From the IMG/VR virus record IMGVR_UViG_3300045988_140747: a stretch of DNA of 64,000 nucleotides; one strand, 5' to 3'. Source of the DNA: a virus. Shown piece after piece: positions 1-64,000 of this stretch. Positions within the stretch are counted from its first letter, which is position 1. Each line of letters opens with the position of its first letter. The position numbers and the translations under genes were made by a program. The notes below the pieces were generated by a model, which was not told the DNA's origin, made no database searches, and saw only the letters and a program-made list of their open reading frames with translations.

Positions 1-492
1 GACGCCTATGATCGGGTTCTTTCTCGCAAGAAGGATATGATTGATCCTCTGAAATCTGCAGAGGATATCCTGAAAAGCAAAATGACGACCTACTCTGACG
101 AGCAGGAGCGAAAGCGAAAGGCTCAGGAAGAAGCGCTGCGCAAGCTTGCCGAGGCTGAGCTTGAAAAGAAACTTTCGGAAGCTACTGCCGCAGAGGCATC
201 TGGGGACACCGAGGCCGCCAGCAGCGCTATGGCTGAAGCTGAAGTTATGGATGACGTGTCCATTGGCGGAAGCGTCAGTGCCCCGGATGTTAAGGTCAAG
301 GGTGTGTCCAAGAGCAAGACGTGGAAGATTGTTGGCGTTGACGCTTCCCATGTCCCCGTTGAGATTAACGGCATGGTTATCCGCCCGGTCGATGAAAAAG
401 CTATTCTGCGGATTATCAAAGCATCTAAGGGAACCATTCGGATTCCCGGTGTTATTTATGAAGAAACCACGCAAATTAGCGCCCGTGGTTGA
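1..492 (+). CDS. hypothetical phage protein, 5' end outside window
   Basis: Frame 1 is open from nt 1 to TGA 490-492. Ala/Glu-rich coiled-coil-like N-part. Sits directly upstream of the annealase gene. No family recognised. Confidence 0.5.
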   Translation, partial: DAYDRVLSRKKDMIDPLKSAEDILKSKMTTYSDEQERKRKAQEEALRKLAEAELEKKLSEATAAEASGDTEAASSAMAEAEVMDDVSIGGSVSAPDVKVKGVSKSKTWKIVGVDASHVPVEINGMVIRPVDEKAILRIIKASKGTIRIPGVIYEETTQISARG

Positions 493-512
493 ATTTAAAG
501 GAGGTTATTGTT

Positions 513-1424
513 ATGGCAAACAATGCACTGAGCAAGGCCGAAAGCAACGCTCTGAGCGTCAGTTATGACGTTATGGGCACGAGAGTTGATCTGGATCTGA
601 ACTTCGTTAAGCGCTACCTTGTCAGAGGACAGGCCGATCGAGTGACTGATCAGGAGCTGGTGTTCTTTATGAATACCTGCAAGATGCAGAAGCTGAACCC
701 GTTGGCCTCCGGCGAAGTGTACTGCATCAAGTTTGGCAGTGATCCTGCGCAGATGGTTATCGGTAAGGATGCTTATCTGCGCCGGGCATTCAGCAATCCC
801 GACTACCTTTATAAGGAAGACGGCATCACCGTTCTGCGCGGAGAGCAGATCGTGCAGAAAGAAGGCTGCTGCCTTTACCCGGGAGAGAAGCTTATCGGCG
901 GATGGTGTAAGGTCTATTTCATGCGGAACGGCAAGGAACGTACCGCATACAAGGAGGTTTCCCTTGAGGAGTACAACAAGGGCCAGGCGAACTGGAAGAC
1001 AAAGCCGGCGACCATGATCGACAAGGTAGCCGTCTCTCAGTGCGTCCGCGATGCGTTCCCGAAAGACTACGAGGGCCTGTACAGCGAGGATGAAATGGTC
1101 GCTTCTGGAGCGATTCCCGTAAATTTCCGCGAGGTGAAGAACACGGAAAGCTCAAATGCACCGGCGACCGAGGTTGTCGATGCTGATCCCGTCATCTCTC
1201 AGGAACAGCGACAGGCTCTTTTCAAAGCCGCCCAAAAACAGTTCGGCAAGGAAGAAGGCAATGCGGTTGTCAAGAAAATCATCGAGAGTATGGGACTTGA
1301 ATCGACAACGGGAATGACTGAAAGCCAGTATGTCGAAGCTACCGAAAGGCTCATGAAGATGGTTGATGACAGAAAAGCTGCTGTCGCCAGTGAGGAGACT
1401 GCCGCCGATGAAGCCAGCGAATGA
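513..1424 (+). CDS. single-strand annealing recombinase, RecT/Bet-like
   Basis: RBS AAAGGAGG 497-504, then ATG 513. Motifs GKDAYLRRA and KPATMIDKVAVSQCVRDAFP are typical of phage RecT/Bet annealases. Acidic C-tail. Confidence 0.85.
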   Translation: MANNALSKAESNALSVSYDVMGTRVDLDLNFVKRYLVRGQADRVTDQELVFFMNTCKMQKLNPLASGEVYCIKFGSDPAQMVIGKDAYLRRAFSNPDYLYKEDGITVLRGEQIVQKEGCCLYPGEKLIGGWCKVYFMRNGKERTAYKEVSLEEYNKGQANWKTKPATMIDKVAVSQCVRDAFPKDYEGLYSEDEMVASGAIPVNFREVKNTESSNAPATEVVDADPVISQEQRQALFKAAQKQFGKEEGNAVVKKIIESMGLESTTGMTESQYVEATERLMKMVDDRKAAVASEETAADEASE

Positions 1425-1459
1425 TCGCTATTATCAAAAGGAGAGGCGGGTGATGCTCA

Positions 1460-2257
1460 ATGGCATGGGTCAGTGTGCATGATACGGTTGACGGGAGGAA
1501 GCTGCGAGAGCTTGCTAAGTCAATCGGATGCACCAAGGAAGAGGCCCTTGGAACATTGGTGTCCCTCTGGATGTGGGGACTCAAGAACGCCGACAAGTTT
1601 GGCAGAATCATAAGCGCGGACAAAACGGATATCCTTGACGCGTTCAGCATGAAGTTGGTTGCAAAAATCCCGAATGTCGTTGATTTGCTCATAGAAAACG
1701 GGTGGATTGACGTTGAAAACGAGAAAGACCTCGTCATCCACGACTGGGATCAATGGCAGGCGTTGTGGTACAAGGCAAACGAGCGGAGAGAGAGCGATGC
1801 AAGGAGAAAGAAGAAGGAACGGCTTAAAAAGCGTGGAACCGCAGATGAACCGGAGCAAACACGCGAAACTGCCGATTATCAAACGACAGAAGCCACCGAA
1901 GAGGCCGAGAACATGAGTTTCCTTCCGAAGGATGAAAAGCCGGTATCCAAGTATTCTGAAGGCTTTGAATCTTTCTGGAAGGCGTACCCAAGAAAAATCG
2001 ACAAGGGGAATGCCTACAAAAAGTATTCCGCTCGAAGAAAAGATGGATTTTCGGACGAGGAACTTATCGAAGCCGCTACTGCTTATGCCGGGGAGTGCAA
2101 TAGGCTTCACACTGAGCAGAACTACATCAAACATCCGAAGACATTCCTGAGCGATAGCTTGCCGTTCACGGACTACATCAAGAAGAAACCCACTTCACCG
2201 GCAGAATGCCAAGAACCGAATACTGCAGATCCGTTTGCGGAATGGGGTGAGCCGTAA
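1460..2257 (+). CDS. phage replisome organizer / DnaD-like replication protein
   Basis: N-terminal organizer-like region (LVSLWMWGLKNAD, DWDQWQ), basic KKKERLKKR linker, C-terminal FESFWKAYPRK...IKHPKTFL conserved phage C-terminus motif. Directly precedes the helicase-loader gene. Confidence 0.7.
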   Translation: MAWVSVHDTVDGRKLRELAKSIGCTKEEALGTLVSLWMWGLKNADKFGRIISADKTDILDAFSMKLVAKIPNVVDLLIENGWIDVENEKDLVIHDWDQWQALWYKANERRESDARRKKKERLKKRGTADEPEQTRETADYQTTEATEEAENMSFLPKDEKPVSKYSEGFESFWKAYPRKIDKGNAYKKYSARRKDGFSDEELIEAATAYAGECNRLHTEQNYIKHPKTFLSDSLPFTDYIKKKPTSPAECQEPNTADPFAEWGEP

Positions 2258-3135
2258 TGTACGAAACAAGCTATCAGATGATGAAAGCAGCGGCTGAAAG
2301 ATGCATGAAAATGCAGAAGGAGAGGCCGGGAGACTATAGGAATAGTCAGGGGCTTCTTGTATGTGGCCGCTGTAAGAGTCTACGACAGAAGATTATGATG
2401 ATTTCCAATCCGACTCCTGAAGACAAGGATCATAAAAGCCAGCTGATTGTTCCGATTCAGTGCAGATGCGATATCTCTGATCGCGAAAAAGGCTTGAAAG
2501 ATAGGGCCGATGCGCAAAATGCCGAAAGGCTTAAAAGGTTGAAAGCGGCCAGTCTGATGGATGAAAAGCTTGCAAATGCATCCTTTGACGGATTTCGGAG
2601 CAATCCATATAATGAGCGAAATCGAAAACTGTGCATCAGCTACGCCGATCGGTTTCAGAAAATGGTTGATAACAATCAAGGACTGCTTTTTTGGGGTGGA
2701 GTTGGAACAGGAAAGAGCTATGCTGCAGCCTGTATAGCCAACAGTCTTATGGGAAAAGGCGTTCCTGTTGTCATGACATCTTTTGTCAAGCTATTGGAGA
2801 TCATTCAATCCACCGGTCAGGAGTCCACAATATTATCAAACCTCAATTCTGCACAACTTGTTATTTTCGATGACCTTGGAGCTGAGCGTGGAACTGATTA
2901 CACGTTAGAAAAGGTTTACAACATTGTGGATAGCCGATATCGGAAAAGACTTCCGATGATTCTGACTACGAATCTTACTATCGAGCAGATGAAGGACGAG
3001 CAAGATATCCGCTACAGCCGAATTTATGATCGAATCTTCGAGTCCTGCTATCCGATGCAGTTCACAGGACCGAGCTGGAGAAAAAAAGAAGCATCCAGAC
3101 GTTTCAAGGAGATTGAAGATCTGCTTGGCAAGTAA
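2257..3135 (+). CDS. DnaC/IstB-like AAA+ helicase loader
   Basis: Walker A GGVGTGKSY, Walker B LVIFDDLGAE, then MILTTNL. The ATG overlaps the upstream stop (TAATG). Confidence 0.85.
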   Translation: MYETSYQMMKAAAERCMKMQKERPGDYRNSQGLLVCGRCKSLRQKIMMISNPTPEDKDHKSQLIVPIQCRCDISDREKGLKDRADAQNAERLKRLKAASLMDEKLANASFDGFRSNPYNERNRKLCISYADRFQKMVDNNQGLLFWGGVGTGKSYAAACIANSLMGKGVPVVMTSFVKLLEIIQSTGQESTILSNLNSAQLVIFDDLGAERGTDYTLEKVYNIVDSRYRKRLPMILTTNLTIEQMKDEQDIRYSRIYDRIFESCYPMQFTGPSWRKKEASRRFKEIEDLLGK

Positions 3136-3150
3136 AAGGAGATAAACCCA

Positions 3151-3351
3151 ATGAATGAACGTGAGAAAGAAGGAGTCCTTCGCATCTCAAATGAAGCGGA
3201 TCGTATGACTGTCGTTGCCATCCTGTATAAGAACGGATACAGTGTGTCTCCGATTCGGAGGAAGAAAAACGGTAGAAGCTACGAATACTTTATCAAATAT
3301 TCGTACAACGAGAGTATCGATGAAATCGGAGGTACGCCCAGTGACAGTTAA
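3151..3351 (+). CDS. hypothetical small protein
   Basis: 66-aa ORF preceded by AAGGAG. No motif recognised. Confidence 0.5.
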   Translation: MNEREKEGVLRISNEADRMTVVAILYKNGYSVSPIRRKKNGRSYEYFIKYSYNESIDEIGGTPSDS

Positions 3352-3832
3352 GTTTACCGTTTTTGGACAGCCCATCGGAAAAGGAAGACCAAAGTTTTCT
3401 ACGGTGTGCGGGCATGTGAATACCTACACACCGGAAAAAACTGCAAACTACGAGACGCTTGTGAAGTATGCGTACCAGAGCCAGTGCAGAGGAATTCGGT
3501 TTGACCCAAAGATTCCTCTTGATGTCCGAATCACTGCGTATTTCAAGATACCGTCCAGCTCGAGCAAGAAACGCGCAAAGTTGATGAGAGAGCACATCAT
3601 AAGGCCTGTCGTAAAGCCTGACATCGACAACGTGGCTAAGGTGGTGCTGGACTCCATCAATGGAGTTGCATTTTATGACGACTCTCAGATTGCGGATATG
3701 CAGGTGCGAAAATTCTATGACGACTCTCCCCGGGTGGTTGTCACAATCCGGGACATCCCATTGACTATGCCACGCGATTACCAATCGGAAATTAAACGCA
3801 GAAAACCGGAAATGAAAAGGAGAAAAACATGA
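3341..3832 (+). CDS. rusA: RusA-family Holliday junction resolvase
   Basis: GTG 3341 follows GGAGG 3328-3332. Motifs FTVFGQPIGKGRPKF and KPDIDNVAKVVLDSINGVAFYDDSQI are typical RusA. The longer upstream start of the track ORF would overlap the previous gene. Confidence 0.8.
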   Translation: MTVKFTVFGQPIGKGRPKFSTVCGHVNTYTPEKTANYETLVKYAYQSQCRGIRFDPKIPLDVRITAYFKIPSSSSKKRAKLMREHIIRPVVKPDIDNVAKVVLDSINGVAFYDDSQIADMQVRKFYDDSPRVVVTIRDIPLTMPRDYQSEIKRRKPEMKRRKT

Positions 3833-4062
3833 GCAGAGAACTTGAGTTTGACGGCTACTGGGAGGGCGATATTGTCTACTCCTGCGATTGCTGTAACAAG
3901 GAAGAGCGATACCCGTTCACCTCGGAGGAAGAAGCCAAGTCCTACCGAGAGAAAGCCGACCTGAAGAAAAAAGGCTGGCTTTTCACCAAGGTGAACAACC
4001 GATTTGTTGATACATGCTGCGAGTCATGTCGCAACAAGTATATCCGTATGAACACCCTTTGA
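3829..4062 (+). CDS. small Cys-rich (zinc-ribbon-like) protein
   Basis: 77 aa with CDCC and CCESC pairs. Start overlaps the upstream stop. Confidence 0.55.
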   Translation: MSRELEFDGYWEGDIVYSCDCCNKEERYPFTSEEEAKSYREKADLKKKGWLFTKVNNRFVDTCCESCRNKYIRMNTL

Positions 4063-4082
4063 TATTTTAGGAGGAAACTGAA

Positions 4083-4622
4083 ATGACCAACAACGAAATG
4101 ATCCTGAGCCTGAAGAGCGACACCTTTGCAGCCATGAAGGAGGACTTCGACGGCGTGCTGGCACGTACGATCGGAAACATGGAGATGAAGAACGCTGACA
4201 ACGCCACCATCACCCTGAAGCTTGGCATCACGCTGGACAAGGTCAGCGTTGGCACTCCGAACGGCAATCAGGACATCACCCGTCCGTCCTTCAAGCATGA
4301 CATCAGCTCTGTCATGCAGGTCAAGGACCGCAAGTCCGGCGCTCTTACTGGAGACTATGAGCTCGTCTACGAGGATGGCAAGTATGTCATGCGCCGCATC
4401 GATGACGGCCAGACCAATATGTTTGATGGACAGATTGAGCATGTCGAGCCTTCCTTCGTTGATGCTGACTACAATGATGTTGTGGATGACGACACTGATC
4501 GCCAGAAGGCAATCCCGGCGGCATCTGAGGTAGGCCCTCGTAAGCTTCCCGCAGCATCCACCGATGCTTCCGAGGATGACCCCGAAGATGGTGATTACAC
4601 TTACGACGAGCCGGAAGACTAA
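4083..4622 (+). CDS. hypothetical acidic protein
   Basis: RBS AGGAGG 4069-4074. 179 aa with a strongly acidic C-terminal third. No family recognised. Confidence 0.6.
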   Translation: MTNNEMILSLKSDTFAAMKEDFDGVLARTIGNMEMKNADNATITLKLGITLDKVSVGTPNGNQDITRPSFKHDISSVMQVKDRKSGALTGDYELVYEDGKYVMRRIDDGQTNMFDGQIEHVEPSFVDADYNDVVDDDTDRQKAIPAASEVGPRKLPAASTDASEDDPEDGDYTYDEPED

Positions 4623-4658
4623 GTAGGCCATAAAAATCCGTAAAAAGAGGGAAGCTAC

Positions 4659-5390
4659 ATGAAAAGCCCCATCGATGTTGTAAAAGGAACGATAGTAGGT
4701 TATGACGACAGAACCCGAGAGATTATCATCCGAGCGCCTTATGATGATTGGTTCACCATGACAAAGCGAGGCTACTCAAAGTGCAATGTCCAGTTGATAG
4801 ACTCTCGGCCACTGTCTGACAAGCAAAGAAGAACGTGTTACAAGCTCATTAGAGAGATTGCAAACTACACGGGAATGGGACTCGACCCCGCCAAAGAATA
4901 CCTCAAGTTGAAGTTCTTGGTTGAAGATATGGAGTCCACTGCTGACCAGATGTTCTCTTTGAGCGATGCTCCGATGAGCCTTGTGTGCGCGTTTCAAAGA
5001 TTCCTTGTACATTTCATCATCGACTGGGATCTGCCCTGTAGCTTCCCTCTGCTGGATTTTGTAGACGACACACAGGATTACATCTATGCCTGTTTGGCCG
5101 CTAAGAAATGCTGCGTATGCGGAAAGCAGAGTGATCTGCACCACGTTGAGCATGTCGGCACCGGACGAGACAGAGAAGACATCATCCACGAAGGAATGGA
5201 AGTTTTACCATTATGTAGAATCCACCACACAGAAGCGCACCAGATCGGCCAGATCACCTTCAACCGGAAGTACCACATCGATCGGGGCGTAAGGTTGGAC
5301 AAGGATCTCTGCAAGATCTATAGGCTGAAGAGAAAAAAGGAGCAAGAAAATGCTGAATGTAGTGGCGATTATGGGTCGGCTGGTTGCTGA
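4659..5390 (+). CDS. putative HNH-type nuclease
   Basis: C-terminal CCVCG...LHHVEHVG...LPLCRIHHTEAH (Cys pair plus His-rich beta-beta-alpha metal-finger pattern), as in phage HNHc-like proteins. Confidence 0.65.
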   Translation: MKSPIDVVKGTIVGYDDRTREIIIRAPYDDWFTMTKRGYSKCNVQLIDSRPLSDKQRRTCYKLIREIANYTGMGLDPAKEYLKLKFLVEDMESTADQMFSLSDAPMSLVCAFQRFLVHFIIDWDLPCSFPLLDFVDDTQDYIYACLAAKKCCVCGKQSDLHHVEHVGTGRDREDIIHEGMEVLPLCRIHHTEAHQIGQITFNRKYHIDRGVRLDKDLCKIYRLKRKKEQENAECSGDYGSAGC

Positions 5391-5811
5391 CCCTGAGCTC
5401 AGAACCACGCAGAGCGGTACTGATGTATGCAGTTTTCGTATCGCTTGTGATCGTAATTTTGTACGCCAAGGAGAGCAGCGTCAGGCAGATTTCATCGATA
5501 TTGTCGCTTGGCGAAATCAGGCATCCTTTGTAAGCAAGTATTTCCAGAAAGGTAGTCTGATTGCCATTGAAGGCAGTCTTCAGACCCGAAACTATCAAGA
5601 CAAGAATGGCAACAAGCGTACAGCAGTAGAGGTCGTTGCAAACAACATTAACTTCGCTGGCCCCAAGAACAACGGCTCTGGCGGAGGCAATGATTATCAA
5701 AACGCATCCTCTAACACGAGCTATGACGCTGCGGATCCTGCGCCCGCAGAGGATGCAACAGCGGCTGACGATTTCGCTGTCATTGACGATACAGATGACC
5801 TGCCATTCTAG
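5350..5811 (+). CDS. ssb: single-stranded DNA-binding protein
   Basis: OB-fold N-domain (MLNVVAIMGRLVADPELR...AVEVVANNINF), Gly/Asn-rich linker and canonical acidic tail DDLPF. Confidence 0.9.
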   Translation: MLNVVAIMGRLVADPELRTTQSGTDVCSFRIACDRNFVRQGEQRQADFIDIVAWRNQASFVSKYFQKGSLIAIEGSLQTRNYQDKNGNKRTAVEVVANNINFAGPKNNGSGGGNDYQNASSNTSYDAADPAPAEDATAADDFAVIDDTDDLPF

Positions 5812-5824
5812 CGAGGTGTGAAAA

Positions 5825-6232
5825 ATGAGTCTTGCCCGTAAAATGATTCGTTGCAGTCTGCGTACTGGCGGAAAGAGCATAGAGCAAATCCGAGAGATGT
5901 TCAAAGGGCAGGGGCTGACTTACCGGGACTTTGAAAACCTTCAGAAAATGTATGAAGAGTTTGACGGCGCGGAAGTTGTCCTGTCGCTGTGGGACTGGGA
6001 TCGGAGAGAAAGCTATCATCTTGATAGTTGGTCAGCTGCTGATGATGAGAAGGTGATGCGCGGCGTATACTTCGCCGAGCAGACTCATCCGTTCCCGCGG
6101 TACAAAGACAATTTTGAAAAGTTCCAATGCGACTGGAAGGCTGGAAAATATGACTTCGGAGGAGCTTCTTTGACATTTTCACCCGAGGACGTTGAAGAAA
6201 TCGAAGAGGTTATCGGAATGGAGATGCCCTGA
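5825..6232 (+). CDS. hypothetical protein
   Basis: 135-aa ORF, GAGGTG upstream. No family recognised. Confidence 0.55.
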   Translation: MSLARKMIRCSLRTGGKSIEQIREMFKGQGLTYRDFENLQKMYEEFDGAEVVLSLWDWDRRESYHLDSWSAADDEKVMRGVYFAEQTHPFPRYKDNFEKFQCDWKAGKYDFGGASLTFSPEDVEEIEEVIGMEMP

Positions 6233-6235
6233 AAT

Positions 6236-6652
6236 TTGAACAAGAGCTGTGCTATCTGGCTTGACGGGCGCTCTTTTTCTATGAAAGATGAAATTTTACT
6301 GCAATTGGGTAATGATGGAAATCTCAAAAAGTACAATGATGAGTTTGACATCATCATTCATTGCGAAACCGAAAAGGATAGGGAAGATACCATAAGGCTC
6401 CTCAAGAGAGCCGATAGGCTTAGATGGCACGATGTCAACAAGGAAATGCCTAAAGATGACGTGGATCCTTTGGCCAAAGATTGTAGCGTTGAGGTGTATG
6501 TTGTAACCAATGATGGATGGACGGGCATTGCCTTTCATGTCAAAGGTGATCCGGCAGACGAATGGATGTTCGCCGAAGGCTCTGCAAGCTTCGGAACGTC
6601 TTTTGACGGCGTGACCCATTGGATGTATCAACCTGATGCGCCAGACAAATGA
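6236..6652 (+). CDS. hypothetical protein, DUF551-like C-terminus
   Basis: C-terminal W...VTHWMYQPDAPD resembles the phage DUF551 pattern. Start uncertain (TTG 6236 or ATG 6281). Confidence 0.5.
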   Translation: MNKSCAIWLDGRSFSMKDEILLQLGNDGNLKKYNDEFDIIIHCETEKDREDTIRLLKRADRLRWHDVNKEMPKDDVDPLAKDCSVEVYVVTNDGWTGIAFHVKGDPADEWMFAEGSASFGTSFDGVTHWMYQPDAPDK

Positions 6653-6670
6653 AAGGAATAGACAAGATAT

Positions 6671-7168
6671 ATGAGCGTAGTAGCAGCAAAGGTATATACC
6701 GACCACATCGAAGTGGCAGCGGATTCTATCATTGTCCAAGGCGACATGAAGAGATCTGGCTTTTTTTCAAAGCTTGAATGCATCAACGATATGATTATTG
6801 GAGCTTGTGGGACTGCGAGAGAGGCTTCTTTAATGTGGCAATTTGCAAAGACCCACAAGCCAGAATCTGCCACTGAGAGAGATGTTCTTGCGTACATGGT
6901 CGAATTTCTTAAATGGAAAAAGGATTTCGGAGGAGACGCCGAAATTGAGAATGATTACGTTATTGCTTACCAAGGGCGTCTTTTTGAAATCGAGGAAACG
7001 TTTGTGAATCGAGTGAAAGACTACGTTGCGATCGGAGCCGGCATGTACTTTGCAACTGCAGCTCTTTACCTCGGCCAGAGTCCCAAAAATGCGGTTAAGG
7101 TGGCGTGCGATCTTAACTGCTATGTGGCCGAACCTATTGTGTCTTATGAGATGAAAACAGTTGACTAA
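6671..7168 (+). CDS. Ntn-hydrolase, HslV/proteasome beta-like
   Basis: The 165 aa can be aligned by eye to HslV: N-terminal MS-VVAAK (Ser after Met as candidate nucleophile), GACGTAREA, and YVAIGAGMYFATAALYL (cf. HslV AIGSGG.YA.AAA). Confidence 0.5.
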   Translation: MSVVAAKVYTDHIEVAADSIIVQGDMKRSGFFSKLECINDMIIGACGTAREASLMWQFAKTHKPESATERDVLAYMVEFLKWKKDFGGDAEIENDYVIAYQGRLFEIEETFVNRVKDYVAIGAGMYFATAALYLGQSPKNAVKVACDLNCYVAEPIVSYEMKTVD

Positions 7169-7180
7169 GGAGGTTTTAGT

Positions 7181-7597
7181 ATGAAAGTCATTATCAATAC
7201 CCACGGAAACCCGCTTCCCGCGTCTTACGGCGAGTGGGTCGATCTTTACACCGCAGAAGATGCAACCCTCGAACCGCTGGAGTTTAAGATCATCTCTCTT
7301 GGCGTGTCCATGCAGTTGCCCAAAGGAAAGTATGCCGTCGTGGTCCCACGCTCTTCTGCCTGCAAGAACTATGGTGTCATCATGGCGAACAGCATTGGCA
7401 TCATTGAGAACAGCTATTGCGGCAACAATGACATCTGGGGATTTCCTGCTGTTGCCATCCGGCACACTGAGATTCCGAAGGGAACACGGCTGTGCCAGTT
7501 CCGGCTTGTTGACCAGTCCGAAGCGATCGTGTTTGAACCCGTTGATGACCTCGGGAACCCTGACCGTGGCGGGTTTGGAAGCACTGGCAGCAAGTAA
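7181..7597 (+). CDS. dut: dUTP diphosphatase (trimeric dUTPase)
   Basis: Motifs VVPRSS, GIIENSYCG and C-terminal RGGFGSTG. RBS AAGGAGG upstream. Confidence 0.9.
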   Translation: MKVIINTHGNPLPASYGEWVDLYTAEDATLEPLEFKIISLGVSMQLPKGKYAVVVPRSSACKNYGVIMANSIGIIENSYCGNNDIWGFPAVAIRHTEIPKGTRLCQFRLVDQSEAIVFEPVDDLGNPDRGGFGSTGSK

Positions 7598-7677
7598 ACC
7601 TCTCTGTTGGGACATTTTCATTCCATTATCTGCCCCTGCTAAAGGATAGAGTGATGACGATGTAGGAGGAAATCAAA

Positions 7678-8214
7678 GTGAGAAGCCCGGAAATCGAGAT
7701 AAAAGAAAGACGGTATGACGTTGATGCCGTAAAGAATCGGCTCAACGCATACCGCGATAAAGAGCGGGAAATCGACGTCAAGGTCGAACGGCTTGAAACT
7801 TTGATTTCCAAAATGAAAAGCATAGAATCCCAGAGGATGTCCGATATGCCTAAAGCTGCCGGAGCCGGAAGTGACAGAATGGCGCGTGATCTTGAGCATA
7901 AGGAAGACCTAGAAAATGCTATCAATGAAGCAATAATGTCGCAGAAGGTCGAAAAGGCCGCTATCAAGGAAGAACTCGAGCAGCTGAAACTTTCAGATGA
8001 AAGAGAAGTTATCCAGATTCGGTATTTTGATTGCAACGGGTGGAGCGATGTTGCCCGGATCATGTTTGGTATGAAACCTGACTATGAGCGAAAGCAAGAT
8101 AGCTATCTTCGACGAGTGTTCAAAATACACGGCTCTGCACTCCTGCACATTGCGATGATCGAAGAGGAAGGAACAATGAATCCGTCCGAGAAGACTTCGG
8201 AAATTGCGAATTAA
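7678..8214 (+). CDS. sigma-70 region-4-like phage transcriptional regulator (ArpU/RinA/DUF1492-like)
   Basis: GTG after AGGAGG 7664-7669. Coiled-coil N-part with SDMPKAAGAGSD, then LSDEREVIQIRYFDCNGWSDVARIM...RRVFKIHGSALLHIA (HTH resembling sigma region 4). Confidence 0.55.
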   Translation: MRSPEIEIKERRYDVDAVKNRLNAYRDKEREIDVKVERLETLISKMKSIESQRMSDMPKAAGAGSDRMARDLEHKEDLENAINEAIMSQKVEKAAIKEELEQLKLSDEREVIQIRYFDCNGWSDVARIMFGMKPDYERKQDSYLRRVFKIHGSALLHIAMIEEEGTMNPSEKTSEIAN

Positions 8215-8224
8215 CGCAATTTAT

Positions 8225-8266
8225 TTGACATGGACGGTAGTTGTGGTACGATAACGTTGTAAAAAC
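8225..8266 (+). promoter_or_regulatory. promoter P1: TTGACA-16 nt-TGgTACGAT plus conserved downstream aacGTTGTAAAAAc
   Basis: -35 TTGACA 8225-8230, extended -10 TGgTACGAT ending at 8252. One of three near-identical motifs (see 22113 and 31930). Confidence 0.6.
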
Positions 8267-8293
8267 AAACCCACAACAAACGGAGGAAATACA

Positions 8294-8524
8294 ATGAAGG
8301 CCAAAATGAAGAAGTATTTCGCTGTCAAGAACGTTGAGCTTCCCGATTGCACTTATGTTCCCGGGTACTTCGGAAAGGAGCATTTTGCCTCAACACATCC
8401 GACCCCGAAGGAGATTGAGACGTTTGGCTTTGACACCAGAAATCAGGCGATCGATGAACTTTGCAACCTTGCGAAGATCTTCGGAACCGGGAACGTACAC
8501 GGATACGCTGTTGTTGAACTATGA
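8294..8524 (+). CDS. hypothetical protein
   Basis: 76-aa ORF with CGGAGG RBS. First gene after promoter P1. Confidence 0.6.
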   Translation: MKAKMKKYFAVKNVELPDCTYVPGYFGKEHFASTHPTPKEIETFGFDTRNQAIDELCNLAKIFGTGNVHGYAVVEL

Positions 8525-8775
8525 TTACCGAAAAGGAGGCTGTTTGGATGACCAAGATTGACGCTTTCAAGGAAACTATCAATATCGATATCGCAATGAA
8601 GCGCGGTATGATGAATCGCGACGTTGAAAGCATCAGGAACTGCATTGACAGTGATCCTGTTGCGTTCGCCGATCAGATTCTCAGCTACGCTGAGGATCTT
8701 TCAAGACTTAAGAACGAGATTATCAATCTGAAATCCACCTTGTCTATGCTTGATGCTATCAAAGTATCTGAATGA
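8521..8775 (+). CDS. hypothetical protein
   Basis: 84-aa ORF. Start overlaps the upstream stop (ATGA). Confidence 0.55.
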   Translation: MITEKEAVWMTKIDAFKETINIDIAMKRGMMNRDVESIRNCIDSDPVAFADQILSYAEDLSRLKNEIINLKSTLSMLDAIKVSE

Positions 8776-8792
8776 TCGCGGAGGAAAAGAAT

Positions 8793-9206
8793 ATGAACAT
8801 CAGCTTTGAAGAAAAGAAGACGGAAGCCATCAACCGCATGAAGATGCTCGGAATCTTCCCGGAGACCATCAAGCAGTTCAAGCAGGGGGGCTATGTTAGC
8901 CGGAGTGATCCTCCCTTTGGAGCGTACTACTGGGTAGAAGGCGATGAACTTGATGCCCTTAGAAAGTTTGAGCAAGCGCACAACTGCCTTGTCTACACTG
9001 TCGTTCGAGCTTACACAAGCATCGGCATGATGGACAGCTACCTGTTTGTAAGCGACTGCAAGGATGACTGGGATTCCGATCGAGAGGATCTCAAGGAAGG
9101 GTATGCCTTCTCCTACACAGTCAACTACGATGCCCCTGACTGCTCCGAGTTTGGCACTATTGGGATCAAGCTTGCCGCTGCCGCAGGACTCGTACGGACA
9201 GCGTGA
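8793..9206 (+). CDS. hypothetical protein
   Basis: ATG 8793, about 9 nt after GGAGG. 137 aa. No family recognised. Confidence 0.6.
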   Translation: MNISFEEKKTEAINRMKMLGIFPETIKQFKQGGYVSRSDPPFGAYYWVEGDELDALRKFEQAHNCLVYTVVRAYTSIGMMDSYLFVSDCKDDWDSDREDLKEGYAFSYTVNYDAPDCSEFGTIGIKLAAAAGLVRTA

Positions 9207-9239
9207 TGGCTGTTTATCAATAAAAAGGAGGAGCGTCTT

Positions 9240-9299
9240 ATGAACGGAAAACCGCCGAGAGATCCGAAGTATCCATACAAATTGCCTATTTGGTGGTGA
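9240..9299 (+). CDS. possible 19-aa micro-ORF (MNGKPPRDPKYPYKLPIWW)
   Basis: Strong RBS AAAAGGAGGA 9222-9231, 8 nt before the ATG. Too short to support further. Confidence 0.3.
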   Translation: MNGKPPRDPKYPYKLPIWW

Positions 9300-9312
9300 A
9301 GTTCCAATCCAT

Positions 9313-9333
9313 GCCGGGAGCACCCGGCTTTAT
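9313..9333 (+). terminator. GC hairpin plus T-run upstream of tRNA-Pro
   Basis: GCCGGG-agca-CCCGGC followed by TTTAT. Ends 1 nt before the tRNA. Confidence 0.5.
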
Positions 9334-9409
9334 CGGGTATTGGCGCAGACGGTAGCGCGCCAGATTTGGGATCTGGAGGCCGTCAGTTCGAATCTGACAT
9401 ATCCGACCA
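9334..9409 (+). tRNA. tRNA-Pro (anticodon TGG)
   Basis: Hand-folded cloverleaf. Acceptor CGGGTAT/ATATCCG (one G-T), D arm GCGC/GCGC, anticodon arm CCAGA-TTTGGGA-TCTGG, T arm GTCAG-TTCGAAT-CTGAC. CCA encoded. Confidence 0.85.
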
Positions 9410-9460
9410 GCGGATCATCTCCGCATCGATTGTCAACACATATAGTCTGGAGGAAATGAA

Positions 9461-9628
9461 ATGCCTACGCAGAGAGAATTTTCTGAAGCTTTCAGGTGGA
9501 TGTTCGGAAGCACTTGGAGAGGAGCTGTTGAGACGTACAAGGAAATGAAACGGAAGGATCCACAGTATATCGAAACAGTCGTGGCCGTCTACCGGAAAAA
9601 TAGCCGAGATGCGTTTTATAACGACTGA
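9461..9628 (+). CDS. hypothetical 55-aa protein between two tRNAs
   Basis: GGAGG 9449-9453 precedes two ATGs (9455 and 9461). The 9461 frame gives MPTQREFSEAFRWMFG...RDAFYND, 55 aa ending at TGA 9626-9628. Below the ORF-track cutoff. Confidence 0.4.
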   Translation: MPTQREFSEAFRWMFGSTWRGAVETYKEMKRKDPQYIETVVAVYRKNSRDAFYND

Positions 9629-9638
9629 TTATCAATAC

Positions 9639-9715
9639 GGGCTAGTAGCTCAGTCGGTCAGAGCCGGCAGCTCATAACTGCTTGGTCGCGGGTTCAAGTC
9701 CTGCCTGGCCCACCA
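9639..9715 (+). tRNA. tRNA-Met (anticodon CAT; elongator type or tRNA-Ile2)
   Basis: Acceptor GGGCTAG/CTGGCCC, D arm GCTC/GAGC, anticodon arm GGCAG-CTCATAA-CTGCT, T arm GCGGG-TTCAAGT-CCTGC, CCA encoded. G1-C72 paired, so not initiator-like. Confidence 0.85.
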
Positions 9716-9752
9716 TTTTTTTGAATACTACCCCAAAAAGGAGAGATGGATA

Positions 9753-9998
9753 ATGAAAAATTCGAGCGTCAAGGAAATCGTTGAATGGGTTATTGCGAAG
9801 GGGAAAGAGAAGGCTTCGTCTCGTGTCGCGGTTATCCACGAAAGCGAGATTATCAAAGAGTTCGGTGTGGAACCTGGATGGCTTCAGAGCCATGGTCCCG
9901 AAATCTATCATGAGTGCGATCGGCACACAGAAGTTTCGGATTCTCTGATCTACACCGGAAATGACAGGGACTATTGGTCTATTCAGCTCACTTTTTGA
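9753..9998 (+). CDS. hypothetical protein
   Basis: 81 aa, RBS AAAAAGGAGAG upstream. Confidence 0.6.
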   Translation: MKNSSVKEIVEWVIAKGKEKASSRVAVIHESEIIKEFGVEPGWLQSHGPEIYHECDRHTEVSDSLIYTGNDRDYWSIQLTF

Positions 9999-10035
9999 GC
10001 AAATAATAAGTCAAACGTGAAGGAAGGTTTTCATT

Positions 10036-10407
10036 ATGTTTTATTCGTTCTGCTTCTTGAACGGCAAGATCGGCGTTACTCTTGATCGCTACACCACCAT
10101 CTCACCGAAGTTCCGCTCTTGCATTACCGGAATGATCGTTTCCGAAGATGATACTGAGGCGCTTGGCGATATGATCGGTGAAGAGGGCATTCATCTCCTT
10201 GTTGAGAACGGCTTTCTGATCGAAGAAGGCGAATGGAAAAAGACTCCTGACACCAGATCGTGGCAGGAGCTTTGTGAGTATGGCGAGGTTATCAAAGCGG
10301 TAAGGAAATTCAGGGAAGATCACGATTCCACCCTGAGAGAAGCTCGTGATGCCATTGAGAACTACAAGGCGTTTCTGAAGAACAAGTACGGCAGGAAGGG
10401 AAAGTAA
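10036..10407 (+). CDS. hypothetical protein
   Basis: 123 aa. The C-terminal GEVIKAVRKFREDHDSTLREARDAIENY loosely recalls the L7/L12 C-terminal helix motif. Weak. Confidence 0.55.
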   Translation: MFYSFCFLNGKIGVTLDRYTTISPKFRSCITGMIVSEDDTEALGDMIGEEGIHLLVENGFLIEEGEWKKTPDTRSWQELCEYGEVIKAVRKFREDHDSTLREARDAIENYKAFLKNKYGRKGK

Positions 10408-10673
10408 TGATGCATCCCAATTATTTCACGGTTCTTGGTTACAACAAGGACGATGGCAGTTACACTCATTTTACGGACTGCTCAAGTTTTCCAAATGCAG
10501 AAAGGTATGCAAGGTACTTGCTTCGGACGGCTCAGGCAAAGCCGGCTGGCGGAAGCTTTGACCAGTTCGAAGTATGGGATATCAACAAGAACCGGGTTGC
10601 AGTGCTATCCCCCGACGGGGGGAAGCGAATCTGTGAGGGCGTGACAAATGCGGATCGAGAAGATTTTCTGTGA
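10407..10673 (+). CDS. hypothetical protein
   Basis: 88 aa. Start abuts the upstream stop (TAATGATG). Confidence 0.55.
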   Translation: MMHPNYFTVLGYNKDDGSYTHFTDCSSFPNAERYARYLLRTAQAKPAGGSFDQFEVWDINKNRVAVLSPDGGKRICEGVTNADREDFL

Positions 10674-10902
10674 TCGTTGCGGCAAGGAGATTCCAAAGGT
10701 TACAGAGATGAACATTTTGGGCCATGAAGTAGAGAGATATCGGCTTGGGAAGCTAGATTTTGGATTTCCATTCCACGACATCGACCTTAGCCGGTATGGC
10801 ACAGACGTTTGCGAGAAATGCGCTTTTGAAGTAAGCATATTGATGCGCGACCAGAAAGCTAAAATGATTGGAGGCAACGGCTATGGAACACTCAAGGAAT
10901 GA
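10648..10902 (+). CDS. small zinc-ribbon-like protein
   Basis: CDRCG...CEKC pairs. 84 aa. Confidence 0.55.
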   Translation: MRIEKIFCDRCGKEIPKVTEMNILGHEVERYRLGKLDFGFPFHDIDLSRYGTDVCEKCAFEVSILMRDQKAKMIGGNGYGTLKE

Positions 10903-11365
10903 CGCCTACAATGCACTGGATACTCTGGCAAGCAACGTCAGAGAAACAGACAACTACGGCATGTTCTGCAGGGACGAGCTGAAAAGCCTGATTGATGACT
11001 ATTTTTCAATTGTAGATCACCTCAAGCAAACGACACTCTGGGATGTCCTGACATATGAAGATCGGCTTGAAAGTCCGGTGCGAATCCTCACAGCAGACAA
11101 TGAGCGGCTGAAGAATGAAAACAACGAGCTTCTTTGCAAGCTCAAACAGTCTGAAAAGTACATAGCTTACGAAGACATCGATGAACAGCTCCGCATTGGT
11201 GATGTAGTTTACTCGAAGATTTTGAAAACGGCTGGAACGGTTCTCCGAGCCGATCCTGATGACTATATTATCGCAGACTTTGATATGAGAAATGGATCGT
11301 CAAAGAGATATGCGTGCAGATGGAATGATATTGTTCTTATAGAACGGAAGGGGGAGCAAAAATGA
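10883..11365 (+). CDS. hypothetical coiled-coil protein
   Basis: ATG 10883, 8 nt after GGAGG 10870-10874. 160 aa. Confidence 0.6.
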   Translation: MEHSRNDAYNALDTLASNVRETDNYGMFCRDELKSLIDDYFSIVDHLKQTTLWDVLTYEDRLESPVRILTADNERLKNENNELLCKLKQSEKYIAYEDIDEQLRIGDVVYSKILKTAGTVLRADPDDYIIADFDMRNGSSKRYACRWNDIVLIERKGEQK

Positions 11366-11604
11366 AGTATTTTGTTGAAGCGAACGTTAAGTACCCTTAC
11401 ATGAGCACGACTGCCACGTTTATCATTGATTGCGATTGTACGATCGAATCTGTTGATGGCATCACGTGGCTTGAATCTCAAGCAAAAAGGGCTTTCGATG
11501 AAGAGCCATCCAACCGCAAAGACTACGATGAGTTCATTATTATCTCGTTTTCTCCGCTTGACACACCTACGGGCCCCATTTGCGGAGGTGCAGCTTTGTT
11601 ATGA
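11362..11604 (+). CDS. hypothetical protein
   Basis: 80 aa, RBS GGGGGAG upstream, start overlaps the upstream stop. Confidence 0.55.
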   Translation: MKYFVEANVKYPYMSTTATFIIDCDCTIESVDGITWLESQAKRAFDEEPSNRKDYDEFIIISFSPLDTPTGPICGGAALL

Positions 11605-11786
11605 AAAAGAAAGAAAAAACATGCGATCCTGGCACCTGCGACTATTGCCAGTACATTGGCGAAGGTGACTTTTTGTGCGACAAATATCTCGAAGTCGTCG
11701 TAGAGGACTGGGAACCCACCAAAAACTTTTTGATGTGTGCCAAGAAAAAACGGAGGATTTCAAATGACTTTTCTGTGCGTCCCTGA
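11601..11786 (+). CDS. small Cys-rich protein
   Basis: MKKKEKTCDPGTCDYCQYIGEGDFLCDKY...; ATGA overlap with the previous ORF. Confidence 0.5.
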   Translation: MKKKEKTCDPGTCDYCQYIGEGDFLCDKYLEVVVEDWEPTKNFLMCAKKKRRISNDFSVRP

Positions 11787-12003
11787 AAAGTGCGATATCA
11801 GTATTATCACACCTGCAGACAAAGAGACTCCAATTCTCTGCACTGCCCACAATTGCGAGAGAAGAGTCTCTCCTACATGTGGAAGCTGTAAGTTCTATGC
11901 GGAACATGAAGGCGTGTGCTGCTACTACAAGTCGGAACATGTGGCGGATTTTACCGCTCCTGATGATGAATGCCGCTGTTGGAGGAAGAAAGAAGATGCT
12001 TGA
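11764..12003 (+). CDS. small Cys-rich protein
   Basis: ATG 11764 after CGGAGG. 79 aa with 11 Cys (CERRVSPTCGSCKFY...CCYY...CRCW). Confidence 0.5.
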   Translation: MTFLCVPEKCDISIITPADKETPILCTAHNCERRVSPTCGSCKFYAEHEGVCCYYKSEHVADFTAPDDECRCWRKKEDA

Positions 12004-12241
12004 TATCGTTCTGAAGATTTCGCAGATCGCTGCCGCCGGCGCTGCGATTTTTATGATTTATCAAAGCGTTAAGCCAAGACCGCTTTGTGATAGATGCAAA
12101 CATCTGATCTGCAAAAGGACGGATGACTACTTCAAATATGTGTGCGGAGCTGGCTCTTTTAGAGAGTTCTATCATAAAGCCCCTGAGATCTGTAACTGTT
12201 TTGAGAAAAAAGTGGAAGGCAATACGTCCCATTTTCAATAA
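11996..12241 (+). CDS. small membrane-anchored Cys-containing protein
   Basis: ATG 11996. N-terminal hydrophobic helix ISQIAAAGAAIFMIY, then CDRCKHLIC. Confidence 0.5.
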   Translation: MLDIVLKISQIAAAGAAIFMIYQSVKPRPLCDRCKHLICKRTDDYFKYVCGAGSFREFYHKAPEICNCFEKKVEGNTSHFQ

Positions 12242-12274
12242 TGACAGGAGATAATCTTTAGGAGGAGCTTGTGG

Positions 12275-12472
12275 ATGAAAAAAGCAAACGGCAGGTATAT
12301 GGATGTAGTGTGCGACCGTTGTGGGCGCGATATCCGAGTGGATGACACAAGCAGGGCGCTACTACACGGATGGGGATGGCGAAAAGACACTGGAGACTTA
12401 TGCCCGGGGTGTTATAGCGACTACAGAAAAATGATCTCTGAATTCAAATCCGAGAAGCGCAAAATCCGATAA
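12275..12472 (+). CDS. small zinc-ribbon-like protein
   Basis: ATG 12275, 9 nt after AGGAGG 12260-12265. CDRCG...CPGC. Confidence 0.55.
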   Translation: MKKANGRYMDVVCDRCGRDIRVDDTSRALLHGWGWRKDTGDLCPGCYSDYRKMISEFKSEKRKIR

Positions 12473-12498
12473 ATGTTAAGATTTAGGAGGAACTAAGC

Positions 12499-12726
12499 AT
12501 GGAAGAATGCAGATTAAAACCATGTCCCTTTTGTGGTGGCGAGGTCACCATCGCTGAAGGCGGCGATGATTTAACTAAGTGGATGTTTGTCACAAGAGGA
12601 AACAAAGAAAACGCTTGCAAGTGCCGCGTATTTATGGAAAGTAAACCGTACTATTCTGATTGCGAAGAAAATGATAAACAAAGTATCAAGCGGAAGCTTA
12701 TCAATGAGTGGAATAAGAGGATTTGA
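12499..12726 (+). CDS. Lar-family restriction-alleviation-like protein
   Basis: N-terminal LKPCPFCGGE, internal CKC, C-terminal NEWNKR: the pattern of Lar-family small zinc proteins. Confidence 0.6.
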   Translation: MEECRLKPCPFCGGEVTIAEGGDDLTKWMFVTRGNKENACKCRVFMESKPYYSDCEENDKQSIKRKLINEWNKRI

Positions 12727-12755
12727 TAAAAGCTGAGATTTAAGGGAGATACATT

Positions 12756-12953
12756 ATGAAAAAGTTCGTTGTTCTTTTTGAAGGTTGGAATGATAAGCAC
12801 GACCGTGAATGTATGCGCTATGTTGTTGATGCAGATGATGGCTTTGAAAGTATTTTGAGTGTTGAAGAACGGGCGGAAAAGATGGCTCGAAGCAAACATC
12901 CTAATCTGAAAAATTTTAAGACGCTTTACATCAAAGAACTGCTTAACAGATAA
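12756..12953 (+). CDS. hypothetical protein
   Basis: 65 aa, RBS AAGGGAG upstream. Confidence 0.5.
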   Translation: MKKFVVLFEGWNDKHDRECMRYVVDADDGFESILSVEERAEKMARSKHPNLKNFKTLYIKELLNR

Positions 12954-12975
12954 AAACTAAGTTTTAATTAGAGTT

Positions 12976-13158
12976 GTGATGGAAGAACATGAACTGAAAC
13001 CATGCCCGTTTTGCGCATCGGAGTATCCTCATGTCATGCTAAACGATAGAGGAGCGAAGGCTGGAATGTGGAGATACTTTGTAGAATGCCTTAACTGCGA
13101 AAGCAAAACTGGCATCTATAAAACAAAGGAAGGCGCAATGCAGGCATGGGAGCTGTGA
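12976..13158 (+). CDS. Lar-family restriction-alleviation-like protein (second copy)
   Basis: ELKPCPFCAS...VECLNCESK...AMQAWE. Paralogous pattern to 12499-12726. Confidence 0.6.
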   Translation: MMEEHELKPCPFCASEYPHVMLNDRGAKAGMWRYFVECLNCESKTGIYKTKEGAMQAWEL

Positions 13159-13193
13159 GCATATAAAAAATAGGTTCTATGGAGGTTTGTCTC

Positions 13194-13511
13194 ATGGAGA
13201 AAATTAAATTGGTTGATGCAATTTCCATTTCTGATGGATTCAAGAAGGCTGGACTGGAGAAAAAATCTGAGGCAAAGAGGCTTATGGATTCAAAAGATAT
13301 CTATAAGCAACGGAAGGGGATAGTCAAGGACTGTGGAGCTGATATGATCATTGGCCTTGCTGAAGACCTCGCTACATTTCGAGGAATTGATATTGTTGCA
13401 CTCCTCACCGAATATGAGTCGATAAAGACATATACAGATTGTGAAGAATACAGAAAGCAGGGTGCCATTGAGGTTCTCGAGAGGATGATCGACATGCTCT
13501 CTTCAAATTAA
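13194..13511 (+). CDS. hypothetical protein
   Basis: ATG 13194 after GGAGG 13181-13185. 105 aa. Confidence 0.55.
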   Translation: MEKIKLVDAISISDGFKKAGLEKKSEAKRLMDSKDIYKQRKGIVKDCGADMIIGLAEDLATFRGIDIVALLTEYESIKTYTDCEEYRKQGAIEVLERMIDMLSSN

Positions 13512-13534
13512 ATCTGTAATCGGAGGTTCAATTT

Positions 13535-13834
13535 ATGCCATATTTTGTATGTGAGGAATGCAAAGCTGGCCATTGCGCACGAAGGTCTCCCGGACCGAAT
13601 ATCGTAGTGGATAGAATGTGCGATTTTTTCATTGGATGGTGCGATATCGAAAAATACAAACCGCCGGAATGTACGGAGATTGTAGTCAAGGATTCAAAAG
13701 GCAAAATGCATCTTGCTTTTTATCAGCCTGGTTGGGATGTTGGCTACGCTCATAAGGATCCTGTAGTTATGGACAGCAATACGGGAGAAAAAATCGAGGA
13801 TCCGGCAAAATGGCTCAAAGGAATGCAGCTATAG
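13535..13834 (+). CDS. hypothetical protein (possibly DUF551-like)
   Basis: 99 aa, RBS CGGAGG upstream, N-terminal Cys cluster. Confidence 0.55.
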   Translation: MPYFVCEECKAGHCARRSPGPNIVVDRMCDFFIGWCDIEKYKPPECTEIVVKDSKGKMHLAFYQPGWDVGYAHKDPVVMDSNTGEKIEDPAKWLKGMQL

Positions 13835-13845
13835 GAGGAATAAAG

Positions 13846-14364
13846 ATGAACGAAGCAAAGATTTTCAAATTTTCCGGGTACGCGGTCGATTCGATTGATC
13901 CGTACTCAAAAGATCAGGTTAAGGATAGCCTTTACGACTGGGCTGACGATCAGTCTTTCCAGTTCCTGCAGCATGTACATGTCGAGGAGGCTGTGTTGCA
14001 AGATGATGATCTGGATGATCTGAGCGTCAAGAACTGCGACTTGTCGCACTGCGAGAAACATTTTCAAAAGCAAGCAAGCGCAGCTGAGTATGACCGGCCC
14101 ATTCCTAAGCCGGGCGAGCACTGGATGCACTTCAAGGCAGGAAAGATGGTCGAGATCGTTGCGGTCAGCCGATGCAGCGAAAGCCCCGATTCTTTCAGCG
14201 TGATCTATCGAGATCCAAACGGCATCGTGTGGGACCGCCCTCTTGATATGTTTATGAGTGAAGTGGATCGCGAGAAATATCCGAATGCTCTCACGAAATA
14301 CCGTTTCGAGAAAGTTGTTGCAAGCTATACGGCGTATTCTGATACCGTTGAACACTACGAATAA
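13846..14364 (+). CDS. hypothetical protein with DUF1653-like C-domain
   Basis: ATG 13846 after TAGGAGG. C-terminal HWMHFKAGKMVEIVAV...VIYRDPNGIVWDRPLDMF...YRFEKV matches the DUF1653 pattern. Confidence 0.55.
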   Translation: MNEAKIFKFSGYAVDSIDPYSKDQVKDSLYDWADDQSFQFLQHVHVEEAVLQDDDLDDLSVKNCDLSHCEKHFQKQASAAEYDRPIPKPGEHWMHFKAGKMVEIVAVSRCSESPDSFSVIYRDPNGIVWDRPLDMFMSEVDREKYPNALTKYRFEKVVASYTAYSDTVEHYE

Positions 14365-14374
14365 GGAGGATCGC

Positions 14375-14647
14375 ATGAAAACCATTTTTTACCCGGCTAT
14401 CTTTCACCCGGAAACAACAGGCTATTCCGTTTCCGTCCCTGATATTGAAGGCTGCTTCACTCAGGGAGAGAACATGGAAGATGCCATGTCTATGGCAAAA
14501 GAGGCTGTTAGCCTTATGCTCGAAGAGGCGAGCATATTTCCAAAACCGTCACTCGCCGCTACGATTCGGCTCCACCGTGGAGACTTCATTTCCATGATCC
14601 CATTTGAGCCAAAGGATGCTAAAGCTAAAGGAGATTCTCTGCGATGA
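14375..14647 (+). CDS. HicB-like antitoxin-fold protein (no HicA seen)
   Basis: ATG 14375 after AGGAGG. FYPAIFHPETTGYSVSVPDIEGCFTQGENMEDAMSMAKEA is the typical HicB/UPF0150 N-domain. Confidence 0.65.
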   Translation: MKTIFYPAIFHPETTGYSVSVPDIEGCFTQGENMEDAMSMAKEAVSLMLEEASIFPKPSLAATIRLHRGDFISMIPFEPKDAKAKGDSLR

Positions 14648-14943
14648 ATGAAAAAATTGTCGGCCTTTTCAAGTGCCGTAACTGTGGGTCAATCTTTAAT
14701 GAAAAAGTGGAAGTGACGCAGTCTGTAAGTTGGGCAATCAAAGACATGTCCAAGGAAGTTGAATATACCACGACCGCGGCATTCCACGGAACTTCTCTCC
14801 CGGGGCGCTTTATCATTCACCGGTGCAAAAAAGGATGGTTCTGCATTTGCGACCTTGTTGGATGGAAGATTGGAGAGGAGGCGCAGGACGGTTGTGAATT
14901 TGGATGGAATATTGGAGAGGAGACGCAGGACGGTGGTGAATGA
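14644..14943 (+). CDS. hypothetical Cys-containing protein with duplicated C-terminus
   Basis: 99 aa. CRNCG...HRCKKGWFCIC. The last 28 aa are a 14-aa tandem duplication. Confidence 0.5.
   Translation: MNEKIVGLFKCRNCGSIFNEKVEVTQSVSWAIKDMSKEVEYTTTAAFHGTSLPGRFIIHRCKKGWFCICDLVGWKIGEEAQDGCEFGWNIGEETQDGGE
14858..14941 (+). repeat. 42-nt tandem duplication (2 copies)
   Basis: ttggatggaagattggagaggaggcgcaggacggttgtgaat and ttggatggaatattggagaggagacgcaggacggtggtgaat differ at 3 positions. Confidence 0.85.
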
Positions 14944-15286
14944 GGTTAGGCCTGTAGATGCCAATGAGCTGCTGAAGCAGTCTGTCTACTGTAAAGGCGA
15001 GGACGGGACTATGTTTTATGCTGTACCCGCTAGTTCTATTATCAAAGCTTCAACACTGACACCGAAATACATATGGAACACACCAGACAAGAAGCCAACC
15101 GAGGCGGATGTTGATCGAAGCGGTTACGTTTTGGCAATCCACAAGAACGATACCCATATTGAGAGGTGGCTCGCATACATAGTTGCGGAGCACCCGGAAA
15201 AATTTTATTGCTGGTATCCGTTGCCGGAGCCCAAACTGGAGGTTTTCGATCATGAGCAAAATGAAAAAGCTGATTCTTGCAGATGA
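14933..15286 (+). CDS. DUF551-like protein
   Basis: GTG 14933/14936 downstream of GGAGAGGAG. Ends in the ...FYCWYPLPEP pattern. The upstream part of the track ORF overlaps the previous gene out of frame. Confidence 0.45.
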   Translation: MVNEVRPVDANELLKQSVYCKGEDGTMFYAVPASSIIKASTLTPKYIWNTPDKKPTEADVDRSGYVLAIHKNDTHIERWLAYIVAEHPEKFYCWYPLPEPKLEVFDHEQNEKADSCR

Positions 15287-15677
15287 CCTGTACGACAAGG
15301 TCTCAAGCATGGGTTTGCAGAATGGCTCTGCTCTTGGTCATCACAGCGGCACCGCTGATGTCATTGCGGAGATGATTTGGCGTGCCCCTGCTGTTGACCC
15401 TGCAAGCTGCCTGAACTGGCACACCGGAATGCCGCCCGAGCATGATTCTCAATCAGCAAAGCTGAAAGGAACAGAAAAGTGGCATCCATGGATGTTTGAA
15501 AAAATATCCGACAAGGTTCTTGTGACCATTGAAGATGCAGAAGGCAATCGATGCACCGATGTGTCGCAGACGTTTGACGGGAAATGGAAGGGGTACTACC
15601 AGATGGATGCTTTGAAACTCAAAATCGTTGCATGGACCGAATTTCCATCACCTGCAAAGGAGGCCGACAATGACTGA
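15252..15677 (+). CDS. DUF551-like protein
   Basis: ATG 15252 after TGGAGG. C-terminal KIVAWTEFPSPAKE. Confidence 0.55.
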   Translation: MSKMKKLILADDLYDKVSSMGLQNGSALGHHSGTADVIAEMIWRAPAVDPASCLNWHTGMPPEHDSQSAKLKGTEKWHPWMFEKISDKVLVTIEDAEGNRCTDVSQTFDGKWKGYYQMDALKLKIVAWTEFPSPAKEADND

Positions 15678-15954
15678 AATAGAAAAGCTGGATGCCGCTC
15701 TTACCGAAATGAACATCGGCCACGAGCACGTCATTCAGCCTATTGGTGGTGGCGATATGATAATCGCTTACGGTGGAAGATTCGGAACAAAGTATCTGTT
15801 TGACGCGATCTGCAATGAATTTTCATACGGCGGAAGGCAGGGCCTTTTGGAAGTCATGGGCAAATGGCTTATCGGAAACAGGGATGTTATGGGGGGGCTC
15901 ACTGCCGATGAGGTCGTCAAACTCATCAACAAGAAGTTGGAGGAAAAGAAATGA
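15670..15954 (+). CDS. hypothetical protein
   Basis: ATG 15670 after AAGGAGG. 94 aa. Confidence 0.55.
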   Translation: MTEIEKLDAALTEMNIGHEHVIQPIGGGDMIIAYGGRFGTKYLFDAICNEFSYGGRQGLLEVMGKWLIGNRDVMGGLTADEVVKLINKKLEEKK

Positions 15955-16202
15955 CAGAAAAGATATATGGGCTCACTGAAAAAAGGCGAGGACTCTACGA
16001 AGTTCCCATCGAATATACAAAGCGAGGGAAGATGATAGTTCATGCTGATTCTTATGAAGAGGCCATCCAGAATGCGCTGGATCCGATGTCTGGATCACTT
16101 CCGGTTGATGATGAGGTTGTAATGGGGAGCCTACACATTCCGTTCGAAAAGGAAAATGCTCCATTACACATCAGATTCAAAGAATTGCCAAAATGGCTAT
16201 GA
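15951..16202 (+). CDS. hypothetical protein
   Basis: 83 aa, ATGA overlap with the previous ORF. Confidence 0.55.
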   Translation: MTEKIYGLTEKRRGLYEVPIEYTKRGKMIVHADSYEEAIQNALDPMSGSLPVDDEVVMGSLHIPFEKENAPLHIRFKELPKWL

Positions 16203-16422
16203 GATGCAACAGCTGCATTTTGTATCGCAAACCATTGCTTTCGTGCATTTTGCATAAAAAATCATATAATCGCATAAAAAGTCATTGTAGTACATTATCG
16301 ACCTATGGTATCCTGTATCCTGTCAAGAATGAGCGAGAGGCAAACAGCATCTTGCGATTTCCGATCGGCAACAGCAGGAAACCGATCCGACATGTTCCCG
16401 ACATTTTGCCGGGAACATTCAT

Positions 16423-16498
16423 GCAGCTGTAGTTCAATTGGCAGAGCATCGGATTTCCAATCCGAGTGTTGCGGGTTCGATCCCCGTCAGCTGCTCCA
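16423..16498 (+). tRNA. tRNA-Gly (anticodon TCC)
   Basis: Acceptor GCAGCTG/CAGCTGC, D arm GTTC/GAGC, anticodon arm TCGGA-TTTCCAA-TCCGA, T arm GCGGG-TTCGATC-CCCGT, CCA encoded. Preceded by a 9-bp hairpin (16392-16418). Confidence 0.85.
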
Positions 16499-16867
16499 CC
16501 TGCGTAATGCAGGCCATGAATTGACCAACCTTCACACTGCCATGCTCGGCTCTCCATCACGGTGGAGCGGCAGGCTGCAAGCCGAGCGCTTTATATGCGG
16601 ATAATGGATGCCTTAAATGCGAGGCCCGGTTCGATACCGGAAATCCGCGCGAAAGGGGTGGATGAGATGCTGGAGCTATATTATGTGAAAGGCACTGACC
16701 TTGTATACGTCCGTCTCATCTGTCCGAAAGTGCGATCGATTTCGGCTAAAGGCAACGGAATCCACTCCAATCGTATCAACCGTTCAGCAAAGGCTGAGAC
16801 TGGAGGCGGAGGTTGTAGATACTCTAGGGGCCGACCTGCAACTCGGTTTGAAAGCGGATGTTAAGTA

Positions 16868-16926
16868 AAGTGGAAGATTATCATTCCCATTGCTGCTGAT
16901 ACCAGCTGATAGTCTTCCACTTTTAT
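16868..16926 (+). terminator. 15-bp hairpin plus T-run
   Basis: AAGTGGAAGATTATC ... GATAGTCTTCCACTT (one mismatch) followed by TTTAT. Lies immediately 5' of the tRNA-like element. Confidence 0.55.
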
Positions 16927-16928
16927 AA

Positions 16929-17013
16929 GGGCGTGTAGCTCAGAAGGTAGAGCACGCGTGAGTCCAAAAGGTCTCCGCCAGAAGAAGTCGTCGGTTCGAT
17001 TCCGACCACGCCA
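16929..17013 (+). pseudogene. tRNA-like element / probable tRNA pseudogene
   Basis: Canonical acceptor (GGGCGTG/CACGCC), D arm (GCTC-AGAAGGTA-GAGC) and T arm (GTCGG-TTCGATT-CCGAC). The 36-nt middle has no 5-bp/7-nt anticodon arm in any register. No CCA. Confidence 0.4.
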
Positions 17014-17120
17014 AGACCGAAAGTATTGAAAGATCATGTGTGGTGCGCAACATACGCGGTCTGGAGACACATAGTAGGCAACAAGGCTCGTGTTAGGTAC
17101 AAGCACGGGTCAAATGCAAG

Positions 17121-17152
17121 AGAGCTGAAGACGTTCAGCTCTCTTTCTTTAT
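17121..17152 (+). terminator. 9-bp hairpin plus T-rich tail upstream of tRNA-Ser
   Basis: AGAGCTGAA-gacg-TTCAGCTCT followed by CTTTCTTTAT. Confidence 0.5.
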
Positions 17153-17242
17153 GCAGTCGTACTCAAGTCTGGTTTAAGAGGGCTGTTTTGAAAACAGCTA
17201 GGTGGGTAACACGCGCGGGTTCGAATCCTGCCGGCTGCGCCA
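17153..17242 (+). tRNA. tRNA-Ser (anticodon TGA), class II
   Basis: Acceptor GCAGTCG/CGGCTGC, anticodon arm GCTGT-TTTGAAA-ACAGC, long variable arm, T arm GCGGG-TTCGAAT-CCTGC, discriminator G, CCA encoded. Confidence 0.8.
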
Positions 17243-17271
17243 TGAAAATAAAAATGAAGGAAGGCCATTTT

Positions 17272-17946
17272 ATGAAAGTTGAAAGACCCAGTTATCAAAT
17301 CCTTACTGAGATCTCAAAAGACGGCATCGAAGAGCTGCAGCGAATTGAACGCGTAGCACGAGTCTGCTATAAGAGCGAGGATAAGATCGTCCCGGATGGC
17401 TCATCGGCGAAGAAGCTGGTGAGCTTTCTTATTAAGCAGGAGCATGAGGCCATGCTGGAGCACTCCCAGCTGTCTGTGCTGTTCACCTGTGACAGGGCCA
17501 TTGCAAATGAACTGGTACGTCACCGCATTGCATCCTTCGCGCAGGAGAGCACCCGCTACTGCAACTATGCAGGGGAGAAATTCGGATGGGAGACTACGGT
17601 TATCAAACCGTACTACATTCCCGGCGATGGGTCTGACGCATATAAAGCTTGGTTCGATGCCTGCTGGGAAGCAGAGCAAAGCTATCTGAAGCTCATTCGG
17701 AGTGGTCTTCGTCCTGAACAAGCACGCTGCGTATTGCCGTTGTGCCTGAAGACAGAGATCGTGGTGACTGCCAACTACCGTGAGTGGCGTAACATTTTCA
17801 AATTGCGTACACATATCGCCGCTCACCCTCAGATGCGCCAGCTTATGTGCCCGCTTCTTCTCGAGCTGCAGAAGAAGATCCCGGTTGTGTTTGATGATAT
17901 CTACACCTACTGGCCGAATGATGACCAGACCGGTAAGAAAGCTTAA
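17272..17946 (+). CDS. thyX: FAD-dependent thymidylate synthase ThyX
   Basis: ATG 17272 after AAGGAAGG. ThyX signature RHRIASFAQESTRY, plus EHSQLSVLF and REWRNIFKLR. The 5' part of the track ORF (from 17026) runs across the tRNA and is not coding. Confidence 0.9.
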   Translation: MKVERPSYQILTEISKDGIEELQRIERVARVCYKSEDKIVPDGSSAKKLVSFLIKQEHEAMLEHSQLSVLFTCDRAIANELVRHRIASFAQESTRYCNYAGEKFGWETTVIKPYYIPGDGSDAYKAWFDACWEAEQSYLKLIRSGLRPEQARCVLPLCLKTEIVVTANYREWRNIFKLRTHIAAHPQMRQLMCPLLLELQKKIPVVFDDIYTYWPNDDQTGKKA

Positions 17947-17972
17947 CCCAAAGCCGTGGAAACACGGCACAT

Positions 17973-18062
17973 CGAGGATTCGCCAAGATGGTAATGCAGC
18001 GGAATTTGACTCCGCCAGTGCTGAATAAGCGATCGCAGGTTCGAGCCCTGCATCCTCGGCCA
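17973..18062 (+). tRNA. atypical class II tRNA, Ser-like scaffold with anticodon TTG (nominally Gln)
   Basis: Acceptor CGAGGAT/ATCCTCG, discriminator G, CCA. Anticodon arm GCGGA-ATTTGAC-TCCGC (perfect 5 bp). Long variable arm with TGCT/AGCG stem. T arm GCAGG-TTCGAGC-CCTGC. The D stem is weak. Confidence 0.55.
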
Positions 18063-18085
18063 TAAAAGCAATCTGGAGGTCGTTC

Positions 18086-18715
18086 ATGGAAAGCAAAGAA
18101 CAGCTGGTGATTTTCGGTGCCGGCCAGCAGGGGCGCGTATGTAAGCGCCTTGCCATTGAAAACGGTTATGATGTGGCAGCATTCATTGATGACTTTGCCG
18201 CAGGATTAGTAGAGGATGTCCCCGTTTATCAAACCATCTATGATATCCCGGACTTCCGAAAATACAAATATTTCGTTGCCATTGGGGATGTCAAGGCAAG
18301 ACGGAAGTTCGTTGACCAGATCTACTCTCAGAAACTTGAATCTGTCAATTTGATCGACAAAGCCGCCTATATCGAAGATGGAGCGCAGCTCGGTACAGGA
18401 AACTACATCTGCAAGCTTGCGATCATCTACGCATCTGCAAAGATCGGAAGCCACAACATTATCAACTGTAAGGCAGTTCTCGCCACGGATACGGTGGTAG
18501 GCACCAACAATAACATCTCAATGGGATGCAACCTATGCGGAAGCGTCCGTGTCGGGAACAACTGCTACATAGGATGTCAGGCGTCCATTGTGAGCGAACG
18601 AACTATTGGAAACGGCTCTACTGTCGCAGCTGGCGCTGTTGTCCTGAAGAATGTCCCTGAGAATTCTTTCGTTGCTGGTGTACCTGCCATTCCGAAGGAG
18701 AGGAAAAGACGATGA
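18086..18715 (+). CDS. NeuD/PglD-family hexapeptide-repeat sugar N/O-acyltransferase
   Basis: N-terminal Rossmann-like VIFGAGQQGR...AFIDD, then left-handed beta-helix hexapeptide repeats (IGSHNIIN, VGTNNNIS, VGNNCYIG, IGNGSTVAAGAVV). Confidence 0.8.
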   Translation: MESKEQLVIFGAGQQGRVCKRLAIENGYDVAAFIDDFAAGLVEDVPVYQTIYDIPDFRKYKYFVAIGDVKARRKFVDQIYSQKLESVNLIDKAAYIEDGAQLGTGNYICKLAIIYASAKIGSHNIINCKAVLATDTVVGTNNNISMGCNLCGSVRVGNNCYIGCQASIVSERTIGNGSTVAAGAVVLKNVPENSFVAGVPAIPKERKRR

Positions 18716-19374
18716 AAGTTCTTGTTATCGCACCTCACCCTGATGACGAGATTCTCGGTGTTGGCGGAACGATAGCAAAAAGGGCTGCTGTCGGCGATGA
18801 AGTTACCGTGTGCATCTGTACAAAGGGCGTACACCCTATGTTCGATCAAAAGATTATTAAAGCTGGACGTGATGAAGCCAGAAAGGCTCACACATACCTT
18901 GGTGTCTCAGAAACCATATTTCTGGATCTTCCTGCTGCAGAGCTTGATAGTCTGCCTATGACTGATATCGTGGGAAGGCTCGAGAATGTGGTTTGCGAAA
19001 CACGTCCAGATGAGATTTTCATTCCTCATCATGGTGACATCCACAATGACCATAAGGCTATCTCTGCTGCCGCGATGGTTGCTTTGAGGCCGAAACGGTT
19101 CAAGAAGCCTGTTCGCATTCTCAGCTATGAGGTTCCGTCTGAGACAGGATGGGATACTCCTACTCCAGAAAATGCATTTAGCCCGAATGTATATGAGGAT
19201 ATCACCGACACAATCGGAAAGAAGCTCGACGCTGTTCTTATATACAGATCGCAAGCTGAACAGTGGCCGGGCGCTCGTTCCGCGGGCGCTGTTGAAGCTC
19301 TTGCAAAATATCGGGGATCTACCGTCTGCATCCCTTACGCCGAGGCATTTCAGCTTGTAAGGCAGACACTGTGA
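18712..19374 (+). CDS. PIG-L/LmbE-family de-N-acetylase
   Basis: VLVIAPHPDDEILGVGGT...HHGDIHNDH are the zinc-binding motifs of GlcNAc-type deacetylases. ATGA overlap with the upstream gene. Confidence 0.8.
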   Translation: MKVLVIAPHPDDEILGVGGTIAKRAAVGDEVTVCICTKGVHPMFDQKIIKAGRDEARKAHTYLGVSETIFLDLPAAELDSLPMTDIVGRLENVVCETRPDEIFIPHHGDIHNDHKAISAAAMVALRPKRFKKPVRILSYEVPSETGWDTPTPENAFSPNVYEDITDTIGKKLDAVLIYRSQAEQWPGARSAGAVEALAKYRGSTVCIPYAEAFQLVRQTL

Positions 19375-19401
19375 CCAACATCTAAAGAAGAGGGTTCGTC
19401 A

Positions 19402-20055
19402 ATGGAAAAACGAATTGAAGTTTGCAAGATGAGAGCTGGAGATATCAAAACCGGCTTCGGGAATCCCAGAAAGATCAGCAACAAAAAAATGGATGAGCTC
19501 GAGCAGAGCATGAGCACCTTCGGAGATTTCGGGATTTTCCTCATCGACGAAAAGAACAACGTCATCGGCGGAAACCAGCGGTTGAAAGTTGTCAAGAAGC
19601 TTTATGGCGAAGATGCCATGATTGATTGCAAACGGCTCATCGGATATTCTCAATCCGAGCTCAAGGCGATCAACATCAAGGACAACACACACTCTGGTGA
19701 ATGGGACCTTGACTTGTTGGCTGACTGGACTTCTGAACTCGTCATGGACTTCAGCGTTGAGGCCGAGGAGAAGAAGCAGATCGAAGAGCGCGAGATCCCG
19801 GAGATGGAGCTTATCCACTACGAAAAGTACGATTATGTCATGATCGTATGCAACAACGAGCTGGATTACAACAATCTGGTGAGAGCACTTGGCATCGAAG
19901 GCAAGAAAGTTCGGATTTCCAAACGCAAGATCAACGCGCGTGCGGTCTGGTATCACAAGATGAAGGCGAAGGTCATTCCTTACGATGAACTTCCTGAAGA
20001 ACTTCTTGATGATTCTGACATCAAGGCAAGGGATGGCGGTGGCGAAGATGAGTAA
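19402..20055 (+). CDS. ParB/Srx-fold N-terminal domain protein
   Basis: GFGNPRKIS...SMSTFGDFGIFLIDEKNNVIGGNQRL...NIKDNTHSGEWDLDLLADW is the pattern of ParB-like nuclease/NTP-binding domains, often fused to phage DNA methylases. No methylase domain here. Confidence 0.65.
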   Translation: MEKRIEVCKMRAGDIKTGFGNPRKISNKKMDELEQSMSTFGDFGIFLIDEKNNVIGGNQRLKVVKKLYGEDAMIDCKRLIGYSQSELKAINIKDNTHSGEWDLDLLADWTSELVMDFSVEAEEKKQIEEREIPEMELIHYEKYDYVMIVCNNELDYNNLVRALGIEGKKVRISKRKINARAVWYHKMKAKVIPYDELPEELLDDSDIKARDGGGEDE

Positions 20056-20671
20056 CAATACTCTCGTTATCCTTGGTGCCGGCCAGCAGGGAAGAAACTG
20101 CCATAGACTGGCTCCCATCAACGGTTATCAAACGGTTGCCTTCGTCGATGATTTCATCACTGACCCAGTGGAAGACATCCGGGTGTATAGCAAGATCGAA
20201 GATATTCCGGATTTCATGGATCATAAGTACATCGTTGCTGTTGGGGATCTTGCGGTCAGAAAAAAGTTCATTGAGCAGATCAATCTGCTTGGCCTTGAGT
20301 GCGCAAACCTGATTGATCCCACCGCTGATATCGAACCCGGAGCCAAGATTGGAACTGGCAACTACATCTACAAGTTCGCCAGCGTGTATGCTTCGGCCAC
20401 AATCGGAGACCACAACATTATCAATTGCAAAGCTGTACTTGCTACCGACAGCGTTATTGGCAACAACTGCAATATCTGCATGGGAAGCAACATCTGTGGC
20501 GCGGTTCATGTAGGAGACAATAGCTATATTGGGTACAACGCAACGGTCGTCAGCGGGAACAACGTGGGGGCGAACGCCACAGTGGAGGCTGGATCTGTGG
20601 TTATGGAGGATGTGCCGGACTGGCTCCGCGTTTCTGGTATTCCGGCTCGAGACGCCGAAGAACTGTGGTAA
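20048..20671 (+). CDS. NeuD/PglD-family acyltransferase, second paralogue
   Basis: ATG 20048 overlaps the upstream stop. Alignable over its full length with 18086-18715 (VILGAGQQGR, IGDHNIINCKAVLATD, VGDNSYIG). Confidence 0.8.
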   Translation: MSNNTLVILGAGQQGRNCHRLAPINGYQTVAFVDDFITDPVEDIRVYSKIEDIPDFMDHKYIVAVGDLAVRKKFIEQINLLGLECANLIDPTADIEPGAKIGTGNYIYKFASVYASATIGDHNIINCKAVLATDSVIGNNCNICMGSNICGAVHVGDNSYIGYNATVVSGNNVGANATVEAGSVVMEDVPDWLRVSGIPARDAEELW

Positions 20672-20686
20672 ACGTAGAGGTGTAAT

Positions 20687-21403
20687 ATGGAAAAGCCAGA
20701 TATTTTCGGAATCTACATTCCGAGCTATAAGAGATCTGATACGATTACCACTCATAAGCTTCTCGAATACTACAAGGTTGTTATTCGCCAGAGCGAATAT
20801 GAAGACTACCTCAAGACCATCCCTGCAGAAAACATCATTGCCGTTCAGGACGATCTTATCGATAGCGTTCCGAAGGTGTGGAACTGGATCATCGACAATG
20901 CAGAGGAGGACTACTTCTGCATTATCGGTGATGATGTTCCAAGGTTCTACTACCGGCTTGAGAAGAGCGAGGCCATCACAGATCCTGAGATTATCACTTC
21001 TGAGATAGAGCGAATCGGCCAGCTTATGATCGATCTCAATATCGGATGGGGATGTGATGATGCCACCAACGTGCCTTGGGGATACGATGCTGAGTTCACG
21101 TTCAAGGGGACTACCGGCGGAATCAACTGGATTAACAGGAAGAAGCTCAAGGGAAGGTTCAATGCGGAAATCGGATACTGCTGCGATACCGATGTCGTTA
21201 TGCAGGAACTTCTGGTAAACCGGATTATTCTCAAACCCAAGTATTTGTGTCCCGGCGGTGGAGCTGACAAAAACAAAGGCGGCAACTCAAAGAAGAGCCG
21301 AGAGAGTATGATTGCCAGCTTCGAACTTATGAAAACGAAGTGGGGCAAGTATTTCGACTACGACCTGAAGACCAACAAGATCTATGTGAGGGTTCCGCGA
21401 TGA
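20687..21403 (+). CDS. putative GT-A-like glycosyltransferase
   Basis: N-terminal IYIPSYKRSD strand-loop and FCIIGDDV (DxD-like). Resembles phage DNA/TET-associated or GT2-like glycosyltransferases. Assignment by motif only. Confidence 0.4.
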   Translation: MEKPDIFGIYIPSYKRSDTITTHKLLEYYKVVIRQSEYEDYLKTIPAENIIAVQDDLIDSVPKVWNWIIDNAEEDYFCIIGDDVPRFYYRLEKSEAITDPEIITSEIERIGQLMIDLNIGWGCDDATNVPWGYDAEFTFKGTTGGINWINRKKLKGRFNAEIGYCCDTDVVMQELLVNRIILKPKYLCPGGGADKNKGGNSKKSRESMIASFELMKTKWGKYFDYDLKTNKIYVRVPR

Positions 21404-22083
21404 CCGATGTAAGAGTGTTCTCAGGCCATCAGCCAAACTTCCTTCCATACATGGGCGTGTTCTACAAGATGTACCGTTCCAACGTGTTTGTCTTGGATGA
21501 CGATGTGCAGTATTCTAGGGATGGACTTCACAACGCCAACTTTATCAAAGTGAATGGGTCTAAGCACAGGATTACCGTGCCGGTCAAATACAACTTTGGA
21601 GATCCGATCAACAAGGTTGAGATATGCAACGACATGGATTGGGCTGGCAAGATGCTCAAGACTATGAAGTGCGCTTATGCAAAGGCTCCGCATTTTGAAG
21701 AAGGATATGGGCTCTTGGAAAGGCATTTTCAAAACATGCCAACCCGCTTGTCGGACTTGAACATTGGCCTCATCCGCGAAATCGCAGATAGATTCGGGAT
21801 GACGTGCAAAATTGTCGTTGCCAGCGAATCTGTTCCTACGGATCTCAAGAAGAACGAAAGAAACCTCTACCAATGCATCACCCTCGGGGGAAGTGAGTAC
21901 CTGTCAGGAGAGGGAGGAAGGGTATACAACGACGAAGAGCTGTTTGCTGGGCACGGGATCGACGTGAAGTACTCCGATTATCATCCACTCCATTACAGGC
22001 AAGTCGGTAGGGAGTTCATCGAGAACTTATCCGTTATTGACTACATTTTTAATGTTGGATTTGCGATTCCTGAAGAATGGTGA
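21400..22083 (+). CDS. WbqC-family protein
   Basis: ATG 21400 (ATGA overlap). SGHQPNFLPYMGVFYKM...VLDDDVQYSRDG..HNANFI...ITVPV...LSVIDYIFNVG matches the WbqC-like O-antigen-cluster family pattern. Confidence 0.7.
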   Translation: MTDVRVFSGHQPNFLPYMGVFYKMYRSNVFVLDDDVQYSRDGLHNANFIKVNGSKHRITVPVKYNFGDPINKVEICNDMDWAGKMLKTMKCAYAKAPHFEEGYGLLERHFQNMPTRLSDLNIGLIREIADRFGMTCKIVVASESVPTDLKKNERNLYQCITLGGSEYLSGEGGRVYNDEELFAGHGIDVKYSDYHPLHYRQVGREFIENLSVIDYIFNVGFAIPEEW

Positions 22084-22112
22084 AATAATTCTCGGTGATA
22101 CGTCAAAAATAC

Positions 22113-22156
22113 TTTACAAATGGAATGGTTGTGTTACGATATAGTTATATAAAAAC
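22113..22156 (+). promoter_or_regulatory. promoter P2: TTTACA-16 nt-TGtTACGAT plus downstream atAGTTATATAAAAAc
   Basis: Second copy of the conserved promoter-like motif. About 20 nt upstream of the RBS of 22175. Confidence 0.55.
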
Positions 22157-22174
22157 CACATCAGGAGGTTAAAT

Positions 22175-23335
22175 ATGGCTTATCCGTACACAGAGAATGG
22201 CTACAACATGTTCGACATGCTCAGCCTGATTCAGAAATCCATCCGCCGTTCCGACTACAATCATGCAAGCTTCGCAGCAAAACAACTCAAGGGGCGATAC
22301 CGCAGTACAATGTGGAATCGCCTTTTTGTCACCGCATCGGAAGACTGTTTTGGCGTATTATCAAAAGAACTCGTCGAGCTGAGGAAATGTGATGAAGTGC
22401 ATCCCAGCGACCAGAACCTCAGTGATGCACTCGCTCTGATGTGCAGAGCAAAGAAAAGCCGGGATGCCTGCTACTTTGCCTGCAATTTCGTCCTTGCAAA
22501 CAGAAAGCCGCGCAACTTCGAGTTTTCGGAATCGGAGATGTACGGTTTTCATTTGCAGTTGAATAGAATCCATGATCGTATTGCCGGGAAGATCAATCCT
22601 GATGGATGCGATCAGCTCTCTATCGAAGAGAACGGATTCAAAGAAGCTGACATTGACTACTGCGATCTGTTCTGTGAACTCAGCGAGGGAGAAGCCGCAG
22701 TGGCATACAATGGCCTTGCTCTCCAGAAGGCTATGAAACACCGCGACATGGATATGATCGGCTATCACACCAACTTCTTCCGGGAAAATTGCCGAGAGAA
22801 GTTTTGGGAGACACTGCTCGATTACACCCTGACCAATGCGCTGGATCTCTATAGTGAGATTGACGCCCTGCGGATCTGCGATGAAGTTGTCAACAAGAGG
22901 AGAGCACCTCTCGATAAGGACAACATCTTCGTGGCGAAGGCGGTCATGCTGCTGTGCTACTACGAAGATGACCGGTTCGACTCCGTATTATCAAACAAGA
23001 TTGTCAAGTTCGATGAGCTTATCGACTGGTCGCAGTGGGACATTCCTTCCATTGAGCGGGCAAGGCTCGTGAATGGTGAAATCCCTGAGTGGGTATATGA
23101 CTGCCACACCCTGAAGGGAAAGAAAGCGGGGAAAACCGACTGGGATATGACCGTTAGTGAGCAGGCAGCTCTTACACCTCTCCAGCCGGCATACTTCGAT
23201 GAAGCAAGCTGGCTGTACACCTACGAGCAGGACGTGGAGATGGGAGTTCTCGATGAGGTGGGGATGAAGCCCATCCGGGAATTCGCAAAAACGCATCCAG
23301 TGAATCCCGTGGAGGTAATCCCCTATGAGGAGTGA
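22175..23335 (+). CDS. hypothetical protein with MgsA/RarA C-terminal-like helical domain
   Basis: N-terminal FDMLSLIQKSIRRSDYNHASFAAKQL...RLFVTASEDCFGV parallels the RarA C-domain motif (SA.HKS.RGSD.DAA.YW...RR...ASED.G). No AAA+ module. Confidence 0.45.
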   Translation: MAYPYTENGYNMFDMLSLIQKSIRRSDYNHASFAAKQLKGRYRSTMWNRLFVTASEDCFGVLSKELVELRKCDEVHPSDQNLSDALALMCRAKKSRDACYFACNFVLANRKPRNFEFSESEMYGFHLQLNRIHDRIAGKINPDGCDQLSIEENGFKEADIDYCDLFCELSEGEAAVAYNGLALQKAMKHRDMDMIGYHTNFFRENCREKFWETLLDYTLTNALDLYSEIDALRICDEVVNKRRAPLDKDNIFVAKAVMLLCYYEDDRFDSVLSNKIVKFDELIDWSQWDIPSIERARLVNGEIPEWVYDCHTLKGKKAGKTDWDMTVSEQAALTPLQPAYFDEASWLYTYEQDVEMGVLDEVGMKPIREFAKTHPVNPVEVIPYEE

Positions 23336-23576
23336 GCCTGAAAGAAAGTCCGATAAGGTCCGGAGGTTGGTGGCAGAGGGAAGATACAAGGAAGCCCTGA
23401 GAATTGCCAAGGATTTCCATTTTGGCATATCCAAGGAAGACTCCGACACCATGAAGCGGGGATATGAATGTATGGTATGGCCGGACTTTTACAGGCAGAT
23501 AGGGAAGATGCCCTCTGAAATCTCACAAAAAGCCATAGAAACCGTGCAACGGCTGTATGGAATAAAATCAATCTAA
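23325..23576 (+). CDS. hypothetical protein
   Basis: 83 aa. GGAGG about 9 nt upstream. Overlaps the upstream gene's end. Confidence 0.5.
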   Translation: MRSEPERKSDKVRRLVAEGRYKEALRIAKDFHFGISKEDSDTMKRGYECMVWPDFYRQIGKMPSEISQKAIETVQRLYGIKSI

Positions 23577-23598
23577 GAAGATAAAAAACGCTCATAAA

Positions 23599-23635
23599 CA
23601 GCCTCTACGATCAATGCGTAGGGGCTGTAATTTTT
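23599..23635 (+). terminator. rho-independent terminator
   Basis: CAGCCTCTACG-atcaatg-CGTAGGGGCTG (11 bp, one T-G) followed by TAATTTTT. Confidence 0.7.
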
Positions 23636-23643
23636 GAAAAAGG

Positions 23644-24255
23644 TTGGTGAAACTAGTGGACGAAAACAAGGAACGGAATGACGCTCCCGAAACGGCGCTT
23701 AAAAGCGCGAAGAAAACGCGAAGAAAACTTTCCCCTCAACTGAAGGAAAATCAATACACCAAGGGGTCCGAAAAGGCAAGAGAGAATGGTCGGAAGGGCG
23801 GGATCAAATCCGGCGAGTCCAAACGGAACAAGAAGGATGCCAGAGAGTCTATCCGGTATATGCTTCAGTTGTCCGCCAAGAAGGGCTGGGAAGCAAACCT
23901 CAAGGAGTTTGGCGTTGCTACGGAAGAGCTGACCAACATGAACGCCCTTAGCGCCAGGCTGTTTTCAATGGCTTTGAGCGGAAACCTTGATGCCTATCTG
24001 ACCCTCATGAAGATGGGAGGATATGATCCCGAAGAAATCCGTAGAGAGCGCGAGAGCATTGCATCCGATGCCCGCCGGGATAAGGAAGTCAATGCTAAGG
24101 TGGAAGCTCTCGGTAATGGGCCGGATGGATCCAGCGCCGCGCTCAACATGAATGACGAGGAAGGCCACAGCGATGTCGTAATCTACATGCCGCAGGTAGA
24201 AAAGTTCGAGGATCTTGAGGAAAAAGACCAAGAGGGCGGCAAGACTGAGGAATAA
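23644..24255 (+). CDS. putative terminase small subunit
   Basis: Sits immediately upstream of TerL. 203 aa with a basic N-half (KKTRRKL, GRKGGIKSGESKRNKK) and an acidic tail. TTG/GTG start. Assignment is mainly positional. Confidence 0.5.
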   Translation: MVKLVDENKERNDAPETALKSAKKTRRKLSPQLKENQYTKGSEKARENGRKGGIKSGESKRNKKDARESIRYMLQLSAKKGWEANLKEFGVATEELTNMNALSARLFSMALSGNLDAYLTLMKMGGYDPEEIRRERESIASDARRDKEVNAKVEALGNGPDGSSAALNMNDEEGHSDVVIYMPQVEKFEDLEEKDQEGGKTEE

Positions 24256-24288
24256 TTTTCCAAATTCCGTTCGGAAGGGGTGATGAGT

Positions 24289-25691
24289 ATGCCACAGATC
24301 CTGAAGCCGCAGGAAGGACCTCAGACACGGTTCATGTCTACCCCCGCGAGCATTTGTATCTATGGCGGCTAGGAGCAGCCGGCGGAGGGAAAAGCTTTGG
24401 ATTGCTCATGTCTGCCCTTCGGTACAAGAACGTGCCCGGGTTTGGCTGCACCATATTCCGAAAGAACTTCAACCAGATATTTGCACAGGGCGGTCTGTGG
24501 GATGAATCCATGCAGATCTACCAAGACGTCAAGGGAGCTTGTCCCAAGTTCGCTCGAGGGCAATGGTTGTTCTGCAATGACAAAGGTGAGGTTTTATCAA
24601 AGGTCACGTTTGCTCATATTGAGAAGGATGAGGACGTCCATAAATGGCAAGGCTCTCAGATCTGCGAATTGGGATTTGACGAGCTAACTCATTTTACCGA
24701 GAAAACGTTCTTCTATATGCTATCCCGTAACCGATCTGCCTGTGGTGTTGAGCCATTTGTCAGGGCTACATGCAACCCTGATGCGAATTCATGGGTGGCA
24801 AAGTTCATTGAGTGGTGGATCGATCAGGATACTGGATACCCAATCCCTGAACGGAGTGGGAAGATTCGATGGTTTATCCGCCGGGATGAAGTGCTCTACT
24901 GGGCTAATACCCGGCAAGAGCTCTGGAAAAGATTCAATCTCACTACAGAAGAGGAGAAAAGTGAGCCAAGGTCTGTCACGTTCATAATGTCTAAGTTGAG
25001 CGACAACAAGGAACTTATGAAGGTGAACCCGGGCTACCTTGCAAACCTAAAGGCGCTGTCTCAGATCGAGAGAGAGCGCCTTCTTTATGGAAACTGGAAG
25101 ATCAAGGCCGCTGCTGGTCTCTACTTCAAGAGATCACAGCTTGGAGAGATTCTCAATAGTGTCCCTGCGGATGTCATCCAGTGGGTAAGATGCTGGGACT
25201 TGGCTGCTACGGAAAAGGACGACAAGGGAGACCCGGCATATACTGCTGGCGTCCTTATGGGAAAGCGGAAGAATGGACGATATGTCATTGCCAACGTTGT
25301 CAACAAGCAGATGTCCGCATCTGATGTCCGAAAGACCATCAAGCTCACGGCACAGTCTGATAGAGCTGCCTATAAGCGAGTCCGAGTTCGATTGCCACAG
25401 GATCCCGGACAGGCCGGTAAGGAACAGGCGGAGTCCTACATAAAGTTCTTGGCCGGCTTTGATGTTACGACTGTGGCAGAAAGCGGAACCAAAGAGGCAA
25501 GAGCGGAGCCAATGGCTGCACAATGGCAGGCTGGAAACTTCGACATTGTATACGGCGAGTGGAATGAAGAGTACCTGCTTCAGCTTGAAAACTTCCCAGA
25601 TGGAAAGTTCAAGGATATGGTCGATGCTTCCGCAAATGCTTTTGCAGAGATCGAATCCAGATGCGCATTCAACCTCAGCAACCTGATTTGA
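24289..25691 (+). CDS. terL: terminase large subunit, reading frame interrupted near codon 27
   Basis: ATG 24289 (RBS GGAAGGGG) encodes MPQILKPQEGPQTRFMSTPASICIYGG, then TAG 24370. The -1 frame continues LGAAGGGKSFGLL (Walker A), FDELTHF and ATCNPD. The long frame has no ATG or RBS of its own. Confidence 0.75.
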
Positions 25692-25717
25692 TTACCATAC
25701 CGGAAGGAGATATAAGC

Positions 25718-27110
25718 GTGGATAAGATGACACAAGAGGATCGCATCAAGCACTATGCGCATCTGATTCAGCGTCAGACTGGCAAGGCTGTGCGACCGTA
25801 CCGTGCTGACGGATACGTCAACATGGTTAACCGGTATGGCACATCGAAAGATTCGTCCGAGCAGTACAACTTCGTACCGGATGCGCCGGTTGCTGACGAT
25901 GTGCTTGAAATGCACTATGAAAACAACGGCCTGTTTTCCAAAATCATCGATATGCCGGCAGAGGAAGCCATCAAGCACGGCTTTACCATCGAAGACGTAG
26001 AGGACGGAAAGCTGGCTGACTTCTACAGCGAAGCTCTCGACGAACTCAACTGGGAAGAGAACGCCATGACCGCCGTTAAGTGGGCAAGACTGTTCGGCGG
26101 CTCCATTGCCATTATGCTTGTGAACGATGGTCGTGGGCTCGAGGAACCTCTCGATTGGAAGAACATTCAATCCATTGACGATATCCGAGTGTACGACAGA
26201 TCGCTCATTAGCCCTGACTACAGTAGCGTGTTCAACTACGATCCGCAGGATCCATTCCGAGTTCGCGGCAGTCGGCTTGGTATGCCCGAATACTATGATG
26301 TCTATAGCAAGTATGGATCATTCCGAGTACACGACAGCAGATGCCTTGTTTTCCAAAACGGCGTCCTGCCTGAAAATGCAACTAACTCCATCTACCAGTT
26401 TTGGGGAATCCCGGAGTACATCAGGCTGAACAAGGCCATCCGGGATGCGGACATTGCACACCGCAGCGCACCCAAGTTGCTGGAACGGTCTGTGCAGCCC
26501 ATCTATAAGATGAAGGATCTCGCGGCTGAGTTGGCTACAGAACAGGGCGAAGACCGCATTCTCAAACGTCTGCAGGTTATCGACACTGCACGAGGAATCC
26601 TCAACAGCCTTGTCATCGATGCCGATGGCGAAGACTATGACTTCAAGACGTTCCAGTACAACGGTATCACTGACGTTATCAGTGCATCCTGCAATATGCT
26701 CGCTGCCCTGTCCAATATTCCACAGATCATTCTGTTTGGGCAGACCATCAGCGGAATGAGCAGCACTGATGACACCAGCATGGAGAACTACTACAACTAC
26801 GTTGAGCGCATTCAGAAAAGGATGCTGCGGAGTAATCTCCGATATCTACTGTCTGTTGTTTTTCAAGCCGGCCTTGCAACCGGAGAGGTTGATGAAGTCC
26901 CAAAGCTGAAGGTTCAGTTCAATCCTCTGTGGTCTGTCAGCGATTCCGACCAAGCAACTCTGGATCAGCAGAAGGCCCAGACCGAGCAGATCAAGGCGCA
27001 GACTGCCCAGATCTATGTCGGTATGGAAGCCATTGATCCCAGCGAGGTTCGTTCCAAGCTTGCAGATAGCGATGACTTTGATGTCGAGAATATGCTTGAT
27101 GAGTATACTG
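25718..27110 (+). other. portal domain (DUF1073-like)
   Basis: RADGYVNMVNRYGTSKDSSEQYNF...LEMHYENNGLFSKIIDMPAEEAIKHGF and the following ~400 aa fit the DUF1073 portal pattern. Position is directly after TerL. Confidence 0.75.
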
Positions 27111-30100
27111 AAGAGGAACTCGAAGCTGGAATGCCAAGCAATGATGAGAGCCAAGAGCAAACGCCTGATGATGGACAGCCTGCTACTCCTGATTCTCAAC
27201 CTACTGGAAATGATGAAAAAGCCGGACCTGGTCAGCTCCTGAACGAAAAGACTCTCTCTGCTGTTGGAAACAATGCAAAAGATCCTGCCACCATGGAGAC
27301 TAAGGTTAGCTCCGATCCTCATGAAAACAAGGAAGGCACTGAAGGTGATGCCCCTGCATCCGCCCCTGCTGCGACGAAAAAGCCTTCCGACATGGACCCT
27401 GAAGAAAAGGCCAAAGCTGCACAATCGCGCCAAAACAAGGCAAAAGACCGGGAGGACTCACTTCGTACCGATGACAACAATTCTCACTCCGAAGATCAAA
27501 AAGGCTCGGTGGGCGTTATTGTGGTCAATGGGGGCAGAGTCCTGAATGGTACTCGGCACAACGATTTTGGCTACGGCCTTGTCTGTGGCCCCGGCGGTCA
27601 CATTGAAGAAGGTGAAACTCCGGAACAGGCTGCATTCCGAGAGACCAAAGAAGAATTCGGTATTACGCCCAAAAGCCTTATGTGCCTTGGACAAGGGCCT
27701 AAAGAAAAAGATACCGGCCTGAAGCCGTACCTGTTCCTGTGCACCGAATACTACGGCACTCCGAACTGCGAAGATCTCGAGATGACCGGCGCCAAGTTCA
27801 GTACCATTGAGGAATTGAACGAAAAGGCCGAATCCTTGTTCGGCCCGTTCGCAGACGGCCTGAACATCCTGATGGACTGCCTTGAAACCGGCATCTTCTA
27901 TACAGACCCAGCGGAAGGCGTAACTGGCGAGAAACTGAATTCTCATCTGGAAAAGGCTATGAATGCCGATGGAGGTCAAGGATCTGGCAATTTTGGACAC
28001 GAAGGAAGGCCAGGAAAAGTAGGAGGAAGCGCCGAGTCGCACAACTTTGGAGGGCTCAAAAACAGCGAGCTTTCATCTAAGATGAATGGCGTGTTCGATG
28101 ATGCAAAGATAGGAACTCGCTTTTCCGTAAAGATGAACGGCGTTGCCGGAAAAGATGATTATGAAATCTATAAAGTTTCAGATGGATTCTACGTTCGGAG
28201 CAAAAAAGGCGGAAACGATATTGTCAAATCAGTTGACAAGCTCGTCGAGAATTGCGGTGTATACGTCACAAATCTGACCTCTGACAAGGTCATGTATAAG
28301 GAAGCCAACATTGAAGTTGGTGAACCCGAAACAGAAGAAGCACAAAGTTTTACTAGAGCATACGAATCTTGCAGAAAGGAAAGAGAGCGACTTGCATCTG
28401 GGAATTATAAAATCACTGAAGTTGATGATGCTACCGCAAAAAAGTATGCTGACACTTTGAACAAAGCAAGCAAGGCAAAAATCGCAAAACTTGCTATTGA
28501 TGACCCACAGTTCAAGGCTGTTGTTGATAACATTTCTGCGTATACACAGGGAGAATATGTATATCAGCGAAAAGCGACTGAAAAATTCATCAGCAACGGA
28601 TATGACCCATCTAACGATGCAATCCTCGGAGATCGACTTACCGATTCTTTGTATTTATGCAAAGACATGTACAAGGGACAAAATCTTTCCGTTTCCAGTG
28701 CAAGTGTAACGGAAGGCATGGCGAACTTGACAAAGGCTGTGAATTGCTCCGATCCGTTTGACGGAGAGCTGTACCGAGTTGCTCAGGACAGAAGCCTGAT
28801 GAAAACTGCAGACTCTGGAAACCAGGGAGTATACACTCCGCCAAAACCCGGAGAAACAATATCCATAGTTGCTCCTACTTCGTTCTCAAAGGACAAAGCG
28901 GCTATTGATAAGATTGCCAAAGATAAGTCCGGTGATATCATCTATTACACTGTTCAACCGGGTGCTCATGCCGTAGATGTATCAAAGCTGTCACCGTATA
29001 AGCAAGCTGAACTCCTTACCTGCGGAGAATATGAGGTTGTCAGTGTTGATTCCAAGCCTCAGAGAGTTGTTATGACTCAGATCGATCGTTTCACAAGTGA
29101 AACAATCGATTCGCTGAAGGCCAACAGAGGGGCAACAGTTGACGACGGTTTTGTTAAATTTCCAATCCTTGAAACTCATGTGACTCTTCGCCAGAAAGAA
29201 CCTATTCACATGGATTCTTGCGATGATAGCATCCACAGATACAGACCCGACGATTTTTCCGAACGGATGGTCTATGATGACGAGATTGATCTCGATGGTG
29301 GCCCAGGGTCTGGGAACTATGGGCACGAGGGCGTTCCGGGGCAAGTGGGCGGAAGCGCCCCTAGCACAAGCGGTCCGATTTCCAAAAGTAGCTTTCAGAA
29401 GGGCTCTGGTCACTTTGAAGTAACTGGTGACGTGAAAGATATGTATCTCACAAAGCCGGCAAGAACCAGAATTGAAGGGGCTATTAAAACGGTGAAAACC
29501 GCTAATGACCTCAAGAAATATCTTGAAAATCAAGGAATCAAGCTTGAAACGTCTTATGAACCACTCAAGAAAGCGATGGATAGAGAGATCCCGTCCATCA
29601 AGGAGCAGGCTGATTATGTGATTGCCGCTATTGAGCAGTACAAGGATCTCGGTGGGCTTAAAGCGCTTAAAGCGGTTCACATCTATGACCATGATATTGA
29701 TGCACAGGCGCAGTACAGCTATCGCGCAAAAGGGGAAGGTGATGTTCCAGACGAGGGACATTTGTATATCAGCTACATGGCTAATGGAGAGCAAATTATG
29801 CATGAGTTTGCTCACGCCTATGCTGACTCCACAAAGCCTGATGGAATGGATGTTGTCGAATGGTCAGCGAAGCTCAACCAAGAAGCAGGCCTTTCGAAAA
29901 ACGTAAAATCATACTTCGGCGCGGACAGCGATGCTAAAGAAGCTGAGCGTTTTGCCAATGCGATTGGGTACGCAATTGCGGATGGAGATGGACCGGATGG
30001 CCGACTTGCATTTGCTGCAAATGTTGCGAATATCGTAAGAAATTCCAATGGATCGTCCGCAGGAATGTCCGGCGGAAACCTTGCATTTAGAAGCATGATT

Positions 30101-31897
30101 CCGAAAGACAGCTACTTCAACTCTCCATCCTACAAGAAGGCTGTTGAAGCCTACCGCGGAGCCATCAGAAAGCATGACGATGCATGGAAGAAATATAGCG
30201 ACCTCAAGGAAGATCTCAAAGCAGAGTCCGCTCCGAAGCCTGAATCTGAATGGGATGATAACGACATCTTCGAAGATCTCATTGGCCATCGTCCCATGAC
30301 CTACACAGAAAAAGGCAAGAAGATCAAGTCTGAGATGGACAAAGCCTTCAAGGATTCACAGGAATATGACCATGAGCAGACCGAGACTGGCGACAAGCTT
30401 CGCGAGATCAAGAAAAAAGAGCATGACAAGCAGGTGAAGGGCATCCATTTCCAACCGCCTGCTGATGCCTCCTCCGATGATTATGAGGGCTTTACCACTA
30501 AGACCACCGGAACGTCCGCCTATGATGACTACATCAACGGAGAAAGGAACGGAGGCCGAATTGCAGAGATGTCCCCGGCGGAATATCTTCAAAGATGCGC
30601 CTATCAGGTCTTTGAAGATGCTACCATTGAGTCCACTCTGGCTGCTATCGATGAGTCCAACGTTAAGAAGTATGCCGATATGATGAAGAATGGCACAAAG
30701 TTTGACATGCCGTATCTCAATTTCATGTCTGGTCAGCAGGAAGGACGGCATCGAGCCGCTGCTGCCATGCAAGCTGGTATCGATAAGATCCCTGTGCTTG
30801 TGGTCGGAGAAAGGTTTGCCAAGTATGACGGAGGAAAAGGCTCTGGCAACTGGGGCCATGAAGGCCGAAAAGGGAAGCTCGGTGGATCGGCCCCCGGCGG
30901 AGGCGTGCACAACCGGATTTCCGAAGAGGGCGGATCCTACACCTCATTCTCAAAGAAGCAGAAGAAACTTGCCACAACGCACTTTGCCGGCAAGGGGGAA
31001 TTTCACAATCTCCCGGACAAGACTAAGATTGTTGCCGATCTTGTGTTTGGACCGTACTCTATGGTCTATAACGCCAAGCATGGCATGTTCATCGGCGAAG
31101 ACGGTGCCGAAATGAACCCGGATGATGTGACAGACGCTTGCGACAAAGACACTCCTGTTCGAGTGTTCATTCCGAATGAGGCGAGCACGAACTACAACAA
31201 GCTCAAGCAGTCCTTTGATGTTTCCCCGTCCAGAATGGCTGAAGCAAAAGCCTATTCACAGCCAAAGCAAGCCGACAAAGACCTCCGAAAGAAAACCGGA
31301 GAGGTGTGGAAAACGCTTACTGATGGTCAGAAAAAGTCACTTTATGATTATACCGGCGGCTTTTTTATGGACATCAACCACTCCCTGAGAAGTGGTCATG
31401 GAACTGTGCAGAACCAGTCCAAGGCCTCTGACATCACGACCGCCATAGCTAAGAGCAAAACTCAAGAGGATATGTGGCTGTATCGAGGAGTTGGCTTGGA
31501 GGCTGTTCCTAAGATGTTTGGTATTGACTGGGGAAAAATACAGAAGAATGACATTGGTTCTATTGTTGGAATGTCCGGCTCTGACGACGGCTTTATGTCG
31601 TGCGGTACAACTGCTGGCACTGGATATGGAGACGTAACCGATGTCAACATGAAGATTTTCGTTCCGAAGGGGTCTGAGGCTCTATACGCAGAGCCGTTCT
31701 CAAAGTATGGAAGCAACCCGGATGCCAAGAACTGGAACGGCGAAAGCGATCAGACCTATTTTTCCTCCGAAATGGAGACTATCTTGCAAAGAGGGTCTCA
31801 TTTCCAATGCACAAAAGCCTACTACGATGAGGACAAAAAGAAATACAGTATCGAAGTGGCTGTCACCGGACAAGAATACAAGGAGCTCAATTGGTGA
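25718..31897 (+). CDS. portal protein fused to a ~1,500-aa multi-domain (polyvalent) effector extension
   Basis: GTG 25718, 8 nt after GGAAGGAG (or ATG 25727). One uninterrupted frame of about 2,060 codons. N-terminal DUF1073-type portal, then NUDIX, ART-like, HExxH, ParB-like and ART domains separated by a repeated Gly-rich motif. Confidence 0.85.
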   Translation: MDKMTQEDRIKHYAHLIQRQTGKAVRPYRADGYVNMVNRYGTSKDSSEQYNFVPDAPVADDVLEMHYENNGLFSKIIDMPAEEAIKHGFTIEDVEDGKLADFYSEALDELNWEENAMTAVKWARLFGGSIAIMLVNDGRGLEEPLDWKNIQSIDDIRVYDRSLISPDYSSVFNYDPQDPFRVRGSRLGMPEYYDVYSKYGSFRVHDSRCLVFQNGVLPENATNSIYQFWGIPEYIRLNKAIRDADIAHRSAPKLLERSVQPIYKMKDLAAELATEQGEDRILKRLQVIDTARGILNSLVIDADGEDYDFKTFQYNGITDVISASCNMLAALSNIPQIILFGQTISGMSSTDDTSMENYYNYVERIQKRMLRSNLRYLLSVVFQAGLATGEVDEVPKLKVQFNPLWSVSDSDQATLDQQKAQTEQIKAQTAQIYVGMEAIDPSEVRSKLADSDDFDVENMLDEYTEEELEAGMPSNDESQEQTPDDGQPATPDSQPTGNDEKAGPGQLLNEKTLSAVGNNAKDPATMETKVSSDPHENKEGTEGDAPASAPAATKKPSDMDPEEKAKAAQSRQNKAKDREDSLRTDDNNSHSEDQKGSVGVIVVNGGRVLNGTRHNDFGYGLVCGPGGHIEEGETPEQAAFRETKEEFGITPKSLMCLGQGPKEKDTGLKPYLFLCTEYYGTPNCEDLEMTGAKFSTIEELNEKAESLFGPFADGLNILMDCLETGIFYTDPAEGVTGEKLNSHLEKAMNADGGQGSGNFGHEGRPGKVGGSAESHNFGGLKNSELSSKMNGVFDDAKIGTRFSVKMNGVAGKDDYEIYKVSDGFYVRSKKGGNDIVKSVDKLVENCGVYVTNLTSDKVMYKEANIEVGEPETEEAQSFTRAYESCRKERERLASGNYKITEVDDATAKKYADTLNKASKAKIAKLAIDDPQFKAVVDNISAYTQGEYVYQRKATEKFISNGYDPSNDAILGDRLTDSLYLCKDMYKGQNLSVSSASVTEGMANLTKAVNCSDPFDGELYRVAQDRSLMKTADSGNQGVYTPPKPGETISIVAPTSFSKDKAAIDKIAKDKSGDIIYYTVQPGAHAVDVSKLSPYKQAELLTCGEYEVVSVDSKPQRVVMTQIDRFTSETIDSLKANRGATVDDGFVKFPILETHVTLRQKEPIHMDSCDDSIHRYRPDDFSERMVYDDEIDLDGGPGSGNYGHEGVPGQVGGSAPSTSGPISKSSFQKGSGHFEVTGDVKDMYLTKPARTRIEGAIKTVKTANDLKKYLENQGIKLETSYEPLKKAMDREIPSIKEQADYVIAAIEQYKDLGGLKALKAVHIYDHDIDAQAQYSYRAKGEGDVPDEGHLYISYMANGEQIMHEFAHAYADSTKPDGMDVVEWSAKLNQEAGLSKNVKSYFGADSDAKEAERFANAIGYAIADGDGPDGRLAFAANVANIVRNSNGSSAGMSGGNLAFRSMIPKDSYFNSPSYKKAVEAYRGAIRKHDDAWKKYSDLKEDLKAESAPKPESEWDDNDIFEDLIGHRPMTYTEKGKKIKSEMDKAFKDSQEYDHEQTETGDKLREIKKKEHDKQVKGIHFQPPADASSDDYEGFTTKTTGTSAYDDYINGERNGGRIAEMSPAEYLQRCAYQVFEDATIESTLAAIDESNVKKYADMMKNGTKFDMPYLNFMSGQQEGRHRAAAAMQAGIDKIPVLVVGERFAKYDGGKGSGNWGHEGRKGKLGGSAPGGGVHNRISEEGGSYTSFSKKQKKLATTHFAGKGEFHNLPDKTKIVADLVFGPYSMVYNAKHGMFIGEDGAEMNPDDVTDACDKDTPVRVFIPNEASTNYNKLKQSFDVSPSRMAEAKAYSQPKQADKDLRKKTGEVWKTLTDGQKKSLYDYTGGFFMDINHSLRSGHGTVQNQSKASDITTAIAKSKTQEDMWLYRGVGLEAVPKMFGIDWGKIQKNDIGSIVGMSGSDDGFMSCGTTAGTGYGDVTDVNMKIFVPKGSEALYAEPFSKYGSNPDAKNWNGESDQTYFSSEMETILQRGSHFQCTKAYYDEDKKKYSIEVAVTGQEYKELNW
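27503..27900 (+). other. NUDIX hydrolase domain
   Basis: Nudix box GPGGHIEEGETPEQAAFRETKEEFGI (GX5EX7REUXEEXGU). Confidence 0.8.
27968..28033 (+). repeat. protein-level linker motif copy 1: DGGQGSGNFGHEGRPGKVGGSA
   Basis: Read directly from the translation. Codons differ from the other copies. Confidence 0.9.
28520..29120 (+). other. possible ADP-ribosyltransferase-like domain (R-S-QxE)
   Basis: YTQGEYVYQRK..., ELYRV (Arg, nt 28775), PTSFS (nt 28877), KQAELL (QxE, nt 29003), spaced about 35 and 42 aa apart as in C3-like ARTs. Motif-level only. Confidence 0.35.
29294..29359 (+). repeat. linker motif copy 2: DGGPGSGNYGHEGVPGQVGGSA
   Basis: Read directly from the translation. Confidence 0.9.
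29400..30060 (+). other. HExxH (zincin-like) domain
   Basis: IMHEFAHAY at nt 29798-29821 within a helical region. No third ligand assigned. Confidence 0.4.
30550..30812 (+). other. ParB/Srx-like domain
   Basis: MSPAEYL...YADMMKNGTKFDMPYLNFMSGQQEGRHRAAAAMQAGIDKIPVLVV (GRHR plus IPV pattern). Confidence 0.6.
30827..30892 (+). repeat. linker motif copy 3: DGGKGSGNWGHEGRKGKLGGSA
   Basis: Read directly from the translation. Confidence 0.9.
31300..31894 (+). other. C-terminal ADP-ribosyltransferase domain (R-S-ExE type)
   Basis: LYDYTGGFFMDINHSLR, WLYRG (Arg, nt 31484), GFMSCGT (STS-like), SEMETILQRG (ExE, nt 31769-31777). Confidence 0.75.
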
Positions 31898-31929
31898 TTC
31901 TTGCAATATTCTGAAATGTTTGTTGTTAT

Positions 31930-31973
31930 TTGACAAAACAGAATGTATCTGTTACGATACGTTTGTAAAAAAC
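31930..31973 (+). promoter_or_regulatory. promoter P3: TTGACA-17 nt-TGtTACGAT plus downstream acGTTTGTAAAAAAc
   Basis: Third copy of the conserved motif. About 20 nt upstream of the RBS of 31996. Confidence 0.6.
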
Positions 31974-31995
31974 ATCATGTTCTAGGAGGGATAAA

Positions 31996-32223
31996 ATGGC
32001 GAAATGGGACAATGAAGAACTGTCGTGGGTACGGCCTGACAAGAATAAAATCCAATGTTCAAAGTGCATGCTGCGAGAGAAGGACCGACTGGACGGAGAA
32101 ATCGACGGGGCCACACTTGGTGTGTGTGAAGCCTTCCAATTTAAGCCGACGGAGATTCTTTTCAACGGCGCTGAGTGTCCGTATTTCATTGACGAGAACA
32201 CGCCAGACGACGAAGAAGAGTGA
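31996..32223 (+). CDS. small Cys-containing acidic protein
   Basis: 75 aa, RBS TAGGAGGG. CSKC...C...C. Acidic tail DDEEE. Confidence 0.6.
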   Translation: MAKWDNEELSWVRPDKNKIQCSKCMLREKDRLDGEIDGATLGVCEAFQFKPTEILFNGAECPYFIDENTPDDEEE

Positions 32224-32238
32224 CTTGAAAGGGAACAG

Positions 32239-33057
32239 GTGGCAGGATTGAAGAACACCAATCGAATCATCGGAGGAATCGTTGGCGATATCGTCGGATC
32301 TGTATATGAGTTCGACAATATCAAGTCCAAGGACTTCGTTCTGTTTGGGGATCATCACGGTCAGAAATGCTTCGCAACCGATGACAGCATAATGACTCTG
32401 GCGGTTTGCGATGCGTTCACCAAGAGTGCTCCGTACTACGAATTCCTTTACGAAAACCTCATGAAGTCCATGCAGGAAATCGGAAGACCGTATCCGGATT
32501 GCGGATACGGAGGAAGATTTTATAGCTGGATGTACTCTGATAACCCACAGCCGTATAACAGCTTTGGGAATGGCGCTGCGATGCGCGTAAGTGCTGCAGC
32601 ATACGCTGCGAATACGCTCTCTGAAGCTCTCGACTTCGCAAGAATCACTGCAGAAGTCACCCATAATCACCCTGAAGGCATCAAGGGCGCACAGGCTACT
32701 GCTGGATGCATTTACCTTGCGCTTCATGGATATGACTTCCGAAAGATCCTGCGATTTGCCGATCACTACTATGACCTAGACTTCACCCTTCACGGTATCC
32801 GTGACAGCTATCGGTTCAATGAGTCCTGCCAGGAAACAGTTCCACAGGCTATTGTCGCTTTCCTTGAATCCACTGATTTTGAGGATTCAATCCGCAACGC
32901 GATTTCCATTGGCGGGGACAGCGACACACTGGCCTGTATTACTGGATCTATTGCCGGAGCCTACTATGGTGTTCCCGTAAACATCGCAGATAAGGCCATC
33001 GGATATTTGGATCCTCGCCTCCGTGAAATCTACGATCGGTTTGTTGAAGAGTTCTGA
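32239..33057 (+). CDS. ADP-ribosylglycohydrolase (ARH/DraG family)
   Basis: GDIVGSVYEF, ATDDSIMT, NSFGNGAAMR, THNHPEGIKGA and IGGDSDTLACITGSIAGAYYG are the ARH metal-binding motifs. GTG start. Confidence 0.85.
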   Translation: MAGLKNTNRIIGGIVGDIVGSVYEFDNIKSKDFVLFGDHHGQKCFATDDSIMTLAVCDAFTKSAPYYEFLYENLMKSMQEIGRPYPDCGYGGRFYSWMYSDNPQPYNSFGNGAAMRVSAAAYAANTLSEALDFARITAEVTHNHPEGIKGAQATAGCIYLALHGYDFRKILRFADHYYDLDFTLHGIRDSYRFNESCQETVPQAIVAFLESTDFEDSIRNAISIGGDSDTLACITGSIAGAYYGVPVNIADKAIGYLDPRLREIYDRFVEEF

Positions 33058-33084
33058 TCTGCTACAATTCCATAAGCACCTGTG

Positions 33085-33118
33085 AGCAGGGCCATCTTTT
33101 TGATGGTCCTGCTTTTTT
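33085..33118 (+). terminator. rho-independent terminator abutting tRNA-Thr
   Basis: AGCAGGGCCATC-ttttt-GATGGTCCTGCT (12 bp, one G-T), then TTTTTT. Confidence 0.8.
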
Positions 33119-33194
33119 GCTAGTGTAGCTCAACCGGAAGAGCAGACGTCTTGTAATCGTCAGGTTGCGGGTTCAAGTCCCGCCGTTAGCTCCA
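33119..33194 (+). tRNA. tRNA-Thr (anticodon TGT)
   Basis: Acceptor GCTAGTG/CGTTAGC (two wobbles), D arm GCTC/GAGC, anticodon loop CTTGTAA, T arm GCGGG-TTCAAGT-CCCGC, CCA encoded. Confidence 0.8.
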
Positions 33195-33448
33195 ATAGCC
33201 GTACACCGTAATCGGCACGTCGAATGGCACATGGATCATCGCAACGTTTTTGTTTGCGCGTTACGGTTTCCAACAGAAGCTGGCAATGGGAGCAAGTTTG
33301 TCCATAACGCCTCCGCCCATTGTCTGTCGGATGCGCTGTAAGCAATCAGCTGTGTGCCATAAAGCTCTGTACTCGTAAAAAGGTGCAGGGCTTCTTTTAT
33401 GAACACTTCACCAAATCTAAATAAAAGGCCGGGAAAGGGGACATCTCT

Positions 33449-34384
33449 GTGAACAATAAAATTCACCAAGAAGCTGTCAAACAGGCCACACAGGCCAAAT
33501 TCCGCGGCAAAAAGACCATCAAGTGCAAAACCAAACCATTATACCCGGAATCTGCCGAACGAGAGTATGCCCGAGTTACAAACGGCTACATGAAAATCCT
33601 CGACGATACTGTCAAGAAGCACATGCCAGCTATCATGAAAGCATACAAGGCAGATCTCGATGCAAGCATCCGAGAAGATGACATCCATGATGTTTTCGAC
33701 AAAACCCGCCGGGAATTCCAAAGAATGGCTGAAGAGCTTGAACGGAAACTTGCAAAGTATGGGCTGCAGAACCTCGTTGGCAAAGTCGCTCGCGTCGCAA
33801 GAAAGAGCTCATATAGGCAGTGGAAACGGGCCTGCAAGCAAACTCTCGGCATCGACCTTATGGACGATTACTACAACGGAGACTTCTATCGGCAAGCTGT
33901 TCAGAAATGGGTTGACGACAATGTCTTGAAGATTAAGAGCCTTCCGAATGACTCTCTCGGGTCAATGCAGCAGATTGTCTATAAGGGTTTTCAAAGTGGT
34001 GCAAGCGTCAGAGACATCTCGAAGGAGATTCAGGACGAGTACCAAACATCCAAGCATCAGGCACAAATGCTTGCTAGGGATCAGCTGTCCACCCTGAATT
34101 CTCAAATCACCCGACTTCAGCAAGAGGATGCCGGCTGTAAGCGATATAGGTGGTCAACGTCCAAAGACTCCCGAGTCCGGGACTGCCACAAGTCCTTCGA
34201 AGGAAAAGTGTTCAGCTGGGACGACCCACCTGAAGGATGGTATAAGACCAAGAACGGAATCAAGTACACTGGACGAAGATGCCACCCCGGGGAGGACTAC
34301 ATGTGTAGATGCGTAGCGATCCCCGTTTTCGACTGGGAAACCATAGACGTCCCTATGCAGACTGATGGTGAAAAGGAGAGCTGA
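33449..34384 (+). CDS. MuF/SPP1 gp7-like minor head (head morphogenesis) protein
   Basis: Central helical region, then C-terminal RYRWSTSKDSRVRDCHKSFEGKVFSWDDPP...RCHPGEDYMCRCVAIPV, typical of the Phage_Mu_F domain. GTG start after GGGAAAGGGGA. Confidence 0.8.
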   Translation: MNNKIHQEAVKQATQAKFRGKKTIKCKTKPLYPESAEREYARVTNGYMKILDDTVKKHMPAIMKAYKADLDASIREDDIHDVFDKTRREFQRMAEELERKLAKYGLQNLVGKVARVARKSSYRQWKRACKQTLGIDLMDDYYNGDFYRQAVQKWVDDNVLKIKSLPNDSLGSMQQIVYKGFQSGASVRDISKEIQDEYQTSKHQAQMLARDQLSTLNSQITRLQQEDAGCKRYRWSTSKDSRVRDCHKSFEGKVFSWDDPPEGWYKTKNGIKYTGRRCHPGEDYMCRCVAIPVFDWETIDVPMQTDGEKES

Positions 34385-34389
34385 TTTCA

Positions 34390-34578
34390 ATGGAAACCAA
34401 AGAAAAGATCGAAGTTTTCATTGACATTGAGAACGGGAACACGGTCTGCATCTGCAAACGCACTCGAAAAGGATGCAAAAAGTTCTGCGAAGCAGCTGTT
34501 GTTGAGAGGGATAAGTACCTCGGCTGGGAAAAGACGTTCCGACAGAACCGATACGGAAAATGCGATGGAATAGACTGA
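34390..34578 (+). CDS. small Cys-containing protein
   Basis: 62 aa, RBS AAAAGGAGAG. Confidence 0.5.
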   Translation: METKEKIEVFIDIENGNTVCICKRTRKGCKKFCEAAVVERDKYLGWEKTFRQNRYGKCDGID

Positions 34579-34666
34579 AGGGGTGGCAGACTTGAGGTCG
34601 AGATCGCGATCACTGGTCAGAATACCAAGAAGCTCAACTGGTAGATCATAGAAAGGAACTTTTTAC

Positions 34667-35566
34667 ATGAAAAACACAATACAAGATATTCGAGAGAGAC
34701 AGATGCTTCGAAGGAAAGCGATGGACAGCCGAAAGCTTGTTATTTTTCGAAAAGACGGTTTGCCGGTTGTTGTTAGCGAGGATGGAGGCCCGGGGTCCGG
34801 TAATTTCGGACATGGAGGGCGTCCTGGAAAGGTTGGCGGTTCATCTGGCGGAGAAGGCTCTAAAAGCGCATCTGCTCCCAGCAGTAAAGCACCAAAAGCC
34901 AAGACTTACAACAATGAGATATCAAAAGCGTATAAGTCGAAGAACTACGCAGATGTTGGCAAAGCAATTAGAAAATGCGTTACGGATGCACCTATCGGCT
35001 CGAAATTCACCTCAAACGGAAACTCCTACACCAAAACAGGAGACGATACATTCGAGTATACAATCGCTTCGTTTCCGAATAAAAAGTTTCCTGCCAATAC
35101 GAACATGGTTGTAAATAACGCCGACTTGTTCAAATCCGAAAACGCTCTGAAGTTTGAAGAAAGTGAAGAAAAAGCATCGAAAGCCAGTGAAGAACAGGCA
35201 TCCGCTCCGCAGAAAAAAACTTCAGATAAAGAAACTTCGTCCCGAAAGCCGACCTTTAGCGGAAGCAAAAAGACCGAAGGAATTCGTTCTTTTGGTGGCA
35301 TCAAGTGGAACGAAAGAAATGAAATTCTCGAGAAAGCCCCAGTTGGAGCTAAAATCGAAGGAATTGTCAGCAATTCCGGGCGCCCGGTTGTCATTGAAAA
35401 GACGAGCGGTATTGTTTCCAAAACGTCTTATTTCGGAGACATCTTCAAAGAGAAGGAGGATTACTGGGAAGTCAACGGAGAAAGGGCTAACGGAAGCTCG
35501 CAGATTGCTGAGATTATTGGTCAGACTCTGAAGGGCACGAGCAAGTACTACAAGCTGAAGGAATAA
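34667..35566 (+). CDS. hypothetical virion-cargo-like protein carrying the GSGN linker motif near its N-terminus
   Basis: 299 aa. Residues 39-62 are DGGPGSGNFGHGGRPGKVGGSS. The rest is Lys/Ser-rich and unrecognised. Confidence 0.65.
   Translation: MKNTIQDIRERQMLRRKAMDSRKLVIFRKDGLPVVVSEDGGPGSGNFGHGGRPGKVGGSSGGEGSKSASAPSSKAPKAKTYNNEISKAYKSKNYADVGKAIRKCVTDAPIGSKFTSNGNSYTKTGDDTFEYTIASFPNKKFPANTNMVVNNADLFKSENALKFEESEEKASKASEEQASAPQKKTSDKETSSRKPTFSGSKKTEGIRSFGGIKWNERNEILEKAPVGAKIEGIVSNSGRPVVIEKTSGIVSKTSYFGDIFKEKEDYWEVNGERANGSSQIAEIIGQTLKGTSKYYKLKE
34781..34853 (+). repeat. linker motif copy 4: DGGPGSGNFGHGGRPGKVGGSS
   Basis: Read directly from the translation of 34667-35566. Confidence 0.9.
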
Positions 35567-35602
35567 CGGCTATAGTCGTGCCATCACTTGATTGAATGAA
35601 AG

Positions 35603-35896
35603 GTGTTGTTTATGCAAAATTCTGCGGCTGTAGGTAGTATCTGCGCACAACTTATCAAGTCGTGCGAGAAGGTTCAAACGATCACATCGGCTATGGATGC
35701 TTTTGAGCAGACTAACGAGAAGCTCGTTGAATCTTATGGGAACATTCGGTTTGACGAACTCGAGCACATCCAGATTCTCACGCTGATGCTCACGGAGCTT
35801 GTCTCCGTTGAGAACGAGGAGAACATGGATGGAGAGGGGAGCGTATTTGCCCCCGGAGATCTCAACGACGTAAAGAAATGTGAGGGCGAGGAATGA
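35603..35896 (+). CDS. hypothetical protein
   Basis: 97 aa. Precedes the scaffold gene with an ATGA overlap. Confidence 0.5.
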   Translation: MLFMQNSAAVGSICAQLIKSCEKVQTITSAMDAFEQTNEKLVESYGNIRFDELEHIQILTLMLTELVSVENEENMDGEGSVFAPGDLNDVKKCEGEE

Positions 35897-37452
35897 CAAG
35901 AAATACCGAAAATGCACCGCCCAAGCTTTCTAGGGTCTACCGGCTCGATAGCTCTCCTGTGAATTCCACCTATTTCACTGAGGAAGGTTATCTGATCGAC
36001 CACCCGATTCTGACAAGCATCGGAATCTTCGAATACACGAACCCTGACGGAACCACTCGCAGGGAACTGCGAATTCCTGAAGAGGTTTTTAAGCCTGAAA
36101 GCCTCAAGTCCTATAAGGGTAAGCCTATCATCGTGACTCATGATGCCGGGCTTATCACCAAGGATAACGTTGGCGAAGAGGCAATCGGAACAATCCTGTC
36201 TGAAGGATACCAGGACAAGGATGACGTCCGAGCCGAAATCATCATCCATGATACGGATGAGATGAAATCTGTTGGGTTGAAGGAGCTGTCGCTCGGCTAT
36301 AACCTCACGCTCGATGAAACGCCGGGCGTGTGGGAAGGCAAGCCGTATGACGCTATTCAGCGAGATATTACCATCAATCACCTTGCGCTGGTTCTTCAAG
36401 CGAGAGCTGGCGACCAAGCACGGCTTAACATCGATAGCCGTGACCGCACTACGAAAGGAGTAAAAACCACCATGAGCAAGAAGATCAAAAAGTTCGGCTC
36501 TCGCGCCGACGGTGTTCTGAGCCCCGAAGAGCTGCAGAAGGCAATCGCCGACTACAAGAAGCGCCGCGCAGAGCGCATCGAGGGTCAGAAGGATGCAGAT
36601 GACGTTGCTCCTGCAGAAGCAGAGAACAAAAAGCCTGCTGCTGTCGAGACCGACGGAGATGAGACTGCTCCAACTGGCGCTGACGACCAGAAGAACGCAG
36701 TTCAGGCTGTCAAGGACCGCCGCGATCGTCGCGATGAGGAAGGCGACCCGAAAGATAAGGATGCCGCAATGGGCGTTATTGCCCAGCAGGATAGCGACAT
36801 GGATATCCTGTTTGACATCATCGACACCCTGCTGGCCGAGCGCGACATGAAGACTTCCGCCACCGATGGAGAGGAATGCGATCCCGAGGATCCCAACACC
36901 GACGCCGATGACGAGGAGAACAAGCCCGCATCTGCACTGGCTGCGGTCAACGGCGATGAGGACGAGGACGAGGATGAGGATCTCAACTCCGACGAGGATG
37001 ATGAAGAGGAAGTCAATGCCGATGAGGACGACGATGAGGTGCCTTCCACGAACGAGGGAGATGTCGGCAGCGCTGTCGTCAAGGAACCCACTTCCAATAT
37101 GGACTCTATCGATGCCATCGTTCGCCAGCGCGTCCAGCTCGGCATCGCAGGATCCAAGCTCGGCATCAAGGGCCTTGAGAACATGAAGCTGTCAAAGGCC
37201 AAGAAGACCGTCATTCGCGCAGTCAACCCCGGCATTCGTCTGGATGGCAAGAGCGATGCCTACATCAACGGCGCGTTCAGCTGCGCAATGGCTGCAATCA
37301 ATGCTCCTGCAAAGAAGGGCATTGCCTATCAGAAGAAGCAGATGTTCAACGGCGATTCCCGCGACTTTGCTTCTCGCACCACCAAGATGACTTCTGCTGA
37401 TGCAGCACGCGCTCGCATGATCGAGCGCCGTATGAACAAGGAGGTAAAGTAA
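35893..37452 (+). CDS. DUF2213-like head scaffolding / maturation protein
   Basis: N-domain YFTEEGYLIDHPILTSIGIFEY...ELRIPEEVF...KGKPIIVTHD...LSLGY...INHLALV (DUF2213 pattern), then a long acidic low-complexity region (DEDEDEDED...). Confidence 0.65.
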   Translation: MTRNTENAPPKLSRVYRLDSSPVNSTYFTEEGYLIDHPILTSIGIFEYTNPDGTTRRELRIPEEVFKPESLKSYKGKPIIVTHDAGLITKDNVGEEAIGTILSEGYQDKDDVRAEIIIHDTDEMKSVGLKELSLGYNLTLDETPGVWEGKPYDAIQRDITINHLALVLQARAGDQARLNIDSRDRTTKGVKTTMSKKIKKFGSRADGVLSPEELQKAIADYKKRRAERIEGQKDADDVAPAEAENKKPAAVETDGDETAPTGADDQKNAVQAVKDRRDRRDEEGDPKDKDAAMGVIAQQDSDMDILFDIIDTLLAERDMKTSATDGEECDPEDPNTDADDEENKPASALAAVNGDEDEDEDEDLNSDEDDEEEVNADEDDDEVPSTNEGDVGSAVVKEPTSNMDSIDAIVRQRVQLGIAGSKLGIKGLENMKLSKAKKTVIRAVNPGIRLDGKSDAYINGAFSCAMAAINAPAKKGIAYQKKQMFNGDSRDFASRTTKMTSADAARARMIERRMNKEVK

Positions 37453-37453
37453 C

Positions 37454-37960
37454 ATGAGCGCACAGATCAATTACGGATTTTCTACCCCGATCGGCTCTGC
37501 TGGCGGCATTGTCGATCTGGCTCCCTATGCCATTGACAGCTTCCTGAACGATGAGGATAACGGCAAGCTGAAGTTCGGCATCGGCGTTGTCCGCGGAGAG
37601 AAGCCCGGCGTTGGCATTAAGCTGCCTGCCACCGATTCCACCGCTGCCAAGTTTGAAGGCATCACCACAAACAACCGTACCACTGAGTACAATATGGACG
37701 GTGACCTGTCCATCCGTAAGGGCGCATCCGTTGGTGTCATGCGTTATGGTCGCATCTATGCTCGCGTTGCAGATGGTGTGACGGTCAAGTATGGTGATGC
37801 ACTGTATCTGCTGACCGATGGCGAAAATGCCGGCATGTTTACCAACGCTGCATCTGCTACCACTCCCAAAGCTGTGGCTGTCAAGGGACGCTTCCTTGGC
37901 GCAGCTGATCTCAGCACCAAGGTCGCCGCCGTCGAGCTGTTCGATCAGGCACAGGCTTAA
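37454..37960 (+). CDS. capsid cement/decoration protein (Gp24/DUF2190-like)
   Basis: 168 aa, lying between the DUF2213-like and major capsid genes as in related head modules. Gly-rich beta-type sequence. Confidence 0.5.
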   Translation: MSAQINYGFSTPIGSAGGIVDLAPYAIDSFLNDEDNGKLKFGIGVVRGEKPGVGIKLPATDSTAAKFEGITTNNRTTEYNMDGDLSIRKGASVGVMRYGRIYARVADGVTVKYGDALYLLTDGENAGMFTNAASATTPKAVAVKGRFLGAADLSTKVAAVELFDQAQA

Positions 37961-37980
37961 ACAGAAAGGAGAAAATCACA

Positions 37981-39024
37981 ATGGCTATTAAGAAAGCTTC
38001 TTACAACAAGGATGAAGCAAAGGCTCTGCGCAACTCTGCCATTCCCGCAGCCGTCATGGCCTCCGAGGGTACTCGCTTCGACAGCGCTGATGACGCTTCC
38101 GTCTTTTTTGCCCGCGAGCTGGATCACGTCAAGGCTGAGTCCTACGACGTTGAGTACCCGGAGTTCACGGCTCTGAACCTTTTCCCGGTCAGCAACGAGA
38201 CTGATCCTGGCGCAGAGACCGTCACCTACTACACCTACGACAAGACCGGTCTGGCAAAGGTCATCGACAACTACAGCACCGACCTGCCCCGTGCTGATGT
38301 GACCGGCAAGCCCAGCTATGCTCAGGTGAAGTCCATCGGCGACAGCTATGGCTACTCCGCACAGGAGATGCGTGCATCCCGCATGGCCGGCAAGTCTCTG
38401 GACTCCCGCAAGGCTGAGTCTGCTCGCTACCAGATCGACAACCTGACCAACCGCATTGCATGGGCTGGTGATGAAAACTCCGGCCTGATGGGTGTTCTGT
38501 CTACTGGTCAGAATGTCCCTCTGTACACCATCGGAAATGGTGCTGGAAACAAGGCTGACTGGGCAAGTAAGACTGCCGATGAGATTCTGGCCGATGTCAA
38601 CGGTATGCAGAAGCAGGTCGCCCGCGTCACCAAGAACGTTGAGCGTCCTGATACTCTGTGCGTGCCTTCTGATGTCTACATGGATATCAGCACCCGCCGC
38701 ATTCCCGATACCGCTACCACCGTCAAGGCTTTCCTGCTGGAGAACGCTCCCTACCTGAAGGATATCGTTTCCGCCGCAGAGCTGGATGCTGACTCCGTTG
38801 ATACCAACCCCTATGCAAAGGCCGCCACTGGCGGCAAGGGCGTTGCGTTCCTGTTCAAGAATGACAAGCGCAAGATGTCTCTGGAGAACCCCATGCCCTT
38901 TATGCAGTACCCGCTGCAGGTCAAGGGCCTGGAAACCGTCATTCCCTGTGAGGCTCGTACCGCCGGTGTCATTTTCTACTACCCGCTGTCCGCTCTGATC
39001 GCCGTTGGCGTTTCCGTGAACTGA
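37981..39024 (+). CDS. major capsid protein (DUF2184-like)
   Basis: 347 aa, strong RBS GAAAGGAGA. FFARELDHVKAESYDVEYPEF...TYYTYDKTG pattern. Followed by a strong terminator. Confidence 0.8.
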   Translation: MAIKKASYNKDEAKALRNSAIPAAVMASEGTRFDSADDASVFFARELDHVKAESYDVEYPEFTALNLFPVSNETDPGAETVTYYTYDKTGLAKVIDNYSTDLPRADVTGKPSYAQVKSIGDSYGYSAQEMRASRMAGKSLDSRKAESARYQIDNLTNRIAWAGDENSGLMGVLSTGQNVPLYTIGNGAGNKADWASKTADEILADVNGMQKQVARVTKNVERPDTLCVPSDVYMDISTRRIPDTATTVKAFLLENAPYLKDIVSAAELDADSVDTNPYAKAATGGKGVAFLFKNDKRKMSLENPMPFMQYPLQVKGLETVIPCEARTAGVIFYYPLSALIAVGVSVN

Positions 39025-39048
39025 TCTTTAACGACTATAAGATTCTCG

Positions 39049-39086
39049 AAGAGGTTGTCCATGAGGGCAACCTCTTTGTTTTTTAT
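39049..39086 (+). terminator. rho-independent terminator after the capsid gene
   Basis: AAGAGGTTGTCC-atga-GGGCAACCTCTT (12 bp with one G-T), then TGTTTTTT. Confidence 0.8.
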
Positions 39087-39106
39087 GAAAGTGAAAGGAC
39101 GAGACT

Positions 39107-39370
39107 ATGATTCTCTCTAATATTGGCACGAAGATTATCAATGTTGGCTCTACTGTTCTCATGCCTGGTGACAATATGAAGATCGATGCAGAAATTGCCA
39201 CTCTGCCCGCCATCGAGGCATTCAAGGAAATGGGGTTTGTGGCTGTCATCGGTGAAGAGCCTGAGCACACCTCTGAACCTAATACAGCAGATGAAAACGT
39301 TGCTGACGAGGCGGCAACCGTTAAGCGCCGTGGCCGCAAGCCTGCTGCTGAGGAAGCTCCACAGGAGTAA
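39107..39370 (+). CDS. hypothetical head-associated protein
   Basis: 87 aa, RBS GAAAGGA. Basic C-terminus. Confidence 0.55.
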   Translation: MILSNIGTKIINVGSTVLMPGDNMKIDAEIATLPAIEAFKEMGFVAVIGEEPEHTSEPNTADENVADEAATVKRRGRKPAAEEAPQE

Positions 39371-39382
39371 CGGAGGAATTTC

Positions 39383-39772
39383 ATGCCCGCCATCGAGATT
39401 ATTCGGCTCATCGGAGCGGAGTTTAGCGAAGTTGATGAAGATACCATTTTGAAATGGATCGAGCTGGTCAAACCGATGGTCAGCAAAAAGCAGTTTGGAG
39501 ATCTCTATGAACAGGCTATTGCTTATCTGGTGTGTCACAAGCTGAAGATGTCCGGCAATGGTCAGAACCCCCTCGGAGAAATTGGCGCCATTGGCGTTGG
39601 GTTTTCCATCAGCAGCGTATCTGAAGGTGGAACCAGTGTTAGCTTTGGAGCTGGACAGAGTTCAAACCTCGCTACGGATGCAGAGCTCACGCTCACCGCC
39701 TATGGCCTGCAGTATCTGTCTCTCCGTCGGCTTGTAATTATTCCTATTCGATGCAGTGGAGAAAACCAGTAA
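39383..39772 (+). CDS. head-tail adaptor (DUF4054-like)
   Basis: [27 protein letters not shown]...[17 protein letters not shown] fits the DUF4054 connector pattern. Confidence 0.6.
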
Positions 39773-39782
39773 GGAGGACTTC

Positions 39783-40262
39783 ATGGGTGAGATTGCAAAC
39801 GCTCTCGGACTTAATCTGACTCCAGAAGGCGCTGTTGCTATCGCAAGACTCGAAGAGCTGAACGGACTCACCATCGAGGTCGGCTATCACGAAGATCAGA
39901 TTGCTGATGATGGAAAGACTCCACTCGCAGCTATCGCCTACTGGAACCACTTCGGAACTGTATCTGAAAATGGTTCCGTTGCTATACCAGCTAGACCGTT
40001 CATGGACGCGCTTAATACGCATAAGGATCAAGTTCAACAAATTGCGCAAAGTGCCCTTTCATCTGCGGCATCTGGACAAGAAACAGCCTCGATTATCGGA
40101 GCTGCTGCCGTTGGCATCATACAGAAAGAAATTGTTGATGGAAAGTGGGTTCCGAATGCTCCTTCCACCATCAAGAAAAAGGGAAGTGCTCAACCCCTGA
40201 TCGATACAGGTCATATGCGCCAGTCCTGCCATTTCGTAGTCAAGAATAAGGAGGAGCAGTAA
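39783..40262 (+). CDS. head-tail connector/neck protein
   Basis: ATG 39783 after TAAGGAGG. 159 aa. Assignment is positional. Confidence 0.5.
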   Translation: MGEIANALGLNLTPEGAVAIARLEELNGLTIEVGYHEDQIADDGKTPLAAIAYWNHFGTVSENGSVAIPARPFMDALNTHKDQVQQIAQSALSSAASGQETASIIGAAAVGIIQKEIVDGKWVPNAPSTIKKKGSAQPLIDTGHMRQSCHFVVKNKEEQ

Positions 40263-40267
40263 CTGCT

Positions 40268-40639
40268 ATGGTTTTCTTCAAAAAGCCGTACAAGGTAAGA
40301 CGGTACGGAAAAACAGAGTGGACAAACGGCTATGCAGCTGCTCCGTATGAAGATATTACGCTGCATCTTGATGTTCAAGGAACCACTCGCACAAATCAAG
40401 ATGATCCTGCCGGCAGATATCCAACTGGATCTCTTACAGTGTACAGCGATGAAGCACTTCACCCTGCCGAGCCAGACAATCAGGAAACTGGCGACCGTCT
40501 TGAAATGATGGGGCGATGGTATATCTGCAAAAGTTCAGTGTACTGGGGGAACACAATACTCAAGCACTGGGTTTCCCAGTTTGAAGCTATCGATGGCGAA
40601 CCGACCGGAGGTGAAAAAGGTGATAGCATCAGCATGTAG
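40268..40639 (+). CDS. neck/tail-terminator-like protein
   Basis: 123 aa. Assignment is positional. Confidence 0.45.
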   Translation: MVFFKKPYKVRRYGKTEWTNGYAAAPYEDITLHLDVQGTTRTNQDDPAGRYPTGSLTVYSDEALHPAEPDNQETGDRLEMMGRWYICKSSVYWGNTILKHWVSQFEAIDGEPTGGEKGDSISM

Positions 40640-41210
40640 GGAGTACATAAGAAAACTCTTTTCTGATCTGTACCCCGGCTGCACCGTTATCTATTCGTAT
40701 CCCGGGATCTCTCCAAGACCACCGCTTCCATATATCGTGCTTGACTTTGGAAAGGTGCAAACATCCAAAGTTAATGCCGCTATCGAAGACGGCATTCTTC
40801 AGCAAGCATGGTACAAAACCATTCCGTTTACTGCTGAGCTTGTCGCATCAAGCAAAGTGACCCACTCTGATGGAAGCATGAGCGTTTCTGCCTCTACTGT
40901 TGTAGATGATCTCGATAGGTCAATTCAGTTTCTGAGGAGTGATTACGTTGCAGATCAGTCCAGAGCTGTCAACATTGCAATCTCGGTCGCCGGAGACCCC
41001 GAGCCTGTTTACAATGCTGCACCCAGCGTTGAACGAGCAAAGTGTTCCTACTCCGTTGATTTTATTGAATCTACAGATGAATATGCTGCGCTCCATCCGG
41101 CAGATGGCGTCTATTCTGCAGATCATCCGAGTGCCGCATCCGAAAAGCTCACAAATATGCAAGCGGGTTGGTTCAACGAAGCTGAAATCATCCCAAAGGT
41201 TAATGAATAA
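40620..41210 (+). CDS. neck/tail completion protein
   Basis: GTG 40620, 9 nt after GGAGG 40606-40610. 196 aa. Assignment is positional. Confidence 0.45.
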   Translation: MIASACREYIRKLFSDLYPGCTVIYSYPGISPRPPLPYIVLDFGKVQTSKVNAAIEDGILQQAWYKTIPFTAELVASSKVTHSDGSMSVSASTVVDDLDRSIQFLRSDYVADQSRAVNIAISVAGDPEPVYNAAPSVERAKCSYSVDFIESTDEYAALHPADGVYSADHPSAASEKLTNMQAGWFNEAEIIPKVNE

Positions 41211-41224
41211 AGGAGCGATTACGT

Positions 41225-42271
41225 ATGAATATCGACAAGATCGTACAGTGCGATATTGCTATTTCTGAAGCGGTTTCCATCGATGGAGGATACGATACCA
41301 TCCTGCTTATTGGTCCGCTTCCCAAGAATCCCGGGGGACGGAGCACTCCCGATATTGCTGGATACTCCAGCACTCAGGAACTCAAAGAGGCTGGATTCGA
41401 TACCGAAGATCCTATCTATATCGCAGCCTCAAAGGCTTTTTCCCAAACGCCGAAGCCCACAATGGTCATGGTCGCGGTACAGAAACTGATTTCTGGCTCG
41501 ACAGAAAAGGTCGATGTCACTCTCGAACGTGCCATGGGTGTTCCTGGCTGGTATTGCGTATGCCCTGCAGGAATCAAGGAAGACTTCTACCAGTCCATTG
41601 CTGACTGGGTTGAAGCCAATGAAAAACTTTGCGTTTGTGAAACCACCGGCATCTCCGCATCTCCTGTCACAGACTCTATGATGCGAACAGCTGTTATTCA
41701 CGCATCTGCTGAAAACGACTGTATCAATGTCGCATTTGCCGCAAAGTTCTTGGCCTATGACCCCGGTTCTGAGCAGTGGTCTTTCAAGACCCTGAATGCT
41801 ATTTCCGCGCAGAGCCTGTCTTCTTCTGACACGACAAAGCTCGAAGAGCGTAACATTTCCTACTACATCAGAATTGGGAATATGGCTATGGTTCAGGGCG
41901 GCAAGGTCTCTGGCGGAGAATGGATCGATACTATCCGGTTCCGTGACTGGCTAAAGGCCACAATTCAGCAGAAGGTCTTGAACCTGATCGTGTCCGTTCC
42001 CAAAATTCCGTACACTGACCCGGGCATTGGCCTTGTTTATAACGCCGTCAAGGATGCACTTGAAGCCGGCGTTGCAGCTGGCGGTATCGCCGCCCCGTCT
42101 GCTTCTGAAGACAATTCGGCTCTTGTACCAGCATACACCATTGAAGTTCCCCGCGCTGCTGACCTCGACGCATCTGAGCGCAAGTCTCGTAGGCTTCCCA
42201 GTGTCAAATGGTCCGCACAGCTTGCTGGCGCTATCATTGCTGTAAAGATCAGCGGCGTGCTGAACTATTGA
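41225..42271 (+). CDS. tail sheath-like protein (DUF3383-like)
   Basis: 348 aa. GGYDTILLIGPLPK...TPKPTMVMVAV pattern. Followed by a tube-like gene, the chaperone and the tape measure. Confidence 0.6.
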   Translation: MNIDKIVQCDIAISEAVSIDGGYDTILLIGPLPKNPGGRSTPDIAGYSSTQELKEAGFDTEDPIYIAASKAFSQTPKPTMVMVAVQKLISGSTEKVDVTLERAMGVPGWYCVCPAGIKEDFYQSIADWVEANEKLCVCETTGISASPVTDSMMRTAVIHASAENDCINVAFAAKFLAYDPGSEQWSFKTLNAISAQSLSSSDTTKLEERNISYYIRIGNMAMVQGGKVSGGEWIDTIRFRDWLKATIQQKVLNLIVSVPKIPYTDPGIGLVYNAVKDALEAGVAAGGIAAPSASEDNSALVPAYTIEVPRAADLDASERKSRRLPSVKWSAQLAGAIIAVKISGVLNY

Positions 42272-42286
42272 GAAGGGAGAAGTTAA

Positions 42287-42706
42287 ATGCGAAACGATAT
42301 CCACGTTTACAGCCCCGATAATGTTATTACCGCTCTTGGCAACCATATGCCGAGCGGTTTCGCCCCGGACAGCTTCATCACCATTACTGAGCTTGGTGAT
42401 GGTGTCACTGATGAGGCTGGTGCTGACGGAGAGGTCGTTGTGAATGTTTCCAACGATCCTCGATATGAGGTTAAGATGGTGTTCCTGTACGGCTCTCAAA
42501 CGAACCAGTGGCTGCTGAATCGATACAATCTGCTCAAGAACAATCCGAACAGCGGATTTTTCTCTATGCTGATTACCGATCTCGGCGATAACCCTAAGTT
42601 CACTGCGACTCAGGCATGGATCACAAAGCCTGCAGGCATTGCTTACGGAAAGGCCGGCAACAATCAGGAGTGGACACTGCACTGCATTGGCAAGCTTGGT
42701 GAGTAA
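42287..42706 (+). CDS. tail tube protein (DUF3277-like)
   Basis: 139 aa. YSPDNVITALGNHMPSGFAPDSFITI...YEVKMVFLYGSQTNQWL pattern. Confidence 0.6.
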   Translation: MRNDIHVYSPDNVITALGNHMPSGFAPDSFITITELGDGVTDEAGADGEVVVNVSNDPRYEVKMVFLYGSQTNQWLLNRYNLLKNNPNSGFFSMLITDLGDNPKFTATQAWITKPAGIAYGKAGNNQEWTLHCIGKLGE

Positions 42707-42723
42707 CAGGAGGGCAACTACCA

Positions 42724-43242
42724 ATGAAAATGAAGCGAATGTCCGTTAAAGAAGTTGACATCGGCGGTTTTTCCTTTAAAATCCGCCCGTTCGGTGCTAT
42801 GGATGCAAGCTATATCTTTGGTGATGTTGTTTCCATTGTTCTGCCGATCATAGGAACAGTTGCCTTATCTTCTAACGATAGTGAAAAGGCATCCATTGCT
42901 GTCTCCGATAACATGAAGCTTGATGCCGAGTCGATTGCAACCTCTCTTGGAAAGCTGAACGGTAAAGAGCTTACGAATCTTATCCGCGAGCTGCTGCTCG
43001 ATCACAACAATGTTTCCTTCAGAGACAATGAAGCCGGCGGAGAGTTTCAGCGGCTCACACGGGACGATTTCGACGAGATCTTCTGTATGTACTTTGCCGG
43101 AGCTTTAAAGCTTTGCGCGGAGGTGCTGATTCAGAACTACGGAAATTTTTTCGGAGATGCCAACACCCTCTTTGGAAGCCTGCTCGATCGTTTTCTGGCG
43201 GAGAAATCAAAGAGTACGGCCAGTTTGACAACGAACGCCTAA
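42724..43242 (+). CDS. tail assembly chaperone (short form)
   Basis: 172 aa, directly upstream of the tape measure gene. Contains the slippery site. Confidence 0.65.
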   Translation: MKMKRMSVKEVDIGGFSFKIRPFGAMDASYIFGDVVSIVLPIIGTVALSSNDSEKASIAVSDNMKLDAESIATSLGKLNGKELTNLIRELLLDHNNVSFRDNEAGGEFQRLTRDDFDEIFCMYFAGALKLCAEVLIQNYGNFFGDANTLFGSLLDRFLAEKSKSTASLTTNA

Positions 43243-43415
43243 GCGACCTGGAATGGCGTATGTATGCGCTCATCATGGATCATTCTGCATCCATGCAGGA
43301 GCTGAAGTACGTTTATACGTTGGATGAAGCTCTCATGCTCTATGATCTGCTTGAAATGCGCCAAGATCAGCAAAGAATCGAGTACGAACGTCAATCGGAG
43401 AAGGGAGGTGAGTAG
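42724..43415 (+). CDS. tail assembly chaperone, -1 frameshift-extended form
   Basis: A slip at T_TTT_TTC (43146-43152) joins ...QNYGNFF to the -1 frame FRRCQHPLW...SEKGGE, which ends at 43415, 2 nt before the tape-measure start. Confidence 0.6.
43146..43152 (+). promoter_or_regulatory. -1 programmed frameshift slippery heptamer U UUU UUC
   Basis: Zero-frame codons are aaT TTT TTC. The overlapping ORF 43113-43415 is in the -1 frame. Confidence 0.6.
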
Positions 43416-43417
43416 CT

Positions 43418-45235
43418 TTGGCAGAAACGATTATCAGTAAGTTCGTCAGCCTTATACAGACCAAGGTTGACCCTAAGAGCGTTCAGCAGACGCAAGCAAC
43501 CCTGAAAAGTGTAAGGAGCTTTGCCGCTAAAACGCTTGGAGTCCTTGGTATTGGATTTTCTTTGTCATGGTTAAAGAACATTACAGAGGAGTTCAAAGGC
43601 GCCAATGACCAAATCCGTGGGGCTACAGAAGGATTGGGAGAGCAAGCAGAAATCCAGAAGAAAATTCTGGCTGCGGCAAACTCATGCCGTGAGTCTTACA
43701 GCGATATGGCCGGCTATGTTACCAGCCTGACGAGCAACAGTTCAAAAATCTTCCCAGTTGATGATGCAACGCGGTTTGCATCTATTGTGGCAAAGCTTGA
43801 AAAAGCTTCCGGCAAATCTGGAAACACGAATGCAACCATGACTGCCATGACAAAGATGGCGTCTACCGGAAATATTGACAAAACGAGTTTTGCTTCGCTT
43901 TCTCCTGAAGTTCTGAGCGTTCTTGAAAAGTCCCTCGGAAAGAGCAAGAAGCAGCTTGAATCAATGGCTGCGGCAGGCACACTCACCGCCAAAACGATAA
44001 AGAGTGCCTTCTTTGCAGCTGAAGAAGATATCCAGAAAAAGTTCAACAATCTGGATCTGACGATTACGGATGCTACAAAGCATATTCGAAATAGTTGGGG
44101 TTTCTGGTTTGAAGATCTGGGCTCCACCTATAAGATCACTGATAAAATTGCGCGATTTCTCGTGGATGTCAGTGATAGGTTGATGTCCAAAGCCCAGAAA
44201 ATCACAAGCTGGCTAAAAATCCTTGGCGACAAGCTAGAAGGAACCGATAAGGTGTTGAAACTTATTGCGTTCTCTGCTGCAGCCATATTCCTCGCGATGA
44301 ACGCCCAGAAAATCACGGCATTCCTTCTTACGGCCGTGAATTTTCTGAAAAGCTTTAACATTCAGACGGCGCTTGCTGCAGCTAAGTGGTTGCTTCTGTT
44401 CCTTGTGCTTGAAGATATCTGGACCTTTTTCCAAGGCGGGGACAGCGTTTTGGGCCGATTGCTTAAAGACGCTGGTGTTGATGTTGATGCTCTGCGAGAA
44501 AAAATCAGCACATTCTTTGATAATGCAAAGCAATGGTGCCAAGATACACTCTCCTCTATTGGCTCATGGTGGCAAGAACATAAAGACACTGTGCTCGCCG
44601 TCCTTCAATGGATTTGGCAAGGCTTTGTTGATTTGACCGCTGACATCATTACCCTCGGAGAACATTTGTTTGATCTTTTGGCCGGCCTTATCACTGGATT
44701 TCAAACTGGTGACTGGACTCAGTTCCTTACTGGATGCAAAGAGCTGTGGCAAGATTTCCTTGATGTATTGAATAGACTTGGCGAGATTTGCTTTGGCGAG
44801 ACATGGGAACCAATGAAGGAAAGTGCCAAGGAAATCTGGGACTATCTGACCGGATTTTTCGACTGGTTCGGAGACAAAATCAAGTGGGCAAAAGATCTTT
44901 GGAGTGGAGCTAAGGACATCTTGAACAAAGTCACCGGGAAGGATCAGGATGATCCTAAGCCAATGGGTGGTGGAAGCACATCCTCTGGAAATGGCTCTGG
45001 ACGAAAAGGTGTCAGTGATTTCTTGGCTGGTGGACAAGGTGTATCTGGAAGGACCGCCGCAACAGCTCCCGTGTCCAACAACACTACGAACACCACTATA
45101 AAGCAGGAGAACAATCAGCAGTATACCTTCCATGTGTCTGAACGGGATGCTGCGGATAAGCTCCAACGGGAGGCCTATGCTCAAGGCAACAATTCTGCCA
45201 TTCAGCTTTCACATGCTTTGAATTACGGGAGGTGA
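43418..45235 (+). CDS. tail tape measure protein
   Basis: 605 aa, TTG after GGGAGGTGAG. Helical N-half, hydrophobic segment (LKLIAFSAAAIFLAM...), Trp-rich C-part. Canonical position. Confidence 0.8.
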   Translation: MAETIISKFVSLIQTKVDPKSVQQTQATLKSVRSFAAKTLGVLGIGFSLSWLKNITEEFKGANDQIRGATEGLGEQAEIQKKILAAANSCRESYSDMAGYVTSLTSNSSKIFPVDDATRFASIVAKLEKASGKSGNTNATMTAMTKMASTGNIDKTSFASLSPEVLSVLEKSLGKSKKQLESMAAAGTLTAKTIKSAFFAAEEDIQKKFNNLDLTITDATKHIRNSWGFWFEDLGSTYKITDKIARFLVDVSDRLMSKAQKITSWLKILGDKLEGTDKVLKLIAFSAAAIFLAMNAQKITAFLLTAVNFLKSFNIQTALAAAKWLLLFLVLEDIWTFFQGGDSVLGRLLKDAGVDVDALREKISTFFDNAKQWCQDTLSSIGSWWQEHKDTVLAVLQWIWQGFVDLTADIITLGEHLFDLLAGLITGFQTGDWTQFLTGCKELWQDFLDVLNRLGEICFGETWEPMKESAKEIWDYLTGFFDWFGDKIKWAKDLWSGAKDILNKVTGKDQDDPKPMGGGSTSSGNGSGRKGVSDFLAGGQGVSGRTAATAPVSNNTTNTTIKQENNQQYTFHVSERDAADKLQREAYAQGNNSAIQLSHALNYGR

Positions 45236-45241
45236 CACGGA

Positions 45242-45823
45242 ATGACTGCTGCCAAGCCTGCCACTCTCGGAACGCTCGAATTCGATGCTGTCGTCTCAAG
45301 ATCTGAAACTATGGATGCAGATATTCCTGAGTACGCCACCGAAGCTGGTTATTCTGTTAGCGATAACATCTGCCTCAAGGCATTAACACTTGATGTTGAA
45401 GCGGTTATAAGCAACACTCCCGTGACATGGGCGAACATTCACTCCCCGTCGCAATCTCGTGTTGAAACGCTGTGCGATGAATTCCGAAAGCTGTGGAAAG
45501 AAAAGAAAACCCTCACTTTTTCCGCTGGCAGCGATGTATATGAGAACATGTGCATCGAAAGCCTGACACTGCCAAGAAAGGCCGAAAACGGAAGCAGCGT
45601 CTACATTTCTCTTACCTTGAAACAGGTCACTGTTGCACAAAGTGATACCGCTGCTATTTCTATCAACTATGCCCGTGGCGGAAAATCTGGACAGAACACA
45701 GGATCAGGACAGCGTAAAACCACCTCTACATCATCCGGGAAAAGTCAAGGGACAAAGAAAAGTCAAGGGACAAAATCTAGTATTTTGTGCTCTGGAGCAA
45801 AAGCGCTCGGCTTATTCAAGTAA
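45242..45823 (+). CDS. tail/baseplate protein (Dit-like N-domain?)
   Basis: LEFDAVVSRSETMDADIPEYATEAGYSVSDNI...LTLDVEAVIS pattern. Low-complexity basic tail. Confidence 0.45.
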   Translation: MTAAKPATLGTLEFDAVVSRSETMDADIPEYATEAGYSVSDNICLKALTLDVEAVISNTPVTWANIHSPSQSRVETLCDEFRKLWKEKKTLTFSAGSDVYENMCIESLTLPRKAENGSSVYISLTLKQVTVAQSDTAAISINYARGGKSGQNTGSGQRKTTSTSSGKSQGTKKSQGTKSSILCSGAKALGLFK

Positions 45824-45832
45824 GGAGAAGAC

Positions 45833-46150
45833 ATGCAGTATTATGAAATATCTGTCCCTGACAGAAACGATTCTATTATGCGTGTTAGCTTCGATGGCGC
45901 GTATTACTACCTGCGAACGACTTGGAATGAACACGGAGGATTCTGGCTACTCAGTATTTACGATGCTGACATGAATCTGCTTATCGGCATGGCAAAGCTT
46001 GTGTCCGGTGTGATATGGAACTTTTACGAAATTGAAAGTGTAGGTCCTCCTGGCATAATTGGCGTTCTTACGGACAATGAGAGAATCGGAAGAAACGACT
46101 TTGTTTCTGGCACAGCAAAGCTGGTTTATCTTCCGTCGGATCAAATGTAA
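45833..46150 (+). CDS. baseplate-associated protein
   Basis: 105 aa. Assignment is positional. Confidence 0.45.
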   Translation: MQYYEISVPDRNDSIMRVSFDGAYYYLRTTWNEHGGFWLLSIYDADMNLLIGMAKLVSGVIWNFYEIESVGPPGIIGVLTDNERIGRNDFVSGTAKLVYLPSDQM

Positions 46151-46182
46151 GTTGCTCTGCACAAACTGGAACGGATGATTAC

Positions 46183-47061
46183 ATGGAATACTTCAATCGA
46201 CAGTACCGTGTCCAAATCGGAAAGAACGGTACGATGGGCAAAGAAATCGGCAAGCCGGATCCTGAAACAGGTAGGTCAATTAGATGCCAATTCTCTTGTG
46301 AAATCGGAGATTCTTCCGCATCGAATACGGGCAAGATCACTCTGTGGAATCTTTCCGACGAGACTCTCCGCCTTCTGGATCAAGAAGCTTGTCTCATTGA
46401 GCTTCGAGCTGGATATGGAGATGATCTCCCTGTAATAATGGGCGGCTCCTTGGTATCGTGCGTTACGTCTCCCGATGGAGCTGACTCTCAAACAGAAATT
46501 GAGTTCGTTGACGGATTCAAAAGCGCCCGTGACAACACCTTGAGCCTAAGCTACTCCGGTTCTGTAAACGGAAAGAAAATCGTTGAGGACGCTGCTAAAA
46601 AAATCGGCTGTGAAGTTCGCTATTCCAACAGCGTAAAATTTTCTGATCTCAAAAATTTTGCGTTTGTTGGAAACGGAAAAACGCTCATAGGGAAAATATG
46701 CAACAAGTCCGGCCTCCGATGGAGCGTTCAGAATGGAATTGTCCAGATATGCACGCTTGATGAGCCGATCACGACAGCTGCATATCGCCTTGCCGCCGAT
46801 ACAGGACTTATTGGTTCTCCAAAGCCTGTCTATGAATCATCCCAAACCAGCAATAATAAGGGAAAGAACTCAACTAAGCGAAAGGCAAAAAAGGGTCTTG
46901 AAATTGAATACCTTTTGAACGGCCATATCCTGATTGATGACTACATCAAGTTGGAATCTCGCAAATATAGCGGTAATTACCGAATGTCAAAAATAGCCTT
47001 TGATGGTGATACCGAAGGCGGAGACTGGATCTGTAAAGCCCAGATTGTGGAGGTGAAGTGA
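46183..47061 (+). CDS. baseplate hub protein (XkdQ/Mu gp44-like)
   Basis: 292 aa. ...NTGKITLWNLSDETLRLL...IELRAGYGDD pattern and position. Confidence 0.5.
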   Translation: MEYFNRQYRVQIGKNGTMGKEIGKPDPETGRSIRCQFSCEIGDSSASNTGKITLWNLSDETLRLLDQEACLIELRAGYGDDLPVIMGGSLVSCVTSPDGADSQTEIEFVDGFKSARDNTLSLSYSGSVNGKKIVEDAAKKIGCEVRYSNSVKFSDLKNFAFVGNGKTLIGKICNKSGLRWSVQNGIVQICTLDEPITTAAYRLAADTGLIGSPKPVYESSQTSNNKGKNSTKRKAKKGLEIEYLLNGHILIDDYIKLESRKYSGNYRMSKIAFDGDTEGGDWICKAQIVEVK

Positions 47062-47062
47062 G

Positions 47063-47704
47063 GTGAAGGATCGAGACTTCAAACAAGATGTTTATGAAGC
47101 ACTGGATGAATTGATCTCATCGAAGATCAATGAAAGCATCCATACTTCAGCTCCCGGAAAGATCGGAAATATTACGGATAACTTCACCGCTGAAGTAAAG
47201 CCTGATCTCGAAGTTACAACTGACGATGGAGAGAAAATCCCGTATCCGAATCTTTCAGGAGCAAAGGTACTTATGCCATGTGGAGCAGGCGGCACAATCG
47301 GATTTGCATTTCCCGTCAAAAGCGGCGATGGGTGTATTTCGCTGTTTAGCGAAGGGGGTACCGGATCCGATCTTAAGTTCGATCTTTCAAATTCTCTTTT
47401 GCTTCCCGGCCTATGTGGATCTTCTGGAGAACAGACAAAAAGATCTGGTACGGAGGATGCTGCCATTATGTATGCTCCCACCGCAACCATTACGGTAAAA
47501 AAAGACTGCATAGAGCTGAAGAAGAATGGAACCACGGTCAAAATTACTGACAGTTCTATTGATATCACCGGAGATGTAGCGGTCAAAGGGACCGTTCAGG
47601 TTAATGGAAATGTTACGATCTCTGGAACATTGACACTTGGCGGCATTGTGATGAACTCTCATACCCATGCCGGAGTGCACGGCCCGACAAGCGGTCCGCA
47701 GTGA
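47063..47704 (+). CDS. baseplate spike / assembly protein V-like
   Basis: C-terminal VQVNGNVTISGTLTLGGIVMNSHTHAGVHGPTSGPQ resembles Mu gp45 / P2 gpV spikes. Confidence 0.6.
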   Translation: MKDRDFKQDVYEALDELISSKINESIHTSAPGKIGNITDNFTAEVKPDLEVTTDDGEKIPYPNLSGAKVLMPCGAGGTIGFAFPVKSGDGCISLFSEGGTGSDLKFDLSNSLLLPGLCGSSGEQTKRSGTEDAAIMYAPTATITVKKDCIELKKNGTTVKITDSSIDITGDVAVKGTVQVNGNVTISGTLTLGGIVMNSHTHAGVHGPTSGPQ

Positions 47705-47718
47705 TTGGAGATTCAATT

Positions 47719-48099
47719 ATGGCATTGAAAGATCTTGCCCTCAACTCGCAAGGAGATTTGTTCATCAATGAAAAAGGTGACTTTGAAATCATTGACTCAG
47801 TTCGCCAAGCTGTATCCATAAAGCTGAGATGGATAAAAGGCGAATGGATCTTCAACAAAGCGCTCGGAACCCCGTACTTTGAATCCATCCTCATAAAAAA
47901 TCCAAGTGAGCATTTGATTGAGAAGCTCATCAAAGATCAAATCTTGAGCGTTGATGGGATTATCGGCGTTAGCTATATCAACTTGGTCAATGATCGCTCG
48001 AAGCGAACACTGACAGTCAAATTTGCGGCGAAAACTTCTGAAGAAGAAATAGAGAGCGAGGTGGAATTGTCTCATGCCGGATCTTGGAATAACACCTAA
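47719..48099 (+). CDS. baseplate wedge protein (gp25/W-like, DUF2634-like)
   Basis: ATG 47719, 9 nt after GGAG. GDFEIIDSVRQAVSIKLRWIKGEWIFNKALGTPYF pattern. Confidence 0.55.
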   Translation: MALKDLALNSQGDLFINEKGDFEIIDSVRQAVSIKLRWIKGEWIFNKALGTPYFESILIKNPSEHLIEKLIKDQILSVDGIIGVSYINLVNDRSKRTLTVKFAAKTSEEEIESEVELSHAGSWNNT

Positions 48100-49591
48100 A
48101 GGCTTTGTCATGCGCCGTTTGGACGAAATCTATGATACTGCCTGCAAAAGGTTCAAAACAGAAGTTGGAATAGACCCGTCCGAGAATCCTCAGAGCTTTA
48201 TGAATGTGCTCTTCACCATCTTTTCTGATGAGCCTTCAATGCTTTGGGAGATATTCGCAGCCGGATATCAAAACCTTTTTCCTAATACTGCCGAAGGGAT
48301 TGCGCTTGACAACTGTATGCAGCTTGGCGGAGTCAGCCGTATTGGACAGTCAAAAACAAAATACACTCTTGCCTGCACAGGGCGAGAAGGAACCACTATT
48401 CCCGTTGGCGCTATCGTTCAGACAAGCTCTTTTCCTCAAAGGCAGTTCCAAGCATCAGAAGTCTCTCAGATTTCAAGTGTAAATTGGAATGTCCTTGATA
48501 TCGCTCCAATTGAGAGCATTTCTGGAGACATTACTTTCACATTTGGCGTTGTGCGAAGCTCAACATCTGGCGAGGTTGGAGCCTACGACGAGTCAATATC
48601 TGTTACTAAAGATCTTTCGGTGTCCTCTTATGACGATGCCTTCAGTCAGATTTTTAGTGTGCTCCAAAATTTTAGCGATCTGAAAAAATACGGAATCTCC
48701 GTTTCAAAGATCGCTGATGATAGTGGAGGATCCGTTATCCGGTTCAAGTCCTCTGGTTCTTCTGATAGCTTTTCCGCCACGCTCTGCCGCTACATAACGG
48801 TGGTCTCGGTCACAAGCAATATTGCCTTTGAGAGCGTCGATTATGGAAGCGTCGTTTTGGCAAACGGAACCATAACAGATATCGTTACTACAGTAGATGG
48901 ATGGAGCTCTTGCACCAATTGCATCGCTCCGATAAAGGGAAGACTTGTTCAGACTGATGCTGAAGCAAGATCCAGCTACACAAATCGAGTTGCCATGCGC
49001 GGAACCGGAACGGTTCTTAGCATCGCTTCTCTGCTGTACAACGATGTTGATGGGGTCACATTTTCCACTGGATACCAAAACGATGGTGATGAACCCGATT
49101 CTGCCGGAAGACCGCCTCATAGCATTGAAATGATCGTTCAGGGCGGAAGCGACGATGACGTTGCAAAAGTAATCTGGGAAAACAAGTCTGCTGGTATTCG
49201 GGCGTATGGATCTCATTATGCCTACGCTGTTGATTCCAACGGCCAAAAACAGTATGTGGAATTTACTCGCGTTCTGGATGTCTACTTGCTTGTGTCTGTT
49301 AAGATCACAAGTTCTGATGGACTGGATGATGATTATGTCTCCAGAATTCAGACCCTTCTCCTTGATGAGCAGCTTCATACGGGTCAGGTGATCCGACTGC
49401 AAAAATTCATCAGGCCAATTCTCGAATCTGTTTCTGGAGTTGATTTTGTCGAAATCAGAGGGATGCTCAGTAGAACCCCTGACATTTCTGATGTGTCTGA
49501 TGATGAGCTGTTGAACGGAGTTGTTCCCGTCAAAATCAATCAGCAACCGATTCTGACTCCCAAATGCATTAGGGTGGTGAAGACAACTTGA
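48074..49591 (+). CDS. baseplate J-like protein
   Basis: 505 aa. N-terminal PKGFVMRRLDEIYD...NLFPNTAEGIALDNCMQLGGVSR is typical of Baseplate_J. Confidence 0.75.
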   Translation: MPDLGITPKGFVMRRLDEIYDTACKRFKTEVGIDPSENPQSFMNVLFTIFSDEPSMLWEIFAAGYQNLFPNTAEGIALDNCMQLGGVSRIGQSKTKYTLACTGREGTTIPVGAIVQTSSFPQRQFQASEVSQISSVNWNVLDIAPIESISGDITFTFGVVRSSTSGEVGAYDESISVTKDLSVSSYDDAFSQIFSVLQNFSDLKKYGISVSKIADDSGGSVIRFKSSGSSDSFSATLCRYITVVSVTSNIAFESVDYGSVVLANGTITDIVTTVDGWSSCTNCIAPIKGRLVQTDAEARSSYTNRVAMRGTGTVLSIASLLYNDVDGVTFSTGYQNDGDEPDSAGRPPHSIEMIVQGGSDDDVAKVIWENKSAGIRAYGSHYAYAVDSNGQKQYVEFTRVLDVYLLVSVKITSSDGLDDDYVSRIQTLLLDEQLHTGQVIRLQKFIRPILESVSGVDFVEIRGMLSRTPDISDVSDDELLNGVVPVKINQQPILTPKCIRVVKTT

Positions 49592-49827
49592 TATCTGCTT
49601 ACAACAATATGGTTGAAAAGCTCCCACTGCAATTTCGTCTGGAAGCTTGTGACGAATCTTATTTCGGAGACTTTATTTGTGATACGAAAGACGATCTTAA
49701 AAGCTTGCCAACCGATTGTGCAATGGGAAGCATCGCCAGAGTTATCGAGCCGCCATCTATTTATAGAAAAAGTGCATCTGGCACTTGGGTTCTGCAAAAA
49801 AGCGTCGGGGAGGATGAAGAAATTTGA
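49588..49827 (+). CDS. hypothetical tail protein
   Basis: 79 aa. TTG start overlapping the upstream stop. Alternative ATG 49609. Confidence 0.4.
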   Translation: MISAYNNMVEKLPLQFRLEACDESYFGDFICDTKDDLKSLPTDCAMGSIARVIEPPSIYRKSASGTWVLQKSVGEDEEI

Positions 49828-50405
49828 GCTACGAAATCATCGAAACCACCCCCATACGGATAGAAAAAATGTCCGTCATAGATGGTATCCCCTGGGCATT
49901 TTCTCCGGCATATGAAGAATTGGAGCTTGCACTCGGTCAGATTGAAAGTCTGAATGATATTGATTCGTGTTCTGGCGTTCTACTTGATCGCATAGGGCAA
50001 ATTGTTTGCTTGTCCAGACAGGAAGCGGGCATCATGATCGGAAGCCGTGAGCTTGCTGACGACGACAGCATCTATAGGGTATGCCTTAAATATAAGGCTT
50101 ATGTCAACAGCTGTCGCTGTACCCCGGATGAAATCATTGAAGCGACAAAAATTATTTTTGGGGCTTCACAGGTTTTGTACAGCGAGCAGCGAGACACACC
50201 AGCCACATTTCATCTGTCAATATCTGCGCCTTTTTCCGATCTAGTTCTTTCGATTCTTGGATCTCACGATCTTATCGTTCATCCTGCCGGCGTAAAGGTC
50301 AAAGCGGATTGTTCTACAGTAGATACAGATACATTCGGATTTGTTGACATAAATCCAAATGTTGCGGGGTTCGGAAACGGAAAATTCGCGCAATCGATTA
50401 ACTAA
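49824..50405 (+). CDS. tail-fibre-proximal baseplate protein (DUF2612/XkdU-like)
   Basis: VLLDRIGQIV...DDDSIYRVCLKYKAYVNSCRCTPDEII pattern. Confidence 0.45.
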   Translation: MSYEIIETTPIRIEKMSVIDGIPWAFSPAYEELELALGQIESLNDIDSCSGVLLDRIGQIVCLSRQEAGIMIGSRELADDDSIYRVCLKYKAYVNSCRCTPDEIIEATKIIFGASQVLYSEQRDTPATFHLSISAPFSDLVLSILGSHDLIVHPAGVKVKADCSTVDTDTFGFVDINPNVAGFGNGKFAQSIN

Positions 50406-50423
50406 AGGAAAGGAGGATTTTTT

Positions 50424-51458
50424 GTGGCCGAAACACGATCCGGATTAGTTGTGGATGACTATTCAAAAGTTGCCTTTTCTGTAGATGGCACCAAACAGGA
50501 GCTATCTATTGACGAATGGAAGGCCGGCTGGGCTACCATTGTTGGCGGCATTAACGGAAAGCCGACAAGCCAGCAGTTCAACATGGTTACATACATTCTG
50601 TCAAGCTTGCTGAATCAAGCCATTTCAGATCTTTCAACTGTTAAAAGCACCGCCAATGACGCACTGCCAAAGACCGAATTCACAGCGGATCAAATTGCAA
50701 AGATGCTTGCAGAACTGGATCTGATGAATGGATGCAACGCCGATAAGCTTGACGGAAAACATGGCGATGAATATGCGTCTGCAGACCATAAGCATTCTGC
50801 AGACGACATTGAAGTCGGAACATTGCCCATCGAACGAGGTGGAACATATGCCACTACCGCTCCTGAGGCGTGTGCAAATCTTGGCGCAATGCAGACAGCC
50901 GGCGGTACGTTCATTGGTGATGTTTACTTTGCAAACGGAACTGCGCATTATGTTTTGTCAACAGGCGACGCGCATCTTAAATCTTTGACGGTATCTGGTG
51001 ATATCAATGCAAAGCGAGTCTACGATGCAGTTTATAACGACTATGCTGAGTTGATGCCGCGTGGCGAACAAACAGAACCGGGCGACATCGTTGCTCTCGA
51101 TACCAGCAGTCAGACGGAACGATACATCAAGGCAACGAATTTGTCTGACCGTATCGCTGGAGTCCACACTGATGAGTTTGCAATGCTTATCGGCGGCAAT
51201 AAAGTTAGAGAAGGGCAGGATTTCCTTGCGGAAAACCTGCCCTCTTTTATTCCTGTTTCTCTTGCTGGCCGTGTGCATACCAAAGTGATCGGGCCTGTTC
51301 ATACGGGTGACTACATTGTTTTGTCTGAAACGCCAGGAATCGGACGTGCCGTTGGTTCGTGTGAATCCTGCCCGACCGATAAAATTGTTGGCTACGCTTG
51401 TGAAGGCGATGACCGAACAGATCTTAGACTGGTAAAAGTCAGAGTAGGGGGCAAGTGA
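50424..51458 (+). CDS. tail fibre protein 1
   Basis: GTG after AAAGGAGG. W..GW..IVGGINGKPTSQQFN, DKLDGKHGDEYA..HKHSADDIEVGTLPIERGG: classic fibre motifs. Confidence 0.7.
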   Translation: MAETRSGLVVDDYSKVAFSVDGTKQELSIDEWKAGWATIVGGINGKPTSQQFNMVTYILSSLLNQAISDLSTVKSTANDALPKTEFTADQIAKMLAELDLMNGCNADKLDGKHGDEYASADHKHSADDIEVGTLPIERGGTYATTAPEACANLGAMQTAGGTFIGDVYFANGTAHYVLSTGDAHLKSLTVSGDINAKRVYDAVYNDYAELMPRGEQTEPGDIVALDTSSQTERYIKATNLSDRIAGVHTDEFAMLIGGNKVREGQDFLAENLPSFIPVSLAGRVHTKVIGPVHTGDYIVLSETPGIGRAVGSCESCPTDKIVGYACEGDDRTDLRLVKVRVGGK

Positions 51459-52444
51459 TGATAAAAAAGGATTCACGGTGCTATGCTTCTGACTTTTCTG
51501 AAATAAAGAAAGCACTTGATGCTGAGCTTGGCCGTCGCGGAAAAGCTGAGGGAACAGCGCGTGGGCAGAGCGTTGGCAGCATGGCTTCATACAAACAAGA
51601 GTTCTCAAATGCTATTGCAGTAGGAGAAACTATCAGAAATGAACACATTCAGAAGCTCACTCAGCCTTTGAGCGCCATTACGGGTTCATCCATTGCACCT
51701 GAAAATGGAAACAAGGTTACTGCCGATGTACTGGCTCAAGCTGCATCGATGCTCAGTGAACTCAGTTCGGTCGAGGAGACATCCTCATCAAGCGGATGCG
51801 CAGGAGCGTGCTCCGGCCTTTGCGCAACTGGTTGCTATTCCTCGTGTTCTGGATGTACCGGTAGCTGCACGGGTGGTTGTTTAGACTCTTGCGTTGCGAC
51901 TTGCGCAGATGATTGCGTTGGTGGCTGCAAGACAACATGCTCTGGATTGTGCACCGGGACATGCACTGGAACGTGCACGCAAGCATGTGCAAATACTTGC
52001 GGAGGAACATGTACCGGCACTTGCATGGGCACCTGCGTAAATTCCTGCACTGGCAACTGCGTTGGAAAATGTACAGGTACATGCACAGCAGCCTGTGCCG
52101 ATAGCTGCACAAGGAACTGTAAGACAACCTGTAGTGGCGGATGCTCCGGTTCATGTGATGGTTGTTCAAGTTCCTGCGAGGGAAGCTGCAGCACCAATTG
52201 TGCTGATAGCTGCGATAACAATTGCACGACTGGGTGCAAATCTTATTGTGCAAATAGCTGTCAGGATAGTTGCGCTGGAACGGGTTGCCTTGCTAACTGC
52301 GAAAGCGGCTGCTCGAACTCTTGCAGAGGCGACTGTAATTCGCACTGCGGTTCACAGTGCACTAGCGGTTGCGATTCAAGCTGCGATGGATGTTCTGGAT
52401 CGTGTTCCGGTGGCTGCACAAGCTGCTCTGGATTCTTATTTTAA
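51455..52444 (+). CDS. CXXX-repeat (54-Cys ladder) protein, candidate radical-SAM substrate
   Basis: GTG/ATG 51455/51458 overlaps the fibre gene stop. 114-aa non-repetitive N-domain, then about 215 aa with Cys at nearly every 4th residue (CTGTCTGTCTQACANTC...). Confidence 0.8.
   Translation: MMIKKDSRCYASDFSEIKKALDAELGRRGKAEGTARGQSVGSMASYKQEFSNAIAVGETIRNEHIQKLTQPLSAITGSSIAPENGNKVTADVLAQAASMLSELSSVEETSSSSGCAGACSGLCATGCYSSCSGCTGSCTGGCLDSCVATCADDCVGGCKTTCSGLCTGTCTGTCTQACANTCGGTCTGTCMGTCVNSCTGNCVGKCTGTCTAACADSCTRNCKTTCSGGCSGSCDGCSSSCEGSCSTNCADSCDNNCTTGCKSYCANSCQDSCAGTGCLANCESGCSNSCRGDCNSHCGSQCTSGCDSSCDGCSGSCSGGCTSCSGFLF
51797..52441 (+). repeat. 12-nt periodic Cys-codon array (54 TGC/TGT codons)
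   Basis: Units counted by hand: 49 CXXX, 4 CXX, 1 CXXXX. Spacer residues are almost only G/S/T/A/D/N. Confidence 0.9.
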
Positions 52445-52462
52445 AAAATACAGGAGGAAAAG

Positions 52463-53047
52463 ATGGACGCTACTATTCATTATGCAAGTAACGGCGACTC
52501 AGATGCAGATGCATCGTATCTCAGAAATCTGCCGATCATTAAGCTCCTTCAAAAGGCCACCATCGATGTCGATGACTGGAGTGTGCTCTTGTCTGCCGCT
52601 CCTAACGGCGAAGATAAGCTTTTCTGGTGTCTTGGATATGCTGGCGCTCTTTGTGCTATCGACGCAACAGACTTTGATGACTGGTTTATCTACTGCCTTA
52701 CAGTCGTGGACTCCGCTTTGCAAGCCTGCAAAATCGAGAGTGCTTCTGATGAGCGCCGAAACCTGCTTGCTCTTGGGCTTGCATCGAGAACTTTTAATTT
52801 TGCAGCAAATCCTGTCACCAAAGATCTGAAATGTAAGGACGCATTACTCGGCGCTGGCGATTACCGTTGTTCTGAAGATGCTGATATCTTTGCCATGTGG
52901 TTTGCTCTTCGCATCTTGACTGAATATCTGAGGCTTGACTTCAACAGCAATCTGCGGGCTTTGACAAATGCCATGGTGTCCATGAACAAAATTCGGGAAC
53001 GGTACAGCCAGATTGCAGACAGGCTTCCGAAAATGGATGCCTGCTGA
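52463..53047 (+). CDS. hypothetical protein of the CXXX/rSAM cluster
   Basis: 194 aa, RBS CAGGAGGAAAAG. Seven Cys. No family recognised. Confidence 0.6.
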   Translation: MDATIHYASNGDSDADASYLRNLPIIKLLQKATIDVDDWSVLLSAAPNGEDKLFWCLGYAGALCAIDATDFDDWFIYCLTVVDSALQACKIESASDERRNLLALGLASRTFNFAANPVTKDLKCKDALLGAGDYRCSEDADIFAMWFALRILTEYLRLDFNSNLRALTNAMVSMNKIRERYSQIADRLPKMDAC

Positions 53048-53067
53048 GATCTGAAAAGGGGAAGAGT

Positions 53068-53370
53068 ATGAAAATTGTAGAGTTGACTACCATCGAGAGC
53101 GAAACTGTAGAGCGTGCTTTTTATGAGGCACAGTCGTATGAGTCGCTCATGGCGGTTCTCAGCCGACAGCTGAATGCCAATGCGAATCCTGAAACTGCCA
53201 AGATCCTTATGCATTATGCAGAGCTGTGCAGAGCTGCACAAATGAAGCTTAAAATGGCACAGGATACCGTCGTTTCGCGGTATATCGACCTGAACGATCC
53301 GCGATATGTCCGATACCAATTCGATTTCGGCAGGGAGGAGGTCCATCTCCTTGAAAAACAAGAGATTTGA
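53068..53370 (+). CDS. hypothetical small helical protein of the CXXX/rSAM cluster
   Basis: 100 aa, RBS AAAAGGGGAAG. No family recognised. Confidence 0.6.
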   Translation: MKIVELTTIESETVERAFYEAQSYESLMAVLSRQLNANANPETAKILMHYAELCRAAQMKLKMAQDTVVSRYIDLNDPRYVRYQFDFGREEVHLLEKQEI

Positions 53371-54700
53371 GGACTACGGAAATACAGTCCAAAGACTGTA
53401 CTGCCGAGACCTTCCTGAAACCAGCAGTGCATGCCGCAATATCACATTTCAGGTTACGAACGGCTGCAATCTTCGGTGTTCTTATTGCTATGAGCATCAC
53501 AAGGGATCGGAGCATATGAGCGTCGAGACCGGCAGAAAAATTGTTGATTACTTGCTTGACCAGTACGAACGCAACGATTCGGACTTCATCAACTGGAATA
53601 CACGGGCTGTCGTTCTCGACTTTATCGGCGGAGAACCGCTGCTTGAGGCCACTTTGATTGAACAGATCTGTGATTACTGGTTTTCAGAATGCTTCCGTCG
53701 CGACATTCCACTGGCTCCGTTCACAAGGATCTCTTTTGCTACGAATGGTCAACTCTGGTTTAGCTCTGAAGCGCAGCATTTGATTGAAAAGTATCACGAC
53801 CTCATGTCAATCACAGTTAGCATTGACGGTGTTCAGGATCTTCACGATATGTACCGCCTCGATGAACACGGTAACGGGAGCTTTTCAAAAGCATGGGTCG
53901 CATTTCAAGATGGAAAGCGCCGCTTTGGATGGGCCAACAGCAAAATGACTTTTGTTCCCGGGTCATTCCCGTACATTTCCGATAGTCTCAAGATGATGTT
54001 AGATGAAGGATGCTCTGATGTCGCTTGTAACTACGCATATGAACCTGTGTATACGCCTGCAGATGGACGGTCTCTGTATGAGCAGCTGAAGATTGTGTCC
54101 GACTACATTGTAGACAACAAACTGGATGTTGTTGTCACGATTCTCGATAGTCTGCTCGGCGGAAAAGCTAAAGACGACAAGAATTTCTGCGGTGGCACAG
54201 GCGCTATGTTATCGTTTGCGCCGGATGGGAGCGCCTATCCATGTATTCGATATGCTCCTATTAGCATTGGTGTGGAAAAAGCCAAGAAAGTCCGCTTTGG
54301 AAGCGTCTACGATGGACTATATGTCACTGATGAGCAAAAACGTGTAAAAGCGGATCTTGACGCAATTACTCGTACAACACAGTCTCCAAAAGAATGCTTG
54401 GAATGCCCTGTGTCTGCAGGGTGCGGCTGGTGTTCTGGCATGAATTATGAGGTGTTCGGTACAGCCAATAAGCGTACCACCTCTATTTGCTGGGCACACA
54501 AGGCCCGTGTCCTTGCAAGTGCCTATTATTACAATCACCGGTATGTTGAGATCGGCGATTGCCTGCCAATCAAGGTCGAACTGCCTGAAACCGATGCGCT
54601 GAAGATCCTCTCCAAGCAAGAGTATTCTAAGTTTCAGAACTTAGAAAAAAAGGCGCTGCTGAAATTTGCTGATGCAGCAGGAATTAGAAGAAAGGAGTGA
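53351..54700 (+). CDS. radical SAM / SPASM-domain enzyme (peptide/protein maturase-like)
   Basis: TTG 53351, 9 nt after GGAGGAGG (alt. ATG 53306). CNLRCSYC cluster, GGEPLL, ATNG. C-terminal FCGG...YPCIRY...CLECPVSAGCGWC...SICW is a SPASM-type auxiliary-cluster Cys pattern. Confidence 0.85.
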   Translation: MKNKRFEDYGNTVQRLYCRDLPETSSACRNITFQVTNGCNLRCSYCYEHHKGSEHMSVETGRKIVDYLLDQYERNDSDFINWNTRAVVLDFIGGEPLLEATLIEQICDYWFSECFRRDIPLAPFTRISFATNGQLWFSSEAQHLIEKYHDLMSITVSIDGVQDLHDMYRLDEHGNGSFSKAWVAFQDGKRRFGWANSKMTFVPGSFPYISDSLKMMLDEGCSDVACNYAYEPVYTPADGRSLYEQLKIVSDYIVDNKLDVVVTILDSLLGGKAKDDKNFCGGTGAMLSFAPDGSAYPCIRYAPISIGVEKAKKVRFGSVYDGLYVTDEQKRVKADLDAITRTTQSPKECLECPVSAGCGWCSGMNYEVFGTANKRTTSICWAHKARVLASAYYYNHRYVEIGDCLPIKVELPETDALKILSKQEYSKFQNLEKKALLKFADAAGIRRKE

Positions 54701-54704
54701 AAAA

Positions 54705-56309
54705 ATGGCTGTTTTAATTGCAGAAACCAAGCTCGAAACAATTGATACAGCATGGTACCACTTCTACATTGACAAAGTTGCCGATATAGAGTCACTTCCC
54801 ACTAGTTGTTCGATTGGCATTGCCTTTTCTGTAAAAAAATATGCTCGGCCAACCAGCGTTGCCTACTGCATAGAAGACGCGCATGTATATATGCTCGACA
54901 GCCATGACAAGTGGCGTCCCATGTACGGCTTCTCTGATGATGTTCTTGACGCCCTTGATGTCAAAACAAGTGATTTCTTCAAGATCTGCTCCGAGACAAA
55001 GAACTATAGGGATGAAGCAGTTTCAAATGCTAATTCCTCCGCTAAAAGTGCAGCTGCTGCTCTCGCAAGTCAAAATGCCGCCAAGAACAGCGAGACAAAA
55101 TCTGCTGCAAGTGAAGCCGTAGCAAAAAGAAGTGAGCAAAGTGCAGCAGCTGCAGCTGCAGCTGCAAGCAGCAGTAAAACTTCTGCCGCTGCAAGTGAGG
55201 CAACAGTCAAAGCATCTGCAACTGCTGCCGCTGAATCTCAGGCTAAAGCCGCCGAATCAGAGAAAAATGCAAAGGCTAGCGAGACTTTAGCTGGTACAAG
55301 CGCCACAAACGCATCCACGTCCGCAAAAAATGCAGCCTCTTCCGCCACTACAGCAACTGACGCCGCTACGACAGCTTCCGAAAAGGCTACTGCCGCTAGC
55401 TCTAGTGCCACCAATGCAGCTGCAAGCGCAAAAACTGCAGAAAAAAGCGAAGCAAACGCTAAAATTTATGCTGAGAAAGCTCAACTTATCGGCGACAGTT
55501 ACAAAGGCTGGTACCAAACAGAAAAAGAACTGGCCGCAGATCTGACAGAAGCAAAAAACGGTGACTGGGCGATCGTCGGCGAGTCTGACACCATGTGGGT
55601 GTGGGATGGCGACACCGGCGCGTGGGTCAATACCCGCAAAGAGGTGGACCTGTCGGACTACATGACGCAGGACCAGATCATGAAGCTGCTTGAGCAGTAC
55701 ATGCCACTTCGCCCCGCCACCGCAACCACACTGGGCGGAATTAAGGTCGGCAGTGGACTTTCTGTGACCGAAGATGGAATGCTGAGCGCCGATGCTCAGG
55801 AATACACCCTCCCCGCCGCCACCGCAACCACGCTGGGCGGTGTGAAGGTTGGCAGCGGTCTGACGGTCGATGCGGACGGAACACTTTCTGCGGACAGCGC
55901 TTTGGCTGCCTACCCCGTTGGCAGTATTTTTCAAACAGTCAGCACTACCAGTCCCGCCGAACTGTTCGGCGGTACATGGCAGGAGATTGCATTTAACCGC
56001 GTGCTGATGGGTGCTGGCACAGGCTACACAGCGGGAAGCACGGTGGAGGCCGGACTGCCGAACATCACGGGCAGCTTAATAGAAACAAACGCAGAATCCT
56101 CCCCATTCCGTGGTTCAAAAGCGTCTTTGAAATCATCGGGAGCTTTAAAATTCGTAGAAATCAATACTTCTTGGGGTGGCTACAGTGGTATGTCAGGTTC
56201 GACGTATGATGTTTACTTTGATGCTTCCCGCTCGAACTCAATCTACGGTCGCAGCTATACCGTGCAGCCCGCCGCCTACTATGTGCACATCTGGAAGCGC
56301 GTGGCATGA
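54705..56309 (+). CDS. tail fibre protein 2
   Basis: ATG 54705 after GAAAGGAG. Long Ala/Ser/Thr-rich helical repeat region, duplicated TLGG(I/V)KVGSGL motif, C-terminal YPVGSIFQT...GGTWQEI collar-like domain. Confidence 0.75.
   Translation: MAVLIAETKLETIDTAWYHFYIDKVADIESLPTSCSIGIAFSVKKYARPTSVAYCIEDAHVYMLDSHDKWRPMYGFSDDVLDALDVKTSDFFKICSETKNYRDEAVSNANSSAKSAAAALASQNAAKNSETKSAASEAVAKRSEQSAAAAAAAASSSKTSAAASEATVKASATAAAESQAKAAESEKNAKASETLAGTSATNASTSAKNAASSATTATDAATTASEKATAASSSATNAAASAKTAEKSEANAKIYAEKAQLIGDSYKGWYQTEKELAADLTEAKNGDWAIVGESDTMWVWDGDTGAWVNTRKEVDLSDYMTQDQIMKLLEQYMPLRPATATTLGGIKVGSGLSVTEDGMLSADAQEYTLPAATATTLGGVKVGSGLTVDADGTLSADSALAAYPVGSIFQTVSTTSPAELFGGTWQEIAFNRVLMGAGTGYTAGSTVEAGLPNITGSLIETNAESSPFRGSKASLKSSGALKFVEINTSWGGYSGMSGSTYDVYFDASRSNSIYGRSYTVQPAAYYVHIWKRVA
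55716..55895 (+). repeat. two 78-nt copies (period 102 nt) encoding ATATTLGG(I/V)KVGSGL(S/T)V..DG.LSAD
   Basis: Copies at 55716-55793 and 55818-55895, aligned by eye. Confidence 0.8.
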
Positions 56310-56327
56310 GAAAGGAGGTTTTGATCG

Positions 56328-56630
56328 ATGATCCCTGTGACATTTGATACTGTGGCAACATTGCAGTTTGGCAGTGAGGGTCACCCGACCAGTCTGCACT
56401 TTGCCATCCCGGAAGAGTGGAAAACCTGCAAAATCAGACTCCACCTGCGGCGCAGCGACGGTAGCTTTGTGCCCCCGATGCAGCTGGACGAAAATGGGTG
56501 CGTAAAAGTAGACCGCAGTGACTCCGGCAAGACCGGCGGACAGTGGATGCTGTCGGCTGAAAGTCCTGACGGAAAAGTATCTTACTCGCGAATCGGCAAA
56601 TATGTGACCCCCATGGAGGTGACACAATGA
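56328..56630 (+). CDS. hypothetical tail-fibre-associated protein
   Basis: 100 aa, RBS GAAAGGAGG. Confidence 0.55.
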   Translation: MIPVTFDTVATLQFGSEGHPTSLHFAIPEEWKTCKIRLHLRRSDGSFVPPMQLDENGCVKVDRSDSGKTGGQWMLSAESPDGKVSYSRIGKYVTPMEVTQ

Positions 56631-57349
56631 AGATCCTTGACGAGACCGGCGCGGTCGTGGAAAACCCCGACCTGACCCTTGGCTACCTGACCGACGACAC
56701 CGAAGAAGTTACCCACCCCGCCGTAGAGGGCGTGGAGGAGCAGTGGCACTGGGAGACCGTGACCGAGTATCCGAACGGCGGCAAGGATGTGCAGAAGGTC
56801 ATCGACGTGCCGGGCGTGCCTGCGCAGGCCGCATGGACCGAACAGGTGCCGGTGCAGAGATACATCCGTTACACGGAAGAAGAGCTGGCCGAAATAAAAG
56901 AATCTCTACGCACAGAAAAACTAAAAGAGGTTTCTGCTGATTGTGAAAAGGCAATTTACGCAGGTATCGATGTGATATTTGCAGATGAATCACAAAAACA
57001 TTTTAGTCTTCAACCCAATGACCAAACTAATATTGATAGTGTTTTTAATGCAATTGTATTGGGCGCAACAGAATACCCGTACCATGCCGATGGTGAGCCG
57101 TGTGTTATGTATAGTGCAGCTGACATTATGACTTTGTATGTGGCTTACAAAAGCTTTATCACCAGGCAGACCACGTATTGCAACTTTTTGCGTCAGTGGA
57201 TTAAGCGCGTTGACAACAAAGAAGCTCTGAACGCGATTGAGTACGGCGCAACTCTTCCGGATGATTTGGAGGCTGGCGTTGAAAAGATTCTGAGTGCAGC
57301 GGAGCAGCAGGTTCAGTCTATCATCGCAAAGCTTACAGAAGGTAATTGA
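56627..57349 (+). CDS. DUF4376-like tail-fibre-associated protein
   Basis: C-terminal FSLQPNDQTNIDSV...MYSAADIMTLYVAYKSFITRQTTYCNFLRQWI pattern. Sharp GC-to-AT composition change near nt 56885 inside the gene. Confidence 0.5.
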   Translation: MKILDETGAVVENPDLTLGYLTDDTEEVTHPAVEGVEEQWHWETVTEYPNGGKDVQKVIDVPGVPAQAAWTEQVPVQRYIRYTEEELAEIKESLRTEKLKEVSADCEKAIYAGIDVIFADESQKHFSLQPNDQTNIDSVFNAIVLGATEYPYHADGEPCVMYSAADIMTLYVAYKSFITRQTTYCNFLRQWIKRVDNKEALNAIEYGATLPDDLEAGVEKILSAAEQQVQSIIAKLTEGN

Positions 57350-57464
57350 TATGAGTGCATGGGTAAATGAGTCTCATGGTATTCGTCCAGCGTTTATTGT
57401 TACATACGATACAAAACTTAAAGTGGTGTAAGAATAAAATAAGCTAGAATCGATGTGATGAAAT

Positions 57465-57887
57465 TTGAATAGATTAAAAGAGATTTTGAAGTGTCTTGTT
57501 CTATTTTTAATTGGCGGAACTCTTTACTGCTGCCTCGAAGTTCTATGGCGCGGATATACCCACTGGACGATGGCTGTTGTGGGCGGTTGCTGCTTTATTG
57601 TTATCGGTGGATTAAATAACTATATTCCTTGGGAAATGAAAATCTGGAAGCAAGGAGTTGTTGGCGCGGTATTCGTTACCGCGATGGAACTTGTTGTTGG
57701 CGTTCCTCTCAACCTGTTCATGGGCTTAAATATCTGGGATTACTCTCAGGTGCCTTTTAACTTTCTTGGACAGATTTGTTTGCCGTTTACTGTTCTTTGG
57801 TTCTTTCTGTCAATTCTGTGCATTTTTGTTGATGACTGGCTACGTCATATTTTGTTCAAAGAAGAAAAGCCTAAATATTATTGGTAA
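57465..57887 (+). CDS. small polytopic membrane protein (ABC-transporter type IV-like/DUF1113-like)
   Basis: TTG start. Four hydrophobic segments. LIGGTLYCCLEVLWRGYTHW motif. Confidence 0.5.
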   Translation: MNRLKEILKCLVLFLIGGTLYCCLEVLWRGYTHWTMAVVGGCCFIVIGGLNNYIPWEMKIWKQGVVGAVFVTAMELVVGVPLNLFMGLNIWDYSQVPFNFLGQICLPFTVLWFFLSILCIFVDDWLRHILFKEEKPKYYW

Positions 57888-58098
57888 AGGTGGTGAGAAA
57901 AATGAGTTGATATATTGAAGTTGGCTGGACGACTAGTGACAACAGTAGATTTCCCGAGGATAGCGTTCTGCTGGCGTACTTTGGCAACAGCTCCGGCGGT
58001 AACAGCAAGCGTATCGCATACAACGGCGGCAGCGCTGCAGGCCGCTCTGGCCGACGATGAAACAACTGAAACTGCATGAGCAGAAAGGAAGGAATACT

Positions 58099-58215
58099 AT
58101 GGAATTTTATAACGCCTGTAATCTCATGATCGAGCGCGGCCAGACCGCGGGCATGGCAAAGAAGCTGGACATCTTATACGCCGCCGTCAAGCTGACCGAA
58201 AAGACCAGCGCCTGA
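58099..58215 (+). CDS. 38-aa XkdX-like small protein
   Basis: ATG 58099 after AGAAAGGAAGG. MEFYNACNLMIERGQTAGMAKKLDILYAAVKLTEKTSA. Below the ORF-track cutoff. Confidence 0.4.
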   Translation: MEFYNACNLMIERGQTAGMAKKLDILYAAVKLTEKTSA

Positions 58216-58253
58216 CCGGGCCGGAAAAGGACGCACCAAGGAGGTGTTGCTTT

Positions 58254-61169
58254 ATGATCGAGTTCCCCATCACGCTGACATCCGGCGGCAGCGTATGCAT
58301 GCCCGGGTACGTATTTGCGCTGGCCCTCGGCTACACCAAGAACCTGGGCGTGTACCGCCTGCACGTCGATGCAACCGGCGAGTGGGAAGGGCTGACTATC
58401 CGCTGCTTCTGGCACGTGCCGGACGGCAAAGATCCGTCATCCTCGTTGGTGGTGGACGGCTATGTGGACGTGCCCGCCAGCGTGACCGCACAGCCCGGGA
58501 GCGGGTGCATCACCTTTGAGGGCAGCGATGACACCAAGAACATCACCAGCGCAGACCTGCACTACCGTGTAAGTGCCAACTCAGGCACAGAGGATGGCAC
58601 AGAGCCGGAACCGGGCACCCCTGCATGGCAGCAGCTGGTGGATGCCGTGCACACTGACGCCACCGCCGCAGAGCAGGCCAAGACCGATGCACAGACGGCA
58701 GCACAGCAGGCCGGGGCATCTGCCCAAAAGGCTGGGAATGCCCTTTCTGACACCATTACCGCCAAAGAGGATGCTCTGAAAGCCACCAAAGACGCACAGA
58801 CCGCTGCTAGTGAAGCCAGTGCATCAGCCGAAAATGCTGCGCTTGCACAAGTTACAGCATCTCAACTTGCAGGACAGGCAGCGGGCAGTGCGTCTGAAGC
58901 TCAAAACAGTGCCACTAAGGCTGCTGCGAGTCAACAGACCGCCGAAAGCAATGCAGCAGCTGCACAAGGGAGCGCCACAAAGGCCGAGGCATCAGCTTCT
59001 ACAGCTGTTCAGGGACAACAGCGTGCGGAGGCGGCAGCAGCCCGTGCCGAAACCGCACAGCAGCAGACTGAAAGTGCCAGCACTGACGCGCTGGATAAAA
59101 TCAGCTCTGCAAAAACTGATGCACTGAAAGCCATCGGTAACAAGCAGACTTCTGCCACCACTGCAGTAGAAAGCGCTCAGGGAAAAGCTCTTGACGCTGT
59201 GGCTGATGCCAAGAACACCGCCGTAACAGCCGTGACCGATGCTCAGACCGCCGCCACACAGGCAGTGGGCACTGTCCAAGCTAATGCCATTCAGCAGATG
59301 AAATCCACAAAAACAGACGCTCTGAAAGCCATCGGTGACAAGCAGACCGCCGCCACGCAGGCTGTGGACACGGCCCGGGACAAGGCCCTCCAGCAGGTGG
59401 GAGCCTCTACAGAAGCCGCACAGACCGCAGCCAATAAAGCCGCCACCAGTGCGGGCAATGCAGACCAGAGCGCTCAGAAGGCCGCTGGCAGTCTGCAGGA
59501 GCTCAAGAACGGCATCGCAAGCGGTGACTTCAAAGGCGAGCCCGGCAACGACGGGAAATCTCCAGTTGTAACTGTACTTGGCATCGAAAATGGCCATCGT
59601 GTTAGCATCACTGACAAAGACGGTACCAAAACAATTGATGTCTTGAATGGCAAAGACGGCAAAGATGCTCCACAAATTGATGACACCACTGTGGGGCTTG
59701 ACGCATGGAGCAGCAAGCACATCGTGGATATGCTCTGTCCGCCGCTTGAGGAGACCGGGAACCCGGTGCAGTGTTATCCTGTGGCGGAATATCCGCTGGG
59801 CTGTAAGGTGAGCTGGGAACCCGTGCAGGAAGGCAGTGGAACACCGTATCCGGCAGGTGGCGGAAAAAACCTGTTTAATCCTGCATGGATGCCAGAAAAA
59901 ACCTTGAACAATGGATTAACATGGACAACGACCTCCGATGGCACTGTAACAGCAAACGGAACGGCAAATGGGACTTCATACTACAATTCTGATTATTTTT
60001 CGCTCCCTGCGGGCACATACACGATTAGCGCAATGCCGTATTCCCGTATGTCAATTCTCAATAGGGATGTAGGCGATACTACAGTTGCTGCCCAACAGGT
60101 TGGGCAGCCGTGTACATTTACGGTAGAGACTGACATACAAAATGCCTCCTTGTTTTTTGCCACCTCTGGCATACTGGATAATGTTTCGGCAAAACCGCAG
60201 ATAGAGAAAGGCACGACTGCAACAGCCTATGCACCCTACGAAAACATTCGCTCGATTAAGGGCAAGGGCAGCGTGACGGTCGAGCGGTGCGGGGGAAATC
60301 TGCTGAATCCAAAAGAGAACGCCAATGATACATATACTCCGTATGGCCTAACGATAACTTATATTGGGGATAACAAGGTTCATTTAAGTGGAACTTACCA
60401 AGAAAACGGCGGCAGCTTTGCCATCCTTGACACTCAGCAAAAACTTCTTGCGGGAAAAGGGCTGAAAATCACCGGATTTACGGTAGCCGGAACAAAACAA
60501 AGCTACACTCTTTACGGACTACGGACAAAAAACGAAACCGTTATTGCTATGAGTGCACAGTTTGCAAAAGGCGATGTTATTGATATGACTGTCGCTGTTG
60601 TCGTGTCAGGCACCACCGCCCCTACCACTTACGCCCCTTACACCGGCCAAACCGCCACCCTCACTCTGCCCCGCACCATCTACGGCGGCACGGTGGATGC
60701 AGTGACAGGAGAGGGAAACGAAAACGCAAAGATTATCACGCTGGACGGCAACGAACTGAAATTTGTCAAAGCCAACATCTATATCAACCTCCCGAATCAT
60801 TCTGCACCGGGGATTTCAAAAGGTGGAATTGTTTGTTGTAGTCACTTTAACAAAAGGCTTTTTGCCGTGAATACGACTTACGAGTTTTGTTTTTTGTTAG
60901 AGTCTGATATGACTAGTCTTTTTGCCAGTGTTGACGACCTGAATGCCTACCTTGCTGCCCAGTACGCAGCCGGAACTCCCGTGCAAATCGCTTACAAGCT
61001 GGCAGAGCCTATGCCCTTCACTGCACCTGGTGCACAGCCCATCCCCGCTCTGAGCGGCGTGAACACAGTCCTGACCGATGCAGACAGTGCAACCGTTACC
61101 GGCAAGGCTGACCCCATCAAACGCATTACTGACCTTGAGGACGCAGTAGCGTCCATGACAACGACCTAA
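58254..61169 (+). CDS. tail fibre / receptor-binding protein 3 (971 aa)
   Basis: RBS CAAGGAGG. About 330-aa Ala/Gln/Thr-rich helical repeat region, GDFKGEPGNDGKSP collagen-like turn, beta-rich C-terminal half. Confidence 0.75.
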   Translation: MIEFPITLTSGGSVCMPGYVFALALGYTKNLGVYRLHVDATGEWEGLTIRCFWHVPDGKDPSSSLVVDGYVDVPASVTAQPGSGCITFEGSDDTKNITSADLHYRVSANSGTEDGTEPEPGTPAWQQLVDAVHTDATAAEQAKTDAQTAAQQAGASAQKAGNALSDTITAKEDALKATKDAQTAASEASASAENAALAQVTASQLAGQAAGSASEAQNSATKAAASQQTAESNAAAAQGSATKAEASASTAVQGQQRAEAAAARAETAQQQTESASTDALDKISSAKTDALKAIGNKQTSATTAVESAQGKALDAVADAKNTAVTAVTDAQTAATQAVGTVQANAIQQMKSTKTDALKAIGDKQTAATQAVDTARDKALQQVGASTEAAQTAANKAATSAGNADQSAQKAAGSLQELKNGIASGDFKGEPGNDGKSPVVTVLGIENGHRVSITDKDGTKTIDVLNGKDGKDAPQIDDTTVGLDAWSSKHIVDMLCPPLEETGNPVQCYPVAEYPLGCKVSWEPVQEGSGTPYPAGGGKNLFNPAWMPEKTLNNGLTWTTTSDGTVTANGTANGTSYYNSDYFSLPAGTYTISAMPYSRMSILNRDVGDTTVAAQQVGQPCTFTVETDIQNASLFFATSGILDNVSAKPQIEKGTTATAYAPYENIRSIKGKGSVTVERCGGNLLNPKENANDTYTPYGLTITYIGDNKVHLSGTYQENGGSFAILDTQQKLLAGKGLKITGFTVAGTKQSYTLYGLRTKNETVIAMSAQFAKGDVIDMTVAVVVSGTTAPTTYAPYTGQTATLTLPRTIYGGTVDAVTGEGNENAKIITLDGNELKFVKANIYINLPNHSAPGISKGGIVCCSHFNKRLFAVNTTYEFCFLLESDMTSLFASVDDLNAYLAAQYAAGTPVQIAYKLAEPMPFTAPGAQPIPALSGVNTVLTDADSATVTGKADPIKRITDLEDAVASMTTT
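59112..59399 (+). repeat. internal ~90-nt duplication (period ~198 nt): KTDALKAIG(N/D)KQT.AT.AV..A..KAL
   Basis: Copies about 59112-59201 and 59310-59399, aligned by eye. Coordinates approximate. Confidence 0.6.
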
Positions 61170-61182
61170 AGGAGGACTGACT

Positions 61183-61401
61183 ATGGCTATCAAAAGCAAA
61201 GCCCGCCATGACCTGACCCTGCGCTCCATCAAGCGGGAGATTTCCGCAGGACGTGACGTGGCATACTGGCTGGACAAAGCGTACACCCATCTGGACAGCG
61301 GATTGTTGGACGCCGACGACGTCGCAGAGGTGGAAGCCCTTGCACAGGCGTACTACGATGCACTGGATGCGGCGGACGCTGAGGAAATCACGCAGGAGTA
61401 A
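61183..61401 (+). CDS. hypothetical acidic protein
   Basis: 72 aa, RBS TAAAGGAGG. Confidence 0.55.
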   Translation: MAIKSKARHDLTLRSIKREISAGRDVAYWLDKAYTHLDSGLLDADDVAEVEALAQAYYDALDAADAEEITQE

Positions 61402-61892
61402 AAAATCAGCAGATTGGAAGCAGATTGCTCTTTTATACCTTATTATAATAGGACAGTCCGCAAAATGTCCGTCGGACAATCCAACGGACATTCCGAAACG
61501 GTATTTAAAAATTTGTCGAAAAATTGCCGTGATTTGTTGCGCTCTCAAAAAAATCGGTCAAATTTTGCTGCCCAGAAGCGCAATATATGTGTCATTTTCT
61601 GACAATGAACACAATATTTGCACTATTATGGACAGTACTGTGGATTTTCCGCGTGACAATCCACAGCAAATCCAGACATATACCGTAACCGTAACCATAT
61701 AGTTATATATTATATATATTTTATGATTATATATTAAGCTTAGAGTATTAAATATATTATTAGATGGATGTATAGTATAACTATATGGATGGCATCTGTT
61801 GATGAACCTTGGCGGGCTGATTTTATCGGCCTTTTTATTTTGCAAAAAATCAGCTAGTGTCTTACGGCTGACCGGATTGGAGGTGAATCGAA

Positions 61893-62351
61893 ATGAGCCT
61901 GAAAGCCATCTGGGAAGCATGGGGACCAGCTATGGTCACGCCTGCCGTCATTGTTCTGCTGTCTCTTGTGGAGATTGCTCCCATCAAACTCAACCCGTGG
62001 TCAGCTATTATTGGATTTTTAAGCAAAAACCTAAACGCCGATGTAACGCAGCGGCTTTCTGTTTTGCAGCAGCGGTTGGAGGAAATGCAAAAGAAGCTGG
62101 ACGAACATGTTGTTACCGATGATGACCGAGAAGCTAGATCGTGGAGAACGCAAATTTTGCGTTTCAACGATGAACTGATACACGGGGTTCGTCACACAAA
62201 AGAGCACTTTGACGAAATGCTCGACATCGTGCATGACTATGAGAACTACTGCCAAAAGCACAAGAATTTCCCGAATGGAAAGTGCGTCCATGCCATCGAC
62301 AACATCAACCGCGTGTACGACGAGCTGCTGGAAAGCCATGATTTTCTATGA
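61893..62351 (+). CDS. membrane-anchored coiled-coil protein of the lysis module
   Basis: RBS TTGGAGGTG. N-terminal TM (AMVTPAVIVLLSLVEIAPI), then a helical domain. Directly precedes the endolysin. Function not recognised. Confidence 0.55.
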   Translation: MSLKAIWEAWGPAMVTPAVIVLLSLVEIAPIKLNPWSAIIGFLSKNLNADVTQRLSVLQQRLEEMQKKLDEHVVTDDDREARSWRTQILRFNDELIHGVRHTKEHFDEMLDIVHDYENYCQKHKNFPNGKCVHAIDNINRVYDELLESHDFL

Positions 62352-62366
62352 AAGGAGATGGTGCCG

Positions 62367-63020
62367 ATGAGCATCGTAACGTTTAAGCGTGGAGACCACA
62401 CAGCACTGACAAGAAACTTCACCCGTAACGAATTTGAGTGTCCCTGCGGCTGCGGACAGCAGTCGGTTGATACGGAGCTGGCCGAAAAGCTCCAGCTCAT
62501 CCGGGACAAGGTAGACCGCCCGCTGAAGATCACATCCGGCTACCGTTGTATTCCGCATAATGCGGCGGTTAAAGGAAGTTCGGGCAGTAAGCACCGCTAT
62601 GGCATGGCGGCGGACTGGAGGACGGAGAACCGCAGCATCAACCCGGTGGCACTGGGCATCCTTGCTCAGGCCGTGGGGTTCGGCGGCATCGGTATCTACT
62701 GGCACAGCCGTGGGGCTTTTGTTCACGCCGACACCCGTGGCACGAAAGCGACGTGGCTCTGCACCACACCGGGAAAGTACCCCAGCACGACCTACAACAA
62801 GTTCTTGTTGCCCACCATCCGTCGGGGCTGCACCGGGGACTCGAACCGCAGTGCTACCATCATGCTCCAGAAGCTCCTGAAGCTGAAGGCTGATGGTCTG
62901 TTCGGCGAGGCCACCGAAAACGCCCTGCTGAAGGCGCAGGAGGCGCATGGCCTGACTGTGGACGGCATCTGCGGCCCTGCATCGTGGAAGGCGCTGTCTG
63001 GCGCTGACAAGTACCTGTGA
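62367..63020 (+). CDS. endolysin: peptidase M15-like domain plus PG_binding_1 domain
   Basis: ATG 62367, 9 nt after AAAGGAG. SGYRCIPHNAAVKGSSGSKHRYGMAAD...VHADTRG (H-D-H zinc triad), C-terminal LQKLLKLKADGLFGEAT...DGICGP. Confidence 0.8.
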   Translation: MSIVTFKRGDHTALTRNFTRNEFECPCGCGQQSVDTELAEKLQLIRDKVDRPLKITSGYRCIPHNAAVKGSSGSKHRYGMAADWRTENRSINPVALGILAQAVGFGGIGIYWHSRGAFVHADTRGTKATWLCTTPGKYPSTTYNKFLLPTIRRGCTGDSNRSATIMLQKLLKLKADGLFGEATENALLKAQEAHGLTVDGICGPASWKALSGADKYL

Positions 63021-63035
63021 GAGGAGATAGGCTCT

Positions 63036-63287
63036 ATGACGAATAGCAAAGTGTCCATCGCTACGCTGGCCCGCACGGCCGCTCTGGCGTTCGCTCTTAC
63101 GAATCAGGTTTTGAGTGCCTGTGGCAAACCGATACTTCCTATCGAGAGCCAGACGGTTGAACAGTTTGTGTCTGCTGGCCTGACTGTCGCTGCCGCTATT
63201 CCTGCTTGGTGGAGCAACAACAGCTTTACCGCAGCCGCTATCGAAGGCGACAAGCTGATGAACAATCTAAAAAATCGGATTCACTGA
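63036..63287 (+). CDS. holin (phi-LC3/Phage_holin_1-like)
   Basis: 83 aa, two hydrophobic segments and the AWWSNNSFTAAA motif. Confidence 0.6.
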   Translation: MTNSKVSIATLARTAALAFALTNQVLSACGKPILPIESQTVEQFVSAGLTVAAAIPAWWSNNSFTAAAIEGDKLMNNLKNRIH

Positions 63288-63302
63288 AAGGAGTAAAAAA
63301 CA

Positions 63303-63707
63303 ATGAATGATCTTCTTCGCAATTTGGTGTACATTGCACTGCTGGTTTGCATTCCTTTTGCCACAGCATGCGTGAAGAAAGGAATCTCTCTGCTGGTTGA
63401 AATGGCAACCGACAAGATCGAGAATGACAAGATTGACCGTATCGTCCGAGAAATCGGTAATGCCGTTTCTGATGCTGTTGCCGCTTGCAATCAGACGTAC
63501 GTTGATGACCTCAAGAAAGTTGGAAAATTCGACGAGAAGGCACAGAAGGAGGCACTGCAGCGTGCCCTGTCTGCCGCAATCAAGTCCTTGAGCTCTGATG
63601 CAATGAAGTATATTAAGGACAACTACGGCGACACCACCAGCTATCTGGAAGATAAAATCCATGCAACCATTGGAGAGAATAAGCTGGCAAAGAAAATCTC
63701 TGCTTGA
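63303..63707 (+). CDS. LL-H-type holin-like protein
   Basis: 134 aa, a single N-terminal TM (LVYIALLVCIPFATA), then an amphipathic helical region. Confidence 0.5.
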   Translation: MNDLLRNLVYIALLVCIPFATACVKKGISLLVEMATDKIENDKIDRIVREIGNAVSDAVAACNQTYVDDLKKVGKFDEKAQKEALQRALSAAIKSLSSDAMKYIKDNYGDTTSYLEDKIHATIGENKLAKKISA

Positions 63708-63738
63708 CGCCTCCTGAAAAACGAATAGTATCTGAATT

Positions 63739-63777
63739 TCCCCCGTCTTGGCTCCCGCCGAGGCGGGGGATTTTTTG
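63739..63777 (+). terminator. rho-independent terminator ending the lysis module
   Basis: TCCCCCG ... CGGGGGA (7 bp), then TTTTTTGTTTTTTG. Confidence 0.7.
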
Positions 63778-64000
63778 TTTTTTGCAGAAAGTGCTCCAAA
63801 TACGCAATAGACATAATTAACAAACTTTAGAACAATTTTTTTACATTTACGTCTCACCGGGTTTTCAGAAAAAACCAATACACACATACCCCGAATCAAA
63901 AAACGCCGCAAATAGGCTAAAATTGACCTCTTACGCAAAATGACCCCGAAAGAAAATACTCTGAACAATATTTTTGAAAATAGCGAAAAATACTTGACTT

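Follow-up and report, generated by a model that had tools for sequence, protein, structure and literature searches.

The window, by which we mean the whole stretch of DNA that was analysed (64,000 nucleotides of the IMG/VR virus record IMGVR_UViG_3300045988_140747), carries a giant ORF of 2078 aa (25661..31897; like all features described here, on the plus strand) that encodes a portal-fused polyvalent effector protein with matches to PF06381, PF00293 and PF03496. It begins with a portal domain (aa ~28-500; 25742..27160; portal family phrog_15528 at aa 28-500, E 7e-182; PF06381 at aa 84-442), which is followed by a low-complexity linker of ~100 aa and a NUDIX hydrolase domain (aa 615-720; 27503..27820; PF00293, E 6e-14). 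Portal and NUDIX together form the constant part of the protein in ten related loci. Behind this part the order is motif, small domain plus ART fold, motif, HExxH plus ParB-N-like domains, motif, and ART, the motif being a Gly-rich peptide of 22 aa that is treated below. Sub-module A1 (aa ~792-921; 28034..28423), delimited by homologue boundaries, is predicted to be a small alpha/beta domain with additional helices (AF2 pLDDT ~90), and sub-module A2 (aa ~922-1211; 28424..29293) a second domain of the ADP-ribosyltransferase fold, whose AF2 model matched Vis, Certhrax, C3 and VIP2 in Foldseek (E 1e-7, probability 1.00). Sub-module B1 (aa ~1240-1461; 29378..30043; pLDDT ~90) is a zincin-like domain with HEFAH at aa 1381, for which Foldseek returned weak matches to M1/IrrE zincins below significance. 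Long helices and a C-terminal ParB-N-like region (QEGRHRAAAA) characterize sub-module B2 (aa ~1475-1722; 30083..30826; pLDDT ~90); its ParB-N match in Foldseek was below significance, and the assignment is supported by ParB_N Pfam matches in related multi-motif proteins. The protein ends with an ART toxin module and its linker (30893..31894; PF03496 at aa 1878-2067, E 1e-20; phrog_16625, Bxa ART), and among homologues this variable part is an ART, Ntox50, a glutamine deamidase or a zeta toxin.

Two candidate immunity genes follow. A small ORF of 102 aa (31943..32251), which had no match in family-model searches, is conserved beside ART and ARH genes in three related loci and is a candidate non-enzymatic immunity protein for the ART, by analogy with Bsi of the Bxa system (PMC11699363). 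The next gene encodes an ADP-ribosylglycohydrolase (32239..33057; PF03747, E 6e-38; phrog_6572), a candidate enzymatic immunity protein comparable to BAH of the same system (PMC11699363). Further downstream lie a MuF-like minor head protein (33449..34384; PF04233, E 1e-21; phrog_324), which is motif-free here, an ORF of 299 aa taken from the ORF list (34667..35566), which bears the fourth motif copy and has its own SD-like GAAAGGAA 9 nt upstream of the ATG, and a DUF2213 head-maturation protease/scaffold-like protein (35893..37452; PF09979 at aa 28-178, E 5e-30; phrog_530). The 299-aa ORF has seven full-length homologues, all its other matches covering the motif only. A profile scan of the window found the DUF2213 protein and the MCP motif-free.

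The number of distinct effector or enzymatic domains in the giant ORF falls within the range by which polyvalent proteins are recognized (2 to 15 per polypeptide). Such proteins lie among the late or virion genes, frequently in fusion with a head protein (MuF or portal), and the giant ORF shares this context: a portal at the N-terminus, TerL upstream, and MuF, DUF2213, a cement protein and the MCP downstream. It also has the layout of MuF-type polymorphic toxins, with a constant head protein at the N-terminus, a variable C-terminal toxin and adjacent immunity candidates, the constant carrier in the window being the portal and not MuF.

Conservation, distribution and polarity of the motif

An earlier note on this DNA had recorded four 22-aa copies of the motif, and translation recovered all of them: copy 1 (27968-28033; DGGQGSGNFGHEGRPGKVGGSA; aa 770-791 of the giant ORF; profile score 45.0 bits), copy 2 (29294-29359; DGGPGSGNYGHEGVPGQVGGSA; aa 1212-1233; 45.6 bits), copy 3 (30827-30892; DGGKGSGNWGHEGRKGKLGGSA; aa 1723-1744; 34.2 bits) and copy 4 (34781-34846; DGGPGSGNFGHGGRPGKVGGSS; 40.6 bits). 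The last had been placed correctly near the N-terminus of the 299-aa ORF, where it occupies residues 39-60, with its end set 7 nt too far (34853 instead of 34846). A six-frame regex search found exactly these four copies in the window; a degenerate DNA pattern likewise gave four matches, as against 0.00 expected from 100 dinucleotide-preserving shuffles, and with a profile built from 664 foreign copies the four score 34-46 bits, the next-best match in the window reaching 6 bits. As had been proposed, codon choice differs in every copy: pairwise nucleotide identity is 61-73%, the same codon is used at only 3-6 of 16-19 identical residues, and the longest exact run common to the copies is 9 nt. 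These divergent codons uphold the suggestion that selection acts on the peptide and not on the DNA. The possibility of a neutral, low-complexity flexible linker or of a recombination hotspot at the nucleotide level, to which a glycine-rich motif at cassette boundaries might point, can practically be dismissed, since it is already contradicted by the divergent codons together with the non-Gly residues that are invariant across the 664 copies, and a simple linker would not persist at the N-terminus of single-domain proteins.

The 664 copies, which were found by profile and not by pattern, give a consensus of ~20 residues, [KD]GGxGSG[NH][FWYH]GHxGRPGxxGGS, followed by a G/S-rich linker. S5, H10, R13, P14 and S20 are conserved at 87-99%, the Asn position holds N in 71%, H in 18%, F/Y in 7% and D in 2% of copies, and G-R-P-G is present in 542 copies (82%), R being replaced by V, I or L in ~7%, a type of replacement also seen in copy 2 of the window. 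GRPG is preceded by A, S, E or K and followed by E, Q, K and then V, with Glu the commonest residue (45%) two positions after it. Gly recurs at every third residue over five triplets (GNF-GHx-GRP-GxV-GGS), and the logo is weak at positions -10 to 0.

At E<=1e-3 a profile search detected the motif in 4064 or more protein clusters, from phages and prophages of many bacterial phyla and from a small number of archaeal MAGs; single proteins carry as many as 10 copies. Its sequence is conserved among phages whose portal, MCP and protease families differ, and among loci of 8 kb or longer roughly half contain just one copy. Models of Pfam, NCBIfam and PHROG gave no match to the motif, either in the window's proteins or in proteins with 4-9 copies, a profile search of the PDB gave 0 matches at E<=10, and no searchable paper covers it; the motif seems undescribed so far. 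The scan of phage proteins for domains lying behind the motif, which the earlier note had recommended, yielded many different ones: ART, NUDIX, Ntox50, glutamine deamidase, zeta toxin, GNAT, ParB-N, zincin and even MuF. Nearly always the motif sits in head-gene modules, and in the window's group as well as in unrelated loci the genes follow the order TerL, portal, motif modules, MuF, protease, MCP, always on one strand.

Its placement is strictly polar. At least 100 aa follow the last motif in 132 of 134 viral ORFs, and the first motif lies at most 80 aa from the first Met in 95 of 143; the same polarity holds in 150 representative proteins, where motifs are usually spaced 150-300 aa apart. 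The motif is essentially never C-terminal, a domain of at least ~100 aa stands behind it, and what precedes it is a short leader or else a carrier domain (portal, MuF, DUF2213 prohead protease). In each of 100 portal fusions every motif lies on the C-terminal side of the portal domain; 60 of these fusions have a single copy. Leader plus motif open the MuF proteins of seven loci. Random placement in homologues, the outcome that would have spoken against a role at domain boundaries, was thus not found: the motif keeps to module boundaries. Because it is never C-terminal, and because its variants go with the domain behind it more than with the one in front, its sequence pattern identifies it as a header of the downstream module and not a symmetrical separator. 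The claim that copies separate the enzymatic segments of the giant ORF stands for all three of them, with the qualification that the portal-NUDIX, A1-A2 and B1-B2 junctions are motif-free, as is the linker behind the portal when its sequence is read. In three relatives the motif directly precedes A2. At the B1-B2 junction (30041..30085; pLDDT <50 at model residues 265-273) the linker GSSAGMSGGNLAFRSMIPKDSYF, which is normally found after a motif, is kept; three relatives have B1 and then a motif, and three others a motif and then B2. By this homologue comparison the motif is precisely lost between B1 and B2 in the giant ORF, and because of this loss we consider it dispensable at some junctions.

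A module that is fused behind a motif in one phage may be a free-standing gene of leader, motif and domain in a relative. The ART and B modules, fused here, are such separate genes in five other loci, where the ART module in particular is a gene of leader, motif and ART. From these arrangements, motif and downstream domain are judged to travel between phages as a cassette.

A cargo tag and processing site as the preferred reading

In two independent AF2 models the flanking domains are predicted confidently (pLDDT ~90) and motifs 1, 2 and 3 fall below 50, motif 2 in both models. The motif is thus modelled as a disordered peptide, and since the three copies of the giant ORF are disordered between confident domains, we infer that it acts as a short linear motif and is recognized in trans. 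Most likely it marks each module for loading and/or proteolytic release. In the reading that we prefer, at a probability of roughly 45%, it heads cargo modules both as a cargo tag and as a processing site of head-internal proteins, with a postulated cleavage. The head-assembly and maturation machinery would read the motif in trans; as a tag it would keep or place the downstream module inside the procapsid, into which the carriers (portal C-terminus, MuF or DUF2213 protease) are built, and as a cutting site of polyproteins it would detach the effectors (ART toxins, zincin, ParB-like and others), both from one another and from the portal. Effectors so freed could then leave with the DNA. Polyvalent proteins are present in virions, and head-packaged ARTs such as T4 Alt are cleaved and injected (PMC5512222, PMC9503650, bioRxiv 10.64898/2026.04.10.717836); phi24B gp47, which has been detected in virions, offers an analogy for packaging of the giant ORF. 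The cargo-signal part of the earlier note is consistent with this reading, as the many different downstream domains and the head-assembly context fit a portable tag for head-packaged cargo.

The most likely cutting enzyme in the window would be the DUF2213 Ser/His protease next door. H83, S133 and H163 are invariant in 46-47 homologues, in the H-S-H order of assemblin-type proteases, and in seven other loci the motif stands 5-15 aa behind the DUF2213 catalytic domain; among the 35 loci that extend 5 kb or more downstream, only 19 have a DUF2213 gene. The protein is a plausible but unproven candidate for the trans-acting reader or protease partner. Several observations argue against the preferred reading, among them the incomplete presence of DUF2213 genes and the motif-free DUF2213 protein and MCP of the window. 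A near-invariant site of 20 residues is far longer than the known sites of prohead proteases (LxE in T4, AxE in phiKZ), its conservation across different portal, MCP and protease families and many host phyla is odd for a co-evolving pair of enzyme and substrate, and free-standing proteins with leaders of 8 aa would gain little from cleavage alone. Moreover, the motif can be lost at a junction while the modules remain, and MuF-ART toxins such as the Bxa-like protein of Bacteroides phage Versailles function without it.

A tag that only docks, binding a conserved feature of the procapsid interior (inner face of the MCP, scaffold, portal crown or MuF) and never being cleaved, much as the loading peptides of encapsulins tether their cargo through a flexible linker, would account for a disordered motif with a G/S-rich linker behind it, for its retention in free-standing genes with very short leaders, and for the many unrelated cargo domains in a head-module context. 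We regard it as a doubtful alternative, as the 60 portal fusions with a single copy are anchored already; there a docking tag is superfluous and a release site is not, so that these proteins count for release. Docking also gives no reason for the absence of the motif from C-termini, an invariant ligand is hard to square with diverse MCP and portal families, and portal-fused toxins with immunity genes would remain in the virion and never reach their target. In a second, equally tentative proposal the peptide is a self-sufficient, lineage-independent address label for the heads of tailed phages, ~20 residues in front of any domain being enough for procapsid loading, release from the carrier and expulsion through the tail with the DNA; the motif might then act as a thin Gly-rich threading leader that bears a binding epitope, in the manner of colicins with their unstructured translocation domains. 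If it is such a label, its partner would be something that very different phages share, or the motif itself, and not a co-evolving enzyme.

Cleavage as in the preferred reading could also be ascribed to the zincin-like metallopeptidase modules of the polyvalent proteins themselves instead of the prohead protease, either in the head or after injection, as has been proposed for the processing of polyvalent proteins in general (Iyer et al. 2017, PMC5512222). An HExxH site is present in 57 of the 150 multi-motif proteins (~0.06 expected per protein), typically ~100-120 aa behind a motif, and module B1 of the window has such a site. We nevertheless think this unlikely: HExxH is missing from 62% of the multi-motif proteins, loci of the window's group such as L008 (only portal, NUDIX and a module of A1 plus A2) have no B1, and P0067 and P0058, with four or five tandem units of motif and HExxH module, resemble cargo and not a dedicated enzyme. 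Somewhat more improbable still is self-association, in which the motifs of several chains (e.g., of the 12 portal subunits) would bundle as polyglycine-II or collagen-like segments and organize or co-recruit cargo without a partner. This would explain an extreme conservation independent of head-gene lineage, and it suits the strict G-X-Y periodicity and the frequency of multi-copy proteins and loci; five triplets are, however, few for a helix to be stable, collagen repeats do not typically conserve S, H, R and P in this specific way, about half of the larger loci have one copy only, and AF2 left the two motifs of each model unpaired and unstructured (a weak test, these being monomer models).

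We give little credence to autoproteolysis inside the motif, by cyclisation of Asn (as in NPTH of FlhB/EscU) or by an N-to-O acyl shift at G-S, although N-x-G-H is similar to N-P-T-H, G-S is invariant, and a chemistry independent of any partner would account for conservation across lineages. The Asn is only 71% conserved, unlike that of FlhB/EscU or the C-terminal Asn of inteins, which makes Asn cyclisation an unlikely form of the autocleavage suggested in the earlier note, and predicted disorder leaves no strained fold for an acyl shift. A DNA tether, with the frequent GRPG core as an AT-hook and up to 10 copies providing multivalency for modules riding out on packaged DNA, is highly improbable: AT-hooks have an R-G-R-P core and basic flanks, whereas the flanks here are non-basic with Glu common behind GRPG, the R is replaceable, and conservation is just as high in the N-terminal half of the motif, which has no likeness to any AT-hook. 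Internal proteins, moreover, enter procapsids ahead of the DNA.

Head-packaged effectors (ARTs, nucleases, anti-restriction proteins, and MuF toxins, e.g., Bxa and Apk2) are for many phages the first strike at host defences and physiology. To our knowledge, their recruitment to the capsid and release from carriers are known for only a few model phages (T4, P1). If the preferred reading is true, this easily recognized motif would make it possible to search metagenomes for injected effectors by sequence, anything behind it being candidate cargo, and the old question of how polyvalent proteins are processed would become directly testable through mutation of one motif; if portable, it could be a tag for loading chosen proteins into phage particles. 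A header function would also explain modular evolution, in which one ART or zincin/ParB cassette with its header is either portal-fused or a gene of its own.

Comparison with known systems

Herpesvirus assemblin R/M sites and the autoprocessing of phage protease-scaffold proteins resemble the seven loci in which the motif stands directly after a prohead-protease domain of the Ser/His(/His) type, with a C-terminal region behind it. It is at this place that enzymes of the assemblin type release themselves. The small residue plus Ser (G-S) of the motif recalls A|S, but most DUF2213 proteins, including that of the window, are motif-free, and the scissile bond is a guess. Encapsulin cargo-loading peptides, too, are short, Gly-rich and disordered, with a flexible linker, and bring arbitrary cargo into an HK97-fold shell; they are usually C-terminal, have a different consensus (GSLxIGSLKG-like) and demonstrated shell binding, whereas our motif is strictly N-terminal to cargo.

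The pre-toxin motifs of polymorphic toxins (VENN of CdiA, DPxGL of Rhs; Zhang et al. 2012, PMC3482391) similarly stand between a constant trafficking part and variable toxin cassettes; here portal and NUDIX are constant and cassettes with downstream immunity genes are swapped among relatives. They differ in sequence and delivery machine, the Gly-rich motif precedes every module and also heads free-standing genes, and DNA-level homology between its copies is too low for simple homologous cassette exchange. With polyvalent proteins (Iyer et al. 2017, PMC5512222) the giant ORF shares the combination of NUDIX, two ARTs, zincin-like and ParB-like domains in one polypeptide, its location among late head genes and its fusion to a virion protein. 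To these the motif adds a defined, repeated boundary element, seemingly tied to phage heads; the text of PMC5512222 makes no mention of glycine or linkers.

In the T4 system of capsid-targeting sequence (CTS) and gp21 (IPI-III, Alt), cargo that is packaged in the head, an ADP-ribosyltransferase among it, likewise has a short peptide at its N-terminus. This cargo enters the procapsid, is trimmed by the prohead protease and is injected together with the DNA. The CTS is an amphipathic leader of ~10 aa that ends in LxE (or I-x-E) and is cut by a gp21-family protease. It is unrelated in sequence to the 20-aa Gly-rich motif; upstream of the motif LxE is absent and the logo is weak, and the protease of the window is DUF2213. 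The likeness is functional only. The T4 signal is also lineage-specific, whereas the Gly-rich motif spans many phage lineages and is internal and repeated in polyproteins, where cleavage is presumed. In function, CTS-directed loading with gp21 cleavage of internal proteins and Alt would be the closest working analogy to the tag and processing site proposed here.

Conservation and distribution of the motif

Translation of the window bore out all four copies of the motif (GGxGSGN[FWY]GHxGRPGxxGGS) claimed in the earlier note: three lie in the giant ORF (25661-31897, + strand, 2078 aa) at residues 770-791, 1212-1233 and 1723-1744, and the fourth at residues 39-60 of ORF299 (34667-35566, + strand), where it ends at nt 34846 and not, as previously given, at 34853. 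A six-frame regular-expression search returned exactly these four matches, a degenerate DNA pattern matched 4 times against 0.00 expected from shuffles, and a profile derived from 664 copies outside the window gave the window copies 34-46 bits, the next best match in the window reaching 6 bits. Window copies share 16-19 identical residues, only 3-6 of which use the same codon, and their longest common nucleotide run is 9 nt. The match statistics, profile scores and codon divergence together show that selection acts on the peptide, as had been proposed; the codon divergence also rules out a DNA-level recombination signal. A plain linker is excluded by the conservation over 664 copies.

The motif is very widespread. 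A DNA-pattern scan of IMG/VR located it in at least 118 stretches, the matches listed including loci with as many as 9 copies. Because a word-indexed homologue search with the motif profile gave only 6 short proteins, 1.84 billion representative proteins were searched exhaustively with the profile; the motif was recovered in at least 4064 clusters at E<=1e-3 (697 at E<=1e-10), with up to 10 copies per protein. The consensus of the 664 profile-detected copies (figures in per cent) reads [KLR/D]GGxGSG[N71 H18][F73 H11 W Y]G H99 x G R90 P87 G x [V/I/R] G G S98 and is followed by an A/S/G-P-G/S-rich stretch. In reference genomes the motif sits in prophage head regions, mostly of Clostridia, further hosts being Acidobacteriota, Chloroflexota, Omnitrophota, Elusimicrobiota, several Proteobacteria, Eggerthellaceae and Melainabacteria, and head genes of the window's lineages were found in 37 of 50 such loci. 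Motif-bearing prophages occur in Clostridiales bacterium CCNA10 (AP018533.1, locus L132) and Oxalobacter paraformigenes HOxBLS (NZ_KI392031.1, locus L161). Exact matches also occur in two archaeal MAG contigs (L133, Methanothrix; L151, Methanomassiliicoccales), which could represent archaeal tailed viruses with the same tag, or mis-binning. None of the Pfam, NCBIfam and PHROG models or PDB sequences covers the motif, its strings occur in 0 papers searched in full text, and it is absent from the papers on polyvalent proteins, polymorphic toxins, Bxa, phi24B and NAD-ADPr systems. A tblastn search with the motif alone found nothing, probably owing to the low-complexity filter, and searches with the ART (ADP-ribosyltransferase) module and with the motif protein P0012 matched domains only; no cultured phage with proteomics was found that could be linked to the motif. 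The motif appears to be undescribed; the class of proteins carrying it is already known.

Modular organisation of the giant ORF and its relatives

The giant ORF begins with a portal domain (PF06381, phrog_15528), followed by a motif-free, acidic, Pro- and Lys-rich low-complexity linker of ~100 aa (27160-27500; aa ~500-610) and a NUDIX domain; portal and NUDIX form the constant part in all relatives, and if cleavage took place at the motifs only, NUDIX would be left on the portal. Motif 1 precedes a small domain, A1, and then a second ADP-ribosyltransferase-fold domain (28424-29293; aa ~922-1211), recognised from an AlphaFold model and Foldseek: Pfam did not detect it, yet the model matches the C3/VIP2/Vis/Certhrax ADP-ribosyltransferases (E 1e-7, probability 1.0) and the sequence shows an R...APTSFS...KQAELL pattern. 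Behind motif 2 lie B1, with an HExxH (HEFAH at aa 1381), and the helical B2, which ends in a ParB-N-like segment; the confident model of B1+B2 found nothing significant in the PDB with Foldseek, nor did a profile of the region match PDB sequences. Motif 3 is followed by a PF03496 ART, so that together with the domain behind motif 1 the giant ORF holds two ARTs, as against only one ADP-ribosylglycohydrolase (ARH) gene downstream. Immediately upstream, the terminase large subunit (TerL) ORF (24354-25691) overlaps the start of the giant ORF at 25661 by 31 nt; its listed TTG start may not be the true N-terminus, because its PHROG match begins at profile position 173 of 642. Given this domain make-up, with TerL upstream and head genes downstream, the giant ORF is a portal-fused polyvalent protein or polymorphic toxin sensu Iyer et al. 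2017 and Zhang et al. 2012. No GenBank phage matched the giant ORF by megablast.

AlphaFold was run twice with family alignments, on aa 1200-1760 and on aa 755-1245; all four sub-domains reached pLDDT ~90, and the three motifs stayed below 50 and made no motif-motif contact. Strong conservation in a segment predicted to be disordered is the hallmark of a short linear motif, which would be bound or processed in trans.

Among relatives of the window phage, portal and NUDIX are fixed and everything behind the first motif varies: module A in locus L008, the ART in L038, longer arrays in L011 and L082, and in other homologues Ntox50, glutamine deamidase or zeta toxin. The window's ART and B modules recur as free-standing genes with a basic leader of 25-45 aa followed by the motif (L089, L071, L100, L032, L057). 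In L100 (3786-8960, - strand) and L089, two to four paralogous leader-motif-ART genes (four in L100) stand in tandem beside MuF; here the ART cargo is amplified, not fused. Two library proteins, P0067 and P0058, consist of four or five successive units of motif and HExxH domain, each HExxH ~110 aa past its own motif, and so form arrays of zincin modules.

Not every junction carries a motif. At the B1-B2 junction of the window (30041-30085; giant ORF aa ~1461-1475; ...ANIVRNSN/GSSAGMSGGNLAFRSMIPKDSYF..., the slash marking the junction) the end of B1 abuts the G/S linker that normally stands behind a motif (reference homologues P0190, P0177, P0157, P0198, P0204), and in homologues a motif separates B1 from the module behind it and another stands ahead of B2. 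The window has lost the motif precisely at this junction, a natural 'motif deletion' variant. The A1-A2 junction also lacks a motif that P0221, P0225 and P0228 possess; individual junctions can therefore do without the motif.

The position of the motif identifies it as the header of the module behind it, not as a separator. Among viral ORFs, 132 of 134 had at least 100 aa behind the last motif, in 95 of 143 no more than 80 aa lay between the first Met and the first motif, and motifs were never closer than 128 aa. The 150 best representatives are laid out as a short leader and repeated motif-linker-domain units, usually spaced 150-300 aa, and any large domain ahead of the first motif is a head protein. 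In portal fusions every motif is C-terminal to the portal domain (100 of 100; 60 with a single copy), in seven of the 11 loci with MuF and motif in one ORF leader and motif start the protein, and in seven loci the motif stands 5-15 residues past the conserved DUF2213 domain, ahead of a variable C-terminal region. Agreement at variable motif positions was 0.67 between copies with the same downstream domain, 0.56 with the same upstream domain and 0.46 for random pairs, the pairs not being phylogenetically independent.

The surrounding head genes

Along a single strand the genes always come as TerL, portal, motif modules, MuF, protease and MCP, and in 73 unrelated loci the neighbours are mainly portal, terminase, MuF and capsid families of several PHROGs. 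In the window, a 102-aa ORF (31943-32251) directly after the ART overlaps the start of the ARH gene (32239-33057), an arrangement identical to that of Bsi and BAH, the immunity pair of the phage toxin Bxa (PMC11699363); L038, L071 and L089 keep the two genes. MuF, a 62-aa Cys-rich ORF (34390-34578; METKEKIEVF...CICKRTRKGCKKFCEA...) with a strong AAGGAG ribosome-binding site and no family match, ORF299, the DUF2213 protein, a cement protein and the PF09950 MCP follow. ORF299 has seven full-length homologues, too few for useful structure prediction. The DUF2213 protein (PF09979; 35893-37452) is annotated as head maturation protease in PHROGs and its Pfam family is still uncharacterised; H83, S133 and H163 are invariant among 46-47 homologues and follow the order of the assemblin triad. 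With its extremely acidic low-complexity stretch of ~170 aa (aa ~230-400) ahead of a conserved C-terminal domain, it looks in sequence like a protease-scaffold fusion. Neither this protein nor the MCP of the window contains a motif copy. The cement protein (PF22758, E217 gp24/Pam3 gp6 type) and MCP (37454-39024) assign the window to the head type of E217 and Pam3.

Possible function and known systems

That the motif is a module-boundary tag in head-packaged cargo, as proposed earlier, has good support; the remainder of that proposal, cleavage or docking at the motif, we infer. We put at roughly 0.45 the probability that the motif is a combined loading-and-processing signal: the head machinery would read it as a tag, and the cargo behind it would be loaded into the head and then cut free of its carrier, the DUF2213 protein being the most likely candidate enzyme in the window phage. 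The C-terminus of the portal faces the capsid interior, and the 60 single-copy portal fusions are thus already anchored in the head. Portal-fused toxins with immunity genes would reach a new host only if cut off, which favours release, as do the motifs directly behind a prohead-protease domain, where assemblin-type enzymes release themselves, and the assemblin-like residue order in the neighbouring DUF2213 protein. A role as a tag beyond cleavage is favoured because the near-invariant motif is kept on single-domain proteins, with leaders down to 8 residues, and is never C-terminal. Docking only, which these arguments for release disfavour, is unlikely. Processing by the zincin modules is more doubtful still, even with HExxH present in 38% of multi-motif proteins. 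From GSG onward each third motif residue is Gly; PGII or collagen-like self-association has a slim probability. Autoproteolysis is highly improbable, and the Asn-cyclisation form of the autocleavage previously entertained is contradicted by the conservation pattern, H, F, Y or D replacing N in 29% of copies. DNA tethering is likewise highly improbable, its AT-hook-like form being rejected on the non-basic flanks, with Glu common beside GRPG, and opposed by V, I or L at R13 in ~7% of copies.

No exclusive link between the motif and DUF2213 emerged: of 35 loci with sufficient downstream sequence, 19 have the gene, and MCPs and proteases of other families occur as well. Obligatory pairing of motifs on different proteins is weakened: among loci 8 kb or longer, about half have one copy only. 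Some observations sit badly with the favoured reading. Twenty near-invariant residues are much more than a protease requires, conservation is equal across phages whose portal, capsid and protease families differ and whose hosts are very diverse, and the DUF2213 protein and MCP of the window are motif-free. Either these heads have in common some structurally conserved feature that acts as the reader, or the peptide has an intrinsic property that escapes the tools applied. This misfit is what chiefly keeps the finding interesting.

Nudix and ART domains fused to portal, MuF and capsid-processing peptidase are known from earlier literature, and the Bxa-like MuF-ART of the Bacteroides phage Versailles differs in having no motif. 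We rate the motif as belonging with the targeting and processing signals of head-internal proteins, and the T4 capsid-targeting sequence with its gp21 cleavage is an analogue of the proposed function. The Stx phage phi24B, judged by its cementing protein and uncleaved MCP, probably shares the head type of the window; its MCP is reported as uncleaved, and a 2811-aa polyvalent protein is present in its virions.

Follow-up and report, generated by a model that had tools for sequence, protein, structure and literature searches.

The four ORFs that lie between two tail-fibre genes of this gut phage are best explained as a phage-adapted CXXX-repeat radical SAM (rSAM) system, in which thioether stapling in the cytoplasm would mature a fibre-associated Cys-ladder protein. 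We give this reading a probability of about one half. The CXXX-repeat system (TIGR04114/04115/04116/04119) was reportedly defined in silico by Haft and Basu (J Bacteriol, 2011) and was known already at that level only; what is new is its phage version in a tail-fibre module and the proposed stapling of a fibre protein. In the literature, we found neither a biochemical characterization of the system nor a description of its phage context. The original prediction had considered the phage context to be unknown, which holds for the literature but not entirely for the databases, as one source (P0040) lists a Caudoviricetes homologue under the name 'CXXX-repeat target family' and both proteins are represented in PHROGs, by phrog_1802 (matching the rSAM enzyme with 231 bits) and phrog_6085 (matching the ladder, E 9e-14).

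Organization of the cassette

The window, by which we refer to the whole stretch of 64,000 nucleotides that was analyzed, contains the features listed below. The four ORFs and the fibre genes on either side of them were found at the positions originally predicted.

48074..49591, + strand: baseplate wedge (P2 J-like) protein (phrog_6 baseplate wedge subunit, E 8e-35)
49824..50405, + strand: DUF2612 / Phage_Wedge1 (P2 I-like) baseplate protein, context only (PF11041, E 7e-11)
50424..51458, + strand: fib1, tail-fibre protein (phrog_11393 tail fibre, weak)
51455..52444, + strand: Cys-ladder protein, 329 aa (Cys positions, TIGR04114, ladN profile, shuffle test)
51455-51796, + strand: ladN N-domain of the ladder protein, residues 1-114 (ladN profile, E 8e-32)
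51797-52426, + strand: 54 rungs C-[TSA]-G-[SGT], residues 115-324 (Cys positions)
52463..53047, + strand: ORF ii, predicted all-alpha accessory protein, 194 aa (AlphaFold2 model)
53068..53370, + strand: ORF iii, remote homologue of TIGR04116 (CXXX_rpt_assoc), 100 aa (iterated profile, hhalign)
53351..54700, + strand: radical SAM/SPASM maturase, 449 aa from TTG (TIGR04115 is the best NCBIfam match)
54705..56309, + strand: fib2, second tail-fibre protein (PF21939 Gp10_C and several PHROG tail-fibre families)
56627..57349, + strand: DUF4376 tail-fibre-associated protein, context only (PF14301, E 3e-7; phrog_1348 tail fibre)

The wedge gene, considered here as context only, marks where the distal tail module begins, and its position upstream of the cassette is conserved in close IMG/VR relatives. 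In related prophages, the counterpart of 49824..50405 bears the precomputed label Phage_Wedge1. As had been noted, the ladder start overlaps the fib1 stop (GTG 51455, within GTGATGA). Further downstream, the ladder gene and ORF ii are separated by 18 nt, ORF ii and ORF iii by 20 nt, and the rSAM gene and fib2 by 4 nt, while the 3' end of ORF iii and the start of the rSAM gene (TTG 53351, preceded by GGGAGGAGG) share 20 nt. A search for internal promoters or terminators in the cassette found none that was convincing, and the G+C content of the cassette is that of its flanks. Neither a protease nor an exporter gene is present in the cassette. In our best explanation, the four ORFs would be expressed together with the late tail genes.

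The mature part of fib1 comprises residues 1-205 (nt 50424-51038), while the C-terminal ~139-155 aa (from nt 51039) probably form an intramolecular chaperone domain of the Peptidase_G2 type, with predicted autocleavage between N205 and D206 of a YNDYAE motif. PF11962 was found in 10 of 11 fib1 homologues (best E 1.8e-8), with the window copy (E 0.033) falling below the Pfam threshold. The PDB matches of this domain are the phi29 gp12 auto-chaperone and the Dpo31 chaperone domain, and DYAE aligns to S691/D692 of phi29. This likeness to fibres and spikes of the phi29 gp12 type concerns fib1 only, and it does not extend to the mature part, which is a short fibre in fib1 and a beta-helix spike in gp12. 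Fib1 is also similar to the R-pyocin fibre at the HKH motif (E 0.22). No gene of the module varies more among relatives than fib2 (47-60% identity). In one relative (L006), fib1 is 76% and the ladder N-domain 61% identical to those of the window, while the enzymes are 95-99% identical. Such divergence beside near-constant enzymes is a mosaic pattern, as is typical of genes for host recognition.

The Cys-ladder protein

The ladder ORF had been described as encoding a 54-cysteine protein. While the ladder itself (residues 115-324) indeed contains 54 Cys, the whole protein has 55, with the additional one at residue 9. The 53 spacings between ladder Cys are 4 (48 times), 3 (four times) and 5 (once), whereas 100,000 shuffles of residues 115-329 gave 5.6 spacings of 4 on average and never more than 17. 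The protein ends with the tail SGFLF. A tandem repeat in the DNA was looked for and is not the cause of this periodicity, and the Cys codons of the protein (TGC:TGT 38:17) are used as in the rest of the genome (148:63); the pattern is thus maintained at the protein level. The ladder passes the TIGR04114 repeat model (28.8 bits, as compared to a cutoff of 20) and scores 38 bits with TIGR04117, below the cutoff of that model.

The conserved N-domain of ~110 aa, ladN, is present in about 220 clusters of related proteins, and on this constant domain the ladders of the family carry from 11 to 86 Cys. One member contains a globular domain of 190 aa C-terminal of the ladder, a fibre-like layout in which the added domain may resemble a receptor-binding head. 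Phage, Bacteroidales, Margulisbacteria and jumbo-phage ladders share a common rung composition; Asp is rare in the rungs and no conserved acceptor residue is visible in them. The AlphaFold2 model of the ladder protein is unusable (pLDDT 37). No signal peptide was found in the phage ladder protein.

Distribution and genomic context

At least 411 stretches of viral contigs contain the cassette, among them stretches from myovirus, siphovirus, jumbo and TAG-recoded phages, and every phage cassette with enough readable context lies among tail-fibre or tail-tip genes. The expected co-occurrence of ladder and rSAM genes in related phages, and their expected location inside tail modules, were both confirmed, as the linkage is conserved in the more than 150 loci examined and, where context can be read, the cassette lies in the tail-fibre or tail-tip module, in phages of several types. 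The ladder ORF is beside the rSAM gene in nearly all IMG/VR loci (rSAM identity 36-95%) and in most genome loci; in a few IMG/VR loci, the ladder is short or its gene is disrupted. The whole cassette follows in 32 of 32 relatives of mature fib1 for which enough sequence downstream was available, and a chaperone-domain ORF of the fib1 type is found immediately upstream of 69 of 100 ladN ORFs.

Gene order differs between phage types. Myoviruses present the order wedge, DUF2612, fib1, ladder, ORF ii, ORF iii, rSAM and fib2, and siphovirus-like tail modules the order TMP, Dit, Tal, ladder, ORF iii, rSAM and holin or lysin. In other lineages, the genes upstream of the cassette match PHROG tail-fibre families. 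In jumbo phages, the ladder genes come after gp167 of SPN3US, a virion protein (PMC5694885, Table S1), and adjoin the fibre candidates gp168-170; according to annotation, a DUF4376 protein follows the rSAM genes in SPN3US as well. A ladder protein appears in no virion proteome; in the case of SPN3US, its three ladder ORFs are unannotated, such that the proteome data could not have detected one. Taken as a whole, gene context suggests a place for the ladder in the virion, as a cross-linked element that is structural or binds the receptor. It should be considered, nonetheless, that Margulisbacteria contain giant ladders outside any phage context, such that a ladder is not intrinsically a virion part.

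Morons are accessory cargo genes that also sit between tail and lysis genes. The ladder could belong to a non-structural cargo system, with the modified protein acting outside the particle, either in the lysogen or upon release at lysis, as a RiPP-like bioactive, a redox or metal buffer, or a factor altering the host surface, and with the tail module serving merely as a permissive insertion site. We consider this unlikely, if worth serious attention: the siphovirus-type prophage cassette, between distal tail genes and holin/lysin, occupies the classic moron position, yet in the window, as in its relatives, two fibre genes enclose the cassette, the ladder start codon overlaps the fib1 stop and linkage to fib1 was seen in 32 of 32 loci. 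Close relatives of the window occur as integrated prophages, and FP_Brigit, the closest isolated phage, lacks the cassette, but the arrangement is also present in lytic-type jumbo phages, and the cassette is not set off from its surroundings by promoter- or terminator-like sites or by G+C. Although the Bacteroidales and Margulisbacteria relatives of the system are cellular, not viral, the phage ladder comes without a signal peptide, transporter or protease.

The radical SAM/SPASM enzyme and its partners

The enzyme carries the rSAM motif CNLRCSYC at residues 39-46 (CX3CX2C, nt 53465-53488) and seven further Cys (280, 298, 349, 352, 358, 361 and 380) with SPASM spacing, within nt 54188-54490, as expected from its original assignment as an rSAM protein with a C-terminal SPASM-type multi-Cys region. 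In an alignment of 13 sequences that extends down to 26% identity, the ten cluster Cys, and with them the three cluster motifs, do not vary. Pfam yields PF04055 and PF13353. The best NCBIfam family is TIGR04115, the CXXX-repeat maturase (316.7 bits, just below the curated cutoff of 350 bits; E 2e-94; profile positions 2-359 of 359). This match, together with the ladder passing TIGR04114, supports the 'CXXX-repeat target' maturase family that had originally been named, and together with the linkage in over 150 loci it contradicts assignment of the enzyme to a housekeeping family having no such linkage to a Cys-ladder. PapB (NF047865, 134 bits) ranks second, followed by CcpM and the SCIFF maturase. 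In the PDB, the best sequence match is CteB (5wgg, E 7e-15), a SCIFF thioether maturase, with anSME also among the matches. It is homology to characterized enzymes, at 134 bits or less, that points to thioether chemistry.

The enzyme lacks an N-terminal RRE domain. As its rSAM motif begins already at residue 39, it has no built-in recognition domain, which makes a separate partner protein plausible. ORF iii, found by an iterated profile in 103 loci, and thereby in almost all loci of the phage type, has no direct HMMER match to TIGR04116, yet hhalign aligned it with the TIGR04116-like family at 92.5% (E 4.8e-7) and at 94.7% (E 5.7e-8 over 91 columns). Contrary to its description as unrecognizable, ORF iii is thus a remote homologue of TIGR04116 and probably the universal small partner in phage cassettes. 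For ORF ii, the same description stands, with no match in Pfam, NCBIfam, PHROGs or PDB sequences. AlphaFold2 predicts an all-alpha protein of eight helices (pLDDT 88.4, pTM 0.85), for which a fold search of the PDB gave no match (best E 0.42) and BFVD returned uncharacterized gut-phage proteins only (E 1.8e-6). ORF ii was found in 75 loci and is confined to the phage clade in which rSAM identity to the window enzyme exceeds about 50%.

Enzyme and substrate might be correctly paired and the picture of a stapled rod still be wrong, if the ladder binds metal or Fe-S clusters or if the rSAM chemistry is not thioether formation (but Cys oxidation as in anSME, C-C links or epimerization). Thiol density is extreme, the rungs display no conserved acceptor residue and anSME is among the PDB matches. 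However, the nearest characterized relatives by score (PapB, CcpM, SCIFF/CteB and QhpD) all form Cys-derived thioethers, and metal binding alone would need no dedicated rSAM enzyme, yet the enzyme is conserved in every locus. The twin-arginine leaders of Bacteroidales homologues, one locus of which adjoins TatA/TatC, fit metal loading, as Tat is typical for cofactor-loaded or pre-folded proteins, but Tat export is equally expected of a protein rigidified by cytoplasmic cross-links. We judge this explanation improbable, more so than a cargo role.

Proposed maturation

According to the stapled-fibre reading, the ladder protein would be synthesized in the cytoplasm, and its N-domain and/or repeats would be presented to the rSAM enzyme by the TIGR04116-like ORF iii, possibly with ORF ii. 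Using a 5'-deoxyadenosyl radical and auxiliary Fe-S clusters, the rSAM/SPASM enzyme would cross-link the ladder internally by thioether bridges made from the Cys thiols, with as many as about 50 bridges in a chain and a change of about -2 Da for each. In CXXXD, PapB joins the Cys to the residue at position +4, and by analogy each ladder Cys may link to or near the next rung. The resulting stapled rod or knot, redox-insensitive and protease-resistant, would then become part of the tail-fibre apparatus. Its most likely place is at or next to fib1, which would lose its C-terminal chaperone domain by cleavage, and it would act there as a distal fibre or adhesin element.

Genes directly after fibre genes often encode fibre chaperones, and the position of the ladder gene, the dependence of fib1 on a cleavable chaperone domain and a variable ladder length that could serve as a ruler would suit a scaffold, ruler or chaperone that is later discarded, but this is the least probable reading, as fib1 already has its own chaperone, one ladder homologue bears a terminal globular domain resembling a receptor-binding head and a chaperone of transient use would hardly warrant a dedicated enzyme that modifies about 50 residues covalently, at a high energetic cost.

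Comparison with known systems

The phage cassette shares with the CXXX-repeat system its best rSAM family (TIGR04115, at full length), the C-x-G-x rung composition with a target passing TIGR04114, and a TIGR04116-type partner of ~100 aa encoded beside the enzyme. Nonetheless, the phage rSAM is only 34-38% identical to the cellular enzymes, the target begins with a globular N-domain of ~110 aa rather than a twin-arginine leader, the window ladder has 54 rungs as compared to usually 7-40 in Bacteroidales, the all-alpha ORF ii is an addition, and the setting is a virion tail module instead of the vicinity of Tat genes. TIGR04119, always present in the Bacteroidales system, is absent from the phage cassette, and full modification may therefore differ between the two.

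PapB, a SPASM rSAM enzyme, forms six thioethers in PapA, one per CXXXD repeat (PMC12373016). PapA (freyrasin, a ranthipeptide) and the ladder both contain tandem C-X3 repeats, and the PapB profile is wholly covered by the phage enzyme, although with a score (134 bits) far below the cutoff of 340. Moreover, the acceptor Asp is not conserved in the ladder, where its position is taken by the next Cys, and PapA is a peptide of ~50 aa with a cleavable leader, while the ladder is a 329-aa protein and not a secreted natural product. CteB (SCIFF) and QhpD (QhpC) combine an rSAM core with a 7-Cys SPASM domain, as does the phage enzyme, yet the SCIFF and QhpD models score it with only 72-75 bits, as compared to cutoffs above 400, their substrates contain 3-6 Cys rather than 54, and their systems are not viral. 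QhpD cross-links a protein subunit that remains in a larger assembly, which sets a precedent for thioether maturases acting on a structural protein instead of a peptide.

T-even gp38 is a tail-fibre tip adhesin with glycine-rich motifs, encoded directly downstream of the fibre gene. We know of no other adhesin that requires an rSAM enzyme, and the analogy of gp38-type adhesins to the ladder is functional, with no sequence or fold evidence of a relationship. Still, the two share the position of the gene right after the fibre gene, an N-terminal domain followed by a repetitive, Gly/Ser/Thr-rich distal region, and mosaic divergence together with the fibre gene.

Gene layout of the window

By gene content, the window looks like a myovirus-type phage genome. 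Nearly all of its genes lie on the plus strand, it has six tRNAs, and it codes for a terminase, a giant portal fusion, a prohead protease, a major capsid protein, a sheath, a tape measure, a baseplate hub and a wedge. Among isolates, Faecalibacterium phage FP_Brigit is nearest (64.6% identity in the capsid protein), and integrated prophages are close relatives. The original prediction had placed four ORFs between two tail-fibre genes (here fib1 and fib2), and all were found in place, packed as tightly as in an operon, with fib1 upstream and fib2 downstream. We refer to the four ORFs as the cassette, to the Cys-rich protein as the ladder, to each of its C-x-x-x units as a rung, and to the radical SAM/SPASM enzyme as rSAM.

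Features of the cassette region (all on the + strand)
50424-51458, +: fib1, upstream tail-fibre gene
51455-52444, +: Cys-ladder ORF; its GTG start overlaps the fib1 stop
52427-52441, +: aromatic tail of the ladder (residues 325-329)
52463-53047, +: ORF ii, 194-aa all-alpha protein
53068-53370, +: ORF iii, 100-aa small partner
53351-54700, +: rSAM gene; TTG at 53351 is the likely start, with the ribosome-binding site GGGAGGAGG ahead of it and in agreement with homologues
54705-56309, +: fib2, downstream tail-fibre gene

The maturase and the CXXX-repeat family

The family that fits rSAM best by far is TIGR04115 ('radical SAM peptide maturase, CXXX-repeat target family'; 316.7 bits, E 2e-94, profile positions 2-359 of 359), although the score is under the curated cutoff of 350. 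A phage homologue that is 60% identical to rSAM (P0040) is named as a member of the CXXX-repeat target family by one source. PapB (134 bits), CcpM, the SCIFF maturase and QhpD come next in NCBIfam, and here too the curated cutoffs are not reached, be it for PapB (NF047865, 134.3 against 340) or for the SCIFF, anSME and sactipeptide maturase models TIGR03974 (74.6 against 425), TIGR03942 (50.4 against 349) and RumMC (57 against 720). Pfam returns Radical_SAM and Fer4_12 only, PHROGs return phrog_1802, and among proteins of solved structure the closest in sequence is CteB, a SCIFF thioether maturase (5wgg, E 7e-15), with anSME next. The CX3CX2C motif is formed by C39, C43 and C46 and the SPASM cysteines are C280, C298, C349, C352, C358, C361 and C380; all ten are invariant in 13 sequences with identities down to 26%. 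As the CX3CX2C motif starts at residue 39, the enzyme lacks an N-terminal peptide-recognition domain.

The comparison of the four ORFs with NCBIfam and Pfam thus places rSAM nearest to TIGR04115, and the ladder in TIGR04114, the target repeat of the same system (28.8 bits, cutoff 20). The best-matching family is the 'CXXX-repeat target' maturase family that the original prediction had named. The ladder also matches phrog_6085, and a precomputed Pfam match to PF27846 (tSAM_targ_Cxxx_rpt) is on record for its homologues.

The ladder and its N-domain

The 54 cysteines that had been predicted are all found within residues 115-324, while the whole protein has 55. The distance between successive cysteines is 4 in 48 of 53 cases, 3 in four and 5 in one; when the segment was shuffled 100,000 times, spacings of 4 numbered 5.6 on average and 17 at most. 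No DNA-level tandem repeat was found under the ladder region and its Cys codon use agrees with that of the rest of the genome, so that the period is kept at the protein level. With the frame and the N-domain also kept in about 100 loci, a DNA tandem repeat or a non-coding artefact was rejected as an explanation. Rung composition is common to all classes of ladder, with T, S or A at X1, mostly G at X2 and S, G or T at X3. In phage ladders, 86% of the spacings equal 4 and 12% equal 3. Asp makes up just 4-7% at any rung position, and in the window protein position +4 from each Cys is the next Cys.

The N-domain (ladN) comprises 114 aa in the window protein, has no hydrophobic segment and follows the consensus ..DF..LK..V.AE..RR....GS...Y....Y...P..G..I..EH..K..PL.AI. 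It is present in 99 of the loci that we collected, every one of phage or prophage type, and was not detected in the ladders of Bacteroidales, Margulisbacteria or jumbo phages. Direct comparison of ladN with the jumbo-phage N-domains showed no similarity (P = 0.4), and that with the Margulisbacteria N-domains gave no more than a borderline signal (P = 0.004). When 1.84 billion representative proteins were searched exhaustively with HMMER, 220 clusters with ladN were obtained (E <= 0.001), the clusters being drawn at 50% identity. Among the best 150 of these, all 141 newly retrieved representatives contain ladN and 111 have six or more rungs; their median is 200 aa and 22 Cys, with a maximum of 63 Cys. 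Given this spread, the window ladder, with 54 rungs, is near the top of the range. In the collected loci, the ladder varies from 11 to 86 Cys while the N-domain is constant, and the protein family spans 125-522 aa (329 aa in the window).

Two of these proteins have an additional domain. The longest (P0315, 522 aa; L191 7001-8569) has a 190-aa globular domain C-terminal to the ladder, for which no family match was found, and the order of its parts resembles that of a fibre with a distal head. In P0293 (334 aa), the ladder is followed by a C-terminal ORF iii-like domain, which is either a true fusion, hinting at physical interaction, or a gene-calling artefact. Past the last Cys, a short aromatic tail closes many of the phage ladders (SGFLF, SGFLW(SKN), GGLFF) and is kept among relatives.

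In an alignment of database proteins (P0121-P0149), ladN entries are mostly truncated, frameshifted or chimeric within the ladder. Assembly and gene calling evidently have difficulty with the repeat, and the family is therefore under-represented in protein catalogues. For the same reason, only a shallow alignment of 8 sequences was available for the AlphaFold2 model of the full ladder protein (pLDDT 37). A tblastn search of 50,697 phage records with the ladder protein returned nothing, as the low-complexity filter probably drops the ladder and the N-domain is too diverged, and no cultured phage with a ladN-type cassette was found in the phage collection.

ORF ii and ORF iii

Both small ORFs had been described as unrecognisable. 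For ORF ii, this description stands. It shows no similarity to TIGR04119 (the second SPASM-type enzyme of the system) or to TIGR04116 (the associated protein), and was rejected as a candidate for either. AlphaFold2 predicts eight helices (pLDDT 88.4, pTM 0.85), for which Foldseek found no fold relative in the PDB (best E 0.42, TM 0.34); matches in BFVD are to uncharacterised gut-phage proteins only. ORF ii is restricted to the clade with rSAM more than about 50% identical to that of the window (75 loci) and is not similar to the 178-aa and 145-aa ORFs found at the same place in other prophages. When ORF ii and ORF iii were concatenated as a query, nearly all sequences retrieved were homologues of ORF ii.

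ORF iii, on the other hand, is related to a known family. It had no direct match in the libraries, and HMMER found no match to TIGR04116 for any of 16 family members. An iterated profile, however, retrieved 103 loci, that is, nearly every phage-type locus collected, and aligned end to end with TIGR04116 'CXXX_rpt_assoc' (probability 92.5%, E 4.8e-7); independently built alignments gave 94.7% and E 5.7e-8 over 91 columns, again end to end. It should be noted that this link came only with the iterated 73-sequence profile, as an earlier hhalign comparison, made from a shallow alignment, did not reach significance (P = 0.04). The two families have a C-terminal W-x-[IL]-[DN]-F-x-T-x-E-[IV] hairpin motif in common, and ORF iii adjoins rSAM, as the TIGR04116 partner does. 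We thus regard ORF iii as a probable counterpart of the TIGR04116 partner, and as a remote homologue only. Its profile found nothing meaningful among PDB sequences.

Occurrence in phage tail modules

The last ~155 residues of fib1 probably belong to the Peptidase_G2 intramolecular-chaperone family. Although the window copy matches PF11962 below the cutoff (E 0.033), 10 of 11 homologues match it (best E 1.8e-8), and the domain profile matches the phi29 gp12 auto-chaperone and the Dpo31 chaperone domain (E 0.015-0.045) with the DYAE motif aligned. The YN|DYAE motif of fib1 aligns to the site at which phi29 gp12 is cleaved, and residue 205 is the probable end of the mature fibre.

Scanning IMG/VR with the window rSAM gave 36 loci (73-95% identity) in which, where the contig reaches far enough, wedge and DUF2612 are followed by fib1, ladder, ORF ii, ORF iii, rSAM and fib2. 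With the rSAM alignment as a query, at least 411 viral stretches were found, with identities from 36% to 95% on contigs of up to 262 kb. In nearly all newly sampled viral loci the ladder ORF adjoins rSAM, and the setting is a tail module where it can be read, which bears out the co-occurrence that had been proposed for related phages and prophages. Some viral contigs have two copies of the cassette. Two contigs of ~259 kb, 3300045988_125976 (L142, L152) and 3300045988_138928 (L140, L156), have two separate copies each, with rSAMs 52-61% identical to that of the window.

A fib1-type chaperone-domain ORF is directly 5' of 69 of 100 ladN ORFs; in other lineages, the genes 5' of the cassette match PHROG tail-fibre families or look fibre-like, and in siphovirus-like tail modules the order is TMP, Dit, Tal, cassette, and then holin or lysin. 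Searching with the mature part of fib1 retrieved 38 loci (65-83% identity), and ladN, ORF ii, ORF iii and rSAM were present in 32 of the 32 relatives with at least 2.5 kb of downstream sequence. Wherever the neighbourhood can be read, the phage cassette sits among tail-fibre or tail-tip genes. Between the window and its relative L006, the enzymes are 95-99% identical, as compared with 76% for fib1, 61% for ladN and 68% for the wedge, and this pattern of divergence reads as the mosaicism typical of host-recognition modules.

FP_Brigit (L040, NC_047909) has no cassette. At 13755-16914, after the P2 I-like and tail-fibre genes, it has instead a diversity-generating retroelement (Avd and reverse transcriptase), so that related phages have two very different devices at the host-recognition locus.

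In large phage contigs of 110-180 kb from IMG/VR (L161-L166), the rSAM and ladder genes are interrupted by in-frame TAG codons only (e.g., L162 7001-8269 and 8300-8800), one of which aligns with an enzyme residue that is almost always Gln (Gln34). In these phages TAG is apparently read as Gln, and the cassette is still present.

Cellular CXXX-repeat systems

A scan of one genome per prokaryotic species revealed no enzyme more than 38% identical to the window rSAM, and the loci found were sorted into three classes. In Bacteroidales loci, the ladder genes are short and number one to five; all of them begin with a twin-arginine leader that is strikingly conserved (..SRREFFKKAAK..LPILGA), and TIGR04115, TIGR04119 and TIGR04116 are present together. 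In Firmicutes prophages, the ladder has a window-type N-domain of ~105 aa, and the cassette lies amid baseplate, fibre and lysis genes and is without TIGR04119. The third class, from Margulisbacteria / Candidatus Termititenax (L101-L105; e.g., L102 4671-6656), has giant ladders (79-122 Cys in 495-667 aa). A ~100-aa ORF and a 399-aa rSAM come after them, the genes around are ordinary chromosomal ones, none of them from a phage, and the Tat leader is absent. One 6.8-kb record labelled 'Bacteriophage sp.' (L002, MT837480) codes, at 2222-6270, for a ladder with a Tat leader and for TIGR04115, TIGR04119 and TIGR04116, with TatA and TatC immediately after; it looks bacterial (Bacteroidales-type) rather than viral.

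A profile search of all window ORFs found no TIGR04119, no second rSAM and no second ladder. Overall, TIGR04119 was found in 58 loci, nearly all Bacteroidales, and in none of the phage-type loci among L001-L120 (the genome set and the first IMG/VR set). The window thus resembles the CXXX-repeat system in its 7-Cys SPASM rSAM, its TIGR04114-passing target and its remote TIGR04116 partner, but is missing the Bacteroidales features TIGR04119 and the Tat leader. Unlike PapB-type ranthipeptides, its ladder has no CXXXD acceptor motif, and unlike RiPPs in the strict sense, the precursor is 329 aa long and the cassette has no protease or transporter. As judged by sequence comparison, the phage version sets itself apart by ladN in place of the Tat leader, by the loss of TIGR04119 and by a diverged TIGR04116 partner. 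ORF ii, in one clade, and the tail-gene location are further marks.

Jumbo phages

Small ladder ORFs, two or three in tandem, are also found in Erwinia phage Asesino and in the Salmonella phages SEGD1 and SPN3US; their N-domain (MAISLKNIRDRL...) is unlike ladN.

Ladder ORFs of the jumbo phages
SPN3US (L190, NC_027402): 3094-3486, 3497-3901 and 3917-4123, reverse strand
SEGD1 (L121): 3095-3238, 3497-3901 and 3917-4123
Asesino (L003): 3097-3480, 3489-3890 and 3934-4140

These ORFs are directly 3' of a ~400-aa coiled-coil virion protein. A 295-aa ORF and a short rSAM come next, and then an rSAM/SPASM enzyme with 25-27% identity to that of the window. By size and position, the SPN3US protein 5' of the ladders corresponds to gp167 (44.8 kDa), which is found in virions and has no head assignment (PMC5694885, Table 1 and Supplementary Table 1); gp168-170 are proposed baseplate or tail-fibre proteins (PMC5694885). 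The virion proteome tables list gp167-173 and nothing from the ladder region (PMC5694885). In two of the SPN3US-like records, however, the ladder ORFs are unannotated or wrongly annotated: in SPN3US RefSeq they are missing, with a lone wrong-frame CDS (3570-3905) over the second ladder gene, and SEGD1 has two wrong-frame CDSs (169 and 170) in their place. The Asesino record does annotate two of the three, as hypothetical proteins. As the true ORFs were not annotated and were thus undetectable, the absence of ladder proteins from the SPN3US proteome says nothing, and we dropped it as evidence against a ladder in the virion.

Proposed mechanism and alternatives

Taken as a whole, we give a probability of about one half to the reading in which the cassette rSAM staples the ladder by thioethers and the product joins the fibre apparatus. 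The confidence differs between its parts. That rSAM modifies the ladder is very likely, as the pairing of enzyme and ladder genes holds across phyla and phage types. That the products are Cys-derived thioethers is likely by analogy, as the nearest characterised enzymes all make thioethers; PapB, for one, makes one thioether per CXXXD repeat in PapA (PMC12373016). Since position +4 from a ladder Cys is again a Cys, small rings could conceivably follow one another in a chain. ORF iii would present the substrate to rSAM, which has no recognition domain of its own, and the ORF iii/TIGR04116 family does divide in step with the N-terminus of the target, which is ladN in phages and a Tat leader in Bacteroidales. 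The stapled ladder would then join the fibre apparatus. A phage that assembles in a reducing, anoxic cytoplasm could not use disulfides, whose stability thioethers would match, and the Tat leader of Bacteroidales fits a substrate stiffened in the cytoplasm prior to export.

In the strongest form of this proposal, which we hold only tentatively and consider rather doubtful, the ladder would be a virion fibre or whisker in which the phage rSAM links the distal 215 residues into an unbroken series of small thioether macrocycles, with the sulphur of every Cys bonded to the next rung or beside it. Such a structure, proof against redox changes and proteases, would act in receptor binding or as a spacer, and would be made inside strictly anaerobic hosts, whose reducing cytoplasm does not allow disulfides to form.

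Three alternatives need to be considered, all of which gain from the lack of TIGR04119 in the phage cassette, from the existence of ladders in cells away from any phage and from the poor AlphaFold2 model of the ladder. The modified ladder could be part of a non-structural cargo system, which we regard as unlikely. The phage ladder has no export signal and its start overlaps the fib1 stop; no promoter or terminator marking off the cassette was found in the region, over which G+C is uniform; two fibre genes bracket the cassette; and it accompanies fib1 in every relative that could be checked (32 of 32). Less likely again is that the ladder is a metal-binding protein or that rSAM performs different chemistry, given the relationship of the enzyme to thioether maturases. 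Least likely is that the ladder is an assembly factor that is discarded.

Significance of the stapled-ladder proposal

Full-text literature searches found no paper on the chemistry of the system, on its occurrence in phages or on rSAM enzymes in tail modules, in line with the original prediction, which knew of no biochemical characterisation and no phage-structural context. The protein families themselves are already catalogued in NCBIfam, PHROGs and now Pfam (PF27846), and a Caudoviricetes homologue has already been given the CXXX-repeat family name by one source. The CXXX-repeat system has so far been an orphan, computer-defined rSAM family without known chemistry or role. The tail-gene setting and the conserved N-domain of the distinct version that gut phages commonly carry (on at least 411 viral stretches, with ~220 clusters) now give it a concrete, testable biological setting.

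If the fibre is indeed stapled, enzymatic radical cross-linking would join the ways in which viruses harden their particles, for which self-catalysed chemistry, such as the HK97 capsid cross-links, is the precedent known so far. It would also show how phages of strict anaerobes gain disulfide-like stability, and would offer a genetically encoded route to long poly-thioether protein rods. Should the strongest form be true, a virus structural protein would for the first time be seen to carry RiPP-type cross-links installed by an enzyme, and the CXXX-repeat system would have its first function. SPN3US-like jumbo phages provide a tractable model, as amber mutants and published virion proteomes exist.

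Other features of the window

The portal gene of the window (25661-31897, + strand) encodes 2078 aa, in which a portal (phrog_15528/146) is joined to a region of NUDIX hydrolase type and, at the C-terminus, to one resembling the Bxa ADP-ribosyltransferase. This fusion is unusually large and possibly has ejected effector domains on board. 3' of the fibre genes (57465-57887, + strand) lies a 140-aa membrane protein of family PF06541, possibly holin-like, followed by a 971-aa protein (58254-61169, + strand) with faint repeat matches only. At locus L183, a homologue of the PF06541 membrane protein is likewise found 3' of the cassette, together with a DUF4376 protein.
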